From Candidatus Parcubacteria bacterium (GTDB lineage: Bacteria; Patescibacteriota; Minisyncoccia; Phycocordibacterales; JAACPR01), in NCBI GenBank assembly GCA_041158505.1, contig JBEBBG010000015.1:12642-76641 (forward strand): 64,000 nt of DNA, written 5' to 3'. Positions 1 through 64,000 of the stretch are shown one piece after another (positions within the stretch are counted from its first letter, which is position 1; the number at the start of each line of letters is the position of its first letter). A model generated the notes under the pieces. That model searched no databases, had not been told where the DNA came from, and worked only from the letters and a program-made list of their open reading frames with translations. Both the position numbers and the translations under genes were made by a program.

Positions 1-170
1 ACAGCATTGCGCAGCGATTCACCAATAGGGGCAACGTCTCCCGTGAGAGGACCAATAAAGCCAACCTTAATTGGTCCAGTTTCGCTTGGGCCACTTTTTT
101 GAAAGACAGCAAATACTACGAGAACAACGACGCCTACGAGAGCTGTGATCCATTTCTTTGAATTACTCAT
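1..170 (-). CDS. ABC-transporter periplasmic substrate-binding protein (Leu/Ile/Val-binding type), N-terminal fragment; gene continues beyond window start
   Basis: Reverse-strand ATG at 168-170. Translation MSNSKKWITALVGVVVLVVFAVFQKSGPSETGPIKVGFIGPLTGDVAPIGESLRNA: signal/TM anchor followed by the IKVGxIGPLTG motif typical of LivJ-like binding proteins. Confidence 0.5.
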   Translation of the reverse strand, partial: MSNSKKWITALVGVVVLVVFAVFQKSGPSETGPIKVGFIGPLTGDVAPIGESLRNA

Positions 171-255
171 TACGGTTTTAGTTATGCATGGCTAAATATT
201 TAGTTGCAATAGTACGATTCTGGGCTGATTTTGTAAAATCCGCTTAGCTTACACA

Positions 256-290
256 CAAAAAGGCCGGCCCTTCGGGCCGGCCTTTTGTGT
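256..290 (-). terminator. Rho-independent terminator downstream of rpsT
   Basis: Hairpin ggccggccc-ttcg-gggccggcc flanked by an A-tract (plus strand) and T-tract; the minus-strand transcript ends in a U-run. Confidence 0.7.
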
Positions 291-307
291 TTTGAACGAA
301 ACGTTCG

Positions 308-580
308 TTACTTCGCTGCCTTTGCGCGCTTGATTGAAGCTGCGAGGCGTGACTTTCGTCGAGATGCGGTGTTCTTGGTAATGGTGTTCATCTTTGCAGC
401 CTTGTCGATTGCCTTGTATGCAGCTGCAAGCTGCTTCTCTGCTCCAGCAAAATCCTTTGCTGCAACAAGCTTCTCAACATCTTTGGTTGCTGCCTGAGCC
501 TTTCGGGTTCGGCGGATATTGAAGACACGCTTTTTGTCGGCGTTTCGTACGGCTTTCTTTGCTCCTTTTGTGATCGGCAT
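308..580 (-). CDS. rpsT: 30S ribosomal protein S20
   Basis: ATG at 580 gives MPITKGAKKAVRNADKKRVFNIRRTRKAQ..., a classic S20 N-terminus. The track ORF 308..664 carries a spurious 28-aa N-extension. Confidence 0.85.
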   Translation of the reverse strand: MPITKGAKKAVRNADKKRVFNIRRTRKAQAATKDVEKLVAAKDFAGAEKQLAAAYKAIDKAAKMNTITKNTASRRKSRLAASIKRAKAAK

Positions 581-670
581 AGTGCGGATACTGTACCAAA
601 GAAGCCCAAAAAAGCAAGGTCTCTGGAGCCGCGACAAAACCAGCGCCCTTGCAAAGAAAAACACCCCCGC

Positions 671-958
671 TCACGCGTTGGGGTGTTTGGGTGCACGGAA
701 TCGCTCTTCGCCGGGAAAAACCGGCGGATGGGTTTGGATGGGGCCAGTTTGATGGCCCCCACGAAGCGAACGCCGGGGTTCTACCCTGGCCGAGTGAATG
801 CGGCCATCCGGCACATTCGACGGCAGGATTTCTCCCACATTATCCTCTTCATCCCCCAACGCAAGACTTCGGTTCAGCTGGCGCTCGTGTCGAACGCTTG
901 CCAAAAAGCCGAAGATTGCGAGTGCGAGTCCGTACGCGAAATTGAAAACGTTGCGCAT
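671..958 (-). CDS. hypothetical small membrane protein (TM helix plus Pro/Arg-rich tail)
   Basis: ATG at 958-956 is preceded by GGAGGAGG (reverse complement of 960-970). N-terminus MRNVFNFAYGLALAIFGFLASV is hydrophobic. GC-rich, and both strands are open here, so uncertain. Confidence 0.3.
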   Translation of the reverse strand: MRNVFNFAYGLALAIFGFLASVRHERQLNRSLALGDEEDNVGEILPSNVPDGRIHSARVEPRRSLRGGHQTGPIQTHPPVFPGEERFRAPKHPNA

Positions 959-1042
959 ACTCCTCCTCCCTGTGAGCATACGTCACCTATAGAAAACGTC
1001 AATATGCCTTGAGAACGCCTCCTCGTGTATGATGGAACACAT

Positions 1043-1603
1043 ATGATTGCAAAGCTTCGCGGCACCGTTGATGAAGTTGGCGTCTCATCGCTTATCCTTG
1101 ATGTATCAGGGGTTGGCTACCTCGTCTTTGCACCCGGCAACGTGCTTGCCCACGTGCGCACCGGACAGGCAATCACCCTGTTCACCCACCACGCTATCCG
1201 CGAGCAATCATCAGACCTTTATGGATTCCTCGGGCAGGACGAGCTCTCATTCTTTGAGTTACTCCTCACCGTCTCGGGTATTGGTCCCAAATCAGCACTG
1301 GCAATTCTAAACACCGCACCGATTGAAACACTTCGTGAAGGTATTCAATCTGGTGACGCATCACACCTCACCAAAGTTGGAGGTATTGGCAAAAAGAGCG
1401 CAGAAAAGATTGTTGTTGAGCTCAAAGACAAGCTTGGTGGCTTTACCTACACAGGAGGAACAACTACAGGAAGCGGTGACGCAATTGAAGCGCTGACCGC
1501 CCTTGGCTACTCACTTGCAGAAGCTCGTGATGCAATTAAGCTAGTAGATAAAGACTTGTCGACCGAAGACATGGTCAAGCAAGCCCTTAAAACCTTACTG
1601 TAA
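1043..1603 (+). CDS. ruvA: Holliday junction DNA helicase subunit RuvA
   Basis: MIAKLRGTVDEVGVSSLILDVSGVGYLV...HHAIREQSSDLYGF...LLTVSGIGPKSALAIL is a RuvA OB-domain plus HhH signature. ATG at 1043 inside the track ORF 1025..1603. Confidence 0.85.
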   Translation: MIAKLRGTVDEVGVSSLILDVSGVGYLVFAPGNVLAHVRTGQAITLFTHHAIREQSSDLYGFLGQDELSFFELLLTVSGIGPKSALAILNTAPIETLREGIQSGDASHLTKVGGIGKKSAEKIVVELKDKLGGFTYTGGTTTGSGDAIEALTALGYSLAEARDAIKLVDKDLSTEDMVKQALKTLL

Positions 1604-1607
1604 TCCC

Positions 1608-2867
1608 ATGCTCGAAACACTACTGCGAACTACGCAAAAAATCATTCCAAAGAAGCTCTACCGTGCAGGGCAACCTTTGTATCACTGGTTACTAGCTCTT
1701 GCGGGCGCTGTTCGATACGGCTTTCCGTCGCGACATATCAAAATCGTTGGCATCACAGGAACCAAAGGAAAAACAACAACGAGTGAGCTTGTCGCCGCAG
1801 TCCTTCGAGCCGCGGGACACAAGGTTGCGCTTGCAAATGGTATTCACTTTGTCATTGGTGACACCGAAGAGCGAAACACCTACAAAATGTCGATGCCAGG
1901 ACGTTTCTTTGTACAGCGTTTTATCAAGCGAGCGGTTGATGCAAAGTGCGACTGGCTCGTGCTCGAAATGACATCAGAAGGCGCAAAGCAATTTCGCCAC
2001 AAATGGATCTTCCTTGATGCGTTTATCTTTACCAACATTGCACCAGAGCACATTGAATCACACGGTTCATACGAAAAGTACCAAGAAGCAAAGCTTGCGC
2101 TCGCCGCTTCACTCAAAAAAAACACCAAAGAAACATACCTTATCGCCAACCGCGATGACGAGCTTACACCGCGATTCCTCGCAATTGGGGCCGCACATAA
2201 TCACACCTTCTCGCTTGATGACGTTCGCCCATTTAAAGCAGACCACGGTATTGAGTTGCGTGTTGGTGGCAGCACGGTGTACTCAAAGCTTCACGGCGAG
2301 TTTAATGTAAAGAACATTTTAGCTGCACTCACCTTTGGAAACGCGCTTGGCATTTCTACCGCGGCACTTAAAGAAGGCATTGAATCTGTTGAGCGAGTTC
2401 CTGGACGGACCGAGCAAGTTATCGCAACACCATTTGAGGTCTACGTTGATTACGCACACACCCCAGACTCACTTCGAGCACTCTACAGCTCATTCCCCAA
2501 CCAAAAGAAAATTTGCGTCCTTGGTAACACAGGAGGCGGACGAGACACCTGGAAACGACCAGACATGGCGGAGATTGCAGACGAATACTGCGACCACATT
2601 ATTCTCACAGACGAGGATCCTTATGATGAGGACCCAGACGCAATCATTGCGCAAATGCGCGTTGCCATTGCCGACACGCCTTGCGACGTCATTATGGATC
2701 GACGTAGTGCAATTAACACGGCACTTCGTCATGCACAAAAGGGCGATGTCGTCCTTGTTACCGGAAAAGGTACTGATCCATTCATCATGCGAGCAAACGG
2801 CACGCGTGAACCATGGTCAGATGCAGACGTCGTCCGCGAGGAGTTTGCGTCAATTCACACCGTGTAG
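1608..2867 (+). CDS. Mur ligase family protein (MurE/MurF-like C-terminal motifs, short N-terminus)
   Basis: P-loop GITGTKGKTTT near residue 48; DYAHTPDSLRALY and GNTGGGRDTWKRPDM are Mur ligase central/C-terminal motifs. It lacks the long N-terminal domain of canonical MurE, so the exact specificity is unresolved. Confidence 0.65.
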   Translation: MLETLLRTTQKIIPKKLYRAGQPLYHWLLALAGAVRYGFPSRHIKIVGITGTKGKTTTSELVAAVLRAAGHKVALANGIHFVIGDTEERNTYKMSMPGRFFVQRFIKRAVDAKCDWLVLEMTSEGAKQFRHKWIFLDAFIFTNIAPEHIESHGSYEKYQEAKLALAASLKKNTKETYLIANRDDELTPRFLAIGAAHNHTFSLDDVRPFKADHGIELRVGGSTVYSKLHGEFNVKNILAALTFGNALGISTAALKEGIESVERVPGRTEQVIATPFEVYVDYAHTPDSLRALYSSFPNQKKICVLGNTGGGRDTWKRPDMAEIADEYCDHIILTDEDPYDEDPDAIIAQMRVAIADTPCDVIMDRRSAINTALRHAQKGDVVLVTGKGTDPFIMRANGTREPWSDADVVREEFASIHTV

Positions 2868-2878
2868 CATCGCTACGA

Positions 2879-3910
2879 CTACTCCTTAGTAGTAAGGAAT
2901 GTTTGCAGGGCGCGCACGGTTTGTTCTGCCATCGCCGCAAACGTTTGCGAACGACTCTTTCCCGCAATCTCAGGTTCATAAATAAAACCATACTCAACAA
3001 GCACGGCGGCTGGTTGCAGCGTATTAAAAGCCCCAGTGGCAATTAACTCTTTGCTTTCGATGATGCCGGCACCTTCTGCAGGTAGCGTTGATGGTGTCTG
3101 GACTGTAGCGAGCGCCTGATGCAGGTGCCGCGCGAGCCGAAGGCTCGCGCGGCCATTTGAATACTGCAAAGACGGTGTGTACACCGCAAACCCCTCATAC
3201 TTCCCCGGCTTCTTTGCAGGTCGACCAGGATAATCATTAAAGTGCACATGTAACACAATGTCGAACTGCTGCTCATTTGCAAACAAGTTGATACCGTACA
3301 ACGTGCGCACCACAGGGGCAGCCGCGTCGTTGTGTTCTACGTTTTTATCACTTGTAATATCAAGCACAGGCTCAAGCACCGTTGTCAGCAGTTTATGCTC
3401 TTCTATAAATGCCTCGATTACCTCCTCCTCAGCATCGAGGAATGTTTCCAATGCTGGCACAAACCCCTCGTCAGTTGCGGCAAGCACAACAGTAAAACCC
3501 TCATCGGCGGCAAGTTCGTTTGCAATACGTGCCGCGAGCTCTCGAGTAAGATCAACCTCTCGAAGCATTTTGTACTGTGCACCCACATAGATGTCATCAT
3601 GACCAGGCACCACTAAAACCCTGACTGGCCCCTGCGCTGCCTCAGCACGAACCACGCCAATCACCGAAGCAAACTGCCCCACTTCGCGTGCCTCTGTAAA
3701 TAAAAAACCACTTTCCTGACGTGCTTGCCTGTATCGCACTTGGAGTGCTTCTGTATCCACCGTCTCACGAAAGTAACCACTCTCCTGCAAAGCGTGCGCC
3801 ACCGGAGTCACTGGCACGGCCTCTGGCAGCATATCACTTGGTGTTTGTGACGCCCACGCAGCAGCAAGCACAAGCAAAAGTCCCCAGACGACAAACACAT
3901 CAAATCGCAT
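2879..3910 (-). CDS. N-acetylmuramoyl-L-alanine amidase (Amidase_3 family), secreted
   Basis: True start is MRFDVFVVWGLLLVLAAAWA (signal peptide; ATG at 3910). VLVVPGHDDIYVGA...DLTRELAARI, VLHVHFND...GFAVYTP and AAVLVEYGFI match Amidase_3 blocks. The track ORF is N-extended to 4075. Confidence 0.65.
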   Translation of the reverse strand: MRFDVFVVWGLLLVLAAAWASQTPSDMLPEAVPVTPVAHALQESGYFRETVDTEALQVRYRQARQESGFLFTEAREVGQFASVIGVVRAEAAQGPVRVLVVPGHDDIYVGAQYKMLREVDLTRELAARIANELAADEGFTVVLAATDEGFVPALETFLDAEEEVIEAFIEEHKLLTTVLEPVLDITSDKNVEHNDAAAPVVRTLYGINLFANEQQFDIVLHVHFNDYPGRPAKKPGKYEGFAVYTPSLQYSNGRASLRLARHLHQALATVQTPSTLPAEGAGIIESKELIATGAFNTLQPAAVLVEYGFIYEPEIAGKSRSQTFAAMAEQTVRALQTFLTTKE

Positions 3911-3975
3911 GTCATATTCTATCGCGTGAAGTCGCCCTTGCACCAACCTCAAATGCCTCGTATGCTCAAAAAACC

Positions 3976-4920
3976 ATGCCTGAGCTTCCAGAAGTACACA
4001 CGACCGCGACCGAGCTTCGAAAGCTCGTTGTTGGAAAGACAATCGCTGACGTATGGGGTGGCTACAACTCACCACACTACTACGGCAAAGAACAGGTTAA
4101 AGATCCAGTGTATTTCAAAACCTTTAAAAAAGAGGTTATTGGAACAACCATTACCGACACGGGGCGCGTTGGTAAAAACGTGCTCATACACCTCAATACT
4201 GGCAAGACAATTCTTGTACACATGAAAATGACCGGCCACCTCCTCTACGGTGTGTACACATACAGCACGAAGCAAGCGACATGGTTTGCGACAGAGGAAG
4301 GGCCGCTTCGAGATGATCCGTGGAATGGATTTATTCGACTTGTCTTCTCGTTTAGTGATGGCACACACCTCGCACTTTCAGATTTACGGAAGTTCGCAAA
4401 AGTCACCCTCCTCAGCACAAACGAGTTAGAAACACATCCCGACCTTGCAGTACTTGGCCCCGACCCACTTGAGCAAACATTTTCATACAAAATCTTTTCT
4501 GAACGCCTAAAGCAGCGACCGCGCACACCAGTCAAGCAAGCACTGATGGATCAAACGCTCATCGCTGGTGTCGGCAACATTTACTCAGACGAAGCGCTTT
4601 GGCTTGCGGGCATCAATCCACACACACCGGTCGCAGCGCTTTCTCCAGCAGAAATGAAAAAGCTATTTACCGCTGTTCAAAACATTCTAAAAACAGGTAT
4701 TGATTTTCGTGGCGACTCTACATCTGACTACCGAACCCCAAATGGCCTCCCGGGCGCCTTTCAGCACGAGCACCAGGTGTACCGACGCACAAAAAAACCA
4801 TGCACCAAGAAAAGTTGCACCGGCACCATCAATCGGTCAGTCATCGGCGGACGAAGCGCGCACTACTGCCCCACCTGCCAACCATCCGTCACAAAAAGAA
4901 AAACTCGCAAACGTAACTAA
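3976..4920 (+). CDS. mutM: formamidopyrimidine-DNA glycosylase
   Basis: ATG at 3976 gives MPELPEVHTTATELRKLVVGKTI (Fpg N-terminal Pro2/Glu3 catalytic motif). C-terminal zinc finger CPTCQ. The track ORF starts upstream at 3721. Confidence 0.85.
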   Translation: MPELPEVHTTATELRKLVVGKTIADVWGGYNSPHYYGKEQVKDPVYFKTFKKEVIGTTITDTGRVGKNVLIHLNTGKTILVHMKMTGHLLYGVYTYSTKQATWFATEEGPLRDDPWNGFIRLVFSFSDGTHLALSDLRKFAKVTLLSTNELETHPDLAVLGPDPLEQTFSYKIFSERLKQRPRTPVKQALMDQTLIAGVGNIYSDEALWLAGINPHTPVAALSPAEMKKLFTAVQNILKTGIDFRGDSTSDYRTPNGLPGAFQHEHQVYRRTKKPCTKKSCTGTINRSVIGGRSAHYCPTCQPSVTKRKTRKRN

Positions 4921-4954
4921 GCGAGTATTGTGGAGCGTTCGAGCGCATGCTGCC

Positions 4955-5557
4955 TTATGGATCATCTGGATCGATAATCAAATCAGCATCACCTCTTTCA
5001 ACATCTGGTAGGCCATCCCCGAAAAGTGGTGACGGATAGAAAATGCGAGAACCTGTTGGTATACAACCAGACGGTCGCGAGACAGGTTCTGCATCAAGCA
5101 CCCAGCCTTCATTGTGATTGCTTCCGGTAAACACAATACTCACAATCACATCCTTACCAAACCGGTCAGGGATGTAGAAAATGTTTGACATGAGGGCTGT
5201 CCGCAGCAACGGGCCAATCGTGCTACCAAACACTCCGTGCATCTGAAGCAGCCTGAAAATGATTTCTGCAGAAAGTCGTGCCAGCTCAATACCGCCGATC
5301 TTGGCAAGCATGTCTCGATGTGACACAAGGCTGTTTATACGAATAGACATCACACGGACCGGCTTCCAGGAACGACAAATAACTCCAGGGTCATGAGTCA
5401 CATGACGCATAAACGCATCAGTCATGCGCACAATAGGCAGTGACGCTCGAGGATCATCCTTGAGGACAAATCTGCGAGCAGCACAGAAGGGACGTTGCAA
5501 TGGTTGCAAGTCAAACGTGGAACGCTCAAGCACAAAAGGATCTTTTTTCTTTGCCAT
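4955..5557 (-). CDS. hypothetical protein
   Basis: Clean 200-aa ORF convergent with mutM; no motif I can assign confidently (weak xPSPL-like element near the C-terminus only). Confidence 0.5.
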   Translation of the reverse strand: MAKKKDPFVLERSTFDLQPLQRPFCAARRFVLKDDPRASLPIVRMTDAFMRHVTHDPGVICRSWKPVRVMSIRINSLVSHRDMLAKIGGIELARLSAEIIFRLLQMHGVFGSTIGPLLRTALMSNIFYIPDRFGKDVIVSIVFTGSNHNEGWVLDAEPVSRPSGCIPTGSRIFYPSPLFGDGLPDVERGDADLIIDPDDP

Positions 5558-5601
5558 ACATTAAGACAAGAGTGATTTCCTTGACGCTACCGCGCCACCC
5601 A

Positions 5602-6081
5602 CTACCTGTCAAATAAACGAAAAAGTGCGATTCCGGTGGCAACAGAAACATTTAGGGATTCTTTCATCCCGCGCATTGGAATCTCAATCACCGTATCCGC
5701 ACGCACAAGCGCTTCCTTAGAAACACCTTCCACCTCATTACCAACGATGAGCACAACGCGCTCGTTGGGGACAATATATTTATAGTCCACTGAATCAGTA
5801 GTCTGCTCAAGCGCAAGCAGCTGAAACCCATCTGCACGCAGTGTCTCAAGGATCGGCACAATCTCTGGAACCGATTTCCATACCACTCGCTGCTCGGCGC
5901 CAAGCGCACTCTTCACCACATCTTTCTGCGGCCTTCCAAAACGATCAATCGGCGCAGGTGTATATCCAACCAAGATAATCGTATCAATACCAATCGCGTC
6001 AGCAGTCCGAAACATCGCCCCGACGTTTTGAGCGCTACGAATATTTTCCAAAATAAGGATTTTTTGCGTATTTAGGGTCAT
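5602..6081 (-). CDS. SpoU/TrmH-family RNA 2'-O-methyltransferase (TrmL-like)
   Basis: 159 aa; SAQNVGAMFRTADAIGID...LVGNEVEGVS...IPMRGMKESLNVSVATGIALF are the three SPOUT motifs. Confidence 0.75.
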   Translation of the reverse strand: MTLNTQKILILENIRSAQNVGAMFRTADAIGIDTIILVGYTPAPIDRFGRPQKDVVKSALGAEQRVVWKSVPEIVPILETLRADGFQLLALEQTTDSVDYKYIVPNERVVLIVGNEVEGVSKEALVRADTVIEIPMRGMKESLNVSVATGIALFRLFDR

Positions 6082-6114
6082 TGGGTATAGTATGGCAGCT
6101 ATACTACACAGATT

Positions 6115-6519
6115 ATGGTAAATGTCTTCCCAACACTACTTTCATTTAGTGCTTTCGCCCCACTCCTGCTGCGGGCGTCTCTTGGTATAACTCTGATTGT
6201 CTTTGCACTACAGATGATGAAGAGTAAGCGCATCGGCATGACCGCGTACTTTGAGGCAAATGGCTACCCCGTAGCGGCTGTCCTTCCATTCCTCCTTGGC
6301 CTTATCTCCTTCTTGTCTGGTCTCTTTCTTATTTTTGGTTTCTTTACACAAGTTGCCGCACTCACAACGTTCTACGTGTTCCTCAACATGATGTACATTG
6401 AGCGCCGAGATGAGAAACTCTTTACGTTCACGCAGCCCGCATACCTACTGCTTCTCATCATCGCCACATCGCTTCTCTTTAGTGGTGCTGGCGCCTGGTC
6501 CCTCGACCTCGCCGTGTAG
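6115..6519 (+). CDS. DoxX-family membrane protein
   Basis: 134 aa with four hydrophobic segments; size and topology fit DoxX. Confidence 0.55.
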   Translation: MVNVFPTLLSFSAFAPLLLRASLGITLIVFALQMMKSKRIGMTAYFEANGYPVAAVLPFLLGLISFLSGLFLIFGFFTQVAALTTFYVFLNMMYIERRDEKLFTFTQPAYLLLLIIATSLLFSGAGAWSLDLAV

Positions 6520-6567
6520 CGCTAGCATTTCTGAGCGAAAAATTGTACTCTAGACCACACACCATAT

Positions 6568-6640
6568 CCGCCCATAGCTCAGTCGGTAGAGCAGCAGCCT
6601 TTTAAGCTGACGGTCGCAGGTTCGATCCCTGCTGGGCGGA
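6568..6640 (+). tRNA. tRNA-Lys (anticodon TTT)
   Basis: Acceptor stem ccgccca/tgggcgg, D-arm agctcagtcggtagagc, anticodon loop cuUUUaa, T-arm gcaggttcgatccctgc. Confidence 0.85.
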
Positions 6641-6668
6641 CAAGAACATACAACGTTTCGAAAGGTTT

Positions 6669-7379
6669 TTATATAGCAAGAAGCAACCGTTCGAGCGCAA
6701 TAGAAAAATCGTGCGTACCACGACGTGCCTCGTGCGACACCTCAATGAGTGCGCGCGACAGGTGTAGAAGCTCTGTTTCGGTGTAGTTTTTTGCGAACCG
6801 TTTTGCCTTTCCAAAAGGAAACGTTTTCATTCCTGCGTCATCTGCGTCTTTTGCCCGAACGGCGAGCAGCATACTCTTCACCTGCCAAAAGAGAACACCG
6901 TGGATTTCTTCAACCGCGGCATTACTGAGCGCATCAATGTACCCAACCCACAACCGCTTCTTGTCTCGTTCACCAAGTGCATCTGCAAGTGGAAAGAGGT
7001 TGTACTCGACTTTTTGTTTTTCAGACGCACCTTTACACTCCTGCACCTTTGCAGCGTGCTTTTCTATTTTTTTAAGATCAGCAGCAGTTACAGACGCCTC
7101 AACCCAAATAAATACATTAGGAGATTCGGCGAGCTCTTTGAGCGCCCCAAGCACCATGCTCGAAACATCATCTCGATCAAACACACGCCGAAGCTCCACG
7201 ATGTACCGCTCAGAAAAAAGACCTTGCCCACCAACGAATTCCTGAAACTCAGCATCGCTCCAGTGATCGCTATCAAGCTTAAATCGAGCAGCGTTTGGTT
7301 GGCGCGACAGAAGTGCGTCGACGGTTAGTCGCGCCTTGGCAACCGCTTTTGTCATGTCGCCGTAAATAAAGTAGAGCAT
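6669..7379 (-). CDS. holA: DNA polymerase III delta subunit-like (HolA-like, short form)
   Basis: MLYFIYGD... N-terminus and LFWQVKSMLLAV-type helical region resemble delta; 236 aa is short versus canonical HolA. Confidence 0.45.
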   Translation of the reverse strand: MLYFIYGDMTKAVAKARLTVDALLSRQPNAARFKLDSDHWSDAEFQEFVGGQGLFSERYIVELRRVFDRDDVSSMVLGALKELAESPNVFIWVEASVTAADLKKIEKHAAKVQECKGASEKQKVEYNLFPLADALGERDKKRLWVGYIDALSNAAVEEIHGVLFWQVKSMLLAVRAKDADDAGMKTFPFGKAKRFAKNYTETELLHLSRALIEVSHEARRGTHDFSIALERLLLAI

Positions 7380-7397
7380 ACCTACAGTATATCGTTT

Positions 7398-9776
7398 CTA
7401 TAATCGTTTGAGCTCACCCCAACTCGTCCCCGCCGCTGCCTCAACCACCAGCGGCACACCATGTCCCCACTCACTCGGAAGCACTCCTTCCATAATTACT
7501 TTGAGTTTTGGCACCACCTCGAGCACCTTGCTCTCCGTAACTTCAAACACAAGTTCATCATGCACCTGAAGCAGCAGCTGTACGTCTTTAGAAAGTTGTT
7601 CCTCTTTCAGAAATGCTGCAACCCGCACCATCGCAAGCTTAATAATGTCTGCTTCTGCTCCTTGAATCGGCGCGTTAATTGCCATACGCTCAGCCTGTGC
7701 CCGAATAAAGGGTAGTGATGACTGGATACCCTCAAAGTATCGGCGCCGCCCAAACATGGTGGTTACGTACCCCTGACGCGCAGCAAGCTTTTTTGTGTCG
7801 TCGAGGTACGCCGCGAGTTTAGTGAACGTATTGAAGTACTCATCATAAAACTGCTGCGCCTCCTTACGATCGGTTTTCAAATTTTTCTGCAGTGCAGAGA
7901 CACCCATGCCGTAGAGAATGCCGAAATTGATTGTCTTTGCCTTGGTGCGCATCGCCTTGGTAACCTCGTCGACAGGAACCTTAAAGACGAATGATGCAAC
8001 ACTCGAGTGAATATCATTCCCGTTCGTAAATGACTCAATCAACTTAGGATCACGCGACAGCATTGCCGCAATGCGTAGCTCAACCTGCGAGTAATCAATG
8101 GCAAGCAGCCGCTTCCCTTTTGGTGCCACAAATGCATTTCGAATTCGACGCCCAAGCTCAGTCTTTGTTGGAATATTTTGAATATTTGGATCATGTGATG
8201 CCATACGGCCCGTGGTGCTGCCCGCCTGCAAAAAGGTTGTGTGCAAACGACCATCCTTCCCGAGCTGCTCTGGTAACTTGTCGATGTACGTACCGAGGAG
8301 TTTTGCGAGCTCACGATACTGCATAATCTTTTCGGCAATTGGATGCACGTCGACAAGCTTTTCGAGCACATCTTCTTTGGTTGAGTATGCGCCCGCAGAA
8401 GTCTTTCGCATGCCCGCATACTTGAGCCCCATCTTTGTAAATAAAACTTCAGCGAGTTGCTTTGGAGAATTAACGTTAAACTCCTCGCCTGCAAGCGCAA
8501 AAATTTCTTTCTCAAGCTTCTTAAGCTCAGCTGTGTACTCTTTTGAAAGAGCTTTGAGCACCTTTGTATCAACGGCAATACCGACCTCGTGCATTTTCTC
8601 AAGCACGGGGATGAGCGGCTTTTCAATATCTTCATACACCATCGTAAGACCTTGTTGCTCAATATCTTTGAGGACACGTTCTTTTGCTATGCTCCACGAC
8701 TCCGTCTTTGCACCATGAAGCACGTCTTGTACCGTTGGGTTTGTTGCAGATGAGTTGAGCAACCAAAACGCAAGTGCAATTTCCTTTTGCTCCCGAGGAT
8801 CAATAGCCGCCTGCGACAAAGCTTCTTCTTTACTCGTTTCACCATCGCCAAAAAGTGTGTGCACTCGTTCGATAAGCGAACGAAACTCAAGCTCCCGAAA
8901 GAGCGCCGTCATGCTCGTCAGCGGTGGTGCCTCAAACCATGATGTATTGGGAACTTCAATCGTAACAGGCGCATCTCGCCGAATCGTTGCAAGCATCTTA
9001 CTAAATGCTGCCTCTTCGCGGTGCTCCTCAAGAAGCGTGATGATGCGTGGTGTAATGCCTGCGATTTTCAAACGCTCATCGCTCGCATCAACTGCTTCGT
9101 AGAGCGCCTCGATGGTGCCAAACGTTGCAAGGAGTGTCGTGGCAGTTTTTTCACCAATGCCCGGCACGCCGATGATGTTGTCTGACGGATCGCCGCGAAG
9201 TCCTTTGAAGTCGACAAGTTGTGCCGGCGAAAAACCAAAGCGCTCGCGGACCGCATCCTCATCGTAGGTGACCGTATCTTTAATTCCCTTCCGAAGAGTG
9301 AAGACACGTACCTGCGTGCCGAGCACGAGCTGCATCGTGTCCATGTCGCCCGACGCGATGATAATTTCGTACGAAGGATTTGCCGCGAGCTGCGTCACTG
9401 CCGTACCAATAATGTCGTCAGCTTCAAATCCTTCCGCTTCGTAAATCGGAATATTGAATGCTTTAAAGACATCACGTGCCCGGTTGAGCTGCTTACTCAA
9501 GTTTTCATCGAGGGCTTTTCGTCCTGATTTGTAGTCGGCATACGCTTCGTGTCGATACGTTGGTTTCGGCAAATCAAATGCTGCAACCATAAAATCTGGT
9601 TTGAACTGATTAATGATCGACATCAGCATCGTCGAGAGACCGTAGAGCGCGCCCGTTGGTTCACCTGTCGACGAGGTAAAGTCCGGCAACGCGTGGTATG
9701 CACGATGAATAATCGCGTGTGCATCAAAGAGCACAATTTTTTTATTACTGTGTTTAGGTTGTGCTGGCATAGGCAA
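7398..9776 (-). CDS. polA: DNA polymerase I (5'-3' exonuclease plus polymerase domains)
   Basis: N-terminal FEN-like region (GLRGDPSDNIIGVPGIGEKTA); polymerase motifs RRRYFEGIQSS, NAPIQGAEADIIK, LLLQVHDELVFEV. Confidence 0.9.
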   Translation of the reverse strand: MPMPAQPKHSNKKIVLFDAHAIIHRAYHALPDFTSSTGEPTGALYGLSTMLMSIINQFKPDFMVAAFDLPKPTYRHEAYADYKSGRKALDENLSKQLNRARDVFKAFNIPIYEAEGFEADDIIGTAVTQLAANPSYEIIIASGDMDTMQLVLGTQVRVFTLRKGIKDTVTYDEDAVRERFGFSPAQLVDFKGLRGDPSDNIIGVPGIGEKTATTLLATFGTIEALYEAVDASDERLKIAGITPRIITLLEEHREEAAFSKMLATIRRDAPVTIEVPNTSWFEAPPLTSMTALFRELEFRSLIERVHTLFGDGETSKEEALSQAAIDPREQKEIALAFWLLNSSATNPTVQDVLHGAKTESWSIAKERVLKDIEQQGLTMVYEDIEKPLIPVLEKMHEVGIAVDTKVLKALSKEYTAELKKLEKEIFALAGEEFNVNSPKQLAEVLFTKMGLKYAGMRKTSAGAYSTKEDVLEKLVDVHPIAEKIMQYRELAKLLGTYIDKLPEQLGKDGRLHTTFLQAGSTTGRMASHDPNIQNIPTKTELGRRIRNAFVAPKGKRLLAIDYSQVELRIAAMLSRDPKLIESFTNGNDIHSSVASFVFKVPVDEVTKAMRTKAKTINFGILYGMGVSALQKNLKTDRKEAQQFYDEYFNTFTKLAAYLDDTKKLAARQGYVTTMFGRRRYFEGIQSSLPFIRAQAERMAINAPIQGAEADIIKLAMVRVAAFLKEEQLSKDVQLLLQVHDELVFEVTESKVLEVVPKLKVIMEGVLPSEWGHGVPLVVEAAAGTSWGELKRL

Positions 9777-10203
9777 TGGTTACATCACGCGCATCTTGTG
9801 GCGCGTCATCAGGAACAGAAAGAGAAATGGTTGTTTTGTTCTGTGGAAGCGCATCGGCAATGTGCTCAGGCCACTCAATAAGCATGAGGTTTGTCGTATC
9901 TGCAAGTAGCTCGTCGAATCGCAGCGGCGCAAGCTCATCGAGTGATTCAATGCGATACGCATCAATGTGCACAAGCTGTGCAAAGCGCTGCCCCGCAAGC
10001 GGATACTGCTTCATGAGCACAAACGTGGGACTCGTGACTGATTCGGTGACACCGAGTGTCTGCGCAAACTGTTGTGACAGCGTTGTCTTGCCCGCACCCA
10101 CATTTCCAGAAAGTGCCACGACATGCGCGCCACCAGAAAGTGGTGAGAGGTTTGAAACGATATCTGCCGCCAATTGCCGCATGCCGTCGAGTGAAATCTG
10201 CAT
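9754..10203 (-). CDS. tsaE: tRNA threonylcarbamoyladenosine biosynthesis ATPase TsaE
   Basis: 149 aa, P-loop GNVGAGKTTL, TsaE/YjeE size and motif order; overlaps the polA start by 23 nt. Confidence 0.8.
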   Translation of the reverse strand: MQISLDGMRQLAADIVSNLSPLSGGAHVVALSGNVGAGKTTLSQQFAQTLGVTESVTSPTFVLMKQYPLAGQRFAQLVHIDAYRIESLDELAPLRFDELLADTTNLMLIEWPEHIADALPQNKTTISLSVPDDAPQDARDVTIAYASTT

Positions 10204-10261
10204 GTAGTAAGCATAGCAAACGCACGAGTGACGCGGCAGTAGACAAGGATAAAAGAAAAGG

Positions 10262-10298
10262 GCCGGTCGAAATGAAGCAGAGCTTCATTTCGACCGGC
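10262..10298 (-). terminator. Rho-independent terminator (16-bp perfect stem) downstream of the Pro-rich gene
   Basis: gccggtcgaaatgaag / cttcatttcgaccggc with loop cagag; the minus-strand RNA is followed by CCUUUUCUUUU. Confidence 0.75.
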
Positions 10299-10321
10299 GT
10301 TCCTCGTGTTGTGAAGGCAGC

Positions 10322-11013
10322 CTAGTTGCCCCACCCTGGCCCTTGAGCCCACCAAACGGTGTAGTACCCGTTTGGGTGTACCGAGCCCGAAGGGTGACGC
10401 ATCGGATACCCCTGGGTCGACGCCATCATCGGCGGTCCCGAGGGACGCGGTGCCGGACGACGGTGCTGCTGCGGCGGTGGCGACTGGCGGCGATACTGCG
10501 GTGGTGCGATCCGGCTGGGAGCCGGAGACCCTCCGCCGTTCACGTAGACAGGTGGTCCGACACGCATGCCGGGAGGCAGCTCACGGACAAATTGCCCGTT
10601 GGGCAGACGGTAGCCCAGCAGTTGCGGATTGGGGCACGGTGGTTCCATCGGCATAGACACACGTCTGCAGTGCGGATCGCCAGGCGTACAGGACGACGTG
10701 CGTCCACCGCCGGTGAAGCGACCATCACGCGAGGCAAGCCCCGCCATGGTCGGCGCCGCGACCACCGTGGTGCGATTGACCACGGTGGTGTTGTGGTTGT
10801 GTTGGCTCCGGTCCACGTTCACGTGGTTGCCGTTACCGTTCACGACGACGTTGACGTCGCCATTGTTGCCACGGTTCGACTGACGGGTCGAGGTCTTCTT
10901 GACCTTCTTGTTCGAGCTGTTGCCCGAGAAGAGGTTCAAAAGACCAGCTTCCACCGGGGCGGGGGCCGCGATGGCAGCGGCGAGGACAAAAACGAGAGGA
11001 ATGAGTTTTTTCA
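10322..11013 (-). CDS. secreted low-complexity Pro/Gly/Asn/Arg-rich protein
   Basis: ATG at 11013 gives MKKLIPLVFVLAAAIAAPAPVEA signal peptide, then NGNGNHVNV... and a PPxxRxxP-rich tail ending YYTVWWAQGPGWGN. The region is about 65% GC; the opposite strand is also open (track ORF 10343..11026) and is treated as a shadow ORF. Confidence 0.5.
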
Positions 11014-11149
11014 TGGAGTGGGATAGATCTATTGGGTTTGCTTTCCAATCAATCGGAGAAGCATTTGCCAGAATATTAACACAAAAACAGTGTTTGTCAA
11101 TACAAACAAACCACAATCCCCCATTCTCCCAAAATCCCAAACACACCGC

Positions 11150-12934
11150 ATGCTACAATACAGACCAATGATGCAACGTTTTGCAGATGAAGAATTACGC
11201 GACGAGCGGCTGGCCGAGCTGCACCGCAAGGAAGAAGAGCAACTCGCGCAGATTTTGGCGGAAAAGTACCAAATTCCGTACGCGGATCTAACACGCCTCA
11301 CTATCGACACCGACGGTCTTCGTATTATTCCCGAAGAGGATGCGCGCAAAGCAAAGCTTGCAATCTTTGACCTCATCGGCCAGCGCGTACGCGTTGCCCT
11401 TCTTGCACCCGGTCGCGAGGACACCCAGTCGATTCTCAAAGACCTCGAGACTCGCGGCTACATCATTGAGCCATTCATGGTTTCAACGCAGAGCTTGGAA
11501 CGCGCATGGGAACGCTACAAAGAAATCTCATTTGCAAGCGTCACCAAAGAAGGAACCCTCGACATCTCGAGCCAAGACATCGAGACATTCATCAATCAGG
11601 TGCACAAAATTGATGACGTAAAATCCCTCATCGAAGAGGTGATGCAAATGAAAAAAAGCTTCCGTATTTCTCGGATTGTAGAAATTGTGATGGCAAGCTC
11701 AATTGCGCTCGGTGCGTCAGACATTCACGTAGAACCAGAAGAAGAATTCATTCGGCTTCGATTCCGTCTCGACGGCGTGCTTGTAGAAATTACCTCATTT
11801 GATCTGGACACCTACAACCTCCTCCTCTCCCGCATCAAACTGCTCTCGGGCATGAAGTTGAATATTAAAGAAAATGCACAGGACGGACGCTTTAGTGTAA
11901 AGATTGGCGAACGCGATATTGAAATTCGTTCATCAACGCTTCCGGGTAACTACGGTGAATCAATCGTTATGCGCCTTCTTGATCCAACCTCAATTCAAGT
12001 AAAGATTCAGGACCTTGGTGTGCCAGACAAGCTCATGAAAGTGTTCCTCGAGAATCTCGCGAAGCCAAACGGCATGATCCTCAACACTGGTCCAACCGGT
12101 TCGGGTAAAACCACCACCCTCTATGCGTTCATGCGCTTAAAGAAAACCCCTGAAATTAAAATCATCACCATCGAAGATCCGATTGAGTACCACCTTGAAG
12201 GTATTGTGCAAACACAAGTTGATGCAAAGAAAGGATACGACTTCGCTTCAGGACTTAAGCGATCACTTCGCCAAGACCCAGACGTCATTATGGTTGGTGA
12301 GATCCGAGACCTTGAAACCGCTGAGACAGCGATTCATGCTGCACTCACCGGTCACCTCGTGTTTTCAACACTGCACACCAACAACGCAGCCGGTACGTTT
12401 ACCCGCCTCATTGACCTTGGTATCAACCCAAAGATTCTGACATCAGCAATCAGTATGGCGATCGCACAACGTCTCGTGCGACGCCTCTGCCCACACTGCA
12501 AAAAACCACAACGCATGGCCGGCAGCACACTCACCACCATGAAAAATGTATACGACAGCATTAAAGAACCCGAGGTTCCATGGTCAGAAACAATGTTTGT
12601 ACCAGGCGGTTGCCCCGAGTGTAATAACACTGGCTACAAGGGACGAGTTGGTGTCTTTGAGGCCGTGCTTTCAGATCAGCACGTTGAACAAGCGCTTGAA
12701 ATGAACCCAAGCGAACGTGAAATTAAGCAAGCAGCAGAACCACAGGGTATTATGGATATGGCGCAAGACGGTGTAACCAAGATTCTTAAGGGAACAACAT
12801 CGCTTGAAGAACTTGAGCGCGTCGTCGACATCAGTTCACGCAGTGGTATTGGTGATGCACCAGATGGCTGGGGCAACGATCCCGCAAAAGCTGCGGCAAA
12901 AAACGCAATTGACATCAGCAGTATTGCAGAGTAG
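11150..12934 (+). CDS. pilB: type IV pilus assembly ATPase PilB (GspE family)
   Basis: Walker A LNTGPTGSGKTTTL; HLVFSTLHTNNAAGTFTRLIDLGI; tetracysteine CPHC...CPECNNTGYKGRVGVFE. ATG at 11150 (MLQYRPMMQRF); 11168 is an alternative start. Confidence 0.85.
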   Translation: MLQYRPMMQRFADEELRDERLAELHRKEEEQLAQILAEKYQIPYADLTRLTIDTDGLRIIPEEDARKAKLAIFDLIGQRVRVALLAPGREDTQSILKDLETRGYIIEPFMVSTQSLERAWERYKEISFASVTKEGTLDISSQDIETFINQVHKIDDVKSLIEEVMQMKKSFRISRIVEIVMASSIALGASDIHVEPEEEFIRLRFRLDGVLVEITSFDLDTYNLLLSRIKLLSGMKLNIKENAQDGRFSVKIGERDIEIRSSTLPGNYGESIVMRLLDPTSIQVKIQDLGVPDKLMKVFLENLAKPNGMILNTGPTGSGKTTTLYAFMRLKKTPEIKIITIEDPIEYHLEGIVQTQVDAKKGYDFASGLKRSLRQDPDVIMVGEIRDLETAETAIHAALTGHLVFSTLHTNNAAGTFTRLIDLGINPKILTSAISMAIAQRLVRRLCPHCKKPQRMAGSTLTTMKNVYDSIKEPEVPWSETMFVPGGCPECNNTGYKGRVGVFEAVLSDQHVEQALEMNPSEREIKQAAEPQGIMDMAQDGVTKILKGTTSLEELERVVDISSRSGIGDAPDGWGNDPAKAAAKNAIDISSIAE

Positions 12935-13046
12935 CAGAACAAACGAGCGTTACATAATAAAAAAAAGTAACTGCCTAGTTGTGTATCTACTAAAAGTCGC
13001 TATAGTGGCTCTCAAGTAGTGTCGTTGTTCAGCAAGAAATAAAAAA

Positions 13047-13205
13047 TTTGAAACGGTAGATCTCTAAGCGAGCCATCGAACCGTGCCAATGGTAGACAAA
13101 TAGTTAAGGATAGCCCCAGCAATCACGCGAAAGCGTGAAACCAGGAGCGTCCTTGATTACGTGCCTATAGACAATGTCTATCGCTTAGAGATCTACCGTT
13201 TCAAA
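13047..13205. repeat. 25-bp perfect inverted repeat (tttgaaacggtagatctctaagcga / revcomp) enclosing a 109-bp core with a GNRA hairpin
   Basis: Arms at 13047-13071 and 13181-13205 read directly. The core contains cacgc-gaaa-gcgtg and tagaca-a-tgtcta hairpins. Confidence 0.6.
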
Positions 13206-13251
13206 TATCGCACCCATCGTCCAGTCGTTTACGGCGGTAGGTTGTGCTAGA

Positions 13252-14298
13252 ATGATACCATATCCAAACACTATGTCAACCCCCCAGGAAACAACGGGCC
13301 AAAACAGCACCGGAGAGGCAACCTTCCTCGATCGCGAGCTGCGCCCTGCAACCTGGGACGAATACGTCGGACAGGGGCCAATTAAAGCCAATTTACAAGT
13401 ACTTCTTGAGGCAGCAGCGGGTCGTGGTCACCCCCCAGAACATATTTTATTTTATGGACCACCAGGTCTTGGAAAGACGACGCTGGCGTACCTTATCGCA
13501 AAACACATTGGTGCGCAAATAAAAATCACCTCAGGACCATCAATTGAGAAAGTTGGCGATCTCGCATCACTCCTCACCAACCTAAACACTGGTGATATTC
13601 TCTTTATTGACGAAATTCACCGTCTTAATCGCTCAATTGAGGAAGTTCTCTACCCCGCAATGGAATCCGGCGTGCTCGACATCATTATTGGAAAAGGTCC
13701 GTCTGCACGAACCATCCAGCTTGAACTTCCATCATTCACACTGATTGCTGCAACAACACGCATTGCAATGCTCTCTGCCCCACTACGATCACGATTCTCT
13801 GGCGGCACACACCGTCTTGAATTTTATAGCAACGACGACATCGTCACCATTCTCAAGCGCTCTGCTCGTATTCTTGGCATTGCGCTTGATGATGAAGCCG
13901 CACTTGAAATTGCAAAGCGCTCACGCCACACACCGCGAACAGCAAATTTTCTCCTCAAGCGTTGCCGAGACCTTGCACAGGTACGGGGCACGGCGCTCAA
14001 TCGAGACAGCGTGATTGAAACACTGCACATGCTCGATATTGATGAAAAAGGCCTCACAAAAGCAGACCGGGACCTGCTCTCAATTCTCGTTACCAAATTC
14101 AACGGCGGCCCTGTAGGAGTAAACACGCTCGCGACCGCAATGCACGAAGAATCAGCAACGGTGGAAGAATTTCATGAACCGTACCTCATTCAGCTCGGCC
14201 TTCTCGAACGCACACCCCGCGGCCGCATAGCAACACCTGCTACATACGAACATCTCGGGCTCGATACACCTACACATATTCAAGAAAAGTTACTGTAA
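13252..14298 (+). CDS. ruvB: Holliday junction DNA helicase RuvB
   Basis: GPPGLGKTTLAYLIA Walker A, ILFIDEIHRL Walker B, winged-helix C-terminus. An extended -10 TGcTAGAAT abuts the ATG at 13252, so the in-frame ATG at 13273 (MSTPQ) may be the real start. Confidence 0.9.
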   Translation: MIPYPNTMSTPQETTGQNSTGEATFLDRELRPATWDEYVGQGPIKANLQVLLEAAAGRGHPPEHILFYGPPGLGKTTLAYLIAKHIGAQIKITSGPSIEKVGDLASLLTNLNTGDILFIDEIHRLNRSIEEVLYPAMESGVLDIIIGKGPSARTIQLELPSFTLIAATTRIAMLSAPLRSRFSGGTHRLEFYSNDDIVTILKRSARILGIALDDEAALEIAKRSRHTPRTANFLLKRCRDLAQVRGTALNRDSVIETLHMLDIDEKGLTKADRDLLSILVTKFNGGPVGVNTLATAMHEESATVEEFHEPYLIQLGLLERTPRGRIATPATYEHLGLDTPTHIQEKLL

Positions 14299-14351
14299 CC
14301 TTCGCATGCTAGCTTTTTTCAAGCAAAAAAGTTTGGTATGCTCAAAAAACT

Positions 14352-14882
14352 ATGTCAGGACATAATAAATGGTCAAAAATTAAACGAAAGAAGGGTGCGG
14401 AAGACGCTCGAAAGAGTCAGATTTTTTCTCGATACTCAAAGCTCATCACTAACGAATCAAAGAAATGTAACGGCGATGTTCGTTCTCCAGGGCTCGCGAC
14501 AGTGATTGAAGCGGCAAAGAAAGAGAATATGACCAAGGATGCAATCGATCGTGCAGTAAAGAAAGGAACAGACAAAGATACTGCGTCACTCGAATCAGTT
14601 ACCTACGAAGCATACGGTCCAGGCGGTGTTGCAATCATCATCGATGCACTCACCGACAACAAAAACCGGACAGGACCTGAGATTCGACATATTTTTACTA
14701 AAGCAGGTCTTGAGCTCGCAACACCAGGCGCTGCGCAATGGGCATTCACCCGCCAAAACAACGAGTGGATTCCAAATACCACCACCGAAATTTCAGAAGA
14801 AGATCAGGAAAAACTAGGAGACCTCTTTGAAAAGCTCGATGAGCACGAGGATGTACAGGGCGTATTCACCAACGCCGCGTAG
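14352..14882 (+). CDS. yebC: YebC/PmpR-family transcriptional regulatory protein (short form)
   Basis: MSGHNKWSKIKRKKGAEDARKSQIFSR is the hallmark YebC N-terminus. Confidence 0.8.
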   Translation: MSGHNKWSKIKRKKGAEDARKSQIFSRYSKLITNESKKCNGDVRSPGLATVIEAAKKENMTKDAIDRAVKKGTDKDTASLESVTYEAYGPGGVAIIIDALTDNKNRTGPEIRHIFTKAGLELATPGAAQWAFTRQNNEWIPNTTTEISEEDQEKLGDLFEKLDEHEDVQGVFTNAA

Positions 14883-14905
14883 TGTTGTTGGTGTACAATA
14901 CACCC

Positions 14906-15397
14906 ATGATTGTGCTTGGAGTAGACCCCGGATACGAACGGCTTGGTATCGCCATTCTTCGCAAAGATGCAGGAGATAGACGAGAGACACTCCTCTACTC
15001 AACGTGTTTTCGTACAAGCCCGAAAGACGCACATGCACTACGGCTTGCCCAGATTTTACAGCATATTATGCATATTATCGAGGTACACAAGCCAGACGTA
15101 TTGGCCATAGAAACCTTATTTTTCAGTAAAAACACCACAACGGCACTTAAGGTTGCAGAAGCTCGCGGTACGGTGATTGCGGCCTGTGCAGGTAAAGGGC
15201 TCCAGGTACTTGAATTTTCTCCACAAGATATTAAAATCGCTGTCACCGGAAATGGTTCGAGCGATAAAACGCAGGTCATGAAAATGATCCCCCTGCTCAT
15301 CGCCATGCCGGAGCAGAAGAAACTCGACGACGAGTACGATGCAATTGCAGCAGGACTTACCTGCTTTGCGATGAGCAAAAATATCCACACACGGTAG
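14906..15397 (+). CDS. ruvC: crossover junction endodeoxyribonuclease RuvC
   Basis: MIVLGVDPGYERLGIAIL (catalytic Asp in the GxDPG motif)...DVLAIETLFF...DAIAAGLTC; ATG at 14906 inside the track ORF 14882..15397. Confidence 0.8.
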   Translation: MIVLGVDPGYERLGIAILRKDAGDRRETLLYSTCFRTSPKDAHALRLAQILQHIMHIIEVHKPDVLAIETLFFSKNTTTALKVAEARGTVIAACAGKGLQVLEFSPQDIKIAVTGNGSSDKTQVMKMIPLLIAMPEQKKLDDEYDAIAAGLTCFAMSKNIHTR

Positions 15398-15452
15398 TGT
15401 TGTCAGATATTGTAGGTATGTTACAAAGTGCAGGTATAACTAAGTAAGTATT

Positions 15453-15605
15453 ATGTCACCAGACGAATTTGACCGAGACGAGATGCTCAACGAAGAAGAT
15501 GAACTTCCTGTAGACCTTGATGATGAGGAGCTAGATTTTGACGGCGAGGATCTCGAGGACGAAGTGGAAGACTCATTCGACGACGAAGAGGGGGAGGCAT
15601 TTTAA
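15453..15605 (+). CDS. hypothetical 50-aa hyperacidic protein (below the ORF-track length cutoff)
   Basis: ATG at 15453; translation MSPDEFDRDEMLNEEDELPVDLDDEELDFDGEDLEDEVEDSFDDEEGEAF has 27 of 50 residues Asp/Glu; TAA at 15603-15605 is followed by a strong terminator. Weak SD. Confidence 0.35.
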   Translation: MSPDEFDRDEMLNEEDELPVDLDDEELDFDGEDLEDEVEDSFDDEEGEAF

Positions 15606-15633
15606 CCCAATTCGCACGTACCGCGTGCATCAC

Positions 15634-15672
15634 GAAAAAGCGGCCGAGGCAAAGCCTCGGCCGCTTTTTCTT
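15634..15672. terminator. bidirectional Rho-independent terminator between the acidic ORF and tyrS
   Basis: gaaaaa-agcggccgaggc-aaa-gcctcggccgct-ttttc; A-tract and T-tract flank both sides. Confidence 0.75.
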
Positions 15673-15696
15673 TACTCCCTTTACCCTCCCCGCAGA

Positions 15697-16908
15697 CTAC
15701 TTAATCTGAATCTTCACAAACCGCTTCTTACCAACTCGATACACTCCCGCGGTTACAGTTGCAGCAATATCAACAACCTTATCTCCATCCACAACAGTAA
15801 TGGCGCCCTCTTTTACCAAACGCTTAAAATCAGTCTTTGATGAAACAACCTGCTCATCAACCAATACATCACAGAGCATTGTTCCAACAGAAGCAGTAAT
15901 AACTGGCACATCTTCTGGTACGCCGCCTTTTGTAAAGGCCTGCTCAAAGTTTGCCTCTGCTGCCACCGCCGCAGCAGCACCATGGTACAAGGTCACAATC
16001 TCTCGCGCCAACCTCATCTTGCTCTCTTTTGGATTTTCACCGCCAGCAATCTTTTGCTCAATTATCGCAAGCTCCGCAAGCGACACATCGGTGCACAACT
16101 TAAAGTATTTTCCAATCAGTTCGTCTCGTACGGCCATTGTTTTCCCGTACATATCGTTTGGTGTATCAGTAATCGCAATCACATTACCCCAACTCGAAGA
16201 CATTTTGCGACCATCAGTACCCTCAAGCATTTCAACGGTTAGCACATCTTGCTCAGGCTTTCCAAAATGCTTCTGAATTGCGCGTCCTGCCTTTACATTA
16301 AACAACTGATCGAACCCGCCAAGTTCAACATCTGCGTTAACGACCACAGAATCGTACCCCTGCATAATCGGGTACAGGAATTCTCGAAGTGAAACTTCGT
16401 CACCCCGATCCAGTCGCTCTTTAAAGTTTCGGCGCGCAGTCATTTGTGATACCGAAAAGCTCTCTGCTAGTTGTGCGACCTCTTTAAACGAAAGCTTTGC
16501 AAGCCAGGTACTGTTGTAGTGAAACTCTGCCTGTGACAAATCAATGATTTTACCAACCTGCTCCTTGTACGATGTAAGGTTGCGCGTGATGTCCGCCTCG
16601 GTAAGCATTGGTCGCTTCTCAAGTTTATCTGACGGATCCCCAATGAGTGCAGTGAAGTCTCCAACAATAAACACGGCCTTATGGCCCAATTTCTGGAAAT
16701 CACGCAGCTTACGAAGCACCGAAGCCCTCCCCAGGTGAATATGCGCAGATGTTGGGTCAACACCAAGCTTTACGCGCAACTGCTTACCCGATCGAAGCTT
16801 TTGTTCGAGTGAAGCGCGAACAAACGTGTCTTCGACACCACGCGTAAGAATCTCGGTAATCTGCCGCTCATCAGTACTTACTACTGGCGCTTTTTTCAAA
16901 CCAAACAT
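15697..16908 (-). CDS. tyrS: tyrosine--tRNA ligase
   Basis: HIGH-class motif region (DPTSAHIHLG), KMSSS (KMSKS variant), C-terminal S4-like domain. Confidence 0.9.
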   Translation of the reverse strand: MFGLKKAPVVSTDERQITEILTRGVEDTFVRASLEQKLRSGKQLRVKLGVDPTSAHIHLGRASVLRKLRDFQKLGHKAVFIVGDFTALIGDPSDKLEKRPMLTEADITRNLTSYKEQVGKIIDLSQAEFHYNSTWLAKLSFKEVAQLAESFSVSQMTARRNFKERLDRGDEVSLREFLYPIMQGYDSVVVNADVELGGFDQLFNVKAGRAIQKHFGKPEQDVLTVEMLEGTDGRKMSSSWGNVIAITDTPNDMYGKTMAVRDELIGKYFKLCTDVSLAELAIIEQKIAGGENPKESKMRLAREIVTLYHGAAAAVAAEANFEQAFTKGGVPEDVPVITASVGTMLCDVLVDEQVVSSKTDFKRLVKEGAITVVDGDKVVDIAATVTAGVYRVGKKRFVKIQIK

Positions 16909-16973
16909 GCCGAGATTGTAGCACGGATGGCTGTTTTCGTCCTTTTATTGTATAGTCTGCACACCATACACAC

Positions 16974-19460
16974 ATGAAACGCTGGCAAACGTTGTATAAT
17001 GCAATACTAAGCTACCTTGATTACGCACTTGAGCGCGTAGACCGTTTCGTTGCTTGGGGTGGCGAGCACACAGAACGCATGATTTCTCTCCTAAAAAAGC
17101 AGGGCCTAAAGAAGCTTATTGCGATTGCCGTTATTGTTCTCTTTCTTTGTGCTGGTGGTTTCATGCTCTGGGTGGCAACCTTTGAACTCCCCACCCTCGA
17201 CAACTTTGACGAGCGCCGCATTGCTCAATCAACAAAAATCTACGACCGAACAGGTGATGTCATTTTGTTTGATGTGCACGGCGAGGTAACTCGAACGGTG
17301 GTTCGACTTGATCAGATTGCCGACCACGTAAAATGGGCAACTATCGCAATTGAAGATGCAAATTTTTACAACCACGGCGGCATTGAACCAAAAGCAATCC
17401 TGCGAGCGATTCTCGTGAACCTTAAAAACGGTGATTTGCTTGGCGGACAAGGTGGTTCAACCATTACCCAGCAGGTTATTAAAAATGCGCTCCTCACTAC
17501 CGACAAAAAAATCTCTCGAAAAGTAAAAGAGTGGGTGCTTGCGCCACGACTCGAAAACCTCCTTACAAAGGACCAGATTCTTGAAGTCTACCTCAACGAA
17601 GTACCATACGGTGGTACCGTATACGGCGTACAGGAGGCGTCTCGACGGTTTTTTGGTAAAGATGCAAAAGATCTCACCCTTGCTGAATCAGCCTACCTTG
17701 CTGCCCTTCCCCAAGCACCAAGCCGCTACTCTCCATACGGAAACAACTTAGACCTTCTCGAAGCCCGAAAGAACCGCGTCCTCGACGAAATGGTAAAAAA
17801 TGACTTCATCACTGAAGAAGAGCGTGATACGGCAAAAGCAGAGCAAGTAACCTTCCAAAAACCAGAAAACTTTGGCATCAAGGCACCTCACTTTGTTTTT
17901 TGGATTAGAGAGCAGCTTGAAGAAAAATATGGAACCGAAGCAGTAGAGGCGGGTGGTCTCAAAGTTGTTACCACACTCGATTGGAAGCTACAGGAAGCGT
18001 CTGAAGAAATTGTAAAGCGGTACGCGCTACAAAACGCGACCCAGTTTAACGCAGAAAATGCCGCAGCAGTTATCATCGATCCAGCAACCGGCCAGGTCTT
18101 AACAATGGTTGGCTCTCGAGATTACTTTGATGAAGAAATTGATGGGAACTTCAATATTGCAACAGCTGAGCGTCAGCCAGGTTCGGCGTTCAAACCATTT
18201 GTATACGCAGAGGCTTTCAATAAAGGATACCGACCAGAAACCGTTGTCTTTGACGTCCCAACAGAATTCTCTGCAACTTGTAGCATTGGCGGCGACTGTT
18301 ACAGTCCACAAAATTACGACAACGTTTTTCGTGGACCAATGACACTGCGCGACGCCCTCGCACAATCAGTAAACATCCCAGCAGTAAAAGCGCTCTACCT
18401 TGCAGGTCTGCGAGACTCTCTTGAGCTCGCACGCAGCATGGGTATCTCAACACTCACCAACGTGAATCAGTATGGACTAACACTCGTGCTCGGAGGTGGA
18501 GAGGTTCGCCCACTCGACATGGCTGCGGCGTACAGTGTTTTTGCAACTGAAGGAGTAAAGCACCCAACCACCGGCATCCTCCGTGTTGAAGACAAAGACG
18601 GTGAGGTTCTCGAGGAATACAAAGAGGAATCTGAACGTGTTCTCCCAGAGCAAACCGCCCGACTCATCTCAGACGTACTGTCAGACAACGCTGCCCGAAC
18701 ACCAGCGTTTGGTTCAAGCTCATACCTCAACATCCCAGGTGCCGCAGTAGCCGTAAAAACAGGTACCACAAACGATTACCGTGACGCATGGATTGTGGGA
18801 TATACCCCAACCGTATCAGTTGCCTCATGGGCAGGAAACAACAATAACGAATCGATGGAGAAAAAGGTTGCCGGCTTTATCGTCGCACCGATGTGGAACG
18901 AGATCATGAGAAAAGCAATTGAGCTCTACCCAGCAAACGGTTTCACCCCACCAGCACCAATGGCAGAGGACACCAAACCTGCGATTGCCGGTTTTTGGAA
19001 TACTCCATCTGGAGTTCACTCAATTCTTCATTGGGTAGACCGAAGCAATCCTCTCGGCGGCATTCCTTCAAACCCATCAAGCGATCCACAGTACCAACTC
19101 TGGGAAGCAGGTGTGCAAGCATGGGTTGGTGGTCAGGGTATTCCAGGTTTTGGAGAAGACGTTGATGAAGACGGCAACCCTCGCATATCGTTCGAAATCA
19201 CAAACCCAGGAAACGGAGATTCTTTCGTTGGGAACACAACCATTTACGTTGCAGCAGTTATGCGCGGAGGCCAAATTGCGAACGGCGAAGTATTCATTAA
19301 CGACAACCGCGCAGGTTCACTCGATACCACCTCTGGTTCATTCTCGTTTGTTCCAAACGACACCGAAGGAATTCGTCGAAACAACAACGAGTTGCGCGTA
19401 GTTGTAACAGATACAACAGGAAAAACCCACGAAGATTCTGTTCGGTTTGGAGTTCGATAA
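16974..19460 (+). CDS. mrcA: class A penicillin-binding protein (PBP1A; transglycosylase plus transpeptidase) with C-terminal extension
   Basis: N-terminal TM, GT51 motifs EDANFYNHGGIEP / GGSTITQQVIKN, transpeptidase region, about 150-aa C-terminal tail. Confidence 0.85.
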   Translation: MKRWQTLYNAILSYLDYALERVDRFVAWGGEHTERMISLLKKQGLKKLIAIAVIVLFLCAGGFMLWVATFELPTLDNFDERRIAQSTKIYDRTGDVILFDVHGEVTRTVVRLDQIADHVKWATIAIEDANFYNHGGIEPKAILRAILVNLKNGDLLGGQGGSTITQQVIKNALLTTDKKISRKVKEWVLAPRLENLLTKDQILEVYLNEVPYGGTVYGVQEASRRFFGKDAKDLTLAESAYLAALPQAPSRYSPYGNNLDLLEARKNRVLDEMVKNDFITEEERDTAKAEQVTFQKPENFGIKAPHFVFWIREQLEEKYGTEAVEAGGLKVVTTLDWKLQEASEEIVKRYALQNATQFNAENAAAVIIDPATGQVLTMVGSRDYFDEEIDGNFNIATAERQPGSAFKPFVYAEAFNKGYRPETVVFDVPTEFSATCSIGGDCYSPQNYDNVFRGPMTLRDALAQSVNIPAVKALYLAGLRDSLELARSMGISTLTNVNQYGLTLVLGGGEVRPLDMAAAYSVFATEGVKHPTTGILRVEDKDGEVLEEYKEESERVLPEQTARLISDVLSDNAARTPAFGSSSYLNIPGAAVAVKTGTTNDYRDAWIVGYTPTVSVASWAGNNNNESMEKKVAGFIVAPMWNEIMRKAIELYPANGFTPPAPMAEDTKPAIAGFWNTPSGVHSILHWVDRSNPLGGIPSNPSSDPQYQLWEAGVQAWVGGQGIPGFGEDVDEDGNPRISFEITNPGNGDSFVGNTTIYVAAVMRGGQIANGEVFINDNRAGSLDTTSGSFSFVPNDTEGIRRNNNELRVVVTDTTGKTHEDSVRFGVR

Positions 19461-19464
19461 AACC

Positions 19465-19704
19465 CTAGAGCACCCGCAAAATCTCCGCGAATCGCTCCTC
19501 AATCTCTTTGCGACGTATAAAAATTTCAGCCTTTGCACTACCACTAACACGAACGCGCAAAACCCCGTTCTCTATAGAAATTTCTTTTTCACCAACAGTA
19601 ACTCCGCAAACATCTTCAATTGCCTGCCGAACACTCTTTGACAGTTCACGCTCTTTAAGCCCAAAATGTTCGAACTTCCTTAGGTAAACTTCAATGCTCT
19701 GCAT
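19465..19704 (-). CDS. DUF721/DciA-like small protein
   Basis: 79 aa immediately downstream of dnaN (a common DUF721 position); the GVLRVRVSGSAKAEIF-like segment resembles DUF721. Weak. Confidence 0.35.
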   Translation of the reverse strand: MQSIEVYLRKFEHFGLKERELSKSVRQAIEDVCGVTVGEKEISIENGVLRVRVSGSAKAEIFIRRKEIEERFAEILRVL

Positions 19705-19706
19705 TA

Positions 19707-20807
19707 CTACTTATTGAGCGGCATTACGAGGTACAAGAATGTTGGGTCGTTCACCCCACGAATAACAACTGGTTTGGTACGACCATTAAACATCAAAACA
19801 ATACTGTCTGAGTTAATAGAACCAAACGCATCGCTCACGTACTTGTGATTAAAACTAATCTCCACGGCCTCTCCGCGCAGTGTTGCATCGACAACATTTC
19901 TGTTCTCACCCTTGTCGACATTTTTCGACGTGAGCTCAAAAACACCGTCATCCGGTCGAATAGACACAGTGACCTGATTAAAGCTGTCTGAGAAGAGATT
20001 TGAGAGTTTTAGGGCCTGTACAAGATCCTGTTTGAGCACCGTAACCTCTGTCGTGTTGTCTTTTGGAATAATCTGCTGATAGTCAGGAAAGTTTCCGTCC
20101 ACAATCCTGGTCATAAGGTACACTCCGTCGTGAACAAATGCCACCTGACCACTCTCGAAACGAACCTCGATGTCTGCCTGTACATCATCAAAAACTCGAA
20201 TGATTTCAGCGACGTTTCGATGAGGAATAAGGACACTTTCGAACTGGTCAACCTCCCTCGCTTCAATTCGCTTCTCAGCAAGTCGAAACGAGTCCGTAGC
20301 AACAAACATCAGGTTTCCATCCTTTGGGTATAAGTACACACTCGAAAGCTCTGGTTTCATACTTGAAACCGAAGCACTGTACCAAACCGACTTGAGACCA
20401 TGGATGAGCATTGGGGCAGATATTTTGCAGGTATGCACATTCTCAAGTTGTGGGATTGTTGGAAAATCTTCGTGAGAAAGAGCTTTGATTGTTGTTTCGT
20501 TGTGGCTTGAGGTAATAGTGAGGTTTTGATTTTGAACCTCAAGCGTGATGGTTTCGTGATCAGAAACGTTTGACAGAAATTGAACAAAAAGACCACCAGG
20601 AACCGCAACGACTCCTTCCCGTTCTACCTTTACGGGTACAGACGCTTCAAGACCTAGATCAAGGTTTGTCGCCTTAATATGAAGCTTTGAACCTTTCGCC
20701 TCTAGTAGTACACATGCCAACACTGGCAACGTGGCGTTTTTGCTCGTGATACGATCCGCCTTACTTACCATCGACTGCACTTTTTCCTTCGAGCAAACAA
20801 TCTTCAT
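19707..20807 (-). CDS. dnaN: DNA polymerase III beta sliding clamp
   Basis: 366 aa; MKIVCSKEKV...LPVLACVLLEAKGSKLHIKATNLDLG is a beta-clamp N-terminus; three-domain length. Confidence 0.9.
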   Translation of the reverse strand: MKIVCSKEKVQSMVSKADRITSKNATLPVLACVLLEAKGSKLHIKATNLDLGLEASVPVKVEREGVVAVPGGLFVQFLSNVSDHETITLEVQNQNLTITSSHNETTIKALSHEDFPTIPQLENVHTCKISAPMLIHGLKSVWYSASVSSMKPELSSVYLYPKDGNLMFVATDSFRLAEKRIEAREVDQFESVLIPHRNVAEIIRVFDDVQADIEVRFESGQVAFVHDGVYLMTRIVDGNFPDYQQIIPKDNTTEVTVLKQDLVQALKLSNLFSDSFNQVTVSIRPDDGVFELTSKNVDKGENRNVVDATLRGEAVEISFNHKYVSDAFGSINSDSIVLMFNGRTKPVVIRGVNDPTFLYLVMPLNK

Positions 20808-21077
20808 ACCTGTTGATAATTAATCTTTTAAACCCAACTACTGTCTCTATTAGGACTGTGGATATGTGTATAACCTGCGGATAGTGTTATTTTACAAGCT
20901 TATTTTGTCCCCACCGAACTGCGTTTGTGTGGGGATAGTTTTGAACTTGTTTGGGATAACGAGCAGTATCCTCTAGCTTACCTACATTTATCCAGTTCTC
21001 AAGCAACCGATTTCCCCTAGTAATCCACAAATATCCCCAATACTTTGCCCTAAAATCAACAACTTATCCACATCTTA
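20808..21077. promoter_or_regulatory. DnaA-box cluster in the dnaA-dnaN spacer (oriC candidate / dnaN promoter region)
   Basis: Perfect TTATCCACA at 21064-21072; 1-mismatch boxes TGTGGATAT at 20857-20865 and TAATCCACA at 21021-21029; weaker boxes at 20876, 20951 and 20988. Confidence 0.55.
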
Positions 21078-22436
21078 TTAGAGCATTGCCCTAATCTGAT
21101 TAAGCTGCTGGTTGAGAAGCTGGTCGTTTTTGAGGTCGTTTTTCATCTTTTCACAAGAGTGAATAACGGTTGTGTGGTCCCTTCCCCCAAGCTTCTCTCC
21201 AATTGTTGGGTATGAGGTATTGAAATCCTCACGGAGGATGTACATGGTTATTTGTCGTGGTCGAACTACCTCCTTTCGGCGTGTTTTGTCGCAAATGTCG
21301 TCTGGGTTAATGTTGTAGAAGTCTGCAACGATTTTAATGAGGTCTTTAATTGAGACCATTTTCTTTGGTTTTGCACTGTTTTTAATGAGGTCTTTAACAT
21401 CATTAAGGTTTAGTTCACGGTTTTTAAGCTGGGATTGGCACGCGATAGAGTTAATAACGCCCTCAAGCTCACGGATGTTTCCTTCAATGCTCGTTGCTAG
21501 GTACTCAAGGATGTCGTTTGAAAGAACGATGTTATTTTGAGCCATTTTTGCATTTAAAATCGCGATACGAGACTCTGTGTCTGGTTTTGGAATGTCCACG
21601 ATCATACCCTGGTTGAAGCGTGACTTAAGCCTGTCTTCAAGGCCTGGAATGTATGACGGGTGCTTATCTGAAGAGAAAACAATCTGCTTGTTGTTGTCGT
21701 AGAGGGTGTTGAAAAGGTGGAAGAGCTCTTCTTGGGTTTTATCTTTATCTGAAAGAAACTGGATATCATCCATGATTAAAACGTCGTATTTTCGGTACTT
21801 TTCTTTAAATGCGAGCCCTTTGTTTTGTTGAATAGCGGCAATGTACTCAGAGGTAAATTTCTCTGAGGTTAGATAAAAAACCTTTTTTGATCGATCTTGC
21901 TCTTTGATTTTATTACCAATTGCTTGAATGAGGTGTGTTTTGCCGTGACCGGTGCTTCCGTATATGAAAAGTGGGTTGTATACGATTCCTGGCTGCTTAA
22001 TGATCGCCTGTGCGGCAGCGTGTGCAAGTTCGTTGAAAGAGCCAATAATAAAGGTTTCAAAGGTGTACCGAGGGTTGAGGTTGTCGTCCTTGTTGATGTA
22101 GTAGTCTGACAAAGGAAGCTCTCCCCCATCACGATTTTCTCGTTTGATTGGTTTTGGTTTCTGGTTGCGCGCCTTCTCGATGTTTGCAACAACAAATTCA
22201 ACAGCTCGAATGTCGTCGGTTTGATCGCGAAGTGTTTTAAGGATGGTTTTACCGTATTTGTTGAAAAGCCAGTCTTTTACAAAGGTGTTTGGAACACCAA
22301 CAATTGCTACACCATCATCAATTTTGACTACAAAAGTGTCTTTAAACCAGGTTGCAAAGTTTGCTTTAGATACAGTTACCTCAATAGATGCGAGTGCATT
22401 CTCCCAAAGTGTTTTGCTGTCTAAGGTAACTGACAT
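21078..22436 (-). CDS. dnaA: chromosomal replication initiator DnaA
   Basis: AAA+ GSTGHGKTHLIQAIGN and a C-terminal DnaA-box-binding domain; probable start MSVTLDSKTLWENAL (ATG at 22436). The track ORF extends to 22481. Confidence 0.9.
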   Translation of the reverse strand: MSVTLDSKTLWENALASIEVTVSKANFATWFKDTFVVKIDDGVAIVGVPNTFVKDWLFNKYGKTILKTLRDQTDDIRAVEFVVANIEKARNQKPKPIKRENRDGGELPLSDYYINKDDNLNPRYTFETFIIGSFNELAHAAAQAIIKQPGIVYNPLFIYGSTGHGKTHLIQAIGNKIKEQDRSKKVFYLTSEKFTSEYIAAIQQNKGLAFKEKYRKYDVLIMDDIQFLSDKDKTQEELFHLFNTLYDNNKQIVFSSDKHPSYIPGLEDRLKSRFNQGMIVDIPKPDTESRIAILNAKMAQNNIVLSNDILEYLATSIEGNIRELEGVINSIACQSQLKNRELNLNDVKDLIKNSAKPKKMVSIKDLIKIVADFYNINPDDICDKTRRKEVVRPRQITMYILREDFNTSYPTIGEKLGGRDHTTVIHSCEKMKNDLKNDQLLNQQLNQIRAML

Positions 22437-22549
22437 ACGTTGCAACGGTAAACGTGTGCCTATTATATACTCGAGCGCCAACTGGGAAACTTGTTAAAAA
22501 AACTAGTTTATGTTAAAACGATGTTCACGAGACGAAATAAGTAACGCAT

Positions 22550-22705
22550 ATGTCTGTAACATACAAACCAAAGCGACGAAAGCGAGCAAAGACCCACGGG
22601 TTCTTGGTTCGCTCACGAACCCCAGGAGGAAAGCGAGTACTCGCTCGACGCCGACAAAAGGGGCGAGCAAAGCTCACCGTGTCTCGAAAACGAGCGTCAT
22701 AATAA
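22550..22705 (+). CDS. rpmH: 50S ribosomal protein L34 (below the ORF-track length cutoff)
   Basis: ATG at 22550; [50 protein letters not shown] (51 aa) is a textbook L34 sequence; TAA at 22703-22705. Confidence 0.85.
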
Positions 22706-22706
22706 A

Positions 22707-22745
22707 GGCAAAAACCGCGCTTGGCGCGGTTTTTGCCTTTTTCTT
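22707..22745 (+). terminator. Rho-independent terminator/attenuator between rpmH and rnpA
   Basis: ggcaaaaaccgcgc-ttg-gcgcggtttttgcc followed by tttttctt. Confidence 0.7.
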
Positions 22746-22757
22746 AACTCCACCACT

Positions 22758-23099
22758 ATGCTGAGAAAGAAAGACAGACTCACCACAGAATCTTTTACTG
22801 CTGTTATTGCATCAGGAAAAACATATAGGGTTCCCACGGGCTATCTTAAAGTTATTCCTGGGGATGTATCAGCTTTTGCAATCGCTGTACCTAAAAAGGT
22901 GGTAAAGTCGGCAGTTCGAAGACATCTCATAAAACGACGCGTTTTTAGTGCGTTGCGACCCATTGCTGGTCAGTTCCCTGTGGGACACTATGTGTTTTTT
23001 GTAACTTCAGAGAGTGCTGCTTTTTCGGTCGATGCTTTTACAGAGATGCTGACAGAACTTGCAAAAACGGTTGCCACAAGCCTCCAAAGTCGCCTATAA
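22758..23099 (+). CDS. rnpA: ribonuclease P protein component
   Basis: 113 aa basic protein (LRKKDRL...FAIAVPKKVVKSAVRRHLIKRRV) in the conserved rpmH-rnpA-yidC position. Confidence 0.8.
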   Translation: MLRKKDRLTTESFTAVIASGKTYRVPTGYLKVIPGDVSAFAIAVPKKVVKSAVRRHLIKRRVFSALRPIAGQFPVGHYVFFVTSESAAFSVDAFTEMLTELAKTVATSLQSRL

Positions 23100-23111
23100 T
23101 GGCAAGACGCC

Positions 23112-23870
23112 ATGAAAGAACTCTTCAACACTATTTTCTTTGAACCTCTCTACAATGCGCTTATTGGGCTCATTGACATTATTCCTGGTGGCGACGTTGG
23201 CTTTGCGGTTATTGTTCTTACCATTCTCGTTAAGTTGATTCTCTTTCCCCTCTCAAAAACATCTGTCCGTACACAGCTTAAAATGCGCCAACTCCAGAAG
23301 CCGCTCGAGGAAATTAAAGAAAAATACAAAGATAATCGTGAGGCCATGGGTCGCGCGATGCTTGATTTGTATAAGGAGCACAAGCTCAACCCTTTTTCTG
23401 GTTTTCTTCTCATTTTGATTCAGATTCCCGTTGTGCTCGCCCTCTACTGGGTAATTCTTAAAGGAGGACTGCCGGTTATTAATGAAACTATTCTCTACTC
23501 TTTCATTCCAAAACCAGAGACGATCAACATGCTCTTCTTGGGAATTTTTCATATTGCTGAAGCAAAAAGCGTCGTGCTTGCGGTACTCGCTGCCCTTACA
23601 CAACACTTGCAAGCCCGCTTCTCATTCCCTAAACCTGAACCTCGCAAAGAGGGGGTAACCCCAACGTTTCAAGATGAGATGATGCGTGGCATGAGCGTCC
23701 AGGTAAAGTGGGTTCTTCCTGTTTTTGTTTTCTTTATTTCATTCGGACTCGCCTCAGTGGTGGCACTCTACTGGACTGTCTCAAACCTATTCATGATTGG
23801 TCAGGAGTTGTATATCCGACGGACAATTAAGAAGCCTGCAGAAGAAGAGTCGCAAGCAGTGAATGCATAA
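23112..23870 (+). CDS. yidC: membrane protein insertase YidC (short Oxa1-type)
   Basis: 252 aa, five TM segments, conserved LxxFPL and PFSGFLLILIQIPV helix; conserved synteny after rnpA. Confidence 0.85.
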   Translation: MKELFNTIFFEPLYNALIGLIDIIPGGDVGFAVIVLTILVKLILFPLSKTSVRTQLKMRQLQKPLEEIKEKYKDNREAMGRAMLDLYKEHKLNPFSGFLLILIQIPVVLALYWVILKGGLPVINETILYSFIPKPETINMLFLGIFHIAEAKSVVLAVLAALTQHLQARFSFPKPEPRKEGVTPTFQDEMMRGMSVQVKWVLPVFVFFISFGLASVVALYWTVSNLFMIGQELYIRRTIKKPAEEESQAVNA

Positions 23871-23880
23871 GACCCCCTCC

Positions 23881-25200
23881 CTACCTCGTGCCGCGCGCCT
23901 TGGTGATGTCGACACTCCAGAGTGTTAGATCCTTTTTATTTACAAAGAGAATAAACTCATCACGAGGGCTGACCGTGATTTTGGTGATGTCGAAGCTTTG
24001 TGGAACCTCTTCTTTGTTGATAAGGAGGGCTTCGTATGATTCGTCTTTCAAGTTGACCTTCCAAAGGTTGTCGGCAAACGTGCTTACCCCTTGGTACCAC
24101 GTTTCTGGGTACGCGACGCGCTCCGGTTGATCTGTTGCCCCACAAAAGACTACGTCGGCACTTGTTTGGCTAAAGGTACATTTTTCAGGAAGTGTTTTAA
24201 TACCGAGCCGCTTTGATTGTCCGTTCGTTATGTTGTATGCGTAGAGCTCCAAATCGTTGCTACGTGCAATTGAATACAGCATCCAGGTCTTTCCTGGGTT
24301 TGTGAGTGTTGTGAGCCCTGGTGTGTCTCCAAGGAGCTTCTGGAGGCTCTGGTTGGCACCAATGAGGTAGGCAAAGCCGTTTTCACGAGAATCTGCCTTT
24401 GTTGTGATGATACGGTCAGTGTTGTTTACCTGCTGCACAATCCACTGTGTAAAAGGAGATTCATGCAAAATACGCTTTGCTTGGTCTTTGAGGTCGGCCG
24501 CGATAATAGTGCTGCCCCCTGCACTGTTCTCAAGTACGTAGCTGATGTTTGTTGCCCCAATATCTGCAGACACAACGTTGCGTGGAAGGTATACCCCTTC
24601 AAGTGAGTAGCCGTCCGCAATAATTTGGAAGGTGTCTGGCGATGTCGTGCTCTTGCTTGTTACTTTACCAATGAGTGTTTCAACGGTTTCTTCATCTTCT
24701 GCAACATACTGGACGAGCGCGTGTGTTCCGTCTGGACTAAATTTTGTGTACGAGACCTTAGGGATGGTGGTGTTAGAAAGACGTGTCTGTGTTAATGAGT
24801 TTTCTCGGGCCTCGTAGAGGTGGCCGGTTGCTCGTTCAATGTATCGAAAGGTTGTGATGGTAAACGCCCGGCTTTCCTCAACACCCTCATCAGAGATGTA
24901 TGTTTCAGAAGATCCTGTTGGGCGTTCAAACGCTACCGCACCAGCTACAGGGACTTGCGATAGTTGTCGAACACGGGGAATGCTCGCTGTTCCTGGTTGC
25001 TGTGTTGTGCTGTTTGGAGTCAGCTCCCCTTCTGCGCCGATGCCATTATTAATATCTACTGGGAAAAAGGATTCACTCCGACCGCTGTCGGTATATGTGC
25101 TTTGTGGCGCATCACCCCGGAAGAAAAAGAGCCATAGTAAAAAACCAATAAAGGCAGCAACAATAACAAAGAGAGACCAACCTAAAATACGTTTTACCAT
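23881..25200 (-). CDS. membrane-anchored beta-propeller (TolB/PD40-like) protein; last gene of the T4SS-like operon
   Basis: N-terminal TM (WSLFVIVAAFIGFLLWLFFF), repeated FSPDGT / LYSIA-type beta-propeller strands. Confidence 0.45.
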   Translation of the reverse strand: MVKRILGWSLFVIVAAFIGFLLWLFFFRGDAPQSTYTDSGRSESFFPVDINNGIGAEGELTPNSTTQQPGTASIPRVRQLSQVPVAGAVAFERPTGSSETYISDEGVEESRAFTITTFRYIERATGHLYEARENSLTQTRLSNTTIPKVSYTKFSPDGTHALVQYVAEDEETVETLIGKVTSKSTTSPDTFQIIADGYSLEGVYLPRNVVSADIGATNISYVLENSAGGSTIIAADLKDQAKRILHESPFTQWIVQQVNNTDRIITTKADSRENGFAYLIGANQSLQKLLGDTPGLTTLTNPGKTWMLYSIARSNDLELYAYNITNGQSKRLGIKTLPEKCTFSQTSADVVFCGATDQPERVAYPETWYQGVSTFADNLWKVNLKDESYEALLINKEEVPQSFDITKITVSPRDEFILFVNKKDLTLWSVDITKARGTR

Positions 25201-25239
25201 ATGGAGTTATTATACCTTTAAAAAAAGTATGTGAGCGGA

Positions 25240-25953
25240 TTAACGAACAGGTCCGATTGGAATACTTCCAAATGGAAGGAGTTCAAGCTGCAGGTTGCCC
25301 GTCGCCCCGCTTGTAAGTTCGAGTTCTCTTCCAACGGCTTCTGAGATGAGGAGCTCGTCATCGGTGCTGCGGTGATCGATTTCTGCGACGACTGATCGCC
25401 CTGTGTTTTTATTTGTAATTCGAACAACCTGTGAGGCAAGGTAGCGATTAGCGATACCTGTATCTGCTATTTCTGGGAAGTTTGCAATACGTGCGCTCGT
25501 GCTGTCTGGGTAAGCGATAAAGTATTCTGCCGCTGGAATCCGGTCACGTACCAATTTGCCGCTTACAAGCCCGACTTCATCATACCCGTGCATTCCTCGG
25601 CTATCTCCTTGTGTGTATGCAACACGCTCCCCTGCTAGATTTGTTGCAAAGTAGTACTGGTTAGAGCCTTCTGTTGCTGCCAAGGTGAGGTCTCCTGTTG
25701 CCGCCGGGTTTTTAATCAAGGCGTACTCGGTTCCTCGCTCAAGTAGTGTCCTAATATCTGATGGGCCACCATAGTAACGAACGGTAATACCGCCAGCCAC
25801 CGTTGGTGTCTCTACAACTTCGCTAAATGCCTCACGTTGCTCCACAAAAGGCTCTGGGGCCGGCGTGGCGTCTCTTAGAAGCATATAGCCGATTGCAGCT
25901 AATCCACCAATGATGCCGGCAATACTTGCGATTATCCAGAAACGTTCATTCAT
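25240..25953 (-). CDS. RlpA-like double-psi beta-barrel protein, membrane anchored (putative lytic transglycosylase)
   Basis: N-terminal TM; VRITNKNTGRSVVAEIDHRS...DDELLISEAVGREL matches the RlpA DPBB core (VxVTNxxNGRSVVVRVNDRGP...IDLSxAA). Confidence 0.5.
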   Translation of the reverse strand: MNERFWIIASIAGIIGGLAAIGYMLLRDATPAPEPFVEQREAFSEVVETPTVAGGITVRYYGGPSDIRTLLERGTEYALIKNPAATGDLTLAATEGSNQYYFATNLAGERVAYTQGDSRGMHGYDEVGLVSGKLVRDRIPAAEYFIAYPDSTSARIANFPEIADTGIANRYLASQVVRITNKNTGRSVVAEIDHRSTDDELLISEAVGRELELTSGATGNLQLELLPFGSIPIGPVR

Positions 25954-25956
25954 ACG

Positions 25957-26394
25957 CTAAAAACCAAGGTCCACAATGAAATCTCCAGGACCTCCCGTTC
26001 CCAAGATGAGGTTGAGGACATAAATACAAACAAGGGCTATAGCGAGACCGCCAAGTGCTGCTGTAATTCTGTCTTTTCCTTCTGATTTACCAAACAACGA
26101 CTCGGTTCCCATATATTGAACTCCTCCAACTACAAGCATGATGACCGCAAGAATAATGGTAATACTGACAAGCCATTTGAAAAGCTGAGCCAGCATCTGT
26201 GGCAGCGAACCCCCAAAGTTGACACCGCTAATTGACTGGTACCCACCTCCCCCTTGAATGTTCTGTTGCTCAGGGCTGACAGGCGCTTCTTGTGCATGAA
26301 GCACCGCAACTCCTTGCACAAAGAGCAATGATGCAACACAAAACGCGGTCACTCCTTTTTTAAAATACGGTAACATTGCCTGTTTGAAGTTCAT
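25957..26394 (-). CDS. VirB2/TrbC-like pilin candidate
   Basis: 145 aa: about 33-aa signal peptide (cleavage after HAQ/EA), then two hydrophobic helices (LFKWLVSITIILAVIMLVVGGV and ITAALGGLAIALVCIYVLNLIL) separated by a short loop: T4SS pilin architecture. Confidence 0.45.
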   Translation of the reverse strand: MNFKQAMLPYFKKGVTAFCVASLLFVQGVAVLHAQEAPVSPEQQNIQGGGGYQSISGVNFGGSLPQMLAQLFKWLVSITIILAVIMLVVGGVQYMGTESLFGKSEGKDRITAALGGLAIALVCIYVLNLILGTGGPGDFIVDLGF

Positions 26395-27412
26395 TTTCTA
26401 GGGTTTCATCTCCAACAACATCTAGTGCAAAGTTAATCTTAGCATCTTGTAAGATGTTACTCAGGTGGTTGGTCCCCACATTAATTCTTGAAATACCACT
26501 TTTCGCCTTTCCTCTGTTTGTAAAGGTGAGCTTCGATCCAAGCGTTGGTAGATCAATTGGTTTTTCATTCTCTGTCCAGGAATACTCGATTGAGGCATCA
26601 TCACGGGATGATGCAGAAAAGAAGTAAGGAATAGCTACTAAACCAACCTCCTCCCTGTCAAAACGGAATCGTGAAGTAATTGCTCGTTCAAAAAGGTTTC
26701 CAAAAAGAGGGTTGCTCTCATACACGAGCACGGAAGTGTTTTTTGGTGTGACTTCGATTCTTTTCTGTGCTTGCACGCCCCCATTTACCGTCTCCACCAC
26801 TACAGTTACAAAGAAAGGGGTTGGAGCAAGGTTTCCAACAAAACTAATTGTATCTTTTCCAACACCTGATGCTTGCTGAAGTACTTGCCCATTTTTTTCC
26901 CATGTGTAGACAAGTTCTTTTGAAGAGATTTTTGTCCCACCCGTACGGATGTCTGGAATTGCCGCAATTGTCACAAGGGATTGTGGTGTGAAAAGAGACC
27001 TTCCTTTATAGAGCGGGGGTGTATAGGTGTCTGCTTCAACAAGCAAATCAACTGCCCCTGGAGTAAGGGTTATGCTGTCTTCATATGTTTTTCCATTTGA
27101 ACCAACAACACGAACTGAAACTGTTTGTGTTTGCCCAACTGCTGGTGTTGAAAAAATGAAAGTTCGAAGACCCAGCCCTGACGAGGTCTGACCGTCGCTC
27201 GTGTTCCAGGTTATGGTCGAGCGCCCAAGATCGATTGCGTAATTTTCTACTGTTGCTGTCACACTACTGTTTGCTGAGGGGATGCTTGGGCTTAGGGTGG
27301 TTGAAAGAGATCCGGTAAAAATATCTGGAGCAATTTGAGCTTTTGCGGCAGGTACGCCGAGTAAGAACAAAAACGCCAGTATGATCAAATAAAAAGCGGC
27401 GCGCTTAAACAT
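26360..27412 (-). CDS. secreted protein of unknown function (T4SS-like cluster)
   Basis: ATG at 27412 gives MFKRAAFYLIILAFLFLLGVPAAKA signal peptide; Ser/Thr-rich, beta-rich mature part. The track ORF is N-extended to 27448. Confidence 0.5.
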   Translation of the reverse strand: MFKRAAFYLIILAFLFLLGVPAAKAQIAPDIFTGSLSTTLSPSIPSANSSVTATVENYAIDLGRSTITWNTSDGQTSSGLGLRTFIFSTPAVGQTQTVSVRVVGSNGKTYEDSITLTPGAVDLLVEADTYTPPLYKGRSLFTPQSLVTIAAIPDIRTGGTKISSKELVYTWEKNGQVLQQASGVGKDTISFVGNLAPTPFFVTVVVETVNGGVQAQKRIEVTPKNTSVLVYESNPLFGNLFERAITSRFRFDREEVGLVAIPYFFSASSRDDASIEYSWTENEKPIDLPTLGSKLTFTNRGKAKSGISRINVGTNHLSNILQDAKINFALDVVGDETLENELQTGNVTVF

Positions 27413-27482
27413 ACATCCATTGTAGCAGAGATAAAAGCGTGGTCTCAACTAGTTTGCACGCAGGGTGTTCGTGTTTTCAAAA

Positions 27483-28049
27483 CTAGGCAGCTGTTCTGCT
27501 AGAAACGTACGCATCAATGTTTTGATTAAGTCTTGCAACTTTTTTCGGAACAAACCTTTGAACCTCATCCAAAATAAACCAGAAAGCCTTTACTACTTTT
27601 GTGTGGTGATAGTGAACAGAGAGAATCAAAAACGTGTTGGCGGTGATGACGTCGTTAAAAGGGATGGCATCACTGATTGCAAAAAGTACAAGCATGAGCA
27701 TTATTTTTCGAAGGATAATCTTCTGAGTTATCCTGCTTATCGTGCCGCTTTCTTTTCCAAAAAACCAGAAAAAATTTATAACCCAAGTTAGTATTTTAAA
27801 AATCCAGTAAACAACAACACCAACACCTGTTAACGAAAGAAGGGACGCCGCTATAGAGAGGGTGTCAAAAATTGCATTTATTAAAACAATAAGTGTTGGG
27901 AATGGTGGTAGCTTTGGACGGTTTTCTAGAAGTTGAATAGACGCATCCCGATCAATATCAGTCGCAAATGTTTCTTTAAAGCGCCCCTGAAACTCTCTAA
28001 GGTGACGTTGGCTAGAACGAGCGTGGCGCACTATATTTCCGTCAGGCAT
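27483..28049 (-). CDS. polytopic membrane protein (T4SS-like cluster)
   Basis: Three to four TM segments (TLIVLINAIFDTLSIAASLL, VVVYWIFKILTWVINFFWFF, IMLMLVLFAI). ATG at 28049 (MPDGNIV); the track start at 28064 is GTG. Confidence 0.45.
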   Translation of the reverse strand: MPDGNIVRHARSSQRHLREFQGRFKETFATDIDRDASIQLLENRPKLPPFPTLIVLINAIFDTLSIAASLLSLTGVGVVVYWIFKILTWVINFFWFFGKESGTISRITQKIILRKIMLMLVLFAISDAIPFNDVITANTFLILSVHYHHTKVVKAFWFILDEVQRFVPKKVARLNQNIDAYVSSRTAA

Positions 28050-28053
28050 ACCC

Positions 28054-29925
28054 CTATCGTACACCCTTAATCTCTAGTCCACCACGAAGAGCTTCTGGAT
28101 TTGCCATACCACCAGATGCGCGGAGTTCTTCTTTTGCACGCTTAATTTGCAGCACCTGTGATGGGTCTGAGGTGATGATCTGGTCTTCAGTGTATGAGGC
28201 GATAATTTTAATCGCAATGTGCTTGATGCCAGCAAAGAAGATTCCCTCTCCCACTCCAGACTCAAGGAGAAGATACTTCTCTTCCTCGGTGAGGTTAAAG
28301 GTTTGCTGAATCATATCGATTGCAGTCGGTGATTGTTTCAAGAGGAGCTGGATTGATGAGTTGGTGATGATCGGCATACCGTATGGCGATCGAAGGAAGT
28401 CCTCAACGTCTTGGGTAATGGTAGACATACCGAGATAGTATTTTCGTCCTCGTTTTGCAAGCCCAAAGAGGAACGACGCGGTGTCGTCTGATTTCATCAT
28501 CCACCACGCCTCATCGATTACGAGCAGTCGCTTTTTGAGCTCTTTGCGCACAGCATTCCAAATGAAGTGCGTCACAAGGTACATTGCAACCGGCTTAAGT
28601 TCATCTTCCATGTCTCGAAGCGAGAACACGATGAAGCGCTTGTTTACGTCGATGTTTGTTGGTTTGTTGATGAAACCTGCCCAGGTACCACGTGTGTACT
28701 TTGAAAGCTTTTGAGCCATACTCTCCCCTCCCTCCATGCCGGAGAGCACATACTCGAAGTCAGAAAGAAGTGGTGGTTCAATATTTGAGAAATCACTTTC
28801 GGGAGTAATGTCTTTAAGCGCGTACGTTTCAGAAATCGCGCGATCAACGAGCGCATCTTCCTCAGGGGTGAGTCCACCAAGCATGAGTCGGAAAAGACCA
28901 ACAAGGTTCACAATATTTGATCGGAGCACGTCACCTGCAGATTCATCTGGTGTTGGTGGTGCAAGGTCAAACGGGTTGATGTGGTGATCTGAAGTAAGAG
29001 AAATATTGAAGTAGCGCCCGCCTGTTGCTTCCGCAAGGAATTCATATTCACGTTCCGGGTCGATTACAATGACGTCGGTGTCGAGCATCAGGGTGCGCAA
29101 GATCTCGAGCTTTGATGCGTACGATTTACCAGAACCAGCCTTTGCAAAGGTAACTGAGTTGTAGTTTTCAAGACTGAATCGGTCAAAGAGGACGAGCGAG
29201 TTGTTGTGTCGGTTAATACCAAAGAGAATTCCCTTATCCGAGGTAAGGTCAAACGAGATGAATGGAAAGAGGCTCGAGAGTGGTGCTGAGTTGAGCTTTG
29301 AATGCACGCCGAGAAGATCTTGCCCTGTTGGAATAACGGTCTTAAATGCCTCCTCCTGCTGGAAGAGTGCAGGCTTTACGTACACCAACTTTGCTTCGAG
29401 AATCGACTTTACCTCAGAATCGAACTTGTCGAGCTCATCTTTGTTGTCCGCATAGATGCTGATATAGAGACCAACATCAAAGATTTTCTCTTGTGCCTGC
29501 TGGAGGTTGTCACGGAGAATTTCAAGGTCTTGGTATGCGGTGTCGAGTACAGGATCGCGTACAAGCCCCTTCTCTTCTCGGGTGTGAATCTGGCTCTGCA
29601 CTTCGGCTACTTTCTTTTTAAATTGTCGAAGGATGGTTGCGGTATCGATTGGGTGCACAAAAATCGATACATCAAATACTTTGTCGAGGTTGATGATTGG
29701 TGCAAACCACGAGTCTGAAAGGAAGCGTGGGTACGAGATAACGAAGAACGTGCGCACCATTTTGTCACCAAGGTTGATGTCACGAGGGCTCATCTTGAGC
29801 GCTGAAGGCGCAATCACGTCTTGTAGCTCAAGCACGCCCGCCTCGTAAATTTCTTGTGGAAGAAATGACGTAATGTCAGGTGTTTTTGGAGCTTCCTTTT
29901 TCTTTAGAAAATCAAAGAGGGCCAT
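28054..29925 (-). CDS. T4SS ATPase VirB4/TrbE/PrgJ family, ATPase portion
   Basis: VirB4 N-region RTFFVISYP...FVHPID; Walker A FAKAGSGKSYA; Walker B LLVIDEAWWM; C-terminal TrbE-type domain. Starts at an ATG one codon after the in-frame TAG that ends the upstream ORF. Confidence 0.8.
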   Translation of the reverse strand: MALFDFLKKKEAPKTPDITSFLPQEIYEAGVLELQDVIAPSALKMSPRDINLGDKMVRTFFVISYPRFLSDSWFAPIINLDKVFDVSIFVHPIDTATILRQFKKKVAEVQSQIHTREEKGLVRDPVLDTAYQDLEILRDNLQQAQEKIFDVGLYISIYADNKDELDKFDSEVKSILEAKLVYVKPALFQQEEAFKTVIPTGQDLLGVHSKLNSAPLSSLFPFISFDLTSDKGILFGINRHNNSLVLFDRFSLENYNSVTFAKAGSGKSYASKLEILRTLMLDTDVIVIDPEREYEFLAEATGGRYFNISLTSDHHINPFDLAPPTPDESAGDVLRSNIVNLVGLFRLMLGGLTPEEDALVDRAISETYALKDITPESDFSNIEPPLLSDFEYVLSGMEGGESMAQKLSKYTRGTWAGFINKPTNIDVNKRFIVFSLRDMEDELKPVAMYLVTHFIWNAVRKELKKRLLVIDEAWWMMKSDDTASFLFGLAKRGRKYYLGMSTITQDVEDFLRSPYGMPIITNSSIQLLLKQSPTAIDMIQQTFNLTEEEKYLLLESGVGEGIFFAGIKHIAIKIIASYTEDQIITSDPSQVLQIKRAKEELRASGGMANPEALRGGLEIKGVR

Positions 29926-29928
29926 ATG

Positions 29929-30570
29929 CTAATTGTGTGGTAATGGTTTCTCAACATCACCTGGATTAAAGAGTCGGTAAAAGATTTCAATCACCTCTTC
30001 GGTGCCAAGTTGCACTGCGCGAATACCGCTGCGGACGATTCCAGACCGCACAACGGCGATACGCTGTTCAAGCTGGCTGCGTGCTTCCTCAAAATCTTCA
30101 GTCTTCATGTTTGCGTCTTTTTTGCCACCAAACGGATTGCTTACCTTTTTGCCGCGAACATCAATCGTTGGTGGTGTGTACGGAACTGTAATGTAAAAGG
30201 TCTTGGTCATAATGTTGGTGCGCTCAGTAAACGCTTGGATGAATCCAATGTACTCTTTGATTTGCACGCGCATGAGGTCGTTAATTTGCTCTCGCTCGCG
30301 AGCTTCAAGCATTGCTACGTATGGACGAATGTCGAGACGTCTCGACTGGATGAAGATTTGAACCGAGAAATTGAGCGAGTTGAGAAACTGTTGGAATTGG
30401 AAAATGATTGCACTCTGCTCCTCTTCTGATTTGAGCGCAAAGTTGATTGAAGAGGTCATGAGGATTGCGCGCATTGAACCATCCTTGAGCACAAGAATAC
30501 CGTCACGCACTTCACGCACGGGGACAAAGTCCTGTGTTGTTTTTGAGTTTGCTGCTGCCATATCGTGCAT
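29929..30570 (-). CDS. VirB4-family N-terminal domain protein; same frame as the ATPase ORF, separated by a single TAG
   Basis: VPVREVRDGILVLKDGSMRAILMTSSINFALKSEEEQSAIIFQFQQFLNS matches the conserved N-terminus of Gram-positive VirB4-like ATPases; frame continuity with 28054..29925 checked by coordinates. Confidence 0.5.
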   Translation of the reverse strand: MHDMAAANSKTTQDFVPVREVRDGILVLKDGSMRAILMTSSINFALKSEEEQSAIIFQFQQFLNSLNFSVQIFIQSRRLDIRPYVAMLEAREREQINDLMRVQIKEYIGFIQAFTERTNIMTKTFYITVPYTPPTIDVRGKKVSNPFGGKKDANMKTEDFEEARSQLEQRIAVVRSGIVRSGIRAVQLGTEEVIEIFYRLFNPGDVEKPLPHN

Positions 30571-30605
30571 TCATTATACACGACTGTACGAAACGAAAAC
30601 GTGGG

Positions 30606-31043
30606 TTACTGACGTGTGCGCGGATCAACGTCCTGGAGTGTTTGCAACGTCTCGTGAATATCGAGTCCCCACGATAAATCTTTGAGCTTACTGTTTGTTA
30701 CTTTTGGCACCTCTTGCGTAACGTACTGAATGACTTCGGCCGCTTTCTTCTCAGGTGTTTTTTCCCGTTTTTTCCAGAGGTATAACTTTGGTGAAAAGAT
30801 GAAACGAAACGCTGTTTCGAGGACCACAACAAGCGGCCGATTGTTTACTTGGTAAAAGGCAAAGCCAAAAAAGAGGAGTACTACTGGTAAGCCAATGACA
30901 ATTGCTAGAACCTTGGGCATGGTAGTCCAAAAGATGAAGGCGAACGCCAACCCCGCAGCCGAGTACAGGAACTGTTTAAGGGTGAGTGGTCCAAAAATCT
31001 TATCTTCTACTTCAAGGAATTGTGGTACTTGGTATTTTGCCAT
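30606..31043 (-). CDS. PrgI-family (VirB3-like) small membrane protein
   Basis: MAKYQVPQFLEVEDKIFGPLTLKQFLYSAAG then two TM helices: the PrgI-family signature (VPxDLxxEDKIFGxLTLRQ) and the canonical position immediately upstream of VirB4. Confidence 0.6.
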   Translation of the reverse strand: MAKYQVPQFLEVEDKIFGPLTLKQFLYSAAGLAFAFIFWTTMPKVLAIVIGLPVVLLFFGFAFYQVNNRPLVVVLETAFRFIFSPKLYLWKKREKTPEKKAAEVIQYVTQEVPKVTNSKLKDLSWGLDIHETLQTLQDVDPRTRQ

Positions 31044-31055
31044 AGGGGTACGTAT

Positions 31056-31910
31056 TTAGGCGATTGGCTCTCGGTATGGGTCTGTTGAGCCGTATGTTCG
31101 AGTTGTTGGCGTGGCTGGTGATGCTTCACCACTAACTGTACTCTCTGATGTTTCAAGTTCTAGACGGTTCTTTGCGGCGGTAACTGGCTGACCAAGCTTT
31201 GCTGCAACAATTGGATCAAGGTGTTTTGGTACAAACTGCTTAACTGCGGCAAGAGGCGGCGCTGGTTGCGTTTTTACTATAGGAGCAGGGCTCATCTGGG
31301 GAGCGGTTTTTGGAGTTGTTGGTAGGGTGATTACTTTCTCGATATGTGCTGGTACGGCAGTGTGAGGAGCTGGTGTTCCCGCAAGGAGTATCGGTTTGCT
31401 CTGTGGAATTGGCTTACCCTGGAAGAGCGCAACCGGAGAAACATCTAACTTTTTTGTTGAATAGCGAGCGGTACTTCCCTTTGATGGCAAGGTGACCTCG
31501 TTGTCTTCTTTGACTGCGGCTGCAATATCATCATCAGCCTTTGTGAGCTCGTTTGAAACACGCTCAACATCGTCGATGGTGTCATGAGATTCTGTAATGC
31601 CAACTAGTTTTTCACGAATGTTTCCAAAAATGTCGCGCTCGATATCGGCCGCGATTGCTGCGGCTTGTTCATCTGATACCCGTGCACCCTCTTTGGCGTT
31701 CTCAACAAAGGCATCCGGATCCTCCATGCCAAGCATGGTGACAAAGATGAGGCTCTCAAGTGCTGCCCCTTGATCGATGTGTAGCTGGTACTTCTCGACG
31801 ATGTTTCGAACTTTCTCTTGCCAGTTTGAATTAAGCACAATATCCTGCACTACTGGCGGAAGTGTGTTGAACTGTTCTTTAATGAGGTTTTCTGTTTCTT
31901 GCGAGATCAT
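31056..31910 (-). CDS. hypothetical protein with Pro-rich C-terminal half (T4SS-like cluster)
   Basis: 284 aa, no TM; acidic helical N-domain, then a PxxP-rich spacer. Confidence 0.45.
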   Translation of the reverse strand: MISQETENLIKEQFNTLPPVVQDIVLNSNWQEKVRNIVEKYQLHIDQGAALESLIFVTMLGMEDPDAFVENAKEGARVSDEQAAAIAADIERDIFGNIREKLVGITESHDTIDDVERVSNELTKADDDIAAAVKEDNEVTLPSKGSTARYSTKKLDVSPVALFQGKPIPQSKPILLAGTPAPHTAVPAHIEKVITLPTTPKTAPQMSPAPIVKTQPAPPLAAVKQFVPKHLDPIVAAKLGQPVTAAKNRLELETSESTVSGEASPATPTTRTYGSTDPYREPIA

Positions 31911-31913
31911 AGG

Positions 31914-33980
31914 CTATTCTTCTTTTTTATCACCCTTCGCGGCTTTAAGTGCTTTTATGATGTCGTATTTAACATCACGTTCTGCTTTAGCGAGTTCCTT
32001 TGCAATCGTTTTACCAGCAGCTGTTCGAGCAGGCTGCACCCATTTTAACTTACCAGCACCGCTTCGATTAAGCTGATCCCTATAGGTTTCAATGTAAACA
32101 TTCTTACTCTTATTGTATTTCTCTTTTGCTTCTCGAACGTCTTTCTTGGCAGTAGCGATTGATGCTTTTGAAGCATTAGTATCAATGAGGGTTTGGAGAG
32201 TTGCTTCCTTTGCATCAAGGTCTGCTTTATTTGGCTTAACAATATCATTACTGTCTGATACTTGCCCGATTGCTTCTGCTGCAAAGTTTGTAATTTTTTC
32301 TCGATTACTCTTAATGCTCGATGCATATCCTCCCTTACCCCCTGCAGCTCCAAATGCTTTATCCCCTACACCGGTTGCACTTGCGACTCCGGTAAATGTT
32401 TTTGAATTTCGAGCATCAAATGAGGCGCTGCCAATTCCTCGAGTTGTTTGAAGAGCAAATGCACCAATACGAGATTTTGCAGCCCACTCTTTAAATCCAT
32501 CTTTATCGGCAGCCCAGTTTGCAACGCGTCCAGGGAATTGTCTTCCAGCAAAAGCTGCGGTTCCAATAGCTGCACCACCAACTTTTGATGTAATGTTGCC
32601 GCTAAGTTTTGCAAGCGCTTTGTTTCCCATTGAGTGCATTTGTTTTGCTGCATAGAGGGCTCCAAGAAAGAGGCCAATAACGATACTGTATCGAACTAAA
32701 GGACTTGCTGCTGATGCAACCATTTTTACTATTGTTGATTGGACGCCCGCACTTGCCGCCGAAAAACCAACCTGAATACCAGAGGGGCTTGAAGTTTTTA
32801 CTATATCGAGTATTCCCTCTCCTCCGCTTCCTCCCATAAGCTTAAAGGCGATGAGTAGAAATAGTAGAAAAACAGGCAATGAAAAAGCATTTCCTATGAG
32901 TGAATCCCACCACTCCTGCGACATTTTTTTTGTCATTGGAAAGGCTTTTCCTACAAAACCAATTGGAGACAGAATAAGTAGAAAAACAATGATGAGGGTT
33001 CTCGCAATCAACATGAAAGCCCCAATAAACATCACAATCGCAAGTATGATGACGACCGCAATGGTCATTACAACACCAACACTTACCTGTATGAGTTGAT
33101 CAGTCGCACCGCTGTAGGTACTTTCATTGTTGCCAACTAATCCTGCACTATCCTTGCTTATTTTTAAGGCGTCTGTCTTTTCTAGTATAAAAGAACTTAC
33201 ACTTCTATCTCCAAGAACATTTTCAATGCTCTTCATGACAGAAAGAGCAAATTGGTTTGAGACGTCAACGATGACAGCCGCAAAAAAGAAGCTAAAGTTT
33301 ACGAGTAGGGCGGCAATAATGACATTTTTGAGAGCCTTTTTTGCTTCGCCGCTCTCTGTTTGTAAAATAAGGTTAATAGCGACGTAGAGTAAGATAAAGA
33401 CAAAACCAATGTTTACTAAGTCTCTAAAGATTTTCCATGCTTCATCTACAGACGCTCGAACGTTGCCACCCTCAGCAACCATAGAACTTAGACCGTAGGT
33501 ACTGATATTGATTGCTGTGTCGAGAAAAAAACCAGCAATGTAGAGTGTTAGTGATGCAACCCAGGTAATTGCAACTCCTATAGCACTAATTCCTGTCGTA
33601 AGACCTTTTAAAACAGTGGCAACTGTTTTCTCTAAACCAGATTTTTTAACTGTTTCAACAGCCGCTGCCCCGTCGTTAAATGCGTTTACCGGGTTTAGAC
33701 CTCGACCAAGTGCGTTAAAGAAGCCTTGGGCGCCCTCTTGCCCACTAATGGCCTTATTGTAGGACGCATTTTTGTCTAAACCGTTTAAACGAGATTGTAT
33801 GTAGTCGTCAACTAGTGCGCTGCGCAAGCTTGGCGGAATATTTGCTTCTCCAAAAATTTGCTGGGCTTCTTGTGCGTAGTTTTGATTTTGGGCATTTGCC
33901 GTGCTCGGTGCGTTAACAAAAAAAAGTCCAAGTAATACAGTACACAAAAAAATATGTTGTAAAACTCGACGCGCTCTCAT
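31914..33980 (-). CDS. large polytopic membrane protein, VirB6/TrbL/PrgH-like candidate
   Basis: 688 aa: signal peptide, periplasmic N-domain, at least six TM helices in the central region, Lys-rich cytoplasmic tail. Assignment is by architecture and context, not sequence motif. Confidence 0.45.
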   Translation of the reverse strand: MRARRVLQHIFLCTVLLGLFFVNAPSTANAQNQNYAQEAQQIFGEANIPPSLRSALVDDYIQSRLNGLDKNASYNKAISGQEGAQGFFNALGRGLNPVNAFNDGAAAVETVKKSGLEKTVATVLKGLTTGISAIGVAITWVASLTLYIAGFFLDTAINISTYGLSSMVAEGGNVRASVDEAWKIFRDLVNIGFVFILLYVAINLILQTESGEAKKALKNVIIAALLVNFSFFFAAVIVDVSNQFALSVMKSIENVLGDRSVSSFILEKTDALKISKDSAGLVGNNESTYSGATDQLIQVSVGVVMTIAVVIILAIVMFIGAFMLIARTLIIVFLLILSPIGFVGKAFPMTKKMSQEWWDSLIGNAFSLPVFLLFLLIAFKLMGGSGGEGILDIVKTSSPSGIQVGFSAASAGVQSTIVKMVASAASPLVRYSIVIGLFLGALYAAKQMHSMGNKALAKLSGNITSKVGGAAIGTAAFAGRQFPGRVANWAADKDGFKEWAAKSRIGAFALQTTRGIGSASFDARNSKTFTGVASATGVGDKAFGAAGGKGGYASSIKSNREKITNFAAEAIGQVSDSNDIVKPNKADLDAKEATLQTLIDTNASKASIATAKKDVREAKEKYNKSKNVYIETYRDQLNRSGAGKLKWVQPARTAAGKTIAKELAKAERDVKYDIIKALKAAKGDKKEE

Positions 33981-34041
33981 TACATTCTAGTATAGCAGTA
34001 GAAGATGTATTGACACACCCTATCTGTGAATACATCTTCTC

Positions 34042-35577
34042 CTATGTTCTGTCCCCTAGTATGCTAGATTGCTTTGAAGAATTAGGAAGAAGCTTTGACG
34101 GCGGCTTTGTTAGTTGTTCTTGAAGAGCATCCAAAAGCTCCTCACCCTTCTCGTCGATATTTACGAGGCGTTGCTCTGCTAATCCTATTCGGTTTTCTGA
34201 AACCATTTTGATAAAGCTGCCCGGAATCTCAACGTCCCCGGTGTCTTGATCTTTTTTGCTCAAATATCCGTCGTTCATCTCGTACTCAGCTAGTTGCAGG
34301 TTAATACTGTTTGCTTGAATAGTTTCAATTTCTGCTTGTGCAGATAAGAAGCGGAGTAAATCACTGTTGACTGGATTAAGCCGAACAGCCAGTGTGTCCC
34401 AAGGATTTTTGCTCTCTTGCTCCTGTTGCTTTTGCTGTTCATGAATAGGTACACCATATTCGCTGGCCATGAGATTTTCTACGACGGTGTCACCTTGGCT
34501 GCCTTGTTGAGATTTTTTATATTCATCAATAAAAGACTCGAAATGCATTTGGGATAGATCACTGAGTGCCTGAGGGAGATTTTGAACAAATGCAGGGTTA
34601 CCACCAAAAGCTGTGGTGATGTAATTCCCTGAGCTCTCCACAACCGCGGCGGCCATCGCATCAGCAACACAGTTATCTGCAGCGTCGTATGATTTACTAC
34701 TTCCTCCTGGTTCCCCCGCGTCTTTACGCACAAGTTCCCACACGTACGCGTTAATGGTGAGGGTGTCGACGGGGACAGCATATTCCCCTGTTGCTTGAGA
34801 TGTGTTGCTTGATAAGCCACTTCCTTCCCCTCCTCCAATACCACTGGTGGTTTCTTTGTTACACTCAGTTGTTGCTTCTGTAAGGCTTGTGGGTTTGCCG
34901 TCGCCATCCGCATCACCGGTTGCACGAATAATGTCGCCACCCTGCTCCGGCTTCTCTGGTTCGTTTATAGGAACTTCATTTGGTTCAAATTCCTGAGATT
35001 GACCAGCGTTTCCAAGAGGGCTGCCTCCCGAATTTCCTCCAAGTAAATTCTGGACTGCCTGCGGTACACCCCCCTGTCCTCCTTGCTGTCCTCCGCCAAG
35101 CAGGTTCCCTAACGGGTTATTCCCTCCTCCGGGTAGTTGTGGCAATTGTGGCAACTGCGGCGTACTTCCTCCTTGGTTACCAAGGTTAGGAAGATTCACA
35201 TCTGCTTTTACATCTACTTCACAGGTTGCTTCTGCGCGCTCCCCGTTTGAAACAACGATAACGGTTGCCTTTTTTGTGCCGTAGCTACCGTAGCTGGTAG
35301 TGACCTGGGGCTTATCAACTGTTGTAATATTTACGCCACGCCACCGATACGCAATTTTACTTTCTGTACCTCGAACAGTTGCTCGCCAGATTACTGGCTC
35401 ATCACGTCCAACCTCTGCTTTTGAGGGAGCACAGGTTACTTTAAGCGTCGTTGCTTGAGCGTACCCAAGGTGTGGCAACAGCTGCACAACAAGTAGACCA
35501 CCGAGAATGGTAACAACTAACCCGCTTAAAACGAGCGGCTTGTATAGGATTTTTGTTGTTTTTAGAAATCGTTCCAT
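34042..35577 (-). CDS. membrane-anchored protein with Gly/Gln/Pro-rich low-complexity linker (T4SS-like cluster)
   Basis: N-terminal TM, PQLPQLPQLPGGGNNPLGNLLGGGQQGGQGG repeat tract, globular C-terminal domain. Confidence 0.45.
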   Translation of the reverse strand: MERFLKTTKILYKPLVLSGLVVTILGGLLVVQLLPHLGYAQATTLKVTCAPSKAEVGRDEPVIWRATVRGTESKIAYRWRGVNITTVDKPQVTTSYGSYGTKKATVIVVSNGERAEATCEVDVKADVNLPNLGNQGGSTPQLPQLPQLPGGGNNPLGNLLGGGQQGGQGGVPQAVQNLLGGNSGGSPLGNAGQSQEFEPNEVPINEPEKPEQGGDIIRATGDADGDGKPTSLTEATTECNKETTSGIGGGEGSGLSSNTSQATGEYAVPVDTLTINAYVWELVRKDAGEPGGSSKSYDAADNCVADAMAAAVVESSGNYITTAFGGNPAFVQNLPQALSDLSQMHFESFIDEYKKSQQGSQGDTVVENLMASEYGVPIHEQQKQQEQESKNPWDTLAVRLNPVNSDLLRFLSAQAEIETIQANSINLQLAEYEMNDGYLSKKDQDTGDVEIPGSFIKMVSENRIGLAEQRLVNIDEKGEELLDALQEQLTKPPSKLLPNSSKQSSILGDRT

Positions 35578-36527
35578 ACGTTTCCAAGTTCGTTACTATC
35601 AAAAAGTATACCATTCGATTTGAAGTATAGAGCGAGAGATTTCAGGTGTTCACGTTGTGTGGTTGGAAGCGCGTCGTAGTTTTGTTGTGCAAGGAGGCTG
35701 TAAACAGGATCGTTGCCTGTAAGGAGGAGCTTTGGAAGGTATACAGAGGCGCGGTATAAGTTATTAGTAAAATCAAGATGTGCCGCTACTGCTCCGTCTG
35801 GTACGGGCATCATTGAAAGCTCTTCGGCAAAGCTTTGGTAGTAAGCTTTAAGTGTGTTGACGTAGTCCTCGGGGGTGGTGTTTTTTGAAACCGAAGCAAG
35901 AGCAATTGTGTAACGAGTGTAGGTTCCAGCAAACGCGTTGCCATACTGGCGAACCTTTTCTGTATCGGCGTCACTAACTGTTTGGAGCTCAAAAACAGAG
36001 TATTTGTCAGGAATACTCACCTCTTCGCGGGCCTCCGCCGCAATCTGAGCCGTAAGAGCCGGAATTGTGTCATCTGTCATTTTTCCAGACTGCTTTAAAA
36101 GCAAGTAGTTTGAAATGAGCTTTGAGCTAACGATTTCAGAGAGGCTGCCGGGATTATAAAACAGAGAAGGTGTTGAGCTGCTTGTTGCAAACAGCATGTC
36201 GTCTGGTCCTGGGGTGAGCGGATCTCTGCCGCCGCGTGCTTCTGTCCCATCGAGCGCACCATCGCCGTCAGTGTCGGGGTTATTGCTGTCTGTGCCGCGC
36301 ACGGTTTCCTCCCAATCAAAGAGCCCATCATTGTCGGCGTCTGGGGCAACAAGGGTGTTGTTTGGAAAGATAGTTTCAGCTGTAAGCTCTACTGCTGGTG
36401 TCTCTGGTGCTGATGCTCGTTTTTCCGCGATGGCGTTTTTAATTTGATCAACAGCAATAATCCCTAGGGTAATCACGGCAACGGTTCCAACAATCATGAT
36501 TCGATTTTGATTCGCGCTTCGTGCCAT
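35562..36527 (-). CDS. membrane-anchored protein with thrombospondin-type-3-like Ca-binding Asp repeats; first gene of the T4SS-like operon
   Basis: N-terminal TM; DADNDGLFDWEETVRGTDSNNPDTDGDGALDGTE fits DxDxDGxxDxxE calcium-binding repeats. ATG at 36527. Confidence 0.5.
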   Translation of the reverse strand: MARSANQNRIMIVGTVAVITLGIIAVDQIKNAIAEKRASAPETPAVELTAETIFPNNTLVAPDADNDGLFDWEETVRGTDSNNPDTDGDGALDGTEARGGRDPLTPGPDDMLFATSSSTPSLFYNPGSLSEIVSSKLISNYLLLKQSGKMTDDTIPALTAQIAAEAREEVSIPDKYSVFELQTVSDADTEKVRQYGNAFAGTYTRYTIALASVSKNTTPEDYVNTLKAYYQSFAEELSMMPVPDGAVAAHLDFTNNLYRASVYLPKLLLTGNDPVYSLLAQQNYDALPTTQREHLKSLALYFKSNGILFDSNELGNVWNDF

Positions 36528-36534
36528 ACGTCAC

Positions 36535-36566
36535 CACAGTATACCAAACGTGCGTGGTATACTGTG
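36535..36566. promoter_or_regulatory. divergent promoter with 11-bp inverted repeat carrying two opposed TATACT -10 hexamers
   Basis: cacagtatacc (36535-36545) and ggtatactgtg (36556-36566) around a 10-bp spacer; the -10 hexamers lie 4-8 bp from the ATGs at 36527 (minus) and 36571 (plus), implying near-leaderless divergent transcripts. Confidence 0.45.
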
Positions 36567-36570
36567 CAGA

Positions 36571-37020
36571 ATGATAAAACATGTTGCACAGATTAGTGTT
36601 GGATGTTGCCTTCTCTTTATACTCGCTGTGTCTGGAGTCCCTTTTACAAAGGTTTCGGCTCAGTCAACGGGTAGTACTCCTGTGATTGCACGAGGCTCGA
36701 CGCATATTGGTGATCCATTTGGTGGTCTCATTCAAAAGAAAAAGCCTTGCACGTGCTCATTTAATGAAATGCTTTACGTTAATGATACGGTGACCAAGCA
36801 ACAGCTTCGTATCTTAAACACTCCTGGTATTTCGCGTCCGTATGCGCACTACGTAACCCAAGAGCGAAAGCAGATTCTGGGTACATACACGCCCGGGGCA
36901 GGTATTTGTTTGCAAATTTCTGCGTCTGGCTGTGAGCCTGATCGTGAGGGTTGGCACGGTGAAATCAATTCAGGACCAGGTTTTGGTGTCAGTATGATGC
37001 CAGGAGGCTCTCCTTTCTAG
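36571..37020 (+). CDS. small secreted Cys-containing protein, divergent from the T4SS-like operon
   Basis: ATG at 36571 gives MIKHVAQISVGCCLLFILAVSGVPFTKVSA signal peptide; the mature part of about 120 aa has 4 Cys. Confidence 0.45.
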   Translation: MIKHVAQISVGCCLLFILAVSGVPFTKVSAQSTGSTPVIARGSTHIGDPFGGLIQKKKPCTCSFNEMLYVNDTVTKQQLRILNTPGISRPYAHYVTQERKQILGTYTPGAGICLQISASGCEPDREGWHGEINSGPGFGVSMMPGGSPF

Positions 37021-37031
37021 TTTTGTAGAAC

Positions 37032-37817
37032 CTACGCGCTCGCTAGGCAAAACCAGTCTGCCACACTGAGCGTTTCTGCTCGCCGTTCTGGTGCAATACC
37101 GCAGTTTGTAAGTTTTTCTGCTGCAATTACCCCTTTAAGGTTGCTGCCAAGGTGTTTTCGTTTGTGCGCAAAGCCGGCTTTTACAACGCTAAAGAAAACT
37201 GTTTCTGATATGTGCGCTGTATCAAAGGCGTGTGTTGTCACATGTGCGATATGCAAGATTGCAGAATCAACCTTTGGTGCAGGGGTAAATGAACCGCGCT
37301 TCACCGTTTCTATGTATGAAGGGGTTCCATACGCCTTGACCGCAACTGAGAGAATGCTCTCTTTCCCATCTCTTGCAACGATTCGTTCAGCAACTTCTTT
37401 TTGTACCAAAACGGTTGCGTGGGCTGGCCTTGGTGTCGTTCCTAAGTATCGCTCAAGCAGTGCTCCGGTGATGTAGTAAGGAATATTTGCTACGAGCGTA
37501 TAGGTTGTAGCCTTCGCGCGTTTCAAGAGCGCTCCAACATCAATGGTGAGTGCGTCGCCTTCAATCAGGAGGAGTTTGCCCGATGCGATTTCGTTAGCAA
37601 AGAGTGCCTCCAGTGGTTCAATGAGTTCCCGGTCTTTTTCAACAGCAATAACCGTTGCACCAGTGGCAAGGAGTTTTTTTGTTAGGGCACCTCGCCCAGG
37701 ACCAATCTCAAGAACAACATCGCCAGCGACAACGTGGGCGGCAGTGCACATACGGAGGAGTGCCCCCTCTGAGTTGAGAAAGTTTTGTCCAAGTGATTTT
37801 TTTGCTTTACCAAACAT
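37032..37817 (-). CDS. rsmA: 16S rRNA (adenine1518/1519-N6)-dimethyltransferase
   Basis: KSLGQNFL start, VLEIGPGRGALT SAM motif, NIPYYIT: KsgA family hallmarks. Confidence 0.85.
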   Translation of the reverse strand: MFGKAKKSLGQNFLNSEGALLRMCTAAHVVAGDVVLEIGPGRGALTKKLLATGATVIAVEKDRELIEPLEALFANEIASGKLLLIEGDALTIDVGALLKRAKATTYTLVANIPYYITGALLERYLGTTPRPAHATVLVQKEVAERIVARDGKESILSVAVKAYGTPSYIETVKRGSFTPAPKVDSAILHIAHVTTHAFDTAHISETVFFSVVKAGFAHKRKHLGSNLKGVIAAEKLTNCGIAPERRAETLSVADWFCLASA

Positions 37818-37845
37818 AGTGGGTAAGAAGTTTTTGGTGAGGTGT

Positions 37846-39792
37846 CTACCAGTCTATGAAAATGCTTCGTGCTTGGGCTGCCGCATCGGTTGGCTTGTCT
37901 TCTATATTTTCAAGCAAGTGATCATCGATATCGTGAATAAACTCGGAAGACGTGTTGACCTGCTGTGCTCCAAAAATAGTACGAATACCTGCATACGACA
38001 AGTAGACCTTTTTTCGAGCACGTGTCAGAGCAACGTAAAAGAGTCGACGTTCTTCCTCCCCATCTTCGCGTTTTTCATTTGGTCGGTCATGTGGAAAGAG
38101 TCCTTGCTCGAGACCAGTGATAAACACGTAATCAAACTCAAGGCCTTTTGATGCGTGCACCGTCATAAGTTTTGTGCCACCGTTGTCTGTTTCGAGTTCG
38201 TCTTGATCTGTTGCAAGCGCTGCGTCTTCAAGGAGCTTCTCGATTCCCGTTGGTGCTTCGAGGGCATCGTACTTTTGCGCAAGCGTTGCAAGTTCGCGAA
38301 CGTTTTCGAGGCGCTCAAGTCCCTCTTCCCCTCCTTGCTTAAAGCTGTGTGATAAACCAGAAACTGTAAGGACTGTTTTAATAACTTCACTCGTTGGTTG
38401 CGTCTCAGCTGCGCGCCGGATGTCGTTTAGTATTCTTCTGAAAGAAGTCACGTTATCTGCAGCTTTACCGGTGAGCTCATGCTCGTTCCCTTCGAGCACT
38501 TTGAGCATGGTTACTTTTCCAATACCACGCGTCGGTGTATTAATGATACGACTAACGCTCGAAGTATCTTTTGGGTTGAGTGCTGCTTGTATATATGCGA
38601 GGACATCTTTAACTTCACGTCGGTCAAAGAACCGTGTGCCGAGCACCTGGTACGTAAGCTTGCGGTGGAGGAATGACTCTTCGAGTACACGTGACTGAAA
38701 GTTTGCGCGGTAGAGTACGGCGATTTCATTTGGCGCTATGCCACTTCGAACGAGCTCGTCTACGGTTTCGGTTACAAAACGCGCTTCATCCCCTTCGTCA
38801 AACGCGGTGTAGAGTCCAATTTTTTCACCAGCATCATTATCGGTAAAAAGATTTTTCTCTCGGCGCATCATGTTTTTTTTGATGACTGTGTTTGCCGCTT
38901 CCAGGATGTTGCCGCTTGAACGGTAATTTTGTTCAAGAGTAATCATTGCCGCATTTGGAAAATCTTTTTCGAATCCTAGAATGTTGCGAATGGTTGCGCC
39001 GCGCCAGGTATAAATATTTTGATCGATATCTCCAACGACACAGATGTTGTGGCGATCACCTACGATGCATTTTGCAATTCGGTACTGCACTTCATTTGTG
39101 TCTTGGTACTCGTCGATGTGCACAAACTTCCATCGGTCTTGGTAGTATGCTCGTGTGTTAGCGTCTCGTTCAAGCAAGAGGGCGGTTTCAAGCAGAAGAT
39201 CATCAAAATCAAGCACACCCTCTTCGCGCATCGCCTTGTCGTACTTTGCCCAGACACGCGCGGCCACTTCGGGAACGTGTTGGTACCCCACTTTTGCTTC
39301 GTACTCTGGTTGCGTTACCATGCTTCCCTTTTCTCGTGAGATGATACCCAAAATAGTGCGCGGCTCAATTTGTTTTGGGTCCTCGCCAATTTCCTGCATG
39401 ATTCGCTTTACGAGTGATACAGAATCTGATCGGTCATAAATTTTAAAGTGTCGAGGTAATCCAACTTGTGCGGCATTGTCGCGAAGAATTCTGACACCAA
39501 GCGCGTGAAAGGTTGATACAAAAGGTTTCCCAAGATCATTAATGGGCCGATTGAGCTCGGGATCGTTGGCGAGGAGGTGTAGCACACGCTCACGCATCTC
39601 CTTTGCCGCTTTATTGGTAAAGGTGATGGCAAGAATTTCCTCTGGAGGAGTTCCTGTCTTGACTAAGTTTAATATGCGATGTGTAAGTGTTTTTGTTTTA
39701 CCTGCTCCGGCGCCAGCAAGAATGAGGAGTGGACCATGAGTGTGTACTGCAGCTTCTCGTTGGGCCTTATTTAAGCTGCTCAGATGTTCCAT
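37846..39792 (-). CDS. pcrA: ATP-dependent DNA helicase PcrA/UvrD
   Basis: LNKAQREAA...LILAGAGAGKTKTLTHR Walker A; later SF1 helicase motifs; 648 aa. Confidence 0.9.
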   Translation of the reverse strand: MEHLSSLNKAQREAAVHTHGPLLILAGAGAGKTKTLTHRILNLVKTGTPPEEILAITFTNKAAKEMRERVLHLLANDPELNRPINDLGKPFVSTFHALGVRILRDNAAQVGLPRHFKIYDRSDSVSLVKRIMQEIGEDPKQIEPRTILGIISREKGSMVTQPEYEAKVGYQHVPEVAARVWAKYDKAMREEGVLDFDDLLLETALLLERDANTRAYYQDRWKFVHIDEYQDTNEVQYRIAKCIVGDRHNICVVGDIDQNIYTWRGATIRNILGFEKDFPNAAMITLEQNYRSSGNILEAANTVIKKNMMRREKNLFTDNDAGEKIGLYTAFDEGDEARFVTETVDELVRSGIAPNEIAVLYRANFQSRVLEESFLHRKLTYQVLGTRFFDRREVKDVLAYIQAALNPKDTSSVSRIINTPTRGIGKVTMLKVLEGNEHELTGKAADNVTSFRRILNDIRRAAETQPTSEVIKTVLTVSGLSHSFKQGGEEGLERLENVRELATLAQKYDALEAPTGIEKLLEDAALATDQDELETDNGGTKLMTVHASKGLEFDYVFITGLEQGLFPHDRPNEKREDGEEERRLFYVALTRARKKVYLSYAGIRTIFGAQQVNTSSEFIHDIDDHLLENIEDKPTDAAAQARSIFIDW

Positions 39793-40001
39793 GTGCGCCC
39801 CATAGTACCATACCTCCTTTCGATGAAGGAAATTATGTGTAAAAACAGAATGTGTGAGTCAATTGACAGGTTTTATTGCTCTTGTACCATTCTATGTATC
39901 CCCTTTTAAAGCGGGCGCCGGCAAACGATTGAGTTACGGAATGCGGCGAAAACTGGCTTATTACCTCAGAAAATCAAGATCTCGAACCCTCATCCACGTG
40001 G

Positions 40002-41066
40002 ATGAACGTTCAGAAAACAGTACGAGCAGTGTGTGTGCGATGTTTCCGGTCGCTACGGGCACTACCCCTGCTCCTCGCAATTCCGGTGTTTGCTAACGCG
40101 GGCATTTTCTCTATCGGAGCTTTGTGGAGCATGTCAGACGCAACGGTCTCTTCGGAAGACGTTGTTGTCCAGAATTCCCAGACTATGCCAGTGCTCAAGG
40201 CGGCAACCAATAACGACCCAAATCCTGCTAAGGGTGGTGGAGATATTGTTGTTATTGACGATGTTGCGCTCAAGGCGGCTTCAACCGTTACCGGTGATGC
40301 GGTGAGTGTATACCGACCAAAGTCAGACCAGATTAGCGTGTACGAGGTTCGTGATGGCGACACCCTCTCACAGATTGCTGAGATGTTCCACGTAACACCA
40401 AATACCATTCGGTGGGCGAACAATTTTGAAGGGGCCATCCACCCAGGTCAAACACTTGTTATTCTTCCCGTCACTGGCGTAAAGCACACGATCAAGACTG
40501 GTGGTACCGTGCAGGACCTTGCCGATATGTATAAAGCAGATGCTCGTGAAATTGCTCTCTTTAACGGTATTTCTGTAGATGCAAAACTCACCGCAGGTAT
40601 GGAAGTTATTGTCCCAAACGGCGAAATGCACGTTGAGGAGCCAAAAAAGAAGAAAACAGGCAGCAAATCTTCAAGTGGTGTGGCAAGCAGTGGCGCTGGT
40701 GCGGGAAGTGTTTCAACGTCGGGATACTTCGTGCACCCTGCTCCAGGTGGTGTAAAGACACAGGGTATTCACGGATACAACGCGGTTGATATTGGTGCGC
40801 CGATTGGTACAACCATTCGAGCTGCTGCTGGGGGGCAAGTAATTATTGCTCGTGGTGGAGGTGGTTGGAATGGTGGGTACGGAAACTATGTCGTTATCAA
40901 GCATGATAACGGTACGCAAACACTCTATGCGCACATGAACAGTATCGATGTTGATCAGGGGGCGTGGCTTTCACAGGGTGAAACAATTGGTTCAGTTGGT
41001 AACACCGGACGATCAACCGGCCCTCATCTTCACTTTGAGGTTCGTGGAGGAAAGAACCCATTCTAG
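40002..41066 (+). CDS. LysM-domain M23-family peptidoglycan endopeptidase
   Basis: LysM (VRDGDTLSQIAEMFHVTPNTIRWAN) plus M23 (HGYNAVDIGAPIGTTIRAAAGGQV...YAHMNS...GNTGRSTGPHLHFEV). Confidence 0.8.
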   Translation: MNVQKTVRAVCVRCFRSLRALPLLLAIPVFANAGIFSIGALWSMSDATVSSEDVVVQNSQTMPVLKAATNNDPNPAKGGGDIVVIDDVALKAASTVTGDAVSVYRPKSDQISVYEVRDGDTLSQIAEMFHVTPNTIRWANNFEGAIHPGQTLVILPVTGVKHTIKTGGTVQDLADMYKADAREIALFNGISVDAKLTAGMEVIVPNGEMHVEEPKKKKTGSKSSSGVASSGAGAGSVSTSGYFVHPAPGGVKTQGIHGYNAVDIGAPIGTTIRAAAGGQVIIARGGGGWNGGYGNYVVIKHDNGTQTLYAHMNSIDVDQGAWLSQGETIGSVGNTGRSTGPHLHFEVRGGKNPF

Positions 41067-41084
41067 TTTTGTGTACTTCTCTAT

Positions 41085-42659
41085 CTAGACGCTTTTACGG
41101 TACTGGAGTGCTTCCAAGATATCGGGCAAGGTAATTGCCGAACGATGCTCTAAATCTGCGATTGTTCGCGCGATACGTAGAATCTTGTGTGTGCTGCGTG
41201 CAGATACGTTGAGTCTCTGTAGTGCCTGAATAAACATGGTGTGTATCTCGGGTTCGAGTGTGGTGTGAGTTGATAATGCTTTACCGTGCAACCGTGCATT
41301 CGGAACGCCTTGTCGTTGTAATGCATGCTGCCGTGCCGCTGCAATAATCTCATGTGCACCACCTGTCTCTATTTGTCTTTCATGTGTTGCTGGTTCCAGG
41401 AGTGTTTGGTGTGGAACGTCTTCCATCGATACCCACACATCAATGCGATCGATAATTGGGCCAGATAGTTTTGTTTTGTAGCGCAGTATGTGTGCAGCGG
41501 TGCAGGTGCATGGTTTTTGTGGATGGCCAAGGTAGCCACAAGGGCACGGGTTAAGTGTCGCAATGAGCATTGATGACGCTGGGTATGTTACCGATCCGTT
41601 TGCTCGTGCGAGTGTTATGCAGCCATCTTCAAGTGGTTGGCGGAGCGCTTCTATGGTTTCTCGATCAAACTCTGGAAATTCATCAAGCAGGAGCACACCA
41701 TGATGTGCAAGTGTTAATTCTCCAGGCCGAAGCCATGCCCCGCCCCCAATGATTGCAGCAGCAGAGCTGCTATGGTGTGGTGCTCGAAACGGCCGTTGCG
41801 TCGTTGGTTCTCCCTGCAGAATTCCTGCTGCTGAGTGAATGGTGTGTACAACAAATGCTTCAGCTTCGGTTAGTGGTGGTAGTAGTTCTCGAATTGCGCG
41901 GGCCAGTAGCGTTTTTCCTGTTCCAGGAGGTCCACAGAGTGCAATGTTGTGTTCACCAGCGGCTGCAATCATGGCCGCTCTTTTTGCGGCATGCTGTCCA
42001 CGTATTGCAGAAAGTTCCCGGTCGCTACTTGGGAGTGAGGCTAGCATTGTCTTTTTGAATTGAACAACTTGTTTATCTGAGCTTTCTTCTGCTAGCGGTT
42101 TACATCCTTTGAGGTGTCGTATGAGTGCGCTGAGTGTGGGTACGCCGTATACAATAACTCCATCAACAACCGCTGCTTCCTGAGCATTTTCAAGAGGTAC
42201 GTACAGGTGTGTTATACCTGATTCTTTTGCACGCTGCGCAATGGGCAGTGTCCCACGAACCCCTCGCACCATACCGTTAAGTGAGAGTTCGCCCACAAAG
42301 AGTGAACGCGGGTACTGTATTTGTACGGTTTCTGAGGCAAGTAAATACCCAACCGCAATCGCAAGATCAAACAATGGTCCGTGCTTTCTCGTGTGAGCTG
42401 GCGCAAGTGACACAGTGACACGCTCATTCTTTTGCTTTGGTGGTTGTACCCCTGCGTGTTTAAGTGCCGCGGATACTCGTTCACGTGATTCATCGACCGC
42501 TTTATCTCCCAACCCAATAATTGTAAAAGAGTATAAACCGTTTGCTATATCAACTTCTACATCAACCAGTGACGCCTGAATTCCTACCACGTGTGCACTC
42601 TGAACCTTTGCGAAACTCACCCTGTTGTTATACACGCAGGACTCTAAAGAAACGCTCAA
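41085..42659 (-). CDS. comM: YifB/ComM-family Mg-chelatase-like AAA+ ATPase
   Basis: Lon-like N-domain, GPPGTGKTLLARAI Walker A, ChlI-type C-terminus; 524 aa. Confidence 0.85.
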   Translation of the reverse strand: MSVSLESCVYNNRVSFAKVQSAHVVGIQASLVDVEVDIANGLYSFTIIGLGDKAVDESRERVSAALKHAGVQPPKQKNERVTVSLAPAHTRKHGPLFDLAIAVGYLLASETVQIQYPRSLFVGELSLNGMVRGVRGTLPIAQRAKESGITHLYVPLENAQEAAVVDGVIVYGVPTLSALIRHLKGCKPLAEESSDKQVVQFKKTMLASLPSSDRELSAIRGQHAAKRAAMIAAAGEHNIALCGPPGTGKTLLARAIRELLPPLTEAEAFVVHTIHSAAGILQGEPTTQRPFRAPHHSSSAAAIIGGGAWLRPGELTLAHHGVLLLDEFPEFDRETIEALRQPLEDGCITLARANGSVTYPASSMLIATLNPCPCGYLGHPQKPCTCTAAHILRYKTKLSGPIIDRIDVWVSMEDVPHQTLLEPATHERQIETGGAHEIIAAARQHALQRQGVPNARLHGKALSTHTTLEPEIHTMFIQALQRLNVSARSTHKILRIARTIADLEHRSAITLPDILEALQYRKSV

Positions 42660-42719
42660 AAATAGCTGAAATTACACCCTGTACTATACCCGCGACTCAG
42701 GTATGATGGGTAAACCTAT

Positions 42720-43970
42720 ATGGAACAGCTTAAAGGGCGACTGTATACTCTCCTGCGCTGGAGCGAGCGATATACAAAGACAGATATGGTCTACCTCACC
42801 ACAACTGGGTGGTGGGTTAATCTGGGTAATGTGGTCATCTCGGCATTCGCACTTTTACTCTATGTTGTGTTTGCTCGCGTACTCCCTCCCGAGGTGTACG
42901 GTACGTACCAGTACATTCTCTCTGGCGGTGCACTTCTAGGTGCGCTCACGCTTACAGGAATGAACAGCGCAATTGCGCGCGCGGTTGCACGTGGCCACGA
43001 CCAAACAATCTACACGGCCGCGCGCGCCCAACTCCGATTCGGCTTCGTGCCAGTGCTTGTTGGTCTTGCCGTAGCGGGCTACTACTTTGTGCGCGGCAAT
43101 GCGACACTTGGCACAAGCTTTGCCGTCATTGCAATACTGACCCCTTTGATCAGCATCTTTGGCTCATACGCCGCGTTTCTGCAGGGAAAGAAAGACTTCA
43201 AGCGCAGTTTCACCTACGGCATGTTTTGGAACATTTCTTACTACATTGGCCTTTTGCTTGCTGCGTGGTTTTCTCCAAAAGTCGTGCCGCTTGTCCTCGT
43301 TTGTTTTGGTGTGCAGGCAGCCGCACAGGGCTTCGTTTATTTTCGGGCCCTCAAACACTACAAACCGCAAGAGCCGGCAGATCCAGAATCAATCAAGTAC
43401 GGCAATCACTTAAGTGTCATGAATTTTGGCACCGCGGTTGCTACACAAATCGACACGGTTGTCAGTTTTCACCTTCTTGGTCCAGCAGCCGTTGCGGTCT
43501 ACAGCTTTGCGACAGCAATCCCCGAGCGCCTCGCAAGCTTCTTTAAATTCTTGCCGGCAGCAGCACTCCCAAAGTTCTCAAATAAAACCCCAGAAGAGAT
43601 GCGACACGCGTTTGGTTTTCGCATTGTACTTGCCATTCTCGGAATGGCGGCAGTTGCGGCTCTCTATGCACTTTTTGCACCACTGGCATTTCACATCCTC
43701 TTTCCCGCGTATGCGCACGCCGTTCCCTACTCCCAGGTGTATGCACTTGTTTTGATTGCTTCAATTTCTGGCCTCTTTACCAGCGCGCTCATTGCACAGC
43801 GAAACGTAAAAGAATTGTACGTATACACGGCAGCAACTCCGATTGCACAGGTGCTGCTACAGGTTGCCGGTGCCTTTTTCTATGGCCTGTGGGGTCTCAT
43901 CATCGCTCGCATTGTCAGCCAGTTGGTAAGCGCCGTTGTTGCGTTTCTACTACTCACAAACAAGCGTTAA
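42720..43970 (+). CDS. polysaccharide biosynthesis/export flippase (MOP superfamily, Wzx-like)
   Basis: 416 aa, about 12 TM segments, typical Wzx length and topology. Confidence 0.65.
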   Translation: MEQLKGRLYTLLRWSERYTKTDMVYLTTTGWWVNLGNVVISAFALLLYVVFARVLPPEVYGTYQYILSGGALLGALTLTGMNSAIARAVARGHDQTIYTAARAQLRFGFVPVLVGLAVAGYYFVRGNATLGTSFAVIAILTPLISIFGSYAAFLQGKKDFKRSFTYGMFWNISYYIGLLLAAWFSPKVVPLVLVCFGVQAAAQGFVYFRALKHYKPQEPADPESIKYGNHLSVMNFGTAVATQIDTVVSFHLLGPAAVAVYSFATAIPERLASFFKFLPAAALPKFSNKTPEEMRHAFGFRIVLAILGMAAVAALYALFAPLAFHILFPAYAHAVPYSQVYALVLIASISGLFTSALIAQRNVKELYVYTAATPIAQVLLQVAGAFFYGLWGLIIARIVSQLVSAVVAFLLLTNKR

Positions 43971-44590
43971 GCTCGCAGTGTACCCTCCGCGATATCCCAA
44001 ATATGTGGTGTCCCAACTTTGGCACGAACTGATTCTTTGTGCATAAGAACAAGGTGCTTCTTAATCCGGTTCCACAAAAAGATACTGCGCCATGATCGGA
44101 TAATTGAAATAATGATGTGTGCATCAGGTGCTGCGTGTGCCACATACTTTGGAATAACTGTTGCAGGGTTAAGGTAGAAAAATACTTCATTGAAGACGAG
44201 GATATCAAATGTACCGAGTGTGTCTGGTGGCGTTGCGGCATCACCCACGATAAACGTGCCACTTGGTAAAAAAATTTGAGCCTGGGCAACAGCGATGTCA
44301 GAGATATCAATACCAACATACTTGATGCGGTGTGCATGTGGAGCCAGTAGTTTGGTGAGGCCTCCATTGCCACAACCAACATCGAGAACGCGCAAAACAC
44401 CTTCCGCTGGTAAGCTCTCAACGATAAGCGCTGCCTGGTGCTCGGTATTTGGTTGGTGGTGTGCGAGGCGATCCCAACTCCCTTTTTCAAATTGCCGATT
44501 CCACTGGTCCTTGTCTTGCAAGACGAGGAGGGGGTCTTGTCCGGTAATGATTTTTGCGACAAATCGCTTGATTGTTTTAAGTGACGCCAT
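43967..44590 (-). CDS. class I SAM-dependent methyltransferase
   Basis: VLDVGCGNGGLT motif I. The overlapping track ORF 43954..44619 is in another frame and rejected. Confidence 0.65.
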   Translation of the reverse strand: MASLKTIKRFVAKIITGQDPLLVLQDKDQWNRQFEKGSWDRLAHHQPNTEHQAALIVESLPAEGVLRVLDVGCGNGGLTKLLAPHAHRIKYVGIDISDIAVAQAQIFLPSGTFIVGDAATPPDTLGTFDILVFNEVFFYLNPATVIPKYVAHAAPDAHIIISIIRSWRSIFLWNRIKKHLVLMHKESVRAKVGTPHIWDIAEGTLRA

Positions 44591-44593
44591 ACG

Positions 44594-46198
44594 CTATAGC
44601 ATCGCGCGCAATCGATCAATTGTCCATCGGTGCAACGAAACCGCTCGCGTTAAACGCCACTTAAAGAGGCGTGGTGATGTAGTGCTATCAACTTGCACTC
44701 GCTTAAGACTAAACAGGTTGTCGCCAGGTTCAATTGTTCCCTCGGTAATCGCCCATGCTGCCGTGTACCCCGCTTGCTTTGTGGCAGATTCAACGCGCCT
44801 ATCACGTGCACCGTACGGATACGCGAGCATGGAAATATCGCGACCAAGTAATGCTTGCAGTTCGCGCTTTGCATCACTAAGCTCTGCAGCAAGCTCCTCG
44901 TCTTCACAAAGAGTGAGCGCGTGGTGTGTTTTCCCATGTGCCTCAAAGGTAAACGTTCCGGTTTGCTCTAGTGATTGCACCGCAGCCGCCGAGAGACGGG
45001 GTGTCTTTGCGGGATTTGTGTACGCGTCCATGTTGCTTGGAATAAATACTGTTGCTGTCATGTTGTGCTCCCGAAGCATTGGTAGGACTGTTTCTTCTAG
45101 ATCTGTGTACCCATCATCAAAGGTAATGGCAGTGACGTGTCCAGAAAGCGTTCGTTCTCCGCGGGCATACGCAACGATTTCTTCTAGCGGAACAACCTGC
45201 GTCTTTGCTTTAAGGTACTGCAGCTGCTGCTCAAACGCCTTTGGTGATACTGAAAGTTTTCCCCCGTCATCGTTAATTGCGTGGTACATAAGTACGGTGA
45301 CTTCTGGTCGTTTATCCCAAAGACGTGCTAGTGATCGTACTGCGTAGGCAGCTGCGTAAAGACCCGTTTTAAGGTTTTGTCGTACTACTCGCGCGTACTG
45401 ACGCGTCGCTTCTTTCATAAACATGAGCTGCGAGTAAAGCTTGTATGCTTCGTAGCGAATCGGTGTGAGCTTGTGCGGTGGGTTTGTGATACGAAGCCAG
45501 GCAAATTTAATAAGCTGCTTTGCAATGTTTCTTGCAGGCTCAATCGTCATGCGCTTGATGTACTCAAGCGCTGTGCGTGGCGGGCGTTCAGCGACCATGA
45601 TGCGAATACGGTGGTCTACTTTTTGTTTGTAAATCTTGAAATCCAGCTGAATGTCGAGCGGTACATGCCAGGCACCCGTTAGGGTTCCTTGTGGTAGTGC
45701 TGCCTCAAATGTAATGCGCTCGTGCACTTTTCTAGTGTAGCGGGCACCCGACTTCCGGTTAAAGAAACGGTGCTGGTAGTAGGTCTTAAATGATGCGTAC
45801 AACGTCTGTAGGTCTTCAGAGATGATTCGGTACGGTACGCGGTAAATGTAAACACCGTCTCCGTCGGTTTCAGTGACACGACGAATATCTGCAATGAGTT
45901 CTGGTGTAATAAGTTCGTCTGAATCAAGCGAAAGAAACCAGTCACATGCGGAGGCTTCAACCATACGATTTCGTTCAAGTGCAAAATCGTTGATTGGGTG
46001 TCCAGGATTACTCTGCGAGATAATGGTGCACCCGTATCTCTTGGCGATATCTAAGGTCGTGTCTGTGCTTCCGCCGTCGGCAATGAGTACTTCTTTGAAA
46101 TCTGTGAGACCCCGTAAGCAGCGCTCAAGGAAAGTCTCAGAGTTGTATGTCAGGATACCTACCGTACAAGGAATGGTGCCATTTCGCTGGGATGTCAT
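44594..46198 (-). CDS. bifunctional family-2 glycosyltransferase / polysaccharide deacetylase (NodB-like)
   Basis: N-terminal GT2 (CTVGILTYNSE...LIADGGSTDTT...DSDE); C-terminal NodB block (AITFDDGYTD...ATVFIP). Confidence 0.7.
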   Translation of the reverse strand: MTSQRNGTIPCTVGILTYNSETFLERCLRGLTDFKEVLIADGGSTDTTLDIAKRYGCTIISQSNPGHPINDFALERNRMVEASACDWFLSLDSDELITPELIADIRRVTETDGDGVYIYRVPYRIISEDLQTLYASFKTYYQHRFFNRKSGARYTRKVHERITFEAALPQGTLTGAWHVPLDIQLDFKIYKQKVDHRIRIMVAERPPRTALEYIKRMTIEPARNIAKQLIKFAWLRITNPPHKLTPIRYEAYKLYSQLMFMKEATRQYARVVRQNLKTGLYAAAYAVRSLARLWDKRPEVTVLMYHAINDDGGKLSVSPKAFEQQLQYLKAKTQVVPLEEIVAYARGERTLSGHVTAITFDDGYTDLEETVLPMLREHNMTATVFIPSNMDAYTNPAKTPRLSAAAVQSLEQTGTFTFEAHGKTHHALTLCEDEELAAELSDAKRELQALLGRDISMLAYPYGARDRRVESATKQAGYTAAWAITEGTIEPGDNLFSLKRVQVDSTTSPRLFKWRLTRAVSLHRWTIDRLRAML

Positions 46199-46821
46199 GA
46201 GAGGTGTGGTGTCAGTGCAGCAACAACTGCTGCATATACCTTATCCTTCGATGCTTCGCTGTCAATAACGATACTCGTTCCTGTAGAAAGATTCGGGCTA
46301 CTCAAGAATAGATTGAAATTATGTTCCATAATGGCTAACCGATCGCGAAACGCCGCCTCTCCATCTCGGGCCCGTACAATGTATGAGCGCCCAAGTAAGC
46401 GTTTTGTTCGTGTTTCCTCTCCAAGTTTGAAAAGAAAGAGCATATCTGGCTGCGCGGCCCCTCGCAGTGCGCGCTTCATATGCTCTGCTGTTTCTTTTGT
46501 TTCAAAAAACGACATCGCACTCTGGTAGTGGCCCTGATCAATGATTGCTCGTTTTACACCAGCTGCTTTTTGATACTTCGCATTTGGGTGCAAGACGAGG
46601 TTTGTGAACTTGTACCAGTATGATCGAGGGGCCGCCGTACGGAGTAGCGTTACGAGTAGCTGAAGGGTTTTGTATGGGTGCCGTAGCGTATACAGCACGT
46701 TTCTAAAAATAAGTTCAGACGCACTAGTTATTCGTATTGTTATGAACCCATACTCTTGCTCCAAGCGCTTGGCAACACTGGTCTTCCCCGCACCTGGCAT
46801 GCCGCAGAGCTCAATAATCAT
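46195..46821 (-). CDS. P-loop NTPase/kinase-like protein
   Basis: MIIELCGMPGAGKTSVAKRL Walker A at the N-terminus; 208 aa. Confidence 0.5.
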   Translation of the reverse strand: MIIELCGMPGAGKTSVAKRLEQEYGFITIRITSASELIFRNVLYTLRHPYKTLQLLVTLLRTAAPRSYWYKFTNLVLHPNAKYQKAAGVKRAIIDQGHYQSAMSFFETKETAEHMKRALRGAAQPDMLFLFKLGEETRTKRLLGRSYIVRARDGEAAFRDRLAIMEHNFNLFLSSPNLSTGTSIVIDSEASKDKVYAAVVAALTPHLS

Positions 46822-46826
46822 ACAAA

Positions 46827-47567
46827 CTAGGCCTTTACAAAGGTAACGCCGTACGACTCGGTAAAGAATTGAGTGATTGGATTGAATGGCATTGTTCTAA
46901 ACAGCGCGCATGCAAGCTTGTCTGCTGTGGCAGATTTAAGGAGTGGAACACTACAGGTCACCGCATGTGCCCGTACATTTATAAAACCGGCATCGCGTAG
47001 TGCTTGCACAAATACCTTTGGTTGGATTTGGTTTTGGTGAAGCTTTGAAGGCGTGTAACCGCGCAATTTGTGTTCAATTGTTTTTGGTGTTTTGGTAATA
47101 ACACAACCAGTGCCGTGTTTGCGGAGTGCGCGGTATATTTTTTCTGCCGTTGCTTTTGGATTTCCGATGTATTCAACTGCTCGGCTCGAAAAGAAGCAGT
47201 CTGCTTCTTCATCTGCGATTGGTGCGCTCAAAAATTCTCCTTCTCGCGTTTCGACGAGCGCTTCGGTCGGAAGGGCACTTGTTGCTTTGCGTAACATTTC
47301 TGCAGCAATATCAGTCAGGATAAAGCGTGCTCGCGGATTTGCGGTGTAGAGTATGCTTGTCCAGGTGCCTGGTCCCGGTCCAAGCTCGAGTATTGTCTGT
47401 GCTCGGGCGACACGTGGCAGTGCGTACTGCTCAATAAAACGTTTTGTATCTGCATACTGCTGCTTCGTGCGTGCGTGTTGCATCCACCGACGATTTTCGT
47501 AGGTTCCCGCATCGGCATCTTGTGCAACACGGTTGAAATGCTCCTTTGTCGATTCTAACTCCCCCAT
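46827..47567 (-). CDS. class I SAM-dependent methyltransferase
   Basis: ILELGPGPGTWT motif I; 246 aa. Confidence 0.65.
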   Translation of the reverse strand: MGELESTKEHFNRVAQDADAGTYENRRWMQHARTKQQYADTKRFIEQYALPRVARAQTILELGPGPGTWTSILYTANPRARFILTDIAAEMLRKATSALPTEALVETREGEFLSAPIADEEADCFFSSRAVEYIGNPKATAEKIYRALRKHGTGCVITKTPKTIEHKLRGYTPSKLHQNQIQPKVFVQALRDAGFINVRAHAVTCSVPLLKSATADKLACALFRTMPFNPITQFFTESYGVTFVKA

Positions 47568-47588
47568 AGTGTCTGTATCTGTTACGTA

Positions 47589-47957
47589 TTACCGGTCGTT
47601 TATGTGTGCAACACAGGTTCGTGCTGCTGGGTTTGCTTCTAGCCGTTCGTGCTCGATGGCGTCTCCGCTCACTTCACAGGTACCGTACGTGCCCTGTTCA
47701 ATTTTTGCCAATGCATCTCGTACATCAATAAGTTGCGCCTCAAGTTGCTTTAGTACTGCCGCATTTGTTTCGTATGCTTCAATTGTATCTGCGAAATCAT
47801 TAAGATCTGTTGAGCGATCTTGCGTGTCGGTTGGCACTGCTTCCCAATCGTTTGGATTATCTGGGTTAATACGGCCAATAGTTTGAAGCTCCCCGAGTAG
47901 CTTCTGCTCCTCTGCCTCAAGGCGGCTCTTAAATGATGCGAGTGTTGCTGTATCCAT
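47589..47957 (-). CDS. DksA/TraR-family protein with degenerate (2-Cys) zinc finger
   Basis: ...ALAKIEQGTYGTCEVSGDAIEHERLEANPAARTCVAH: TraR/DksA C-terminal finger retaining only two of four Cys. Probable ATG at 47957 (MDTATLASF). Confidence 0.55.
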   Translation of the reverse strand: MDTATLASFKSRLEAEEQKLLGELQTIGRINPDNPNDWEAVPTDTQDRSTDLNDFADTIEAYETNAAVLKQLEAQLIDVRDALAKIEQGTYGTCEVSGDAIEHERLEANPAARTCVAHINDR

Positions 47958-47976
47958 GTCTGCAGTATAGCAGATA

Positions 47977-49008
47977 CTACAGCACAAGTTTAGCGCTTCG
48001 TAGTCGCTTCTTTACCTCCTGTAGTGTTTGTGGTTTGGTGCCAAAATATACGTACTCCTCATCAATAAAGGTGTAGAAGAAGATAACGTTGCCAGTACTG
48101 TCTTTAATGACTCGAGCATCACTATTTGCAATGACCTGATCAGAAAAGAGGCCTGCGGTAGTGCGCTGTGGAAGCGTTGGGGTCGCCTCTGTAGATGATG
48201 TGCTACTGGTTTCCTGTGTGTTGATTACCGTTGGTTGTGGCTGGTTAATTGGCTTGAGAACTGGAAAGAGGGGCTCGAGGTCTTTTGCCATATTTGCCTC
48301 CCAGTTAAAAAGCGTTGCAAAGACGGTATCGAAGGTGTTGATTTTAAACATCAAGAAAGTCTCGTTGGCAGCAGTTGCGTGCACTCCGAGGAAAAAGATG
48401 TCATCAATAGCCCGCCCAAATGAGCTGTCGATTCGAGCACGAACCAGCGCGAGCAATGCTTCACTTGTGTATGGAACTCCAACAATTGTTTGCACATTTC
48501 CTCCTGCGCTGCCGACCTCCTCTCGTATAATGCTTATTTGCTGAATAGATCCGCGCGGCATTGGACTCTTGAGTACTTGGTCAAGCTTAATGAGCGTATT
48601 TTGTGAGAGTTGTGCCGCAGCAACATCAATCACACCATCAGCTGGAAAGAATCGCTCCGCAGCTTGTGATTTTGGAGGTGGTGTATTTCCGTCATCTCGA
48701 GACAGGAAGGCAAACCCAAGGGTGAGTAATCCGAGGGTAAGGAGTACACCGGCTCCAGCAAGGAGAAACTTGTTCTTTGGTGTCTTAAGAGAGGTTTGTG
48801 CCTCTTCGTGCTGTGCGACGTCGCGCCGGCGTTCTTCTGCCATGAGCATTGAAGCTGTTGATACACTCTGTGATCGAATCGCTTCTTTTACCGCGTCTTG
48901 GTATGTAGTAACGCGACTAAGTACCACTTCTCCATCACTGTCTGGTGGAAGATCTGGCACGGTGTTTATTGGCGCGTCTGGTTGTGGTGTCGGTACAGGT
49001 TCTGTCAT
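47977..49008 (-). CDS. bitopic membrane protein (cytoplasmic N-domain, one TM, extracytoplasmic domain)
   Basis: TM FLLAGAGVLLTLGLLTLGFAFL around residue 90; unknown domains either side. Confidence 0.5.
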   Translation of the reverse strand: MTEPVPTPQPDAPINTVPDLPPDSDGEVVLSRVTTYQDAVKEAIRSQSVSTASMLMAEERRRDVAQHEEAQTSLKTPKNKFLLAGAGVLLTLGLLTLGFAFLSRDDGNTPPPKSQAAERFFPADGVIDVAAAQLSQNTLIKLDQVLKSPMPRGSIQQISIIREEVGSAGGNVQTIVGVPYTSEALLALVRARIDSSFGRAIDDIFFLGVHATAANETFLMFKINTFDTVFATLFNWEANMAKDLEPLFPVLKPINQPQPTVINTQETSSTSSTEATPTLPQRTTAGLFSDQVIANSDARVIKDSTGNVIFFYTFIDEEYVYFGTKPQTLQEVKKRLRSAKLVL

Positions 49009-49028
49009 ACCGACATTGTAGCAGAAAG

Positions 49029-49568
49029 TTACTTGTTGCTACGTCGAATTACCCGCAATCGGTCAAAGATGAGATGTTGCTTTGGGTCTTCGCCAAGGTC
49101 TATAAAGTCATCTGCTGCTTCAATGAGTTTGCTCGAGGTTGATTTCCCGAATGCAACTACTTCAACCTGACACCCGTGCGCAAGCTGTAAGTGCTCAACG
49201 AGCGGTACAAAATCACCGTCTCCTGAAACAAGAATGACGCTATCAAGCTTGGTTGCCATTGAAACAGCATCAATCGCAATACCAACGTCCCAGTCTGCCT
49301 TTTTTGCTCCACCTGCAAAAACTTGCAAGTCCTTTGTGCGTGTTTCAATCCCCGACTTAACGAGCGCTTCAAAAAAGCTGGTTTCATCACCTGCTTCTGA
49401 ACTAATAACGTATGCGATACAACGGACGAGCTGACGACCAGCAAGTGCGGTCTGTACTACCTTTCCAAAATTTACCTTTGCGTGATGTAGGTTCTTGGCG
49501 CTGTGGTACAGGTTTTGTGTGTCGATAAAAATACCGACGCGTTGATCTTTATGTTTAATGACTGACAT
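49029..49568 (-). CDS. NYN-domain (LabA/DUF88-like) protein
   Basis: RVGIFIDTQNLYHS...VILVSGDGDFVPLVEHL: NYN/PIN-like acidic residues. Confidence 0.6.
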   Translation of the reverse strand: MSVIKHKDQRVGIFIDTQNLYHSAKNLHHAKVNFGKVVQTALAGRQLVRCIAYVISSEAGDETSFFEALVKSGIETRTKDLQVFAGGAKKADWDVGIAIDAVSMATKLDSVILVSGDGDFVPLVEHLQLAHGCQVEVVAFGKSTSSKLIEAADDFIDLGEDPKQHLIFDRLRVIRRSNK

Positions 49569-49641
49569 ATAAATAATTGGTTAGTGCCACATCTGTGTGT
49601 GGTTCGTATAAAAACATCTTTATGCTAGCACGAAACGAAAA

Positions 49642-49668
49642 GGCCGCGGGGGCGCTGCCCCCGCGGCC
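49642..49668 (-). terminator. Rho-independent terminator downstream of rpsO
   Basis: ggccgcggggg-cgctg-cccccgcggcc; the minus-strand RNA is followed by UUUUCGUUUCG. Confidence 0.75.
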
Positions 49669-49681
49669 TTCCCTCTCATAA

Positions 49682-49954
49682 TTACATTCGGCTTTTCAAA
49701 CCAAGTTTCTTGATGAGCTTCTTGTATCGGTCAGGATTTTTTCGCTCCAAGTAGTTGAGGTGCGCCTGTCGATCAGAAACCATGCCAAGCAAACCACGGC
49801 GTGAGTGATTATCCTTTGGATTTTTCTTCAAATGCTTTGCAAGTTCATCAATCTTCTTGGTGAGGATTGCTGCCTGCGCATCTGCAGAACCAGTGTCAGT
49901 ATCGTGAACACGGGTTTCCTTAATCACATTCTCTTTCTGTCGCTTCGTTAGCAT
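49682..49954 (-). CDS. rpsO: 30S ribosomal protein S15
   Basis: ATG at 49954 gives MLTKRQKENVIKETRVHDTDTGSADAQAAILTKKIDELAKHLKKNPKDNHSRRGLLGMVSDRQAHLNYL: S15. The track ORF is N-extended. Confidence 0.85.
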   Translation of the reverse strand: MLTKRQKENVIKETRVHDTDTGSADAQAAILTKKIDELAKHLKKNPKDNHSRRGLLGMVSDRQAHLNYLERKNPDRYKKLIKKLGLKSRM

Positions 49955-50072
49955 GGGGCTATTATAACACGCCCGATAGAAAATGCAAGCCATCTCAACC
50001 TTATTTTACTTGCCGTATAAAGAAAATCTTGGGGGTCCGGGGGCCACCAAGAAGGGCAGAAAACGTCTCCGA

Positions 50073-50996
50073 TCACGTTGCGGGGCAGAGCTTCAGTAGT
50101 CGAACTGAGATCAGCTTGTAGCTGAGAACACCCAGTCCGGCACCAATCAAGCCACCGCTAAGGATAAGCAGGACATAGCCCGCTGTTGTCGTGCCGTTTC
50201 CGCCGAGCCAGAAGGCAATGAGACCACCAATTGTGCCGTCGAGAGCGCAGAGTACCCGCTCGCGGCAGTGGATCTGCTTGAAAAGGTACCAGGTGAACCG
50301 GAAAAGTCCGACTCCGAGCACTCTGGGGAAATCCCAGAAGATAGCACGTGGTGTTCTGTAGAGCACGATCAATGCCCCGTACACCATCCACCGGTAGGCG
50401 TTTCCGTAGCCAAGCTTCTCTTCGGAGTAGCCCTCTTTGAGCAGCTGCTCCCGATGTTGCAGTTCTTGCCAATCCGGGGGCGATCCGTCTTCTATGCCGT
50501 ACAGTCTTGCGGGAGGCCACCAGTATTTTTTCTGATGATTGCTACCAATCCACGCCAAAACAACAAATGGTAGCGACAGGACTCCAGTTAGGATCACGAA
50601 GATGCAGAATGCTTTTGCCGCCTGTATCTTCTGAGAGATACCTTCTTCTGCAAGTCCTAGAAACTGAGTAAACATGTTGTTTACCACTTCAAGAACCGCG
50701 AGTGCAAGTACTGCACCTGCGTACATGAAGGGATGTTTCCGGCAGAAGTAGCGGACCACACCCCTGAAGAATACGACAATGCTGTTGATCACGGCCATGG
50801 GAGCTCGTATGCCCGCAAAATGGAGCGCACGCGGAACGATTGTGAGTGCCTGACGGCTCTCGTAACCGAAGTACCCGCCAGCGATGCCGGCGAGGGTGGC
50901 GAGCCACAGGAACTGTGGTGCGACAGAGGCTGCAACAGCAGCGCACAGGGCGCCGCCGATGAAGCATGCAAGGGTGATCTGATAGATCGTTTTCAT
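50073..50996 (-). CDS. polytopic membrane protein of unknown function (GC-rich gene)
   Basis: 307 aa, multiple TM helices, Trp/Tyr-rich loops; noticeably higher GC than its neighbours. Confidence 0.5.
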   Translation of the reverse strand: MKTIYQITLACFIGGALCAAVAASVAPQFLWLATLAGIAGGYFGYESRQALTIVPRALHFAGIRAPMAVINSIVVFFRGVVRYFCRKHPFMYAGAVLALAVLEVVNNMFTQFLGLAEEGISQKIQAAKAFCIFVILTGVLSLPFVVLAWIGSNHQKKYWWPPARLYGIEDGSPPDWQELQHREQLLKEGYSEEKLGYGNAYRWMVYGALIVLYRTPRAIFWDFPRVLGVGLFRFTWYLFKQIHCRERVLCALDGTIGGLIAFWLGGNGTTTAGYVLLILSGGLIGAGLGVLSYKLISVRLLKLCPAT

Positions 50997-51119
50997 TGAT
51001 TTTGTAGGGTGTGGTGAACGGTTGGGTTCGTTTTTAAATTACAGTAAAATAATGATTTTGTCAATTAATTTCGATGTGAGATTTAGGACTGTCTCTGTGC
51101 TATAATATTGTGCGACACT

Positions 51120-52046
51120 ATGGCAGCCAATCAAATTCAGGATTTAAAGCAGCAATTTCTTGAGTATATTGAAATTGAGCGTGGTCGCAGCCTCAAAACC
51201 GTTGAAAACTACGACCGGTACCTAACCCGCTTCCTTGGTCACATAAAAGCAACAAAACCTGCCGATATTACCGAGCAGGCCGTCAGGGAGTTCCGTTTGT
51301 GGCTCAACCGCCAGCCGGGCACAAAGGACACCATGAAGCGTCGGACCCAAAACTACTACCTCATTGCATTGCGCTCATTCCTTAAATTCTTGGCGAAACG
51401 CGGTGTTACCTCCCTGCCACCAGAGCGCATTGAGCTTGCAAAGACAGAAGCGCGCGAGCTCGACCTGATTTCAACAGATGAGCTGCTCAGGCTTTTGAAC
51501 GCTCCAGACACCACCACTCTTCGCGGCCTTCGCGATAAGGCGATGCTTGAACTTTTCTTTTCTACTGGTCTTCGTGTCTCGGAACTTGCGTCACTCCCCC
51601 GAGATCTTGATATTGAGCGTGATGAATTCTCGATTCGCGGTAAGGGAGACAAGGTTCGCGTGGTGTTTGTGTCTGATGAAGCACGACAAGCGGTGAAGGC
51701 GTACCTCGCAAAGCGTGATGATATGGACGATGCGCTGTTTGCACAGGTGCCAAGTAAGGCGGGTAAAAATGTGCTCGCAAAGCGCGGTTCACTTCGCATC
51801 ACACCACGTTCAATTGAGCGTATTGTGCGCCACTACGCCACGAAGTCCGGTATTTCAAAGAAGGTAACGCCACACGTTATTCGGCACAGCTTTGCAACAG
51901 ACCTGCTCTCAAATGGTGCTGATTTGCGTTCAGTGCAAGCGCTCCTTGGTCATGCAAATATCACAACTACGCAAGTCTACACACACGTTACTGACAAGCA
52001 TTTGCGCGACATTCACAAGAATTTCCACGGCAAGCGCCGCAAATAG
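51120..52046 (+). CDS. tyrosine recombinase XerC/XerD type
   Basis: Catalytic-domain motifs HVIRHSFATDLL...LLGHANITTTQVYTHV; ATG at 51120 preceded by an extended -10 TGcTATAAT at 51098-51106. Confidence 0.8.
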   Translation: MAANQIQDLKQQFLEYIEIERGRSLKTVENYDRYLTRFLGHIKATKPADITEQAVREFRLWLNRQPGTKDTMKRRTQNYYLIALRSFLKFLAKRGVTSLPPERIELAKTEARELDLISTDELLRLLNAPDTTTLRGLRDKAMLELFFSTGLRVSELASLPRDLDIERDEFSIRGKGDKVRVVFVSDEARQAVKAYLAKRDDMDDALFAQVPSKAGKNVLAKRGSLRITPRSIERIVRHYATKSGISKKVTPHVIRHSFATDLLSNGADLRSVQALLGHANITTTQVYTHVTDKHLRDIHKNFHGKRRK

Positions 52047-52067
52047 TTGTTAAAAGTAAAAGTGAGA

Positions 52068-52103
52068 ACGCCGCCGACCTTGGAAGGGTCGGCGGCGTTT
52101 TTA
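52068..52103 (+). terminator. Rho-independent terminator after the xer gene
   Basis: acgccgccgacc-ttggaagg-gtcggcggcgt-ttttaaa. Confidence 0.7.
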
Positions 52104-52132
52104 AAGCTTGTCAGGGCGGGTTTTGGGGTTTT

Positions 52133-52651
52133 TCAGCTGCCGAGGGCAACTTGCTTTCCGTCTGGTGCAGATTCCTTGGCTTCTTTGATAGAGCTAAGTG
52201 ATCCATCCATAAGGGCGGCGAGTCGTCCTCGCGGTCTCGTCCGGTATTGCTCCAAGACGTTGATGGGGGCGCTGGTTGGCCTATCACTTTCGCTTTTTGG
52301 CTTGAGTGCTTCGCGCTTCCCCCTCATTTCTGCTGGCGTCACGGAGTCTCCTTTACAGGCGACACAGACCAGAATCGTCAGAGGCGATTCCATGTCGATG
52401 TGCCCAATGAAGGCTCCGTTTGTACTGAATGCCCGATCGGTGAGCATTTTTTTCATCTGCTCGAAACTTCCGTCGTTGCCGAACGTCAGTCTCAGACATT
52501 GGCACTTCCGAGAGCTCGGGTCTCTCTTCTGTGCTGAGTTGATGGTAGCGATTGCTGCGACGATTTTCGCCGTAGCTGTTTCCACCGTTTCGGTCTGAAT
52601 TTCGTGTTGTGCGGGTGCCCCATTGGGGGCGGGATCGTCAGTCAATTTCAT
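52133..52651 (-). CDS. hypothetical protein with two Cys pairs (CQC...CVAC)
   Basis: ATG at 52651 preceded by a perfect SD (ttGGAGGaaagaaaATG on the minus strand); 172 aa; GC-rich. Confidence 0.55.
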   Translation of the reverse strand: MKLTDDPAPNGAPAQHEIQTETVETATAKIVAAIATINSAQKRDPSSRKCQCLRLTFGNDGSFEQMKKMLTDRAFSTNGAFIGHIDMESPLTILVCVACKGDSVTPAEMRGKREALKPKSESDRPTSAPINVLEQYRTRPRGRLAALMDGSLSSIKEAKESAPDGKQVALGS

Positions 52652-52769
52652 TTTCTTTCCTCCAATTCAATTACGTTGTGCCCTGACAAAGAGCTCTCGA
52701 AGCTACTGTACCCGTTGGGCTTTAAAAAAGCAAGAAAGCGTGGTGGAGTTTTGTGCTATGCTATCTGCC

Positions 52770-53537
52770 ATGAAGCTTATCTCATGGAACGTGAACGGCA
52801 TTCGAGCATGGTCAAAAAAAGAGCAGACGCTCGATTGGGTGCTACGCCAAAAACCAGACTTCTTTTGTCTTCAGGAAACAAAAGCAGAACCATCACAACT
52901 TGCTCAGCACATAACGGAGATTCCCGGCTACACCGCCTTCTTTGAGTACTCAAAAGAGCGAAAGGGGTACAGCGGTGTCGCAATCTACACAAAACATGAG
53001 CCTGATCGCGTCGATGAGGGCCTTGGGGTACCACGTCTTGATACGCAAGGGCGCTTCCTTGCACTCTTTTTTGATAAGCTGGTGGTTATCAACTGCTACT
53101 TCCCCAACGGCGGTATGGGTGGTGATGCGTTCACGTATAAGCTCGATTACTACGAAGCCTTCCTGAAGTACATCACAAAGCTTAAAAAGGCCGGCTACAG
53201 CATTATTTTTGCTGGAGATGTGAATGTGGCGCACCACGAGATAGATATCGCACGTCCGAAGGAAAACAAAGATAGCATCGGCTTCTTGCCCGTTGAGCGA
53301 GATTGGCTCACGTGTGTCGAACAGGCTGGGTTTGTGGATACGTGGCGTAGCAAGCATCCTGAAACGGTTCGGTATAGTTGGTGGGACATGAAGACGCGCG
53401 CACGCGAACGAAACGTTGGGTGGCGCATTGATTATATCTTTGTGTCAGACGATTTGGTGCCGAGTATTAAGAAGGTTGATATACACAATGACGTGTATGG
53501 CAGCGATCACTGCCCTGTCTCGCTTGAGATGAAGTAA
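52770..53537 (+). CDS. xth: exodeoxyribonuclease III (AP endonuclease)
   Basis: MKLISWNVNGIRA...FFCLQETKA...YSWWD...SDHCPVSLE: ExoIII/EEP family hallmarks. Confidence 0.85.
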   Translation: MKLISWNVNGIRAWSKKEQTLDWVLRQKPDFFCLQETKAEPSQLAQHITEIPGYTAFFEYSKERKGYSGVAIYTKHEPDRVDEGLGVPRLDTQGRFLALFFDKLVVINCYFPNGGMGGDAFTYKLDYYEAFLKYITKLKKAGYSIIFAGDVNVAHHEIDIARPKENKDSIGFLPVERDWLTCVEQAGFVDTWRSKHPETVRYSWWDMKTRARERNVGWRIDYIFVSDDLVPSIKKVDIHNDVYGSDHCPVSLEMK

Positions 53538-53556
53538 ATGTAAGAGTACTTCTCAA

Positions 53557-55797
53557 TTATTTACCGAGCAGCTGGTTCATGAGCGACATGGTCTTTGGAC
53601 CAACCGCACCGACGTTTTCAAGTGCGTGCTCACGCTGGAATGCCTTCACTGCAGCGCGTGTAATGCTGCCGAAGTATCCGGTGATCTCTTCGTTAAAGAG
53701 TCCTGCTCGCTTGAGTGCTGCTTGTACACGTGACACGTCATCTCCTGCCGCACCCTGTGCAACGGTCTGCGTAATCTCACCTACTGGAACCGCGCTCGCG
53801 ATGGTGATTTTTTTTGTTTCAAATGCAGATTTATTAAATGCGATAGTGCTTGGGTATCCTGCTGCTCGGGCAATTTGTGTCGCATTCTTCACTTGAAGTG
53901 CCTCAAGCGTAATGCCATATTGTCCACCTTCACCTTGTCCTTCTGGATTAAGCTCTATCTGTACTGTGAACCGAACAGAGCCCCTTCCTGAATCAACCTT
54001 CCAATGCTCTGTTGGACTATGTTGTGCTGCTTGGACCTTGTTTACAGGTGTTCCGTCTGAATACGCTGCATCTACAATAAAACCGCTTTGTGTGCCCCAA
54101 AAAGCCCCATTCTTGCCATTAATGCTGTAGGAAATACCGTTTGCGGCAGATGTCCCGCCGTTCGGCAACACCTCACCAACACTATTTGGAATGTACAACG
54201 TTTCTGTTACATCAAGGTCAAACTCAATTGTGTAAACTCCTTTCTGATCATCGTTTCCCGTGGTTTCAATTTGAGTCGACATACTTACTGGTGTAATCAG
54301 TGCTAGGAGTGAATTCAAAAGCGGGTTAACTGTAAAGTAGTCAGAATGAGCACAAAGAGGTTTAAACGGAACTTCTGGGCTTGGTGTATTGTCATCACAC
54401 AATGTTATGCGGTACTGCCCTGCCTGTTGTGGTGCCAAAAGAGTTCCTCGCTCAGCCGCACGCTCAAAGGTTGACTGTCCAATGTTTCCATAATCAACCT
54501 TGATCCCTGTGGTAGATGGATACAAACTAGCAGTAATTTTATTCGGTACGTTAAGGCTTGTTCCCGTGAAGGTGAATGGGACATCACTTCCTGGTGTAAG
54601 CGTCGAACGGCCTCTGTATGTAACACTGAGAGCTTGAGCCTCGCGGCCTACAATGTTGACATTATCACTTCGATGGCCAAAAGGGCTTCGACAATAAAGA
54701 TGCGCAAGCGTGTACAAACCATCGTTTCGACCATCGATAGGCATTTGTGCGGTCACGGTTTTTGTCCCCGTAACCCCCACATTTTCTACTTCAATTTCAT
54801 TACCAGCATTATCATAAATGTATAACGTACAAGAAACGTCCGTTTCTCGCTGGCCTAGTGCAGATGCACTCCACATGAGCTCCACATTAGTCGCCTGACT
54901 AATTTTGTAGTTGTTTTCATCATCACCAGGTCGAAGGTTTACTTTGAATGTATCCTTTGAAAGGATTTCAAAGGGTTTATCACTTCGATCTGTCGCTCCT
55001 GTTTTTGTGTCTACAATTCTAATGTAGTAGCCACTTCCAGGTTCCGGCATTACTGCCTGGCCACCAACCTCAATGTCTCCGTACCATCGAATTGAACCTT
55101 TCTGTGACTCAATCACCTTGCCAATAGTTTGAAACGAACTACCACTTTTCTTTTCAAGGTACGCAACCATACCATCTCGGTGTGGCTCTGGTGTCCAGGT
55201 GATAATATTTTCACTACTAGACATCCATCGCTCACCACCATTTGGTGTAAGGAGCTTGAGTTTTGCTTGTGGGCCCGCGGGCGTGCTGGTTGGCGTTGTG
55301 CCATTACCACCGGTGCTGGTATTTCCTCCAGTGTTCGTTGTTGGCTCTGGCGCAGTAACCTTCGGCGCAACATATCGAAGTGTTGCTCGATCAGTCGCCT
55401 TTCGTCCGAGCTTGTCTGTTACCTGGTACACAAACCCAAGCACACATCCTTCTCGTGCCTTCGGAGCATCTCCAAGCTTGAAGTTTCCTGCAGCCGTTTT
55501 TCCCTGTCCCCATACTTGTCCATCCTTGATACCGCCACAGAGTGCTGGGTTGTTCACCTTAAGTGTGGTCTCAAAAGTTGCACCAGTTCCTGTACCTCGC
55601 CACACAATTGCAGGAACCGCTTCTCCTGTTGTTGCTGTGTGGTTCTGTTGTCCACCAATCGTGATTGATGCAGTTGGTGCCTTAACGACACCTGCACCAC
55701 CACGTTGTGCACTTGCTGCCGTTGGCGCAATTGTTGTGGTGATGAATGCTGTGAGGACGAGGAGGCTGATGAGTGAACGGGTGCTGATGGTTTGCAT
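53557..55797 (-). CDS. large secreted surface protein with C-terminal peptidoglycan-binding (PG_binding_1-like) domain
   Basis: ATG at 55797 gives MQTISTRSLISLLVLTAFITTTIAPTAASA signal peptide; Thr/Gly-rich linkers; C-terminal AGDDVSRVQAALKRAGLF...GYFGSITRAAVKAFQ. The track ORF is N-extended to 55938. Confidence 0.6.
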   Translation of the reverse strand: MQTISTRSLISLLVLTAFITTTIAPTAASAQRGGAGVVKAPTASITIGGQQNHTATTGEAVPAIVWRGTGTGATFETTLKVNNPALCGGIKDGQVWGQGKTAAGNFKLGDAPKAREGCVLGFVYQVTDKLGRKATDRATLRYVAPKVTAPEPTTNTGGNTSTGGNGTTPTSTPAGPQAKLKLLTPNGGERWMSSSENIITWTPEPHRDGMVAYLEKKSGSSFQTIGKVIESQKGSIRWYGDIEVGGQAVMPEPGSGYYIRIVDTKTGATDRSDKPFEILSKDTFKVNLRPGDDENNYKISQATNVELMWSASALGQRETDVSCTLYIYDNAGNEIEVENVGVTGTKTVTAQMPIDGRNDGLYTLAHLYCRSPFGHRSDNVNIVGREAQALSVTYRGRSTLTPGSDVPFTFTGTSLNVPNKITASLYPSTTGIKVDYGNIGQSTFERAAERGTLLAPQQAGQYRITLCDDNTPSPEVPFKPLCAHSDYFTVNPLLNSLLALITPVSMSTQIETTGNDDQKGVYTIEFDLDVTETLYIPNSVGEVLPNGGTSAANGISYSINGKNGAFWGTQSGFIVDAAYSDGTPVNKVQAAQHSPTEHWKVDSGRGSVRFTVQIELNPEGQGEGGQYGITLEALQVKNATQIARAAGYPSTIAFNKSAFETKKITIASAVPVGEITQTVAQGAAGDDVSRVQAALKRAGLFNEEITGYFGSITRAAVKAFQREHALENVGAVGPKTMSLMNQLLGK

Positions 55798-55848
55798 GGT
55801 AAACGGAATGTGCTTTAGGGTAATGCATTTAGTGTAACAGGATTTGTA

Positions 55849-55918
55849 AACGTAAAGGACATTCAGCAAACACAACTGTGGATAAAGGACAGTTATCCAC
55901 ATGGTATGTCCTTTACAC
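55849..55918. promoter_or_regulatory. nested palindrome carrying two perfect inverted DnaA boxes upstream of the surface-protein gene
   Basis: cGTAAAGGACAT...TGTGGATAA(55877-55885)aggacagTTATCCACA(55893-55901)tggtATGTCCTTTACac; a further GTAAAGGACA copy at about 56190. Confidence 0.55.
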
Positions 55919-56200
55919 ATTTTCAAACGAGCATACAATAGGATATGAGGTCGTTCTTCATAAGCACCTTCAAAAATTTTTCGTAAGTGTCTTTTGACTA
56001 CTTACCACCCTTGCATGTCCCGGACTTTTCCGGATTTACACGAAGCGTAGGTGTGGTTCCCAGGCAAAAAACACTTAAAACCGCCTGGATTACAATAAAA
56101 AACAAAAACTCCTCTCGTCTCAACGAGGCAAGCTTCTCCCCAAAGCACGCCTCACTAACTCAATCTGGGCGGTTCTTTCTTTAAAAAAGTAAAGGACAAG

Positions 56201-56230
56201 CAAAAAACCACGCAATTGCGTGGTTTTTTG
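56201..56230 (-). terminator. Rho-independent terminator downstream of cca
   Basis: caaaaaaccacgc-aatt-gcgtggttttttg. Confidence 0.7.
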
Positions 56231-56256
56231 CTTGTAGAACATCTCTCTGTCGTACG

Positions 56257-57729
56257 TTACTCTACGTGATGCTTCTTACGTAGCTGCTTTACTTCCTTTT
56301 CATCTTCGAGAGAAAGCTTTTCTTTCCCTTGTTTTCCAAGTCTTTCAAGATCTTCAAATGGTAGCTGGTTTAGCTCTAGTGCCCGTTTTTCAAGGTACTT
56401 CTCTGTATTTCGCTCTGGTTCTTCAAGGATTTCATCAAAAAGCGTGTACAGTATATGTCCAATCTTTGGTCCCTTATCAACTCCCATGTTCATAAGATCT
56501 GTCCCGTCGATTTTTAACATGGTCACAGAAAGCGGTGCCCGAAGCGCTTCTTCAATCATAGATTGATACTTTCTGAAGCGGTATGGCTCTTCTTTTGGTC
56601 GTCCCGTACCAATTCGGTCGCATTTCCTAAGGTTTACAAGGTCCCAGATATTATCTTCTCCCACTTTTGCAATGATGCGCCGGACAGCAGAAAGTGTGAT
56701 TTGCTCAGGATCAGCAAAAAACATGTGCCAACGCACAAGCGTGGTTACTTTTTGAATGGTTTCACGTGAAAAACGTAGATTTTCCAGAGTTTCACGTGTA
56801 ACTCGCGCACCCACCACTTCGTGGCCAAAGAAAGTTGCCTTTTTCCCTACCATTCTCTTTGTGTGAGGTTTTGCAACGTCATGAAACAGTACAGCAAGGC
56901 GTAGCTCTAAATCGTACCCCTTATCGGCGGCGTGCTGTAAAGCTCGTAGAGAATGTTCAAAAACATCGTATTTGTGAGCCTGTGTTTCTTGTGAAACACC
57001 GACCATACCCTCAAGAGCTTCAGAAACATGACGAAGCAGGCCAAGCCTTTGCATCATTACAAGTCCGAGCATTGGGTTATCAGACATAATAAGCTTTACA
57101 AACTCCTCCCTAATCCTTTCACGTGAAACGTTCCCCAGTAGGTCCCCCATTTCTTCAATCGCCTTTGCGGTATCTGATTCAATAAAGAAACCAAGCTCAG
57201 CGCTAAATCGAACGGCGCGCATAATTCGAAGGGCATCTTCTTCAAAGCGTTCCTGTGGATTTCCTACAGTACGTAGTTTTTTGGCCACCAAATCATCCTG
57301 TCCTTTATAAGGATCAACAATCTGTCCTTTAGAAAGTGCGATGGCATTTACTGTAAAATCACGTCGAGACAGATCGTCCCCTATCTTTTTGCTAAAGGTC
57401 ACCGAGTCCGGATGACGATTATCTGAGTACTTTGATTCAAGCCGGTATGGGGTAACCTCTACAATCTTCATTCGTTCATCATCGCTGCGCGTCTTTACCC
57501 CCACTGTTCCGAAGGTGTTTTCGTAGAAAGAATCAGGAAAAATCTCCTGGATTTCTTCAGGGGTAGCATTTGTTGTGGCGTCCCAATCTTTTGGTTCTCG
57601 GCCCAAAATCAGGTCCCGGACACAGCCTCCTACGAGGTACGCCTCGAAACCAGCGGCCTCAAGCCCCTCAAGCACTTCCCCAACTGGCTTTGGTATGTCA
57701 TACTTGCCTTGCTTCATACGTACCGCCAT
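56257..57729 (-). CDS. cca: CCA-adding tRNA nucleotidyltransferase with HD domain
   Basis: GGCVRDLILGREPKDWD head-domain motif; HD motif (LFHDVAKP); 490 aa. Confidence 0.85.
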   Translation of the reverse strand: MAVRMKQGKYDIPKPVGEVLEGLEAAGFEAYLVGGCVRDLILGREPKDWDATTNATPEEIQEIFPDSFYENTFGTVGVKTRSDDERMKIVEVTPYRLESKYSDNRHPDSVTFSKKIGDDLSRRDFTVNAIALSKGQIVDPYKGQDDLVAKKLRTVGNPQERFEEDALRIMRAVRFSAELGFFIESDTAKAIEEMGDLLGNVSRERIREEFVKLIMSDNPMLGLVMMQRLGLLRHVSEALEGMVGVSQETQAHKYDVFEHSLRALQHAADKGYDLELRLAVLFHDVAKPHTKRMVGKKATFFGHEVVGARVTRETLENLRFSRETIQKVTTLVRWHMFFADPEQITLSAVRRIIAKVGEDNIWDLVNLRKCDRIGTGRPKEEPYRFRKYQSMIEEALRAPLSVTMLKIDGTDLMNMGVDKGPKIGHILYTLFDEILEEPERNTEKYLEKRALELNQLPFEDLERLGKQGKEKLSLEDEKEVKQLRKKHHVE

Positions 57730-57777
57730 TGTAGCAGCATGTAGATATTTTGCGACTTTGGCGTATACTGAGCAAAC

Positions 57778-57852
57778 GCTCTCGTGGTGAAATGGATATC
57801 ACAGCGGTCTTCGGAACCGTCGTTGGGGGTTCGAATCCCTCCGAGAGCACCA
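57778..57852 (+). tRNA. tRNA-Arg (anticodon TCG), CCA encoded
   Basis: Acceptor gctctcg/cgagagc, D-stem gtga/tcac, anticodon loop cuUCGga, T-arm ggggttcgaatccct, 3' ACCA; TATACT -10 at 57766. Confidence 0.8.
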
Positions 57853-57855
57853 AGT

Positions 57856-58110
57856 ATGGCAAAGAAAAAGTTCGTTTGTACCAATATCGTTTGCAAGAAT
57901 CCAAATCTTAACCTTATTCTAAGCCTTATTGCTGTTGTTTGGTTGTGGCGAGGTATTTGGGGGCTTACTGACGCAGTCGTTTTTGCTTCTACCCCGTTTG
58001 ATCTCGAGCACTTACTCGGGTATGGCGTCCCAATCCTCATTGGTATTGCGTACCTATACTTCAACGATTACTCAATTTCAGAGCTCACCCACGGGACTCC
58101 AAACGATTAA
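57856..58110 (+). CDS. hypothetical small membrane protein
   Basis: ATG at 57856 right after the tRNA; MAKKKFVCTNIVC... then two hydrophobic helices; followed by a weak hairpin (58112-58134). The track ORF 57784..58110 overlaps the tRNA and is N-extended. Confidence 0.4.
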   Translation: MAKKKFVCTNIVCKNPNLNLILSLIAVVWLWRGIWGLTDAVVFASTPFDLEHLLGYGVPILIGIAYLYFNDYSISELTHGTPND

Positions 58111-58190
58111 AAAATCCCCCTTGTAGGGGGATTTGGGCGTTGTCCTGATTGCGTATTTAAAGAAAAGCTATATAATTCCTCAGACCACAC

Positions 58191-58261
58191 GCGGGTATAG
58201 TTTAGTGGTAGAACGAGTCCTTGCCAAGGATTAGATGGGAGTTCGATTCTCCCTATCCGCA
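58191..58261 (+). tRNA. tRNA-Gly (anticodon GCC)
   Basis: Acceptor gcgggta/tatccgc, anticodon loop uuGCCaa, T-arm gggagttcgattctccc; TATAAT -10 at 58173-58178. Confidence 0.8.
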
Positions 58262-58384
58262 CCGATACATTATTGTAGTGCCTTAACCATCAGTCGAGCT
58301 GCGTAGCAAACAAGTCCTTAAAGAAAAAGACATAGCACGTATTGGTCAGCAAGGTTGCTGTAAGGCAAATCGAAAATGTCCTAG

Positions 58385-58447
58385 TAATCCCCATATTTTT
58401 CAATAAAATTGTGGAAAACTGTGGATAACTCTGGGGATATGTGTATA
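58385..58447. promoter_or_regulatory. dense DnaA-box cluster followed by an AT-rich tract (alternative oriC or DnaA-titration site)
   Basis: Perfect TGTGGATAA at 58421-58429; 1-mismatch boxes TGTGGAAAA (58410-58418) and TGTGTATAA (58439-58447); weaker boxes at 58386 and 58432; then about 200 bp that looks AT-rich by eye. Confidence 0.5.
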
Positions 58448-58563
58448 AAAGACAGCATTTTTAGACAGTTTTCAAGGCCACTTTTCCTTTAAAAATGGCT
58501 TTGTTGAGCTCTATTTTACTTTTTTAAGACATTGTTTTACAAAATAGCCTTATTTTAGTATAT

Positions 58564-58658
58564 GTTTCACGTGAAACACTACTTGTTTTCATAAAATAAG
58601 CACTTTTTCTTTAATAAAGTTTCATGTGTAACGGTATATGATCGTTTCACTTGAAAAC
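58564..58658. promoter_or_regulatory. three tandem GTTTCACGTGAAAC-type palindromic operator-like sites upstream of the yraN-like gene
   Basis: Perfect 14-bp palindrome gtttcacgtgaaac at 58564-58577; variants gtttcatgtgtaac (58619-58632) and gtttcacttgaaaac (58643-58657). Confidence 0.5.
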
Positions 58659-59040
58659 AAGAAAGGATATTGGGAATTACGGAGAACAAGAAGCTGTTGA
58701 TTTTTTAGAGAAAAGGGGCTTTAAAGTGCTAAAAAGAAACTACAGACTCTTCTTTGGAGAAATCGACATTATAGCTGAGCGGGCTGGGGTTATTCACTTT
58801 GTGGAGGTAAAAACCGTTTCACAAGAAACATTTTCACGCGGAATCAAGCCCGAAGATCATGTTACACGTGAAAAGATAAGCAGAATTATGAAGGTTGCAG
58901 AGTTTTTTCTGGCAAACAGTAATCTTTTTAACAGAAAAACCCAGATTGACGTGGTCTCGATTGTTAAACCTCAAGATGTGTTACACATGAAACCGGTTAT
59001 ATATCTGTTTGAGCACGTTACTCGAGACCGTCTATCCTAG
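58651..59040 (+). CDS. YraN-family (UPF0102) PD-(D/E)xK endonuclease
   Basis: GEQEAVDFLEKRGFKVLKRNYRLFFGEIDIIAERAGVIHFVEVK matches the YraN core (GE.AE...L...G..IL.RN.R...GEIDLIA....LVFVEVK); TTG start at 58651. Confidence 0.7.
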   Translation: MKTRKDIGNYGEQEAVDFLEKRGFKVLKRNYRLFFGEIDIIAERAGVIHFVEVKTVSQETFSRGIKPEDHVTREKISRIMKVAEFFLANSNLFNRKTQIDVVSIVKPQDVLHMKPVIYLFEHVTRDRLS

Positions 59041-59173
59041 ACGATGGGGAATTCTAGTGCTACTATGACGCTACACCACAAGGTTATATATAGTCATTTT
59101 TCTCTATATACGTGCTGTGTCGGTGTACCCATATTCACCCGTGTGCCGTTTACACGGGGTGTAAAGAATGAAA

Positions 59174-59246
59174 CGGGGCGTGGTGTAACGGCTAACATGC
59201 TCGGTTTGGGACCGAGTGACTCCGGGTTCGAATCCCGGCGCCCCGA
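59174..59246 (+). tRNA. tRNA-Pro (anticodon TGG)
   Basis: Acceptor cggggcg/cgccccg, anticodon loop uuUGGga, T-arm ccgggttcgaatcccgg. Confidence 0.8.
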
Positions 59247-59253
59247 CTACAAT

Positions 59254-60126
59254 ATGAAACTGGTAACGCATGAAGGAAGCTTCCATCTTGACGACCTCTT
59301 TGCTGTTGCGACTATTACGCTCCTCTATCCAGATATTGAGATTGTACGGACAAGAGACGCAAGCAAGTTTGGGGACGCTGATTTTGTTGTAGATGTTGGG
59401 GATATTTGTGATCCTGCGACAAACCGATTTGATCATCACCAGCATGGTGGGGCAGGAGTTCGTGAGAACGGTGTGCCATACGCGAGTTTTGGTCTGGTCT
59501 GGAAAAAGTACGGCAAAATGGTGTCTGGGGAAGAGCGAATCGCTGATTTGGTAGATAAAAAGATGGTGCAGCCGATTGATGCAGCTGATAACGGCTTCAA
59601 TATGTACCGGGAAACAAAACCTGGCCTTTCACCTTACTTGCTCGACAACGCATTCAAGGCGCTGACGCCAACGTGGCGAGATCCAGAGACGGTTGATGAT
59701 ACGTTTGCCAATTTGCTTCCACTGGCACAAGAGATTTTGCGTCGAGAGATTAAGAAGGCCCAGTATTTCTTTGAGGACACGGAAATTGTGAAGGAGGCGT
59801 ACCGTGTTGCTGAGGATAAGCGAATTATTGTCCTTGAGCATCCAATGGCGTGGAAATCGGTGATTTCGAGGAAGCGTGAGCCAGTATATGTGATTCATCC
59901 AAATCAGATGACTGGGGAGTGGATTGTGGCATGTGTACGAAAGTCTCCACAGTCACACGAAAACCGAAAGCTGCTACCAAAGGCGTGGGCAGGGAAGCGT
60001 GGTAAGGAGTTAGAGCAAGCAACTGGTGTGCAGGGCGCTGAAGCTTGCCACAATAAGCGCTTCATTGCGACAGCCTGGACACGTGAGGCCGCGATTAAGC
60101 TGGCACAGTTGGCGCTGCAGGCGTAA
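59254..60126 (+). CDS. MYG1/UPF0160-family metal-dependent hydrolase (paralog 1, canonical)
   Basis: ATG at 59254; LVTHEGSFHLDDLFAVATITLLYPDIEIVRTRD...VVDVGDICDPATNRFDHHQHG reproduces the MYG1 N-terminal metal-site motifs. The track ORF 59044..60126 reads through tRNA-Pro and is N-extended. Confidence 0.75.
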   Translation: MKLVTHEGSFHLDDLFAVATITLLYPDIEIVRTRDASKFGDADFVVDVGDICDPATNRFDHHQHGGAGVRENGVPYASFGLVWKKYGKMVSGEERIADLVDKKMVQPIDAADNGFNMYRETKPGLSPYLLDNAFKALTPTWRDPETVDDTFANLLPLAQEILRREIKKAQYFFEDTEIVKEAYRVAEDKRIIVLEHPMAWKSVISRKREPVYVIHPNQMTGEWIVACVRKSPQSHENRKLLPKAWAGKRGKELEQATGVQGAEACHNKRFIATAWTREAAIKLAQLALQA

Positions 60127-60251
60127 AAACTGCAACACCTGCGTTGGGGGGGTATTTCTTCTGGGTGCTAGTGTGGTTTGACTTTTTTATTTTTTGTTGT
60201 ATTCTTGCAACCAAACAGAAAGGGCCGTTACAACAAAACGGCTTTCGGAAC

Positions 60252-61268
60252 ATGACACAAACAAAAAAAGATCCCCGAAAGGTTCGGTGGACTTTGGTAC
60301 ATCCGAGCTTTCACTTCGATGAAGCTTTGGCGGTGTACATTCTCACTCTTTTTGGGAAGGTGCTTTTCCCGGGTATCGAAGAGGCGAGAATTGTCTTCAA
60401 GCTGCGCGATATCGAGGGAATCACCCCCGAGCAGATGAGGTGGAGTGCGGATCGCTTGCTTAACGAGCTTGGTGTGCTTTGCGTCGGCTGTCTTGGTGAG
60501 CGTGGTGCCCTCTTTGATGAGCACGGTGAAAAGCGTGCTGACGGCAAAGCTGCCTGCATGCTTGTCGCCGAGTATCTCGGAGTTGCCAAGCAACACGAAA
60601 TTCGGGATTTGCTCTGCTTTGTTGATCAGTTTGACCGGCAAGGTCATGCTCGCGAGCGTGCTGTGCTCAGAAAGGTCGACCGGTATTCTGTCGGCTTGAC
60701 GGAGTATGATATCCGCGCGCTGCTGCGCAATCAACATCGCAACGGCAGAGACGACGTGTATCTGATGCAGTGGATGCAGAGTGTGATTGATGCCTTTGTT
60801 GAGCGAACGCGCCGATTGATCAAATTGCACGGACTTGTCAAAGGGTGCAACAAAAAGCGCTCGGTCACTGGCGATGGCACGGAGATTCAAGTCTGGCTCA
60901 TTGAGACGGATGAGCACGATGCCCCCACGGTTGCACAGCAACATGGTGCGGGGGTTGTTATCGTCCGGCGCCCGACTGGTCACGCTGTTGTGGTCAACAA
61001 GAGCAAGCGAGCAGATATGTGTGCGGTTGCTCGAGAACTTCGTCAACGTGAAGCAGATGCACAAGGGTGGAGTGTTGTTGAGGGTGATACTCTCGATGGA
61101 GAACACTCTGCTTCGGTTCCCAATTGGGATTTTAACCCAACGATGGGGCACATCTTCAATACTGACGAGCAGAAGGTGTACGACGTGGTGCCGACGGCAC
61201 TCTCCGACGAAGAACTGCTGGACATGGTTGCTGGTCACCTTCGAATTCTCGAGAAGACCAGCCTTTGA
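60252..61268 (+). CDS. divergent MYG1-like protein (paralog 2)
   Basis: ATG at 60252; WTLVHPSFHFDEALAVYILTLFGKVLFPGIEEARIVF...VGCLGERGALFDEHGE parallels the MYG1 motif order; the gene looks noticeably GC-rich by eye. Confidence 0.55.
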   Translation: MTQTKKDPRKVRWTLVHPSFHFDEALAVYILTLFGKVLFPGIEEARIVFKLRDIEGITPEQMRWSADRLLNELGVLCVGCLGERGALFDEHGEKRADGKAACMLVAEYLGVAKQHEIRDLLCFVDQFDRQGHARERAVLRKVDRYSVGLTEYDIRALLRNQHRNGRDDVYLMQWMQSVIDAFVERTRRLIKLHGLVKGCNKKRSVTGDGTEIQVWLIETDEHDAPTVAQQHGAGVVIVRRPTGHAVVVNKSKRADMCAVARELRQREADAQGWSVVEGDTLDGEHSASVPNWDFNPTMGHIFNTDEQKVYDVVPTALSDEELLDMVAGHLRILEKTSL

Positions 61269-61339
61269 GGTTTTGGTTTTTGCCGAAACCGTTTTCTTTT
61301 AAGGTTTAGATGGGGTTTTTATGGGTCTAGTTAGGTAAG

Positions 61340-61368
61340 TTGATTTTTATATAATTATGTGTTATAAT
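61340..61368 (+). promoter_or_regulatory. near-consensus sigma70-type promoter (TTGATT-17-TATAAT with TGn) for the GC-rich OB-fold gene
   Basis: -35 ttgatt at 61340-61345, 17-bp spacer, tgtTATAAT at 61360-61368; GGAGG SD at 61416-61420, 8 nt before the ATG at 61429. Confidence 0.55.
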
Positions 61369-61428
61369 AAAAAAAGAGGGTAAGCAAGACGCGAGCCCGA
61401 ACCTAGTCTCAATCAGGAGGTACTAAAA

Positions 61429-62373
61429 ATGAGCAAGCGCTCTTTGAAATCGCAAAGGGGTCGCCAAAATGGCGGCCAAAACAATCAACCAAACCGAACC
61501 ACCAACACGGAGACTCTCGTCCCCTTCAAGGGAATTGAGGTCTACGTCGAGGCGCGAGGCCGTTCAATCGGCTTCGAGCAGACGGGAGAAAAGAGAAAGC
61601 TTCAGTACGGAGTCCTTCCGGACTTTGGCCACGAGCAAATCAAGCTTGTCGCCCGAATCGACCCCGAATGCGCCGCCCTCAAGGCGGGACGACTGGTCGT
61701 CTTCAACCGCCGCCAGGACCAACGTCTTGATGTGCACATGTCCAGTGCCAACAAGAGCGGACAGATTGTGCACCGCCAAGCGGTGCGTATCTCTCGCTCG
61801 AATGGTGGAACGAAGGTGTCGGTGGACCACACCACCAACAACATCTACGTTGCCTTCCTCAGCTCGGCTGGGGTCTGGATCAAAGCAGTCACGCTGGTTC
61901 GGCAGTCTGGCACGTTCTACGTGCTGATGCAGGACCAGTACACCGTCGAATCGTTCTTGAACGATGACGGCAACGTCACCCTTCCTGGCTTTTTCAGGAT
62001 TCACGGTGGGCTGCCCGACTTCGCTCGGTTGCCTGTTGTCCGCGACTTCTTCGGGGGTCTCGCCGCAGAAGAAAGAGCTACCCTTGAGCATGAGAGGAAG
62101 TATGTCCCCACAGACTACCACTTCTCCGACCTTGGGGAGAACGAACTCTACGTCAAGTTGTGGACCTTACGCCGTAACAACGGCGTTGGAATCCTCAAAG
62201 ATGGAACCCAGGTGCGGCTCTTCTGGGCAGACATTCGGGGTGAAGGTCCGCATGCATTGCGGACGGGACAGCGAGTGCGTTTCGAGCGGCTGGACAGGAT
62301 CTCGGATGAAGCCCGTGCCGCTGCGGGAACGCAGCTGTATTACGATGCTCGTGGCCTCACGGTCATCGAGTAA
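61429..62373 (+). CDS. GC-rich protein with basic N-terminal tail and C-terminal cold-shock/OB-fold-like domain
   Basis: N-terminus MSKRSLKSQRGRQNGGQNNQPNRTTN; C-terminal NGVGILKDGTQVRLFWADIRGEGPHALRTGQRVRFERLD resembles the CSD pattern GFGFI..DG..VFVH.S.I...G...L.EGQ.V.FE; the gene looks distinctly GC-richer than its neighbours. Confidence 0.55.
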   Translation: MSKRSLKSQRGRQNGGQNNQPNRTTNTETLVPFKGIEVYVEARGRSIGFEQTGEKRKLQYGVLPDFGHEQIKLVARIDPECAALKAGRLVVFNRRQDQRLDVHMSSANKSGQIVHRQAVRISRSNGGTKVSVDHTTNNIYVAFLSSAGVWIKAVTLVRQSGTFYVLMQDQYTVESFLNDDGNVTLPGFFRIHGGLPDFARLPVVRDFFGGLAAEERATLEHERKYVPTDYHFSDLGENELYVKLWTLRRNNGVGILKDGTQVRLFWADIRGEGPHALRTGQRVRFERLDRISDEARAAAGTQLYYDARGLTVIE

Positions 62374-62402
62374 ACCGGTTGATTGCCAAAACCTTGCGAA
62401 TT

Positions 62403-62441
62403 CCGCCCCCGAGTTTCGGCTCGTGGGGCGGTGTTTCTTTT
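62403..62441 (+). terminator. Rho-independent terminator after the OB-fold gene
   Basis: ccgcccc-(gagtttcggctcg)-tggggcgg then tgtttcttttt. Confidence 0.7.
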
Positions 62442-62471
62442 TAGGAGGAGAAAAAAAGTTGCGATACAATA

Positions 62472-63446
62472 TTGGGTATGCCAATCACCTCAATTCTCCT
62501 ACCAACACGTCCACAAGTAGATACGCTCGTTGGACTTTTTTTGCTTAAACAGTTTGGTGAGGCGCAGTATCCAGGTATTAAAGATGCGACTGTAATTTTT
62601 AACCAGCAGGACTTAGAATCAAAAGATTGGGTAGCACATGAAACAGAAGGACGTTTGCTTGTTGATATGGGAGGCGGACCACTCGATCACCACGTGCAGG
62701 GTGAGCAGGTTTGTTTGTCGCAAATCGTCGCGAAGCTTTTAGGGCAAGAGAAAAACAAAGCAATTACTAAGCTTGTAGAGCTTGCGCGTCGAGATGATGT
62801 AGATGGGCAAGGAACGCTTTCAGAAGATGCAATTGATCGAGCATTTGGTATGAGTGGTCTCGTCGTTTCCCTTAATCGTGTGTACCATGATCAGCCAAAC
62901 AAGGTGTACGAGTTAGTGACGCCACTGATTGAAGCTCATTACAAAGAACAGGTAAAACGCACAGAAGAACTGCCTAAACTTTTTAATACATTGCTTGCAT
63001 CTGGTGCCGCTCAAAAAGCAACTGCAACACATCGAGGCAAAAAAGTTCAGATTGCGTTGTACTCATCTGATGAACCAAGCCTTGCGAGTTACTTACGCTC
63101 ATTTGCGGGTGGGAATTTTGATGTTCTGATTCAATGTAAAGAAAGTGGACACGTAAACATTCTGACGCACACAAATAGGCGTCCAGATTTGCGCTCGCTT
63201 GCAGTTATAATTCGAAAAGCAGAGCTCATGCTTTCAGGAGGGGGAGACGGCATTAGTGCAGAACAGCTTGCCGCACCTGGGCGACTTGATACGGTGCCGC
63301 AGTGGTACTTTGATCTAGCCACCAATTCACTTCAAAATGGTGGTGTTACGCCTGGAAAAATTCCGAAAACCGCTATTCCTAAAGAAAAATTACTTAATTT
63401 AGTGAAAATTGGACTCGAGGAAAGTATGTGGAAGCCCGTTTCGTAG
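62472..63446 (+). CDS. divergent MYG1-like protein (paralog 3; N-terminal His/Asp-Glu motif lost)
   Basis: TTG at 62472 (ATG at 62478); LLKQFGEAQYPGIKDATVIF and LLVDMGGGPLDHHVQGE align with paralog 2 FGKVLFPGIEEARIVF / LGERGALFDEHGE, but the HPSFHFDE block is replaced by LPTRPQVDT. Confidence 0.5.
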   Translation: MGMPITSILLPTRPQVDTLVGLFLLKQFGEAQYPGIKDATVIFNQQDLESKDWVAHETEGRLLVDMGGGPLDHHVQGEQVCLSQIVAKLLGQEKNKAITKLVELARRDDVDGQGTLSEDAIDRAFGMSGLVVSLNRVYHDQPNKVYELVTPLIEAHYKEQVKRTEELPKLFNTLLASGAAQKATATHRGKKVQIALYSSDEPSLASYLRSFAGGNFDVLIQCKESGHVNILTHTNRRPDLRSLAVIIRKAELMLSGGGDGISAEQLAAPGRLDTVPQWYFDLATNSLQNGGVTPGKIPKTAIPKEKLLNLVKIGLEESMWKPVS

Positions 63447-63471
63447 TATTTCTTTTTGCTATACTTACCCT

Positions 63472-63858
63472 GTGGAAACAAAACGATTTACACGTGTGGT
63501 AGAGCACTTTACCTGTGAGCACTGTGGTGCTGCAAATGATGGTAATGGGTACACAAATCACTGCCACCAGTGTCTGTGGTCTAAACACGTGGACATCAAT
63601 CCTGGTGATAGAGCCGCAACCTGTGGTGGCCTTATGAAGCCAACGGCAATTGAAAACACCAGTGGCGAGTACGTCCTGACGCACACCTGTGAGCGTTGCA
63701 AGCATCAAAAACGAAACAAAGTTGCAGCAAATGATAACTTTGACACTGTTGTGTCACTCGCGGTGTCACTCGCGGATGATTACGCTACAGGTTCCGTAAC
63801 AAGAGCTCCGTTAGGCGCGGCGCAGCAGATGACGCAAACGATGCAGCCTGCGATGTAA
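63472..63858 (+). CDS. RNHCP-domain-like zinc-ribbon protein
   Basis: FTCEHCGAANDGNGYTNHCHQCLWSKHVDINPGDRAATCGGLMKP...HTCERCKH: Cys pairs and a NHC(H/P)xCLWSxHVD block recalled from the RNHCP domain. No ATG; GTG at 63472 is in frame with the track ORF 63409 (TTG). Confidence 0.45.
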   Translation: METKRFTRVVEHFTCEHCGAANDGNGYTNHCHQCLWSKHVDINPGDRAATCGGLMKPTAIENTSGEYVLTHTCERCKHQKRNKVAANDNFDTVVSLAVSLADDYATGSVTRAPLGAAQQMTQTMQPAM

Positions 63859-64000
63859 GGTCGCCACCTAGTATTTCTTTTAGTGTTTTGCCCGTTGCAT
63901 CTTTAATATCTCGGTTGATGTAGTCGAGGGTGAGGGCGTTGATGACGTACCCGCCTGGAGTGCTGCCGGTATTTGTGGTGGCAATGATACCAATGAGCTT
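63796..64000 (-). CDS. C-terminal fragment of an unidentified minus-strand gene running off the window end
   Basis: Open reverse frame from 64000 down to a TAG at about 63796 (…KLIGIIATTNTGSTPGGYVINALTLDYINRDIKDATGKTLKEILGGDLT…); it would overlap the RNHCP ORF 3' end by about 60 nt. Confidence 0.25.

Follow-up and report, generated by a model that had tools for sequence, protein, structure and literature searches.

The T4SS gene cluster of a Candidatus Parcubacteria bacterium contains, in a stretch of 64,000 nucleotides of DNA that was analysed as a whole (the window), a small minus-strand open reading frame that the initial annotation had put forward as a VirB2/TrbC-like pilin candidate inside a Firmicutes-style, normally pilus-less cluster. 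The locus raises the question of whether this protein is a T4SS pilin and, if it is one, whether its presence in such a machine makes the system the unusual hybrid that had been suspected. The reading preferred here, with a probability of roughly 0.75, is that it is the single VirB2-superfamily pilin (PF18895 branch) of an origin-proximal, chromosomal T4SS of the type that is typical of Patescibacteria, and that it would work by the mechanism proposed below.

The ORF listing gives a minus-strand ORF of 145 aa exactly at 25957..26394, and it is a real gene on which purifying selection acts, not a chance ORF, since it has eight orthologues, pN values far below pS, and an identical gene order on other contigs. 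The eight orthologues, found among 5.8 billion proteins searched, share 54-74% identity with the window protein, with one more distant at 31%; for the closer orthologues Nei-Gojobori counts give pN of 0.13-0.30 against pS of 0.62-0.79, and pN stays far under pS in every pair with unsaturated dS (dN/dS approximately 0.1-0.2). An identical sequence is present among the same 5.8 billion proteins, annotated as 'MAG: hypothetical protein RL150_586 [Candidatus Parcubacteria bacterium]'. No second pilin copy was found in the window by hmmsearch of all six frames, and tblastn against 72,556 plasmids returned no match, so that known mobile elements give no hint of this pilin.

The start codon is likely the ATG at 26376, giving a protein of 139 aa, because orthologues lack a conserved upstream ATG and start instead with the Met of MLPYFKK; this Met (ORF residue 7) is the first residue in most orthologues of the alignment. 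A start at the upstream ATG at 26394 was rejected; this ATG is absent from the DNA of three orthologous contigs (L001, L006, and L007). The pilin gene starts within the upstream 362-aa gene, whose last 17 nt it shares, and the overlap is kept in the same three contigs, which suggests translational coupling. The parts of the gene are as follows, with residues numbered by the 145-aa ORF.

25957..26376, minus strand: VirB2-like T4SS pilin gene, likely true CDS, 139 aa plus stop (the longest ORF reaches the ATG at 26394, 145 aa)
26293..26376, minus strand: predicted Sec-type signal peptide, M7-A34, 28 aa, with K12 and K13 in the n-region and a hydrophobic core at 14-32
26194..26292, minus strand: Gly/Pro-rich mature N-terminal extension, Q35-M67, 33 residues, predicted disordered (pLDDT <50)
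26107..26193, minus strand: hydrophobic helix 1, core 68-96 (model helix 64-96), from hydropathy and AlphaFold2 (pLDDT approximately 81-85)
26068..26106, minus strand: turn and basic stretch, residues 97-109, with K103, the invariant G106-K107, and R109 (AlphaFold2 turn 97-99)
25990..26067, minus strand: hydrophobic helix 2, residues 110-135, from hydropathy (AlphaFold2 helix 100-130)
25960..25989, minus strand: C-terminal tail, G136-F145 (GPGDFIVDLGF), its C-terminal Phe F145 invariant in the ortholog alignment

Hydropathy in 15-residue windows resolves three hydrophobic segments in the ORF, at residues 14-34, 68-96 (peak 3.2), and 110-135 (peak 2.8); the first is directly preceded by Lys12-Lys13, and the second and third are separated by a hydrophilic stretch with K103, K107, and R109. 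The AlphaFold2 model, built on a 53-sequence alignment (mean pLDDT 68.6), consists of an N-terminal helix, a disordered Gly/Pro-rich segment, and the antiparallel helices 64-96 and 100-130, with pLDDT values of 74-85 across this hairpin. Signal peptidase I is predicted to cut after Ala34 (between ..VLHA and QE), a heuristic placement for which the -3/-1 rule was applied to the ortholog alignment alone; Ala at -1 is kept in all orthologues and a small residue at -3 in most. The predicted mature pilin would then comprise Q35-F145, or 111 residues. The pilin architecture that had been proposed at the outset, a signal peptide and two hydrophobic helices in about 110 mature residues, thus agrees with the hydropathy profile, the AlphaFold2 hairpin, and the predicted A34-Q35 junction. 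The resulting layout, with a cleavable signal peptide (predicted), two hydrophobic helices, and a short basic turn, is of the VirB2/TrbC type. The cleavage site of VirB2 gives a signal peptide of 47 aa, against which the 28 aa of the window protein are short.

Conservation among the orthologues extends beyond the hydrophobic segments. The N-terminal extension carries a motif of nearly invariant columns, Y52-Q-x-I55-S-G-x-x-F60-x-G62; a GG-x-x-Y that closes helix 1 is invariant; and the tail follows the pattern GTGGxGxFxVxxF, in which the terminal Phe is invariant. A lipoprotein anchored via Cys19 was considered and rejected, since a lipobox is lacking and conservation does not extend to this Cys. 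Head-to-tail cyclisation and C-terminal trimming by a TraF/LepB-like peptidase have no consensus motif, and Pfam and NCBIfam scans of the cluster proteins revealed no peptidase S26-like gene.

The sole Pfam match of the protein, PF18895 (T4SS_pilin), passes its threshold with 29.1 bits for the 145-aa ORF and 29.3 bits for the 139-aa form (GA 26.6), and covers profile positions 2-69 of 71 and ORF residues 61-132; 49 of the 53 aligned relatives pass this threshold as well. Since the margin of 2.5 bits is small, reciprocity was tested with an ortholog profile, which found 606 proteins at E<=1e-3. Among the 120 matches listed of these 606, nearly all carry PF18895, and NCBI names a few of them 'pilin'; the relatives with an organism name belong to Paceibacterota and Moranbacteria. 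For seven of the eight orthologues, no Pfam match is precomputed. When 1.84 billion cluster representatives were searched exhaustively with HMMER, 38,342 matched at E<=1e-3, of which 4,596 also reached E<=1e-10; the family is very large.

To the classical VirB2/TrbC proteins, the window protein is tied only transitively, through its relatives. The Pfam TrbC/VirB2 profile, which the initial annotation had named as a check, failed to recover it: PF04956 gave no match to the window protein at E<=0.1. The PF04956 threshold is passed by 13 of the 53 aligned relatives (best E 1.5e-11). One of these relatives, P0025, is found by the ortholog profile at E 1.5e-26 and has a PF04956 match of 36.0 bits (GA 27.9) at residues 14-81 and a PF18895 match at residues 15-80; in P0025 and in P0100 the two matches fall on the same residues. 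The VirB2/TrbC-like candidate is thus upheld by its own PF18895 match and by those relatives that pass PF04956 on the same stretch. Direct comparison by hhalign with a 30-sequence Agrobacterium/Rhizobiales VirB2 alignment, composed of relatives of the Agrobacterium T-pilin (its sequence checked against PDB 8cue), gave a probability of 11% and E 0.0028, a result of little power because the alignment is narrow (55-85% identity); a single VirB2 sequence gave 0.8%. Profile search found no pilin among PDB sequences, only a weak match to VirB6 (TrwI; E 0.07). The structure prediction that had been envisaged for comparison with VirB2/TraA yielded a helical hairpin, and fold comparison of such a two-helix hairpin is non-specific and does not discriminate.

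These results also bear on whether the protein could be a generic two-pass membrane protein without any T4SS role, matching the pilin profile through its hydrophobic composition. The PF18895 score just above threshold would fit such a protein, as would the cross-matching between two-TM families, the hhalign comparison with VirB2 that did not reach significance, and the non-specific fold searches; against it, PF18895 proteins are recovered by the ortholog profile with E-values of 1e-25 to 1e-30, and specific residues are invariant, among them the Gly-Lys close to the turn, the GG-x-x-Y with which helix 1 ends, and the terminal Phe. The fixed place of the gene in the T4SS block, held down to 31% identity, and the overlap of its start with the upstream cluster gene add to this, and a generic membrane protein is regarded as very improbable. 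Similarity to T4SS pilins and a two-helix hairpin were found in place of the unrelated, generic bitopic protein against which the candidate had been set; membership in the VirB2 superfamily, as part of the PF18895 branch, is highly probable.

The pilin gene lies in a run of twelve genes on the same (minus) strand, from 36527 down to 23881. These genes and the flanking block are listed here in the order of transcription of the cluster, the pilin gene itself having been described above.

34042..36527, minus strand: two syntenic head-of-cluster genes, for a 511-aa protein without family and a 321-aa bacterial TSP3-repeat protein
31914..33980, minus strand: candidate VirB6/TrbL-like polytopic membrane protein, 688 aa
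31056..31910, minus strand: conserved 284-aa cluster protein without family; orthologues of 239-329 aa in the same position
30606..31043, minus strand: PrgI/VirB3-family membrane protein (PF12666 PrgI, E 2.3e-10, 41.3 bits against GA 27)
29929..30570, minus strand: TrsD-like 213-aa protein, the separately encoded equivalent of the VirB4 N-terminal domain
28054..29925, minus strand: VirB4-type ATPase, C-terminal two thirds, of CD1110 / MPF-FATA type (NF045971, PF19044)
27483..28064, minus strand: conserved 193-aa polytopic membrane protein; orthologues of 188-202 aa in the same position
26360..27448, minus strand: conserved secreted 362-aa protein, overlapping the pilin start by 17 nt
23881..25953, minus strand: two conserved genes downstream of the pilin, for 237-aa and 439-aa proteins, each with an N-terminal membrane anchor
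19707..23870: origin-region genes flanking the cluster, dnaN, dnaA, rpmH, rnpA, and yidC, from Pfam matches

The genes around the pilin read as a monoderm-type T4SS (MPF-FATA), with a CD1110-type VirB4, TrsD, and PrgI. The VirB4 protein matches the NCBIfam equivalog NF045971 (conju_CD1110) at E 9.3e-109 and 364.7 bits (cut-off 325) and PF19044 at E 1.5e-24; the TrsD-like protein matches conju_CD1110 positions 2-120 and NF041427 TrsD (E 1.7e-07), both under cut-off, and its orthologues carry PF26593 TraC-like. Together with a PrgI match above GA, these scores confirm the PrgI/VirB4 context that the initial annotation had described. Its label of a Firmicutes-style cluster holds for the machinery and fails for the host, which is a member of the Patescibacteria (CPR) and not a Firmicute, because the identical protein belongs to a Candidatus Parcubacteria MAG. 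The VirB6-like candidate matches NF045848 MMCAP2_0566, a mycoplasma conjugal transfer family, at E 1.3e-07, under cut-off, and its orthologue in contig L006 has a faint PF04610 TrbL match; the TSP3-repeat protein matches PF18884 at E 8.9e-05, under GA, and the gene pair for the 511-aa and 321-aa proteins is also present in contigs L003, L005, and L006.

Six cluster proteins (511, 284, 193, 362, 237, and 439 aa) have no significant match across Pfam, NCBIfam, PHROGs, and PDB searches. They include both neighbors of the pilin: nothing significant was found for the 362-aa upstream protein in Pfam, NCBIfam, PHROG, or PDB, or for the 237-aa and 439-aa downstream proteins in Pfam or PDB, and PDB profile searches with the 362-aa and 439-aa proteins were likewise negative; PHROGs yielded nothing useful for seven cluster proteins. 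The 237-aa and 439-aa proteins share 58-83% identity with their orthologues on close contigs, and the 439-aa protein only 26% with that of the distant L004. A role of the 237-aa protein as RlpA/DPBB-like wall hydrolase, analogous to VirB1, was considered and dropped, with no Pfam match at E<=10 and no PDB match; its single-sequence AlphaFold2 model has a pLDDT of 42.9. Pfam and NCBIfam scans did not detect VirB1, VirB5, or VirB7-11, and no relaxase or coupling protein (T4CP) family was found among the 40 window ORFs scanned, which are the larger ones.

The cluster is chromosomal and located at the replication origin; this follows from the flanking genes, with yidC-rnpA-rpmH-dnaA-dnaN on one side and ksgA (37032..37817, Pfam) on the other, and from the minimum of cumulative GC skew at 18-20 kb of the window. 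The same gene order is shared by five other independent metagenomic or MAG contigs (L001/L002, L003/L004, L005, L006, and L007), and two further contigs (L008/L009) carry an identical pilin protein in the same order. It begins with the TSP3-repeat protein, the protein of approximately 500 aa, the VirB6-like protein, the protein of approximately 300 aa, PrgI, TraC-like/TrsD, and VirB4, and continues with proteins of approximately 200 and 355 aa, the pilin, and proteins of approximately 239 and 441 aa; yidC-rnpA-dnaA come next in most contigs. Since this order holds even where pilin identity is only 31% (L003/L004), the pilin is a fixed component of the machine and not a passenger. The location also speaks to the proposal that the T4SS exports or uses the protein as a two-TM effector, holin-like or pore-forming, instead of containing it as a structural subunit. 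Five of the 53 relatives have weak PF18303 Saf_2TM matches (best E 8.9e-4), and PHROGs add a weak match (E 0.0015), to a family of unknown function, which would suit an effector; the window protein itself lacks a Saf_2TM match, its predicted cleavable Sec signal peptide and the purifying selection beside an essential-type machine fit a structural role, and the window shows origin-region housekeeping genes and no phage or defence context. An effector is therefore held to be extremely improbable.

A pilin in a Gram-positive-style T4SS of Patescibacteria has already been described in 2023-2025 (PMC10633639, PMC12102498, PMC12857230). Gram-positive conjugative systems are the closest counterpart of the T4SS in the saccharibacterium Southlakia epibionticum, and the predicted pilin subunits within its cluster in strain ML1, SEML1_0006-0019, are essential (Wang et al. 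2023, PMC10633639); this is the only Patescibacteria species tested, and it cannot grow epibiotically without the pilin genes (PMC10633639; PMC12857230). In a search of 3,035 Patescibacteria genomes with PF04956, PF18895, and other profiles (Quinonero-Coronel et al. 2025, PMC12102498), 1,948 assemblies with VirB4 had VirB2-like pilins, in 1,135 of them near virB4; the VirB4 proteins group with the MPF-FATA class, TrsD, PrgI/VirB3, and VirB6 are widespread, and the T4SS cluster often adjoins dnaA, dnaN, rnpA, ksgA, and rpmH (PMC12102498). Table S3 of the same study places TrsD, VirB4, and a PF18895 VirB2 within a few genes of one another (PMC12102498). Gram-positive MPF-FATA systems, by comparison, have no VirB2 homologue and use adhesins instead (PMC12102498; PMC12857230), and a 2025 FEMS review counts the Patescibacteria as the sole exception to the absence of VirB2 from monoderm T4SSs, mentioning only a 'potential to elaborate conjugative pili' (PMC12857230).

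The window pilin matches these published descriptions point for point and is, within a known kind, an ordinary member that had not been named before. With the Patescibacteria pilins it shares the PF18895 family, the phylum, and the VirB4, TrsD, PrgI/VirB3, and VirB6-like partners, and with their T4SS clusters the neighborhood of dnaA, dnaN, rnpA, rpmH, and ksgA, as well as the lack of a recognised relaxase or T4CP among the 40 window ORFs scanned. The 'unusual hybrid' of the initial annotation survives in the sense that a pilin is indeed present in a monoderm-type, normally pilus-less T4SS; it is not unusual in this phylum, where the published surveys (PMC10633639, PMC12102498, PMC12857230) make it the rule. 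The PilB type IV pilus ATPase that had been noted near 11150 is also present, at 11090..12934 (PF00437, E 2.7e-121). The window differs from Saccharimonadia and Microgenomatia, where pilin arrays of 2-11 genes occur, in having a single pilin gene, and its ortholog group is divergent, with a Gly-rich N-terminal extension of 33 residues and a conserved, Phe-ended tail. CD1110-type VirB4, a TrsD-like protein, and a PrgI-family protein link the cluster to the Gram-positive MPF-FATA systems of pCF10 (Prg), pGO1 (Trs), and C. difficile CTn2 (CD1110); unlike these, it includes a pilin, sits at the chromosomal origin instead of on a mobile element, and has no recognisable relaxase or T4CP.

The TrbC/VirB2 pilins of diderm T4SS (PF04956; Agrobacterium VirB2, PDB 8cue/8exh) resemble the window pilin in the signal peptide, the hydrophobic hairpin, and the basic turn residue, and in the clustering of the gene with those for VirB3, VirB4, and VirB6; they are set apart by the missing direct PF04956 match, the hhalign probability of 11%, the monoderm host, and VirB1, VirB5, and VirB7-11 not being detected. 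Helical-hairpin pilins assembled by a VirB4-family ATPase are further known from F-type TraA and from the archaeal Ced and Ted systems (CedA1, TedC) of monoderm archaea, and the latter demonstrate that an outer membrane is not required for VirB2-type pili. To TraA, CedA1, and TedC, no sequence relationship of the window protein was detected, the PDB profile search having returned no pilin.

The following mechanism is modeled on VirB2 and TraA and on the essentiality of the pilin genes in S. epibionticum. The precursor would be inserted via Sec/YidC, and signal peptidase I would remove approximately 28 residues after Ala34. The 111-residue hairpins would then collect as a pool in the membrane, their two termini facing outwards and the basic turn (K103, G106-K107, and R109) lying at the cytoplasmic face. 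VirB4, presumably a hexamer split into the TrsD-like N-terminal piece and the CD1110-type C-terminal piece, would be docked by PrgI/VirB3 on the VirB6-like platform and would extract the pilin, probably with bound phospholipid; once extracted, the subunits could stack as a helical tube through the thin wall of the monoderm cell and reach towards the host, for contact or transport. In such a tube, the invariant Gly-Lys and the neighboring Arg may line the lumen or bind lipid head groups, and exposed positions may be taken by the Gly-rich N-terminus, which bears the YQxISGxxFxG motif, and by the tail that ends in Phe.

Whether a true extended pilus is formed is an even call; a long pilus, a short stalk, and a channel part would look alike in sequence. 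Pilus-less systems that keep a VirB2 homologue are known, for example Bordetella Ptl, for which a stalk or channel role has been proposed. By this precedent the window protein could be a VirB2 homologue that makes no extended pilus and only spans the wall as a short stalk or forms part of the T4SS membrane channel. The family and context evidence is equally compatible with such a role, and the single pilin copy in the window, the lack of VirB5-like or VirB1-like partners in Pfam and NCBIfam, and the literature, in which no published observation of a pilus was found for any Patescibacteria T4SS, would all suit it. The pilin family, however, is not only very large but fast-diversifying and includes tandem arrays (PMC12102498), which is better suited to a surface-exposed polymer, and the stalk or channel role is considered unlikely.

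A more far-reaching version of the pilin reading takes the window protein as representative of a distinct VirB2-like branch, of a single-copy Paceibacteria type, marked by the long, Gly-rich, exposed N-terminus, the YQxISGxxFxG motif, and the invariant-Phe tail, which maturation may remove or join. Such a pilin and the six cluster proteins without family would jointly build a true pilus through the monoderm wall that would be a conduit for uptake from, or exchange with, the host rather than a conjugation device. This proposal is speculative and should be regarded as rather doubtful.

For the reading preferred here, that of a single VirB2-superfamily pilin in a Patescibacteria-type T4SS, the practical value of the analysis is that a 'hypothetical protein' is re-annotated as a T4SS pilin, and that a compact reference cluster of 12 genes, half of them without any family, becomes available. 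The window provides a clean single-pilin example with fully conserved synteny and introduces no new principle; it falls under the one known exception to pilus-less monoderm T4SSs, a VirB2-type pilin in a Gram-positive-type system. The formation of a pilus and the nature of its cargo bear on how the CPR bacteria, ultrasmall and with little biosynthesis of their own, draw on their hosts.

The window pilin, a VirB2-like type IV secretion system (T4SS) protein, and its orthologues contain only one pilin domain, in contrast to the two tandem domains (four predicted helices) found within 170-330 amino acids in most of the more distant relatives (alignment A2, P0010-P0119); in some of these two-domain relatives, the N-terminal copy also matches TrbC/VirB2. 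Other matches of the profile built from the window pilin orthologues (P0121, P0122, P0123-P0130) carry many fused pilin hairpins within single open reading frames; P0121 has six pilin stretches in 552 amino acids, and the following protein matches both PF04956 (TrbC/VirB2) and PF18895 (T4SS_pilin):

L010 8001-13328 (NCBI GCA_975902405.1, contig CDLKIH010000037.1): P0122, 1,775 aa, 16 pilin stretches

Ribosomal protein L39e and Cas4 are among the neighbors of P0122 and point to an archaeal genome. The pilin arrays published previously consist of separate genes, not of poly-pilin reading frames (Quinonero-Coronel et al., 2025; PMC12102498).

Within the T4SS block of the window, the start codon of the pilin gene falls within the upstream gene for a 362-aa secreted protein, 17 nt from its end, and VirB4 is divided between two genes:

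26360-26376 (-): overlap of pilin start and upstream gene end, 17 nt, ATGTTACCGTATTTTAA
28054-30570 (-): VirB4 as two adjacent genes, N-terminal TrsD-like part (213 aa) and ATPase part (623 aa)
23881-25953, 26360-28064, 31056-31910, 34042-35577 (-): six conserved genes (439, 237, 362, 193, 284, and 511 aa)

Since the overlap is retained across loci of the same gene order (L001, L006, and L007), it suggests that the pilin and the 362-aa protein are translationally coupled. The two VirB4 genes are separated by a gap of 3 nt, and the two-gene arrangement is common to all related loci. Searches of Pfam, NCBIfam, PHROGs, and PDB sequences gave no significant match for any of the six conserved proteins, which are candidate lineage-specific counterparts of VirB8, VirB1, or VirB5. 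An assignment of the 237-aa protein as RlpA/DPBB-like was a guess without support.

The lowest point of the cumulative GC skew falls at 18-20 kb, adjoining dnaN/dnaA (region 18000-22500), consistent with a replication origin within approximately 2-14 kb of the T4SS genes. Elsewhere in the window, a reading frame overruns a tRNA gene:

59044-60126: MYG1/UPF0160 protein, longest reading frame
59174-59247: tRNA-Pro

The Pfam match of this frame starts only from residue 72; the true start is probably downstream of tRNA-Pro.

Further genes lie outside the T4SS block:

40002-41066 (strand opposite to the VirB6-like gene): wall hydrolase, LysM + Peptidase_M23
11090-12934: PilB, type IV pilus ATPase (T2SSE, E 2.7e-121)
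L001/L002 16383-19350: PilB and PilC-like genes

The hydrolase gene, approximately 6 kb from the VirB6-like gene, could encode the wall-opening enzyme of the T4SS; LysM and Peptidase_M23 domains are frequent in VirB1-like proteins of Patescibacteria (PMC12102498). PilB is separated from the T4SS block by approximately 11 kb in the window, and the PilB and PilC-like genes lie approximately 4 kb downstream of the same block in the locus pair L001/L002; therefore, the type IV pilus system and the T4SS are neighbors in this lineage.

Follow-up and report, generated by a model that had tools for sequence, protein, structure and literature searches.

We put at about 93% the probability that VirB4 is encoded in this genome by two adjacent cistrons: a TrsD-like gene that carries approximately the first 210 residues of the N-terminal domain, and a TrsE-like virB4 gene that carries the remaining N-terminal domain together with the ATPase domain. 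The split is kept at one residue position throughout the lineage, and purifying selection acts on both genes. That the two ORFs share a reading frame and are separated by a TAG is incidental, and is a signal neither of mutation, nor of error, nor of recoding. An earlier note on this DNA had offered four explanations for the pair of open reading frames, namely an authentic two-polypeptide VirB4, a nonsense mutation or pseudogene, a sequencing error, and readthrough. The conserved split strongly supports the first of these explanations and contradicts the other three.

In the window, by which we mean the whole 64-kb stretch of DNA analyzed, the two VirB4-type ORFs lie on the minus strand and meet at one junction (Table 1), where the minus-strand letters read CCA CAC AAT TAG CAT ATG GCC CTC TTT GAT TTT. 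Translation of positions 28054-30570 in a single frame gave one internal stop, placing both ORFs in the same frame. The description in the earlier note, of a single in-frame TAG, of an ATG one codon beyond it and of 836 aa in total, is confirmed by the sequence, the ORF list and the one-frame translation. The N-terminal and ATPase domains, which membership in the VirB4 family would place on a single polypeptide of approximately 800 aa, are thus divided here between ORFs of 213 and 623 aa.

Table 1. Features at the two-cistron VirB4 locus and in the adjoining minus-strand cluster (positions within the window).
Feature	Position	Strand	Description
TrsD-like gene	29929..30570	-	213 aa; N-terminal domain of VirB4 up to approximately residue 210; stop codon TAG at 29931-29929
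Cistron junction	29923..29931	-	TAG of the TrsD-like gene (29931-29929), 3-nt spacer CAT (29928-29926), ATG of virB4 (29925-29923)
virB4 (trsE-like) gene	28054..29925	-	623 aa; remaining VirB4 N-terminal domain and P-loop ATPase domain
Walker A AKAGSGKS	29122..29145	-	residues 261-268 of the 623-aa protein; block conserved with the fused VirB4 P0251
Walker B LLVIDE	28510..28527	-	residues 467-472 of the 623-aa protein; kept in P0251 and in pSK41 TrsE
PrgI-family (VirB3-like) gene	30606..31043	-	35 nt upstream of the TrsD-like gene; Pfam PF12666 PrgI, 41.3 bits against a cut-off of 27
688-aa gene of the minus-strand cluster	31914..33980	-	weak similarity to the conjugal transfer protein family MMCAP2_0566 (NF045848): E 1.3e-7; 31 bits, cut-off 90

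Profile matches uphold the assignment of a VirB4 N-terminal domain to the first ORF (the N part) and of a VirB4 ATPase domain to the second (the C part). The N part matches VirB4 profiles at positions 2-120 of the CD1110 family model (E 4.9e-9) and at positions 6-172 of TIGR00929 (E 2.1e-7). The C part matches NF045971, the CD1110 family VirB4 model, at positions 185-732 with 364.7 bits, which exceeds the cut-off of 325; it falls below the cut-offs of TIGR00929 and other VirB4 models, matches Pfam P-loop_TraG (E 1.5e-24) and has Walker A and Walker B motifs that are both intact. While the earlier domain call for the N part stands, its nature as a known component of the TrsD/TraD type had not been recognized. 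The N part matches the TrsD/TraD family NF041427 (E 1.7e-7) with 31.3 bits against a curated cut-off of 200, which identifies it as a distant TrsD homologue outside the curated staphylococcal/enterococcal subfamily. It also has the corresponding gene layout, being a stand-alone protein in the range of approximately 200-230 aa encoded directly upstream of a virB4/trsE gene from which that region is missing. PF26593.2 (TraC-like) is listed in the precomputed annotation of the identical protein P0001 and of all homologues, whereas our local Pfam scan returned no match for the N part at E values up to 1; this discrepancy may be a difference between library versions. Since the local Pfam scan was blank, we relied on NCBIfam profiles, on BLASTP to a fused homologue and on a fold search for this part. 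The fold-level search was needed because searching the PDB by sequence, with the profile of the N part, was uninformative and gave chance matches only (E ~0.5).

According to Quinonero-Coronel et al. (2025, Microb Genom, PMC12102498), no type IV secretion component of Patescibacteria is more abundant than the TrsD homologues adjoining virB4. That study counted 2,272 TrsD homologues, 1,664 of them beside virB4, described TrsD as a remote homologue of the VirB4 N-terminal portion, and listed TrsD of S. epibionticum ML1 as essential. The lineage, the gene pair and the neighborhood, with a PrgI/VirB3-like gene upstream, are all as in the window, and nothing substantive differs. The two-cistron VirB4 of the window is therefore an ordinary and already known arrangement, of which it represents one more instance. 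In the same study TrsD is treated as a separate component without an assigned function, and the TrsD homologues of Gracilibacteria are reported as not associated with virB4 (PMC12102498).

Fused VirB4 proteins of 775-807 aa are found in Candidatus Colwellbacteria, another Patescibacteria clade. One of these is the 797-aa P0251, whose residues 8-214 are matched by the N part and whose residues 225-796 are matched by the C part, the latter with 56% identity. Both here and on the VirB4 profiles (positions 2-120 and 185-732) the coordinates of the two parts are colinear and do not overlap, which identifies the parts as complementary. A PDB fold search with an AF2 model of the N part (moderate confidence, pLDDT 72) returned R388 TrwK/VirB4 as all of its best 14 matches (E 1.4e-3 to 1.3e-2, TM 0.41-0.48), the next match having an E value of 0.5. 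An AF2 model of a fused relative (also of moderate confidence, pLDDT 66.5) matches TrwK end to end (E 5.5e-27, ~840 alignment columns), and its residues 212-214, which coincide exactly with the break point, are a linker of low confidence. On these moderate-confidence models, the VirB4 fold of R388 TrwK, including its N-terminal domain, is recovered. Single-chain VirB4 proteins (R388 TrwK, the CD1110 family and those of Colwellbacteria) have the same domains in the same order as the window pair; they differ in consisting of one polypeptide instead of two, with the break point predicted to correspond to a short linker of low model confidence. The 600-aa P0294 was considered as a possible recent fission within the fused Colwellbacteria clade and was rejected, as its apparent split is a scaffold gap of Ns.

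These alignments also bear on the possibility that the 213-aa protein is an independent paralogue, arising by duplication of the VirB4 N-domain and serving a function of its own alongside a complete VirB4. The published treatment of TrsD as a separate component without a function, and its location apart from virB4 in Gracilibacteria, would fit such a paralogue. However, the 623-aa protein lacks the very region that the 213-aa protein supplies, the two matching separate stretches of the VirB4 profiles and falling side by side on one fused chain. We consider an independent paralogue very improbable.

A genuine two-cistron VirB4 is also supported by its relatives. Alignment of orthologous VirB4 genes, proposed in the earlier note, showed the split to be conserved at the same place throughout the lineage of the window. 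Orthologues uniformly encoding one uninterrupted protein had been named there as the result that would speak against a two-polypeptide VirB4, and the opposite was found, the orthologues being uniformly split. Every one of the best 120 homologues in the database (63-100% identity to the N part) is a stand-alone protein of 202-220 aa which terminates shortly past a conserved NPGDVEKP motif. Among the best 150 representatives of 50%-identity clusters, 149 are short and a single one, of 797 aa, is fused.

At the DNA level, we compared 79 loci from GTDB species representatives that hold both parts. The N ORF is terminated by a stop codon in 79/79 of these loci (TAA in 60, TAG in 13 and TGA in 6), and in nearly all of them the ATPase ORF starts with an ATG that lines up with the first residue of the C part in the window. 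The gap between the two ORFs ranges from -4 to 450 nt and is 30 nt or less in 64 of the 79. The three frame offsets are represented by 19, 34 and 26 loci, so that the ORFs are in frame in 19 and out of frame in 60, and the shared frame in the window can be ascribed to chance (prior one in three). In the five closest relatives, which are 81-87% identical in the N part and 89-96% in the C part, the gaps are 1, 4, 4, 5 and 5 nt, the stop is TAA in every case and none of the pairs is in frame. The in-frame TAG and the ATG that follows it at a distance of one codon, singled out earlier as notable, hence carry no significance, the closest relatives using TAA and the other two frames. Four species have a 23S-rRNA-IVP-family gene between the two cistrons, showing that the TrsD-like gene and virB4 are truly separable genes. 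In comparisons with relatives whose synonymous sites are saturated (pS 0.6-0.79), dN/dS was 0.045-0.06 in the N part and 0.02-0.03 in the C part, which indicates strong purifying selection on both ORFs.

Programmed readthrough or recoding of the TAG would produce a fused VirB4, either alone or beside two separate products. The shared frame with one sense codon in between could be taken in its favor, as could the functional fused homologues of other lineages. However, TAG is a genuine stop elsewhere in the window, as the earlier note had stated, and it is in fact the commonest one, ending 28 of the 55 non-overlapping ORFs of at least 120 aa on which our stop codon and Shine-Dalgarno tallies are based. 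No tRNA with a CUA anticodon is present among the four tRNAs of the 64-kb window. A search for a stimulatory RNA structure around the stop was negative, the RNA (MFE -13.5 kcal/mol) having no excess of structure over shuffled sequence (z 0.47), and the downstream ORF has its own conserved ATG. Since 60 of the 79 relatives are out of frame, including the five closest, there is no selection for a readthrough product. With neither a conserved in-frame stop, nor avoidance of that stop or a suppressor tRNA, nor an RNA structure found, programmed readthrough appears highly unlikely, while low-level readthrough of the TAG may give some fused chain in this genome.

Still less probable is a recent nonsense mutation or pseudogenization that split a single virB4 in this strain. 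Such an event would leave ORFs in frame and separated by one stop and one codon, as seen here, and single-chain VirB4 proteins do exist in Colwellbacteria. Against it, the split is found at the same place in all of the best 120 homologues and at all 79 related loci, and in the closest relatives the two ORFs lie in different frames, so that the split must long predate this strain (pS 0.6-0.79, saturated). Intact orthologues and relaxed selection, the pattern of a pseudogene, were not observed: dN/dS values of 0.02-0.06 indicate that both parts are maintained, neither Walker motif (A or B) is damaged, and the second ORF has a conserved ATG and conserved N-terminal residues. A false stop created by a sequencing or assembly error can be dismissed as just as improbable, for although the window comes from a metagenome-assembled genome, in which local errors occur, and the apparent split of P0294 was such a case, the stop stands exactly at the stop position of every relative and is followed by a conserved second-gene start, the same 213-aa and 623-aa protein sequences occur in the records of two contigs (NCBI, JGI), and the TAG-CAT-ATG site has neither Ns nor homopolymer runs in the window sequence.

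The two genes of the split VirB4 belong to a tightly packed minus-strand cluster, in which neighboring genes overlap or are separated by gaps of 3-70 nt, and they are presumably co-transcribed within this operon. The order PrgI, TrsD-like, virB4 is also seen in relatives, and the PrgI gene places virB4 in a cluster with membrane components of a type IV secretion system. A VirB6-like gene in the same cluster is tentative; the 688-aa product is possibly a polytopic VirB6-like conjugal transfer protein. Its orthologue in L086 has a faint TrbL match. Shine-Dalgarno-like motifs were identified for just 3 of the 55 window ORFs, and none was found for the virB4 cistron at the junction. The near-absence of these sequences and the 3-nt distance between stop and start make it probable that the virB4 cistron is translated by termination-reinitiation coupling. 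An internal promoter for the second cistron was also considered at TTGAGA-17-TAGCAT, which overlaps the stop; it was not retained, since promoter-like matches in the region are not above those in shuffled sequence (6 and 4.2 +/- 2.2, respectively) and the -10 hexamer abuts the ATG. The two polypeptides probably assemble non-covalently into a complete VirB4 protomer, in which the TrsD-like piece probably faces the PrgI/VirB3-like membrane protein encoded just upstream.

Gene layout and break point are shared with TrsD/TraD and TrsE/TraE of the staphylococcal plasmids pGO1/pSK41 (MPF_FATA class, pGO1 subclass; NF041427). In pSK41, a TrsD of ~227 aa is followed, after a gap of 14 nt, by TrsE, a 672-aa DUF87/VirB4 ATPase. 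Residue 6 of the window's C part aligns with residue 5 of pSK41 TrsE, an FLKKK N-terminus being common to both, and these aligned N-termini of the ATPase chains place the break at the same point. The two systems are very distant, with ATPase parts that are 23% identical. The pSK41 system is plasmid-borne and conjugative, whereas that of the window is chromosomal and belongs to an epibiont lineage, in which its presumed role is in host-dependent growth (PMC12102498, PMC12857230). Comparison of the N-part alignment with pSK41 TrsD by hhalign gave a weak match (E 0.018 over 44 columns), so that the TrsD link rests on the NCBIfam NF041427 profile and the aligned N-termini of the ATPase chains; a tblastn search of plasmids with the N part did not reach pGO1/pSK41. 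Megaplasmids of Bacillota, for example Bacillus thuringiensis plasmid BTB_502p, have the order PrgI, N-part ORF, VirB4. VirB3-VirB4 fusions likewise rearrange VirB4 in a modular way at its membrane-proximal N-terminal end, yet they represent fusion instead of fission and involve a different partner; the PrgI gene of the window is separate, and such fusions have been reported absent in Patescibacteria (PMC12102498). The word "split" and VirB4 fusions other than VirB3-VirB4 did not turn up in a term search of that study. Three points were thus not found there: that the adjacent VirB4 lacks the TrsD portion, that the break point is shared with pSK41, and that fused forms occur in Colwellbacteria.

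The common break point in Patescibacteria, Bacillota megaplasmids and pGO1/pSK41-type plasmids could reflect one ancient VirB4 fission. A tentative scenario, to which we give somewhat less than even odds, is that this fission was inherited by the Patescibacteria system, whose origin would be tied to the pGO1-like subclass of monoderm conjugation machines, and that the single chains of Colwellbacteria arose by secondary re-fusion. If this is true, split and fused pairs at 40-56% identity would provide a ready-made test of the role of the first ~210 VirB4 residues, for example in VirB3/PrgI docking, and the detachable N module may be independently regulated or exchanged in these epibionts.

Adjacent in-frame ORFs that sum to one VirB4 are easily mistaken for a pseudogene, an assembly error or recoding, and the split described here is chiefly of value for annotation. 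The two-gene VirB4 is the normal, conserved form in Patescibacteria and in Gram-positive systems of the pGO1/pSK41 type, and "TrsD-like VirB4 N-terminal-domain protein" is the appropriate name for the small ORF in place of "hypothetical protein". The first ~210 residues of VirB4 appear to form an autonomous module that can be covalently attached, as in Colwellbacteria and classical VirB4, or provided as a separate chain. This module could help in studying how VirB4 docks to membrane components, in a system reported to be essential for epibiotic life (PMC12102498, PMC12857230).

The minus-strand T4SS genes of the window form a tightly packed operon, with overlaps or gaps of 3-70 nt, in which virB4 is divided at ...CCA CAC AAT TAG CAT ATG GCC CTC TTT... 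(Table). Translation of 28054-30570 in a single frame meets only this internal stop, and the sequence, ORF list and translation bear out the coordinates, common frame and 836-aa sum given in the earlier note. Identical proteins are deposited as the products of two distinct genes, RL150_590 (MEY2641197.1) and RL150_589 (MEY2641196.1), of a Candidatus Parcubacteria metagenome-assembled genome. The large ORF contains the Pfam domains P-loop_TraG, AAA_10 and DUF87 with intact Walker A (AKAGSGKS) and Walker B (LLVIDE) motifs. It passed the curated cut-off (325) of the CD1110-family profile of VirB4-like conjugal transfer ATPases at 364.7 bits, covering only positions 185-732 of 752. The small ORF matched positions 2-120 of the CD1110-family VirB4 profile (E 4.9e-9), positions 6-172 of TIGR00929 (VirB4_CagE) and, far under the family cut-off, TrsD/TraD family NF041427 (E 1.7e-7). 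The gene after virB4, which has two candidate starts, matched no family in Pfam and NCBIfam scans.

One possibility is that the small ORF is an extra paralogue beside VirB4. Aligned to P0251, a single-chain 797-aa VirB4 of Candidatus Colwellbacteria, the small ORF covers residues 8-214 (39% identity, E 4e-49) and the large ORF residues 225-796 (56% identity); by these alignments the two products complement each other. For the small protein, an AlphaFold2 model (pLDDT 72) had R388 TrwK/VirB4 chains as all of its best 14 PDB matches, the next match having E 0.5. The model of the fused relative (pLDDT 66.5) matched TrwK along its entire length (E 5.5e-27), and a low-confidence segment in it, residues 212-214, falls exactly where the window's gene divides. 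Alignments and models thus speak against a paralogue and make the small ORF the opening portion of the VirB4 N-terminal domain, cut off at a linker.

The split is widely conserved. For the small ORF, the best 120 homologues (63-100% identity) are all stand-alone proteins of 202-220 aa, ending in a few variable residues past an invariant NPG-VE motif. The best 150 representatives of 50%-identity clusters span 146-443 aa, with one exception of 797 aa. Some of the more distant homologues, of 280-443 aa (e.g. P0153, P0154, P0166, P0167, P0198, P0218), have the homologous region at the N-terminus and thus carry an extra C-terminal extension; N-part ORFs of Bacillota are likewise long (274 and 328 aa). 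We sampled 80 loci from GTDB species-representative genomes, 79 of which had both parts. A stop codon closes the small ORF in 79/79 (TAA 60, TAG 13, TGA 6), the opposite of the uniformly uninterrupted orthologues that the earlier note had named as refuting a genuine split. In nearly all 79, the alignment places the ATG of the ATPase ORF at residue 1 of the 623-aa ORF in the window. Spacers run from an overlap of 4 nt (ATGA) up to 450 nt, 64 of them being at most 30 nt; stop-to-start frame offsets 0, 1 and 2 occur in 19, 34 and 26 loci, roughly uniform (chi-square about 4.3, 2 degrees of freedom, estimated from the counts). In the five closest relatives retrieved, which share 81-87% identity with the N part and 89-96% with the C part, the stop is always TAA, the spacers are 1, 4, 4, 5 and 5 nt long, and every pair is out of frame. 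The common frame, the TAG and the ATG one codon later therefore represent one arbitrary state of an intercistronic spacer that is short and drifts freely.

Several loci were unusual. Four related species carry a recurrent insertion at one intercistronic spot, an ORF of 114-133 aa placed after the TrsD-like gene and ahead of virB4; the copy in locus L018, the only one scanned, is a member of the 23S rRNA-intervening-sequence protein family (PF05635, E 4e-43) and also matched the bAvd-like family, and the other three resemble it by eye. In Parcubacteria group bacterium Athens0416_74 (L072:1009 onward) the virB4 ORF runs just 202 aa before a stop, possibly a frameshift, pseudogene or assembly error. 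A contig of 5.7 kb under the label 'Candidatus Nanoarchaeia archaeon' (L025, DATGWK010000001.1) bears a typical Patescibacteria TrsD-like/virB4 pair (59% and 79% identity) and is probably mis-binned.

Programmed readthrough or recoding of the TAG, yielding a fused VirB4, is contradicted. TAG is the commonest stop, ending 28 of the 55 non-overlapping window ORFs of at least 120 aa (TAA 23, TGA 4, the latter rare); the relatives' TrsD-like genes, unlike this preference, end mostly in TAA. Of four tRNAs detected in the window, none has a CUA anticodon; RNA around the junction shows no more structure than shuffles do (z 0.47); and a fused product cannot be under selection, given that the majority of relatives are out of frame. 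A recent nonsense mutation or pseudogenisation is contradicted by the same split in 79/79 loci and by dN/dS of 0.02-0.06 on both ORFs. Nei-Gojobori values against the five closest relatives were 0.045-0.06 for the small and 0.02-0.03 for the large ORF with synonymous sites near saturation, which excludes a recent lesion and relaxed selection. A sequencing error is likewise contradicted. Among the earlier note's four alternatives, only the authentic two-polypeptide VirB4 stands: two conserved, selected and complementary cistrons.

Features of the virB4 junction and related loci
Feature	Position	Strand	Remark
Small ORF (TrsD-like)	29929..30570	-	213 aa; a
Large ORF (virB4)	28054..29925	-	623 aa
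TAG	29931-29929	-
ATG	29925-29923	-
Sigma-70-like match	29926-29954	-	TTGAGA-17 nt-TAGCAT; -10 hexamer is stop codon plus spacer, abuts virB4 ATG
Gene after virB4	27483..28064	-	GTG 28064 (11-nt overlap with virB4) or ATG 28049 (4 nt past virB4 stop)
PrgI-family (VirB3-like) gene	30606..31043	-	Pfam; directly upstream of small ORF
ORF	31914..33980	-	a: example locus for the start-codon pattern described in the text
ORF	35562..36527	-	a
ORF	47977..49008	-	a
Inserted ORF	L013:4312-4757		114-133 aa
Inserted ORF	L018:4640-5054		114-133 aa
Inserted ORF	L032:4634-5087		114-133 aa
Inserted ORF	L033:4634-5058		114-133 aa

A Shine-Dalgarno-like motif precedes just 3 of 55 long window ORFs, and most spacers of the pair in this lineage measure 1-9 nt; the ATPase cistron is therefore probably translated by termination-reinitiation coupling. 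The TrsD-like and VirB4 chains would then probably re-form a complete VirB4 protomer, whose N-terminal module probably contacts the VirB3/PrgI-like protein encoded directly upstream. R388 structures provide the general background for such a contact. Many window start codons have a -10-like hexamer (TATACT, TATAAT, TACAAT, TATGCT) about 2-12 nt ahead, which suggests that leaderless or near-leaderless mRNAs are widespread in this genome. Promoter-like matches around the junction showed no excess over shuffled expectation.

Single-chain VirB4 proteins of 775-807 aa form a fused clade (P0251 and P0276-P0394, mostly labelled Candidatus Colwellbacteria); 118 of the best 120 matches to P0251 have this length. 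One of the two exceptions was checked and proved to be a scaffold gap: P0294 (600 aa; see L089:1282-1760) only looks split because Ns interrupt the scaffold. Like the window's pair, the staphylococcal plasmid pSK41 has trsD (227 aa), 14 nt and then the DUF87/VirB4 ATPase TrsE (672 aa). Residue 6 of the large ORF aligns to residue 5 of TrsE (FLKKK...), which puts the break at the same point. On megaplasmids of Bacillota (Pontibacillus sp., B. thuringiensis Bt407) an N-part ORF overlaps the VirB4-like ATPase gene by 11-14 nt and, as in the window, a PrgI-family gene lies directly upstream of the N-part ORF in Bt407.

For this lineage the two-cistron VirB4 is ordinary and has already been described: Quinonero-Coronel et al. 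(PMC12102498), who regard TrsD as a remote homologue of the VirB4 N-terminal portion, reported 2,272 TrsD homologues, of which 1,664 are associated with virB4, and listed that of S. epibionticum ML1 as essential. A term search of that paper returned no mention of 'split' or of fused TrsD-VirB4 forms. Our small additions to it are that the adjoining VirB4 is without the N portion, that pSK41 has its break point in common with the window, and that a sizeable fused clade exists.

Follow-up and report, generated by a model that had tools for sequence, protein, structure and literature searches.

The window, that is the whole 64-kb stretch of DNA analysed here, comes from a genome of the Paceibacteria (Patescibacteria/CPR) and contains dnaA-dnaN/oriC, at about 21 kb. 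At the locus under study, a gene on the minus strand encodes a secreted protein, called below the surface protein, with a C-terminal peptidoglycan-binding domain (PG_binding_1 match, E = 1.5e-13). Upstream of it come a palindromic element, an unannotated RNA gene on the plus strand and the gene of the CCA-adding enzyme on the minus strand. The start of the surface gene was set at ATG 55797, on which the NCBI annotation (746 aa) and three orthologues agree and which the signal peptide supports; the element lies 55-119 bp upstream of it, in keeping with the distance given in an earlier note on this DNA. The features are the following.

53557-55797, minus strand: surface-protein gene, 746 aa, secreted, C-terminal peptidoglycan-binding domain
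55839-55831, minus strand: predicted extended -10 TGTTACACT of the surface-gene promoter, predicted start near 55824
55852-55862: left outer arm GTAAAGGACAT, reading ATGTCCTTTAC on the minus strand (sequence and repeat finder)
55877-55885: left inner arm TGTGGATAA, reading TTATCCACA on the minus strand, a perfect DnaA-box match
55883-55891, plus strand: central TAAAGGACA copy, which fills the 'loop' and overlaps the left DnaA box
55893-55901, plus strand: right inner arm, i.e. the right DnaA box TTATCCACA, a perfect match
55906-55916, plus strand: right outer arm ATGTCCTTTAC (sequence and repeat finder)
55906-55917, plus strand: ATGTCCTTTACA, the right outer arm seen as a copy of the TGTCCTTTA motif, holding the -35 TTTACA (55912-55917)
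55934-55939, plus strand: -10 hexamer TACAAT of the RNA promoter, predicted start near 55946
55940-56186, plus strand: unannotated structured non-coding RNA (covariation, G·U strand bias, promoter, terminator)
56189-56198, plus strand: extra GTAAAGGACA copy at the 3' end of the RNA gene
56196-56235, both strands: bidirectional intrinsic terminator common to the RNA gene (plus) and the CCA-adding-enzyme gene (minus)

The components that the earlier note had described, two perfect inverted DnaA boxes inside 11-bp outer arms, were all found at 55852-55916, and so was the further motif copy that it had seen near 56190. According to the repeat finder, the outer arms (11 bp) and the inner arms (9 bp) are 100% complementary, with the 7-nt spacer aggacag between the inner arms. 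The term 'nested palindrome' holds for the arms, but not for a concentric nesting: the outer-to-inner spacers are unequal (14 nt on the left vs 4 nt on the right), and the loop contains a third motif copy. The presence of this central TAAAGGACA means that the arms are copies of a separate 9-mer motif, not mere palindrome arms. Read on the minus strand, the central copy is TGTCCTTTA fused to the left DnaA box (TGTCCTTTATCCACA). The GTAAAGGACA arms are copies of this second, very strongly conserved 9-mer, which supplies the -35 hexamer.

Both motifs are enriched in the window. Perfect TTATCCACA is present in 4 copies in 64 kb vs 0.36 expected, a number that 0 of 100 shuffles reached; the four copies are all intergenic and form three clusters. 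TAAAGGACA is present in 6 copies vs 0.43 expected (0/100 shuffles reach 6), confined to the palindrome locus and to KGQ codons in the CCA gene (two coding positions). The earlier note had feared a common dispersed repeat, which does not fit this distribution, as no further copy of the whole palindrome was found in the 64 kb. The position of the extra GTAAAGGACA copy at 56189-56198 is not conserved: it is degenerate or absent at the related loci L083, L085 and L087, and two other loci (L003, L004) have an internal GTAAAGGACA copy at another place in the RNA.

A comparison of this upstream region across relatives, which had been proposed as a check, brought out a conserved promoter unit. In 63 of 80 related species-level genomes, between the CCA-adding-enzyme gene and xth, a conserved DnaA box precedes a -35/-10 pair at a distance that is fixed and helically phased. 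The unit reads [TAAAGGACA]-n-TTATnCACA-(3-5 or 13-14 bp)-TGTCCTTTACA-16/17 bp-TAnnnT, with the -35 TTTACA contained in TGTCCTTTACA. The gap between box and motif is 3-5 bp in 49 loci, 13-14 bp in 13 and 23 bp in 1, i.e. it varies in 10-bp steps. The -35 is TTTACA in 49 loci and TTTACG in 9 (TTTAC(A/G) in 58/63), the spacer between -35 and -10 is 16-17 nt long in 59/63, and a TAnnnT -10 is present in 63/63. Across the 63 loci, the DnaA box has a single orientation and a constrained position. The TAAAGGACA-n-TTATCCACA arrangement is itself present in many relatives, the central copy of the window being the distal inverted motif of the unit.

In the window, the conserved unit is the right half of the palindrome region (55883-55939), which points away from the surface gene. 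Its plus-strand promoter, TTTACA-16-TACAAT (55912-55939), matches 10 of 12 consensus positions and has the -35/-10 spacing of a sigma-70-type promoter, conserved in relatives; TACAAT or TATAAT occupies the equivalent -10 position in L003, L004, L006, L083, L085 and L087. Transcription would start near 55946, and relative to this predicted start the right DnaA box spans about -53 to -45. In most relatives no surface gene is present at the locus, and the unit there adjoins the 3' end of xth. In metagenomes, a search for direct motif pairs gave the same picture: among the first 124 matches listed, 36 have a DnaA box (≤1 mismatch) just upstream, and every identifiable neighbouring gene in these matches is xth and/or the CCA gene.

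The 9-mer TGTCCTTTA, of which 332 perfect copies were counted in about 0.8 Mb of relatives' sequence, is presumably read by another protein. Simpler roles were considered for it and rejected. As a general stable-RNA promoter element it fails, being found upstream of 6/55 tRNA-Pro, 0/97 tRNA-Gly and 0/75 tRNA-Arg genes. Nor is it a plain -35 everywhere, since the logo of all 332 copies has no fixed downstream -10; such a -10 follows only the copy that adjoins a DnaA box. That the motif is a degenerate low-affinity DnaA site is unlikely, because the 9-mer is perfectly conserved and yet matches at most 5 of 9 box positions. TIGR arrays are a misfit too, with no periodic array and no Tas gene at the locus. 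For a candidate TGTCCTTTA-binding protein among the neighbours, Pfam was uninformative on the conserved unknown ORFs. In the literature, we found no paper placing the motif in a bacterial regulatory context, and no description of a Patescibacteria promoter or RNA motif of such kind.

Relatives swap these motifs between direct and inverted orientation, which suggests that the 'palindrome' is conserved as individual protein sites and not as a hairpin. This bears on the possibility that it is an RNA hairpin (a minus-strand intrinsic terminator or attenuator), or a piece of a dispersed repeat of the REP or MITE type. A simple scan does list TGTGGATAACTGTCCTTTATCCACA followed by GTTGTGTTTG as terminator-like, and TAAAGGACA is a repeated motif. 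But only 3 of the 9 stem pairs are G-C, the T tract is poor, and the CCA gene already has a strong terminator at 56196-56235; furthermore, the hairpin is absent in L085, L087 and 80 other genomes where the individual sites persist. As to the dispersed repeat, the restriction of the motif in 64 kb to the palindrome locus and the KGQ codons of the CCA gene argues against it, as does its absence upstream of the 97 tRNA-Gly and 75 tRNA-Arg genes. We find this explanation scarcely credible.

Are the TTATCCACA sequences DnaA sites? Their conservation profile in relatives matches the classical TTATNCACA, with position 5 as the least conserved. The variants tolerated in relatives (TTATCCCCA, TTATACACA, TTATGCACA) are those also present in the dnaA-dnaN oriC region, and some relatives have tandem boxes with a 10-bp period upstream of the motif. 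The DnaA protein of the window is canonical: it matches TIGR00362 with E = 1.6e-152, and its domain IV, aligned to 1J1V and 8BTG, has RPRQ and GGRDHTTVIH intact. Given the box profile, the helically phased spacing and the canonical domain IV, DnaA likely binds these boxes. Three features expected of a DnaA-regulated promoter are present here: consensus boxes at or just upstream of the promoter, two of them perfect, a DnaA with an intact box-reading domain IV, and conservation of the box at orthologous promoters.

Alternatively, another factor, possibly a two-headed one, would read TAAAGGACA-n-TTATCCACA-nnnn-TGTCCTTTA as a whole, and the likeness to a DnaA box would be a coincidence. The box indeed nearly always comes with TGTCCTTTA, at the RNA promoter as well as at the head of the tRNA-Gly box array (TGTCCTTTATCCACA), and TGTCCTTTA is more perfectly conserved than a typical accessory site. 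Nevertheless, a chance likeness would have to account for an exact DnaA consensus, for variants matching those of the dnaA-dnaN origin region, for the same dip at position 5 as for DnaA and for the tandem boxes with a 10-bp period, in an organism whose DnaA domain IV is intact. We regard it as unlikely.

Downstream of the right half, the region 55940-56186 has the properties of a structured RNA of about 240 nt; with its end at the next terminator, it could reach about 290 nt. Seven aligned sequences gave 27 consensus pairs, 10 of them compensatory. The strand is indicated by the wobble pairs: 21 G·U cells were counted on the plus strand, vs 2 A·C cells, which would be wobbles on the other strand. 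A covariance model matched 55940-56186 in the window and recovered three more distant copies (L005, L011, L114), each exactly downstream of the promoter unit. In the alignment of 10 sequences, 96% of the cells were paired and 16 of the 27 pairs were compensatory, counts that are inflated by the alignment having been fitted to the model; 0 of 500 shuffles reached the pairing of this model-fitted alignment, and slid controls gave 33-43%. The terminator at 56196-56235, an 18-pair stem with T runs on both sides, was also found as an inverted repeat. One loop of the RNA, GACUCCUCUCGUC, is invariant and rich in pyrimidines and looks like an anti-Shine-Dalgarno sequence, and in several clades the 5' hairpins of the RNA (AAAGGAC/GUUCUUU) resemble the DNA operator. 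In 11 of the 63 loci the RNA gene is inverted as a whole while still lying between the CCA gene and xth, which argues that it is an autonomous unit.

Known families do not account for this RNA. Rfam 15 at gathering threshold found only tRNAs in the window and 25 related loci, and with permissive settings the RNA region, in the window as in L080, matched nothing beyond noise or terminator-like entries, so that RNase P, 6S, SRP, tmRNA and other known families were set aside. The minus strand has a passing likeness to the RNase P CR-I motif (GGAAAAGUCCGGG), which was discounted, as the wobble pattern and the promoter put the RNA on the plus strand. A sequence-only profile search with nhmmer found nothing beyond the seven close RNAs. 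Homology of the RNA is demonstrable down to about 62-67% CCA protein identity, and class-wide conservation concerns the promoter unit only. We conclude that the conserved, ancestral target of the right box is most consistently read as the plus-strand structured RNA, and not the surface-protein gene. The DnaA-controlled promoter put forward in the earlier note is thereby retained in part: the boxes are conserved at a -35/-10 promoter, but the ancestral target assigned to the right box differs from the one it had proposed.

The left half faces the surface gene, which exists only in the small clade of the window, inserted between the RNA gene and xth. The window, L085 and L087 share a predicted extended -10, TGnTACACT, 33 nt upstream of the ATG; L083 has TATAGT, at 34 nt. 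As a sigma-70-type promoter, the minus strand offers this extended -10 only, in 3 of 4 orthologues, with no good -35 at canonical spacing; transcription may start near 55824. The left outer arm lies in the -35 region of this putative promoter, 15 bp from the left DnaA box, which itself would stand at about -61 to -53 relative to the predicted start. The distance from motif to -10 is 16 nt, compared to 18-19 nt in the RNA promoter.

The inverted pair of perfect boxes has a narrow distribution: besides the window and its duplicates L001/L002, it was found in L083/L084 alone, and it is absent from L085, L087 and all 80 genome loci. Likewise, of the three loci orthologous to that of the window, only L083 has the left DnaA box and outer arm, the latter as a degenerate copy (TGTCTTTTA). 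L085 and L087 lack this copy and are about 30 bp shorter there, and their central TAAAGGACA copy sits 16 nt from the -10 of the surface gene. By CCA protein identity to the window, L083 (81%) is more distant than L085 and L087 (90%). Since the second box and outer copy are common to the window and L083 and missing from the closer L085 and L087, the ancestor of the clade probably had them already, and one sublineage then lost them by deletion. To judge from the orthologous promoters in L085 and L087, the left box and outer arm are also dispensable for the surface gene, which these bacteria presumably express without a second box. Conservation upstream of orthologues, on which the earlier note had staked its reading, is therefore split: the right unit is kept in 63/80 genomes, the left box only in L083.

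How far, then, does the palindrome serve the surface gene? One may suppose that the whole of it is a DnaA-controlled promoter/operator dedicated to this gene, coupling its expression to replication status. In support of this, the left box and left motif copy face the gene upstream of a conserved extended -10, the box pair is kept in the window and L083 although their surface proteins share 41% identity, and the DnaA of the organism is canonical. However, the right box, right arm and central motif occur in 63/80 genomes that have no surface gene there, driving the RNA, and in L085 and L087 the gene is present although the second box and outer arm are not. We hold a dedicated operator to be quite unlikely. 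The control of the surface gene by the boxes, as first proposed, keeps the orientation of the left box and arm in its favour, and is weakened by their restriction to the window and L083.

Our preferred reading, which we consider probable, is that the palindrome is a bidirectional promoter/operator made of two back-to-back copies of one DnaA-box unit, serving the RNA on one side and the surface protein on the other. The unit would consist of TTATnCACA, a gap of either 3-5 or 13-15 bp (lengths that differ by one helical turn), TGTCCTTTAC(A) ending in the -35, and then the -10. The right half (55883-55939) would be the ancestral unit, driving the plus-strand RNA, which would end at a long hairpin and the bidirectional terminator. 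The left half (55885-55831, minus strand) would be a clade-specific mirrored copy with a 15-bp gap, placed before the extended -10 TGTTACACT, and would serve the newly acquired gene of the secreted peptidoglycan-binding protein. DnaA may occupy both boxes and modulate both promoters by its level or nucleotide state, tying the RNA, and secondarily the surface protein, to the status of replication initiation. A second sequence-specific protein may read the TGTCCTTTA copies, which extend over the -35 and the spacer and onto the edge of the -10; this putative reader would most likely be a repressor, and DnaA, at about -49, an activator or anti-repressor. What was observed directly comprises the motifs with their statistics and conservation, the geometry of the promoter unit, the covariation and strand of the RNA, and the narrow range of relatives in which the surface gene and the second DnaA box occur.

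The same data bear on a role of the boxes in titration. datA is the DnaA-titrating locus of E. coli. Titration loci have been described as DnaA-box clusters in B. subtilis and as datA in E. coli (PMC2533591, PMC12371093), and the present element resembles them in having perfect boxes outside yet near oriC. The earlier note had considered that it might be such a site, or a cruciform-capable one. For an element of this kind (datA-like or box cluster, and/or cruciform) without a direct promoter role, one can cite the two perfect high-affinity boxes about 35 kb from oriC, the fold of the single-stranded DNA (-16.2 kcal/mol, z-score -4.95) and the box clusters known near origins in Bacillus (PMC2533591). 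But titration would need about 4 or more boxes instead of two, and the two stand here in promoter geometry; the four-box array at 58410-58448 is a better candidate. For a cruciform, the stems are AT-rich and short (9 and 11 bp), and the internal loops are asymmetric (14 and 4 nt) in palindromes that do not share a centre. Most of all, relatives lose the palindrome and switch the orientation of the motifs, yet keep each site and the fixed -35/-10 geometry. We abandoned this proposal as very improbable.

The array just mentioned contains four DnaA boxes and lies near tRNA-Gly, about 2.5 kb from the palindrome. A perfect parS lies near it, and gene orientation switches near 58 kb. An alternative origin at this place (orientation switch, box array, parS) was rejected, as the GC-skew minimum sits at dnaA-dnaN.

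The TGTCCTTTA copies could also be iteron-like repeats which, with the DnaA boxes, would form a secondary replication or partition element, with a transcript for origin activation. They are direct repeats with an 11-12-bp period adjoining DnaA boxes, in an origin-proximal domain with the perfect parS and DnaA-box array 2.5 kb away and the orientation switch near 58 kb. Yet no initiator (rep) gene is adjacent, the flanking genes being those of the CCA-adding enzyme, xth and the surface protein, and the GC-skew minimum is at dnaA-dnaN, about 21 kb. Moreover, the repeats lie exactly over a -35/-10 pair, and the downstream region shows covariation of the RNA type with strand-specific wobble pairs. 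We give very little credence to this idea. In iteron plasmid origins and rep promoters, a DnaA box is combined with direct repeats (17-22 bp) and an inverted repeat over the promoter. Here too, a DnaA box adjoins short helically phased repeats, direct and inverted, at a promoter; but the element is chromosomal, class-wide syntenic and without a rep gene, its repeats are 9-11 bp long, and its downstream product is a structured RNA.

The bidirectional promoter/operator that we favour is closer to the promoters regulated by DnaA. In other bacteria, DnaA acts as a transcription factor at box pairs adjoining promoters, for instance at dnaA and nrdAB in E. coli, sda, ywlC and yydA in B. subtilis, and gidAB-parAB in P. 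aeruginosa (PMC11317965, PMC2533591, PMC13438810). As in these cases, the consensus 9-mers lie just upstream of or over a sigma-70-type promoter, usually with more than one box, and the sites are conserved in related species, in the origin-proximal part of the chromosome. What sets the present case apart is a conserved target that is a non-coding RNA, a host that belongs to the CPR, and boxes that always go with an unrelated and very highly conserved 9-mer, TGTCCTTTA, that supplies the -35. The geometry differs as well: E. coli DnaA prefers box pairs spaced 2-3 bp apart (PMC11317965), whereas the boxes of the window are inverted, with a 7-bp gap, between divergent promoters.

The arrangement of the 9-mer has a parallel of another kind. 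Pho boxes, activator sites bound by response regulators of the winged-helix type, consist of direct repeats with an 11-bp period that take the place of the -35 or overlap it. Many relatives have TGTCCTTTAcaTGTCCTTTA, in which two direct repeats with an 11-12-bp period extend over the -35 and the spacer, stopping about 7 bp short of the -10. In other relatives, however, the second copy is inverted and abuts the -10, and an extra inverted copy lies upstream of the DnaA box. The motif itself differs from known pho boxes, so the likeness is one of repeat geometry, with a reader that is here putative. Among small RNAs wired to the cell cycle, CcnA of Caulobacter has a promoter with a CtrA site (PMC8959179). 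The common point is a non-coding RNA whose promoter has a site for a regulator that governs replication or the cell cycle; the regulator there is CtrA, not DnaA, and there is no sequence or structural similarity.

Extending our reading to the whole class is more tentative, and we doubt it more than we believe it. Throughout the Paceibacteria, which have very few regulators, DnaA and the putative TGTCCTTTA-binding protein would jointly gate the RNA with its GACUCCUCUCGUC loop, relaying replication or cell-cycle status to translation or to other targets, and the clade of the window would have mirrored the control unit and wired in the surface protein. A further speculation is that in several clades the RNA, through its operator-like 5' hairpins, could serve as a decoy for the operator-binding protein.

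CPR/Patescibacteria cannot be grown alone and encode few regulators, and to our knowledge almost nothing is known of their transcriptional regulation. Here, a promoter unit is kept with exact geometry in about 60 species-level genomes and dozens of metagenome contigs; it joins the site of the universal initiator with a new 9-mer, and is predicted to control a previously unrecognised RNA. It provides parts that can be tested: a candidate DnaA target outside oriC, an operator to be used as bait, and an RNA to be looked for in metatranscriptomes. It may also illustrate how an existing circuit takes in an acquired gene, here by way of a mirrored 30-bp control unit. A caution follows for the description of promoter regions, as the 'palindromes' found there may be two divergent promoters, not one symmetric site. 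Finally, the start of the surface gene is corrected: the JGI call, a 781-aa model, begins at ATG 55902 inside the palindrome, and was rejected because it goes against the orthologues, the position of the signal peptide and the NCBI annotation.

The outer arms of the palindrome, GTAAAGGACAT (55852-55862) and ATGTCCTTTAC (55906-55916), are 11 bp long and perfectly complementary. So are the 9-bp inner arms, the DnaA boxes TGTGGATAA (55877-55885) and TTATCCACA (55893-55901), which flank the spacer aggacag; direct reading and a repeat finder agree on both pairs. The additional copy noticed earlier near 56190 is present as GTAAAGGACA at 56189-56198. The two palindromes do not share a centre: 14 nt separate their arms on the left and 4 nt on the right. 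Perfect DnaA boxes number 4 in the window against 0.36 expected, a count that no shuffle reached, and all are intergenic, in three clusters. Another 9-mer, TAAAGGACA/TGTCCTTTA (hereafter the motif), is found 6 times against 0.43 expected. Both words are far above chance. The third copy of the motif (55883-55891) occupies the 'loop' of the palindrome and overlaps the left DnaA box. Perfect hairpins of similar size are common elsewhere in the window, where they are G+C-rich terminators, whereas the palindrome is AT-rich and has no T tract. Given this stem composition, the fact that the hairpin is not conserved and the restricted distribution of the motif, we reject both a terminator and a common dispersed repeat, the latter a possibility raised in the earlier note.

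The closest relatives of the CCA-adding enzyme encoded in the window are MAGs labelled Paceibacteria, Kaiserbacteria and similar, and the genome belongs to the Patescibacteria (CPR), Paceibacteria/Parcubacteria group. The genes referred to below are:

19707-20807, - strand: dnaN
21078-22481, - strand: dnaA
53557-55797, - strand: surface gene, on one side of the palindrome, for a secreted 746-aa protein with a C-terminal peptidoglycan-binding domain
56257-57729, - strand: CCA-adding-enzyme gene (CCA gene), on the other side of the palindrome

The dnaA-dnaN intergenic region (20808-21077) coincides with the cumulative GC-skew minimum and contains many DnaA-box variants (TGTGGATAT, TGTGTATAA, TGCGGATAG, TAATCCACA, TTATCCACA and others). 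It is likely oriC, and these two indications place the palindrome about 35 kb from the origin. The surface protein is 'hypothetical protein RL150_614 [Candidatus Parcubacteria bacterium]' in NCBI, with ATG 55797 and 746 aa; in the JGI calls (L001 8472 and L002 11828, duplicates of the window) it starts at ATG 55902, within the palindrome, and has 781 aa. A signal peptide opens all three orthologues at the position equivalent to ATG 55797, which, with the NCBI annotation, makes this ATG the real start. The JGI start is probably due to the AAGGA of the motif, which resembles a ribosome-binding site.

The palindrome was then compared with the CCA-gene region of 80 species-level genomes (L-numbers denote related loci). 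In about 0.8 Mb of relatives, 332 copies of the motif were counted against roughly 6 expected, clustering in the interval that separates the CCA gene from xth (exonuclease III family). In this interval, in the sense of the window + strand, the recurrent architecture is [TAAAGGACA]-n-TTATCCACA-gap-TGTCCTTTAC(A)-16/17 nt-TAnnnT, a promoter unit that a strict count finds in 63/80 loci. Among these 63, box and motif are separated by 3-5 bp (49 loci), 13-14 bp (13) or 23 bp (1), classes that differ by one helical turn each; in the longer class a second, degenerate tandem box usually occupies the gap. The motif's final bases supply the -35 hexamer, TTTACA in 49 loci and TTTACG in 9, and the -35/-10 spacer is 16-17 nt in 59/63. 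This spacer holds a further copy of the motif, either direct (TGTCCTTTAcaTGTCCTTTA) or inverted and touching the -10 (TAAAGGACA-TAnnAT). When 45 promoters were aligned, TTAT.CACA was near-invariant, with conservation lowest at position 5, a dip that reads as exactly the classical TTATNCACA profile. In a metagenome scan for the direct motif pair, a DnaA box (at most 1 mismatch) lay just upstream in 36 among the 124 matches listed, and every identifiable neighbour gene on those contigs was xth and/or the CCA gene. The right half of the palindrome region (55883-55939) is a typical unit, TAAAGGACA-g-TTATCCACA-tggta-TGTCCTTTACA-16 nt-TACAAT; a simple promoter scan picked it independently, 10/12 positions matching.

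What does this unit serve? In most relatives the 3' end of xth lies on its opposite side, so that it has no gene to serve there, and it faces a non-coding stretch of 240-800 nt reaching the 3' end of the CCA gene. We aligned this stretch from the window and its six closest relatives, three with the surface gene (L083, L085, L087) and three without (L003, L004, L006). Conserved blocks were CCCUU(G/A)(C/A)AUG, GUAGG, (C/U)CCUCUCGUC and AACUCAAUC, and indel lengths were not multiples of three. The consensus structure has 27 pairs, with compensatory changes in 10. It shows 21 G·U cells on the window + strand versus only 2 A·C cells (wobbles on the other strand), and the RNA is therefore on the + strand, in agreement with the promoter prediction. 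From these seven sequences we built a covariance model. It matches window 55940-56186 and three more distant copies (L005, L011 and L114), each of the three lying exactly downstream of its own promoter unit. In the resulting 10-sequence alignment, which is fitted to the model, 96% of cells are paired and 16/27 pairs show changes on both sides; with the same model-fitted alignment, 0/500 shuffles reached the observed values and slid controls gave 33-43% pairing. At the 3' end come, in this order, a long-range helix, a U-rich tail and, in the window, a strong bidirectional terminator (56196-56235). Promoter, RNA and terminator are inverted as a block in 11/63 loci, still between the CCA gene and xth, and the RNA thus behaves as an autonomous gene rather than a leader sequence. 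Rfam searches of the window and of 25 related loci gave no family that matches the RNA.

Copies of the motif are also seen at the RNA level. In several clades (L121, L147, L196, L200 and others), an AAAGGAC/GUUCUUU hairpin, which corresponds to the DNA motif and includes one G·U pair, lies within the first ~30 nt after the -10, and GUUCUUUC-like words recur inside transcripts, for example GGUUCUUUCUUU at window 56173-56184. These copies hint at operator mimicry or shared recognition.

The surface gene lies between the RNA gene and xth only in the small clade of the window. The tree drawn from CCA protein identities is ((window, L085/L087), L083); L003, L004 and L006 fall outside it. The earlier note had proposed a DnaA-controlled promoter for this gene. 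The left half of the palindrome does face it, but a promoter dedicated to the surface gene fails as an explanation, the right half being conserved where that gene does not exist. All four surface-gene loci keep TAAAGGACA-N5-TGTGGATAA-N1-TGTCCTTTA. Upstream of the ATG lies TGnTACACT in the window, L085 and L087 (at 33 nt) or TATAGT in L083 (at 34 nt); we take these as the predicted -10 of the surface promoter, of extended type (window 55839-55831). In L085/L087, the motif copy 16 nt upstream of this -10 belongs to the RNA unit, as its ancestral distal copy read on the other strand, meaning that the newly arrived surface gene co-opted an existing site. The window and L083 have ~30 extra bp, ATCCACAG...AATGTC(C/T)TTT; with them come a new copy of the motif and a second DnaA box, which forms TGTCCTTTATCCACA by fusion to the central motif. 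The new motif copy lies 16 nt from the -10 in the window, a distance equal to that in L085/L087; in L083 it is degenerate and just 7 nt away. The window left half, TTATCCACA-15 bp-TGTCCTTTAcg...TGTTACACT, reads as a promoter unit in 'long gap' form mirroring the right half (5-bp gap), and these unequal gaps (15 versus 5 bp) make the palindrome nested rather than concentric. By parsimony, the ancestor of the clade would have had the long form, and the L085/L087 lineage would have lost it by deletion. Kept across ~19% CCA protein divergence and lost in L085/L087, the second box is therefore useful, not essential.

The analysis establishes the sites with their spacing and conservation, the RNA with its strand, and the mirroring confined to this lineage; that DnaA binds the boxes is likely. 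The window DnaA keeps RPRQ and GGRDHTTVIH, residues that we take, from the 1J1V structure, to contact bases. Both segments align to the DnaA-DNA complexes 1J1V and 8BTG. Binding is also suggested by the box consensus and its tolerated variants, which equal those of the dnaA-dnaN origin region, by the helical phasing of box to -35, which implies a protein on a defined DNA face, and by precedent, since E. coli, Bacillus and Pseudomonas use DnaA as a transcription factor at pairs of boxes close to promoters (PMC11317965, PMC2533591, PMC13438810). That some other factor reads the box seems improbable to us. The unit resembles DnaA-regulated promoters functionally, and three sequence features defining that family are found here.

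The motif resembles a DnaA box at no more than 5/9 positions. Given this low similarity and its very exact conservation, TGTCCTTTA is rejected as a weak DnaA site; for the same reasons it must have another sequence-specific reader. The site is apparently monomeric, since direct and inverted arrangements both occur. Copies of the motif reach over the -35, the spacer and the -10 edge, and for this reason we favour a putative repressor as reader; DnaA, at about -49, would be an activator or anti-repressor, and the sign of regulation is a guess. No candidate motif-binding protein was found among neighbouring genes. The literature searched gave no description of an obligatory pairing of DnaA box and TGTCCTTTA, of its class-wide conservation in CPR bacteria, of an RNA target of such a unit, or of the mirrored bidirectional version of the window. 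A putative DnaA-gated RNA would gain in interest if it turned out to be a general regulatory circuit of these reduced genomes.

A DnaA-titrating or cruciform site, the other proposal made earlier, is a weak reading: the palindrome has no more than two boxes, its stems are asymmetric and rich in A+T, and motif orientation changes freely among relatives that keep the promoter geometry. An iteron-like secondary origin is unlikely, given the position of the GC-skew minimum, the lack of an initiator gene and the RNA-type covariation. A better candidate than the palindrome for titration or for organising the origin domain is a head-to-tail array of about four DnaA boxes at 58400-58455, between tRNA-Gly and yraN: TGTGGAAAA-c-TGTGGATAA-c-tcTGGGGATA-TGTGTATAA, then AAGACA. 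Many relatives keep it as TGTC(C/T)TTTAT(A/C)CACA-TATCCCCA-nnG-TTATCCACA-GTTTTCCACA, and it opens with a TGTCCTTTA/box fusion like that of the palindrome left half. Directly after it, an AT-rich stretch holds a perfect parS, TGTTTCACGTGAAACA (58563-58578), and two degenerate parS-like sites (58618-58633 and 58643-58658); GTTTCACG-type half sites lie near the CCA gene 3' end in several relatives. Almost every long ORF between ~21 and 57 kb is encoded on the - strand, and the + strand takes over after ~58.6 kb, so that the orientation switch at ~58.4 kb, in this region, disagrees as an origin indicator with the GC-skew minimum at ~21 kb.

Further motif copies lie elsewhere. Two perfect TAAAGGACA copies, 24 bp apart, are inside the CCA gene on the - strand (57299-57307 and 57323-57331), reading (S/Y)-K-G-Q (TCT AAA GGA CAG and TAT AAA GGA CAG). 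At least 17 relatives, with CCA proteins only 57-77% identical, preserve both copies in the nucleotide sequence at matching positions, which could reflect codon bias on a conserved peptide or internal binding sites. Box-less TGTCCTTTA clusters, absent from the window, occur between yraN and tRNA-Pro in a minority of relatives, upstream of tRNA-Pro (L037, L040, L042, L046) or next to yraN (L088, L102, L125, L150, L155, L181); they may be a second operator of the putative motif-reading factor. In the window, tRNA-Pro (59174-59247) falls within the mechanical ORF 59044-60126, and the MYG1-family gene must start after it, matching the 290-aa JGI call. Finally, separate conserved families of TGTCCTTTA-tt/ct-TGTCCTTTA repeats are found on unrelated metagenome contigs, some from human gut, with no DnaA box, CCA gene or xth nearby (L095, L126, L174, L198; L108, L129, L164, L199; L100, L101, L110, L127, L142, L153); this looks like a different phenomenon sharing the 9-mer.
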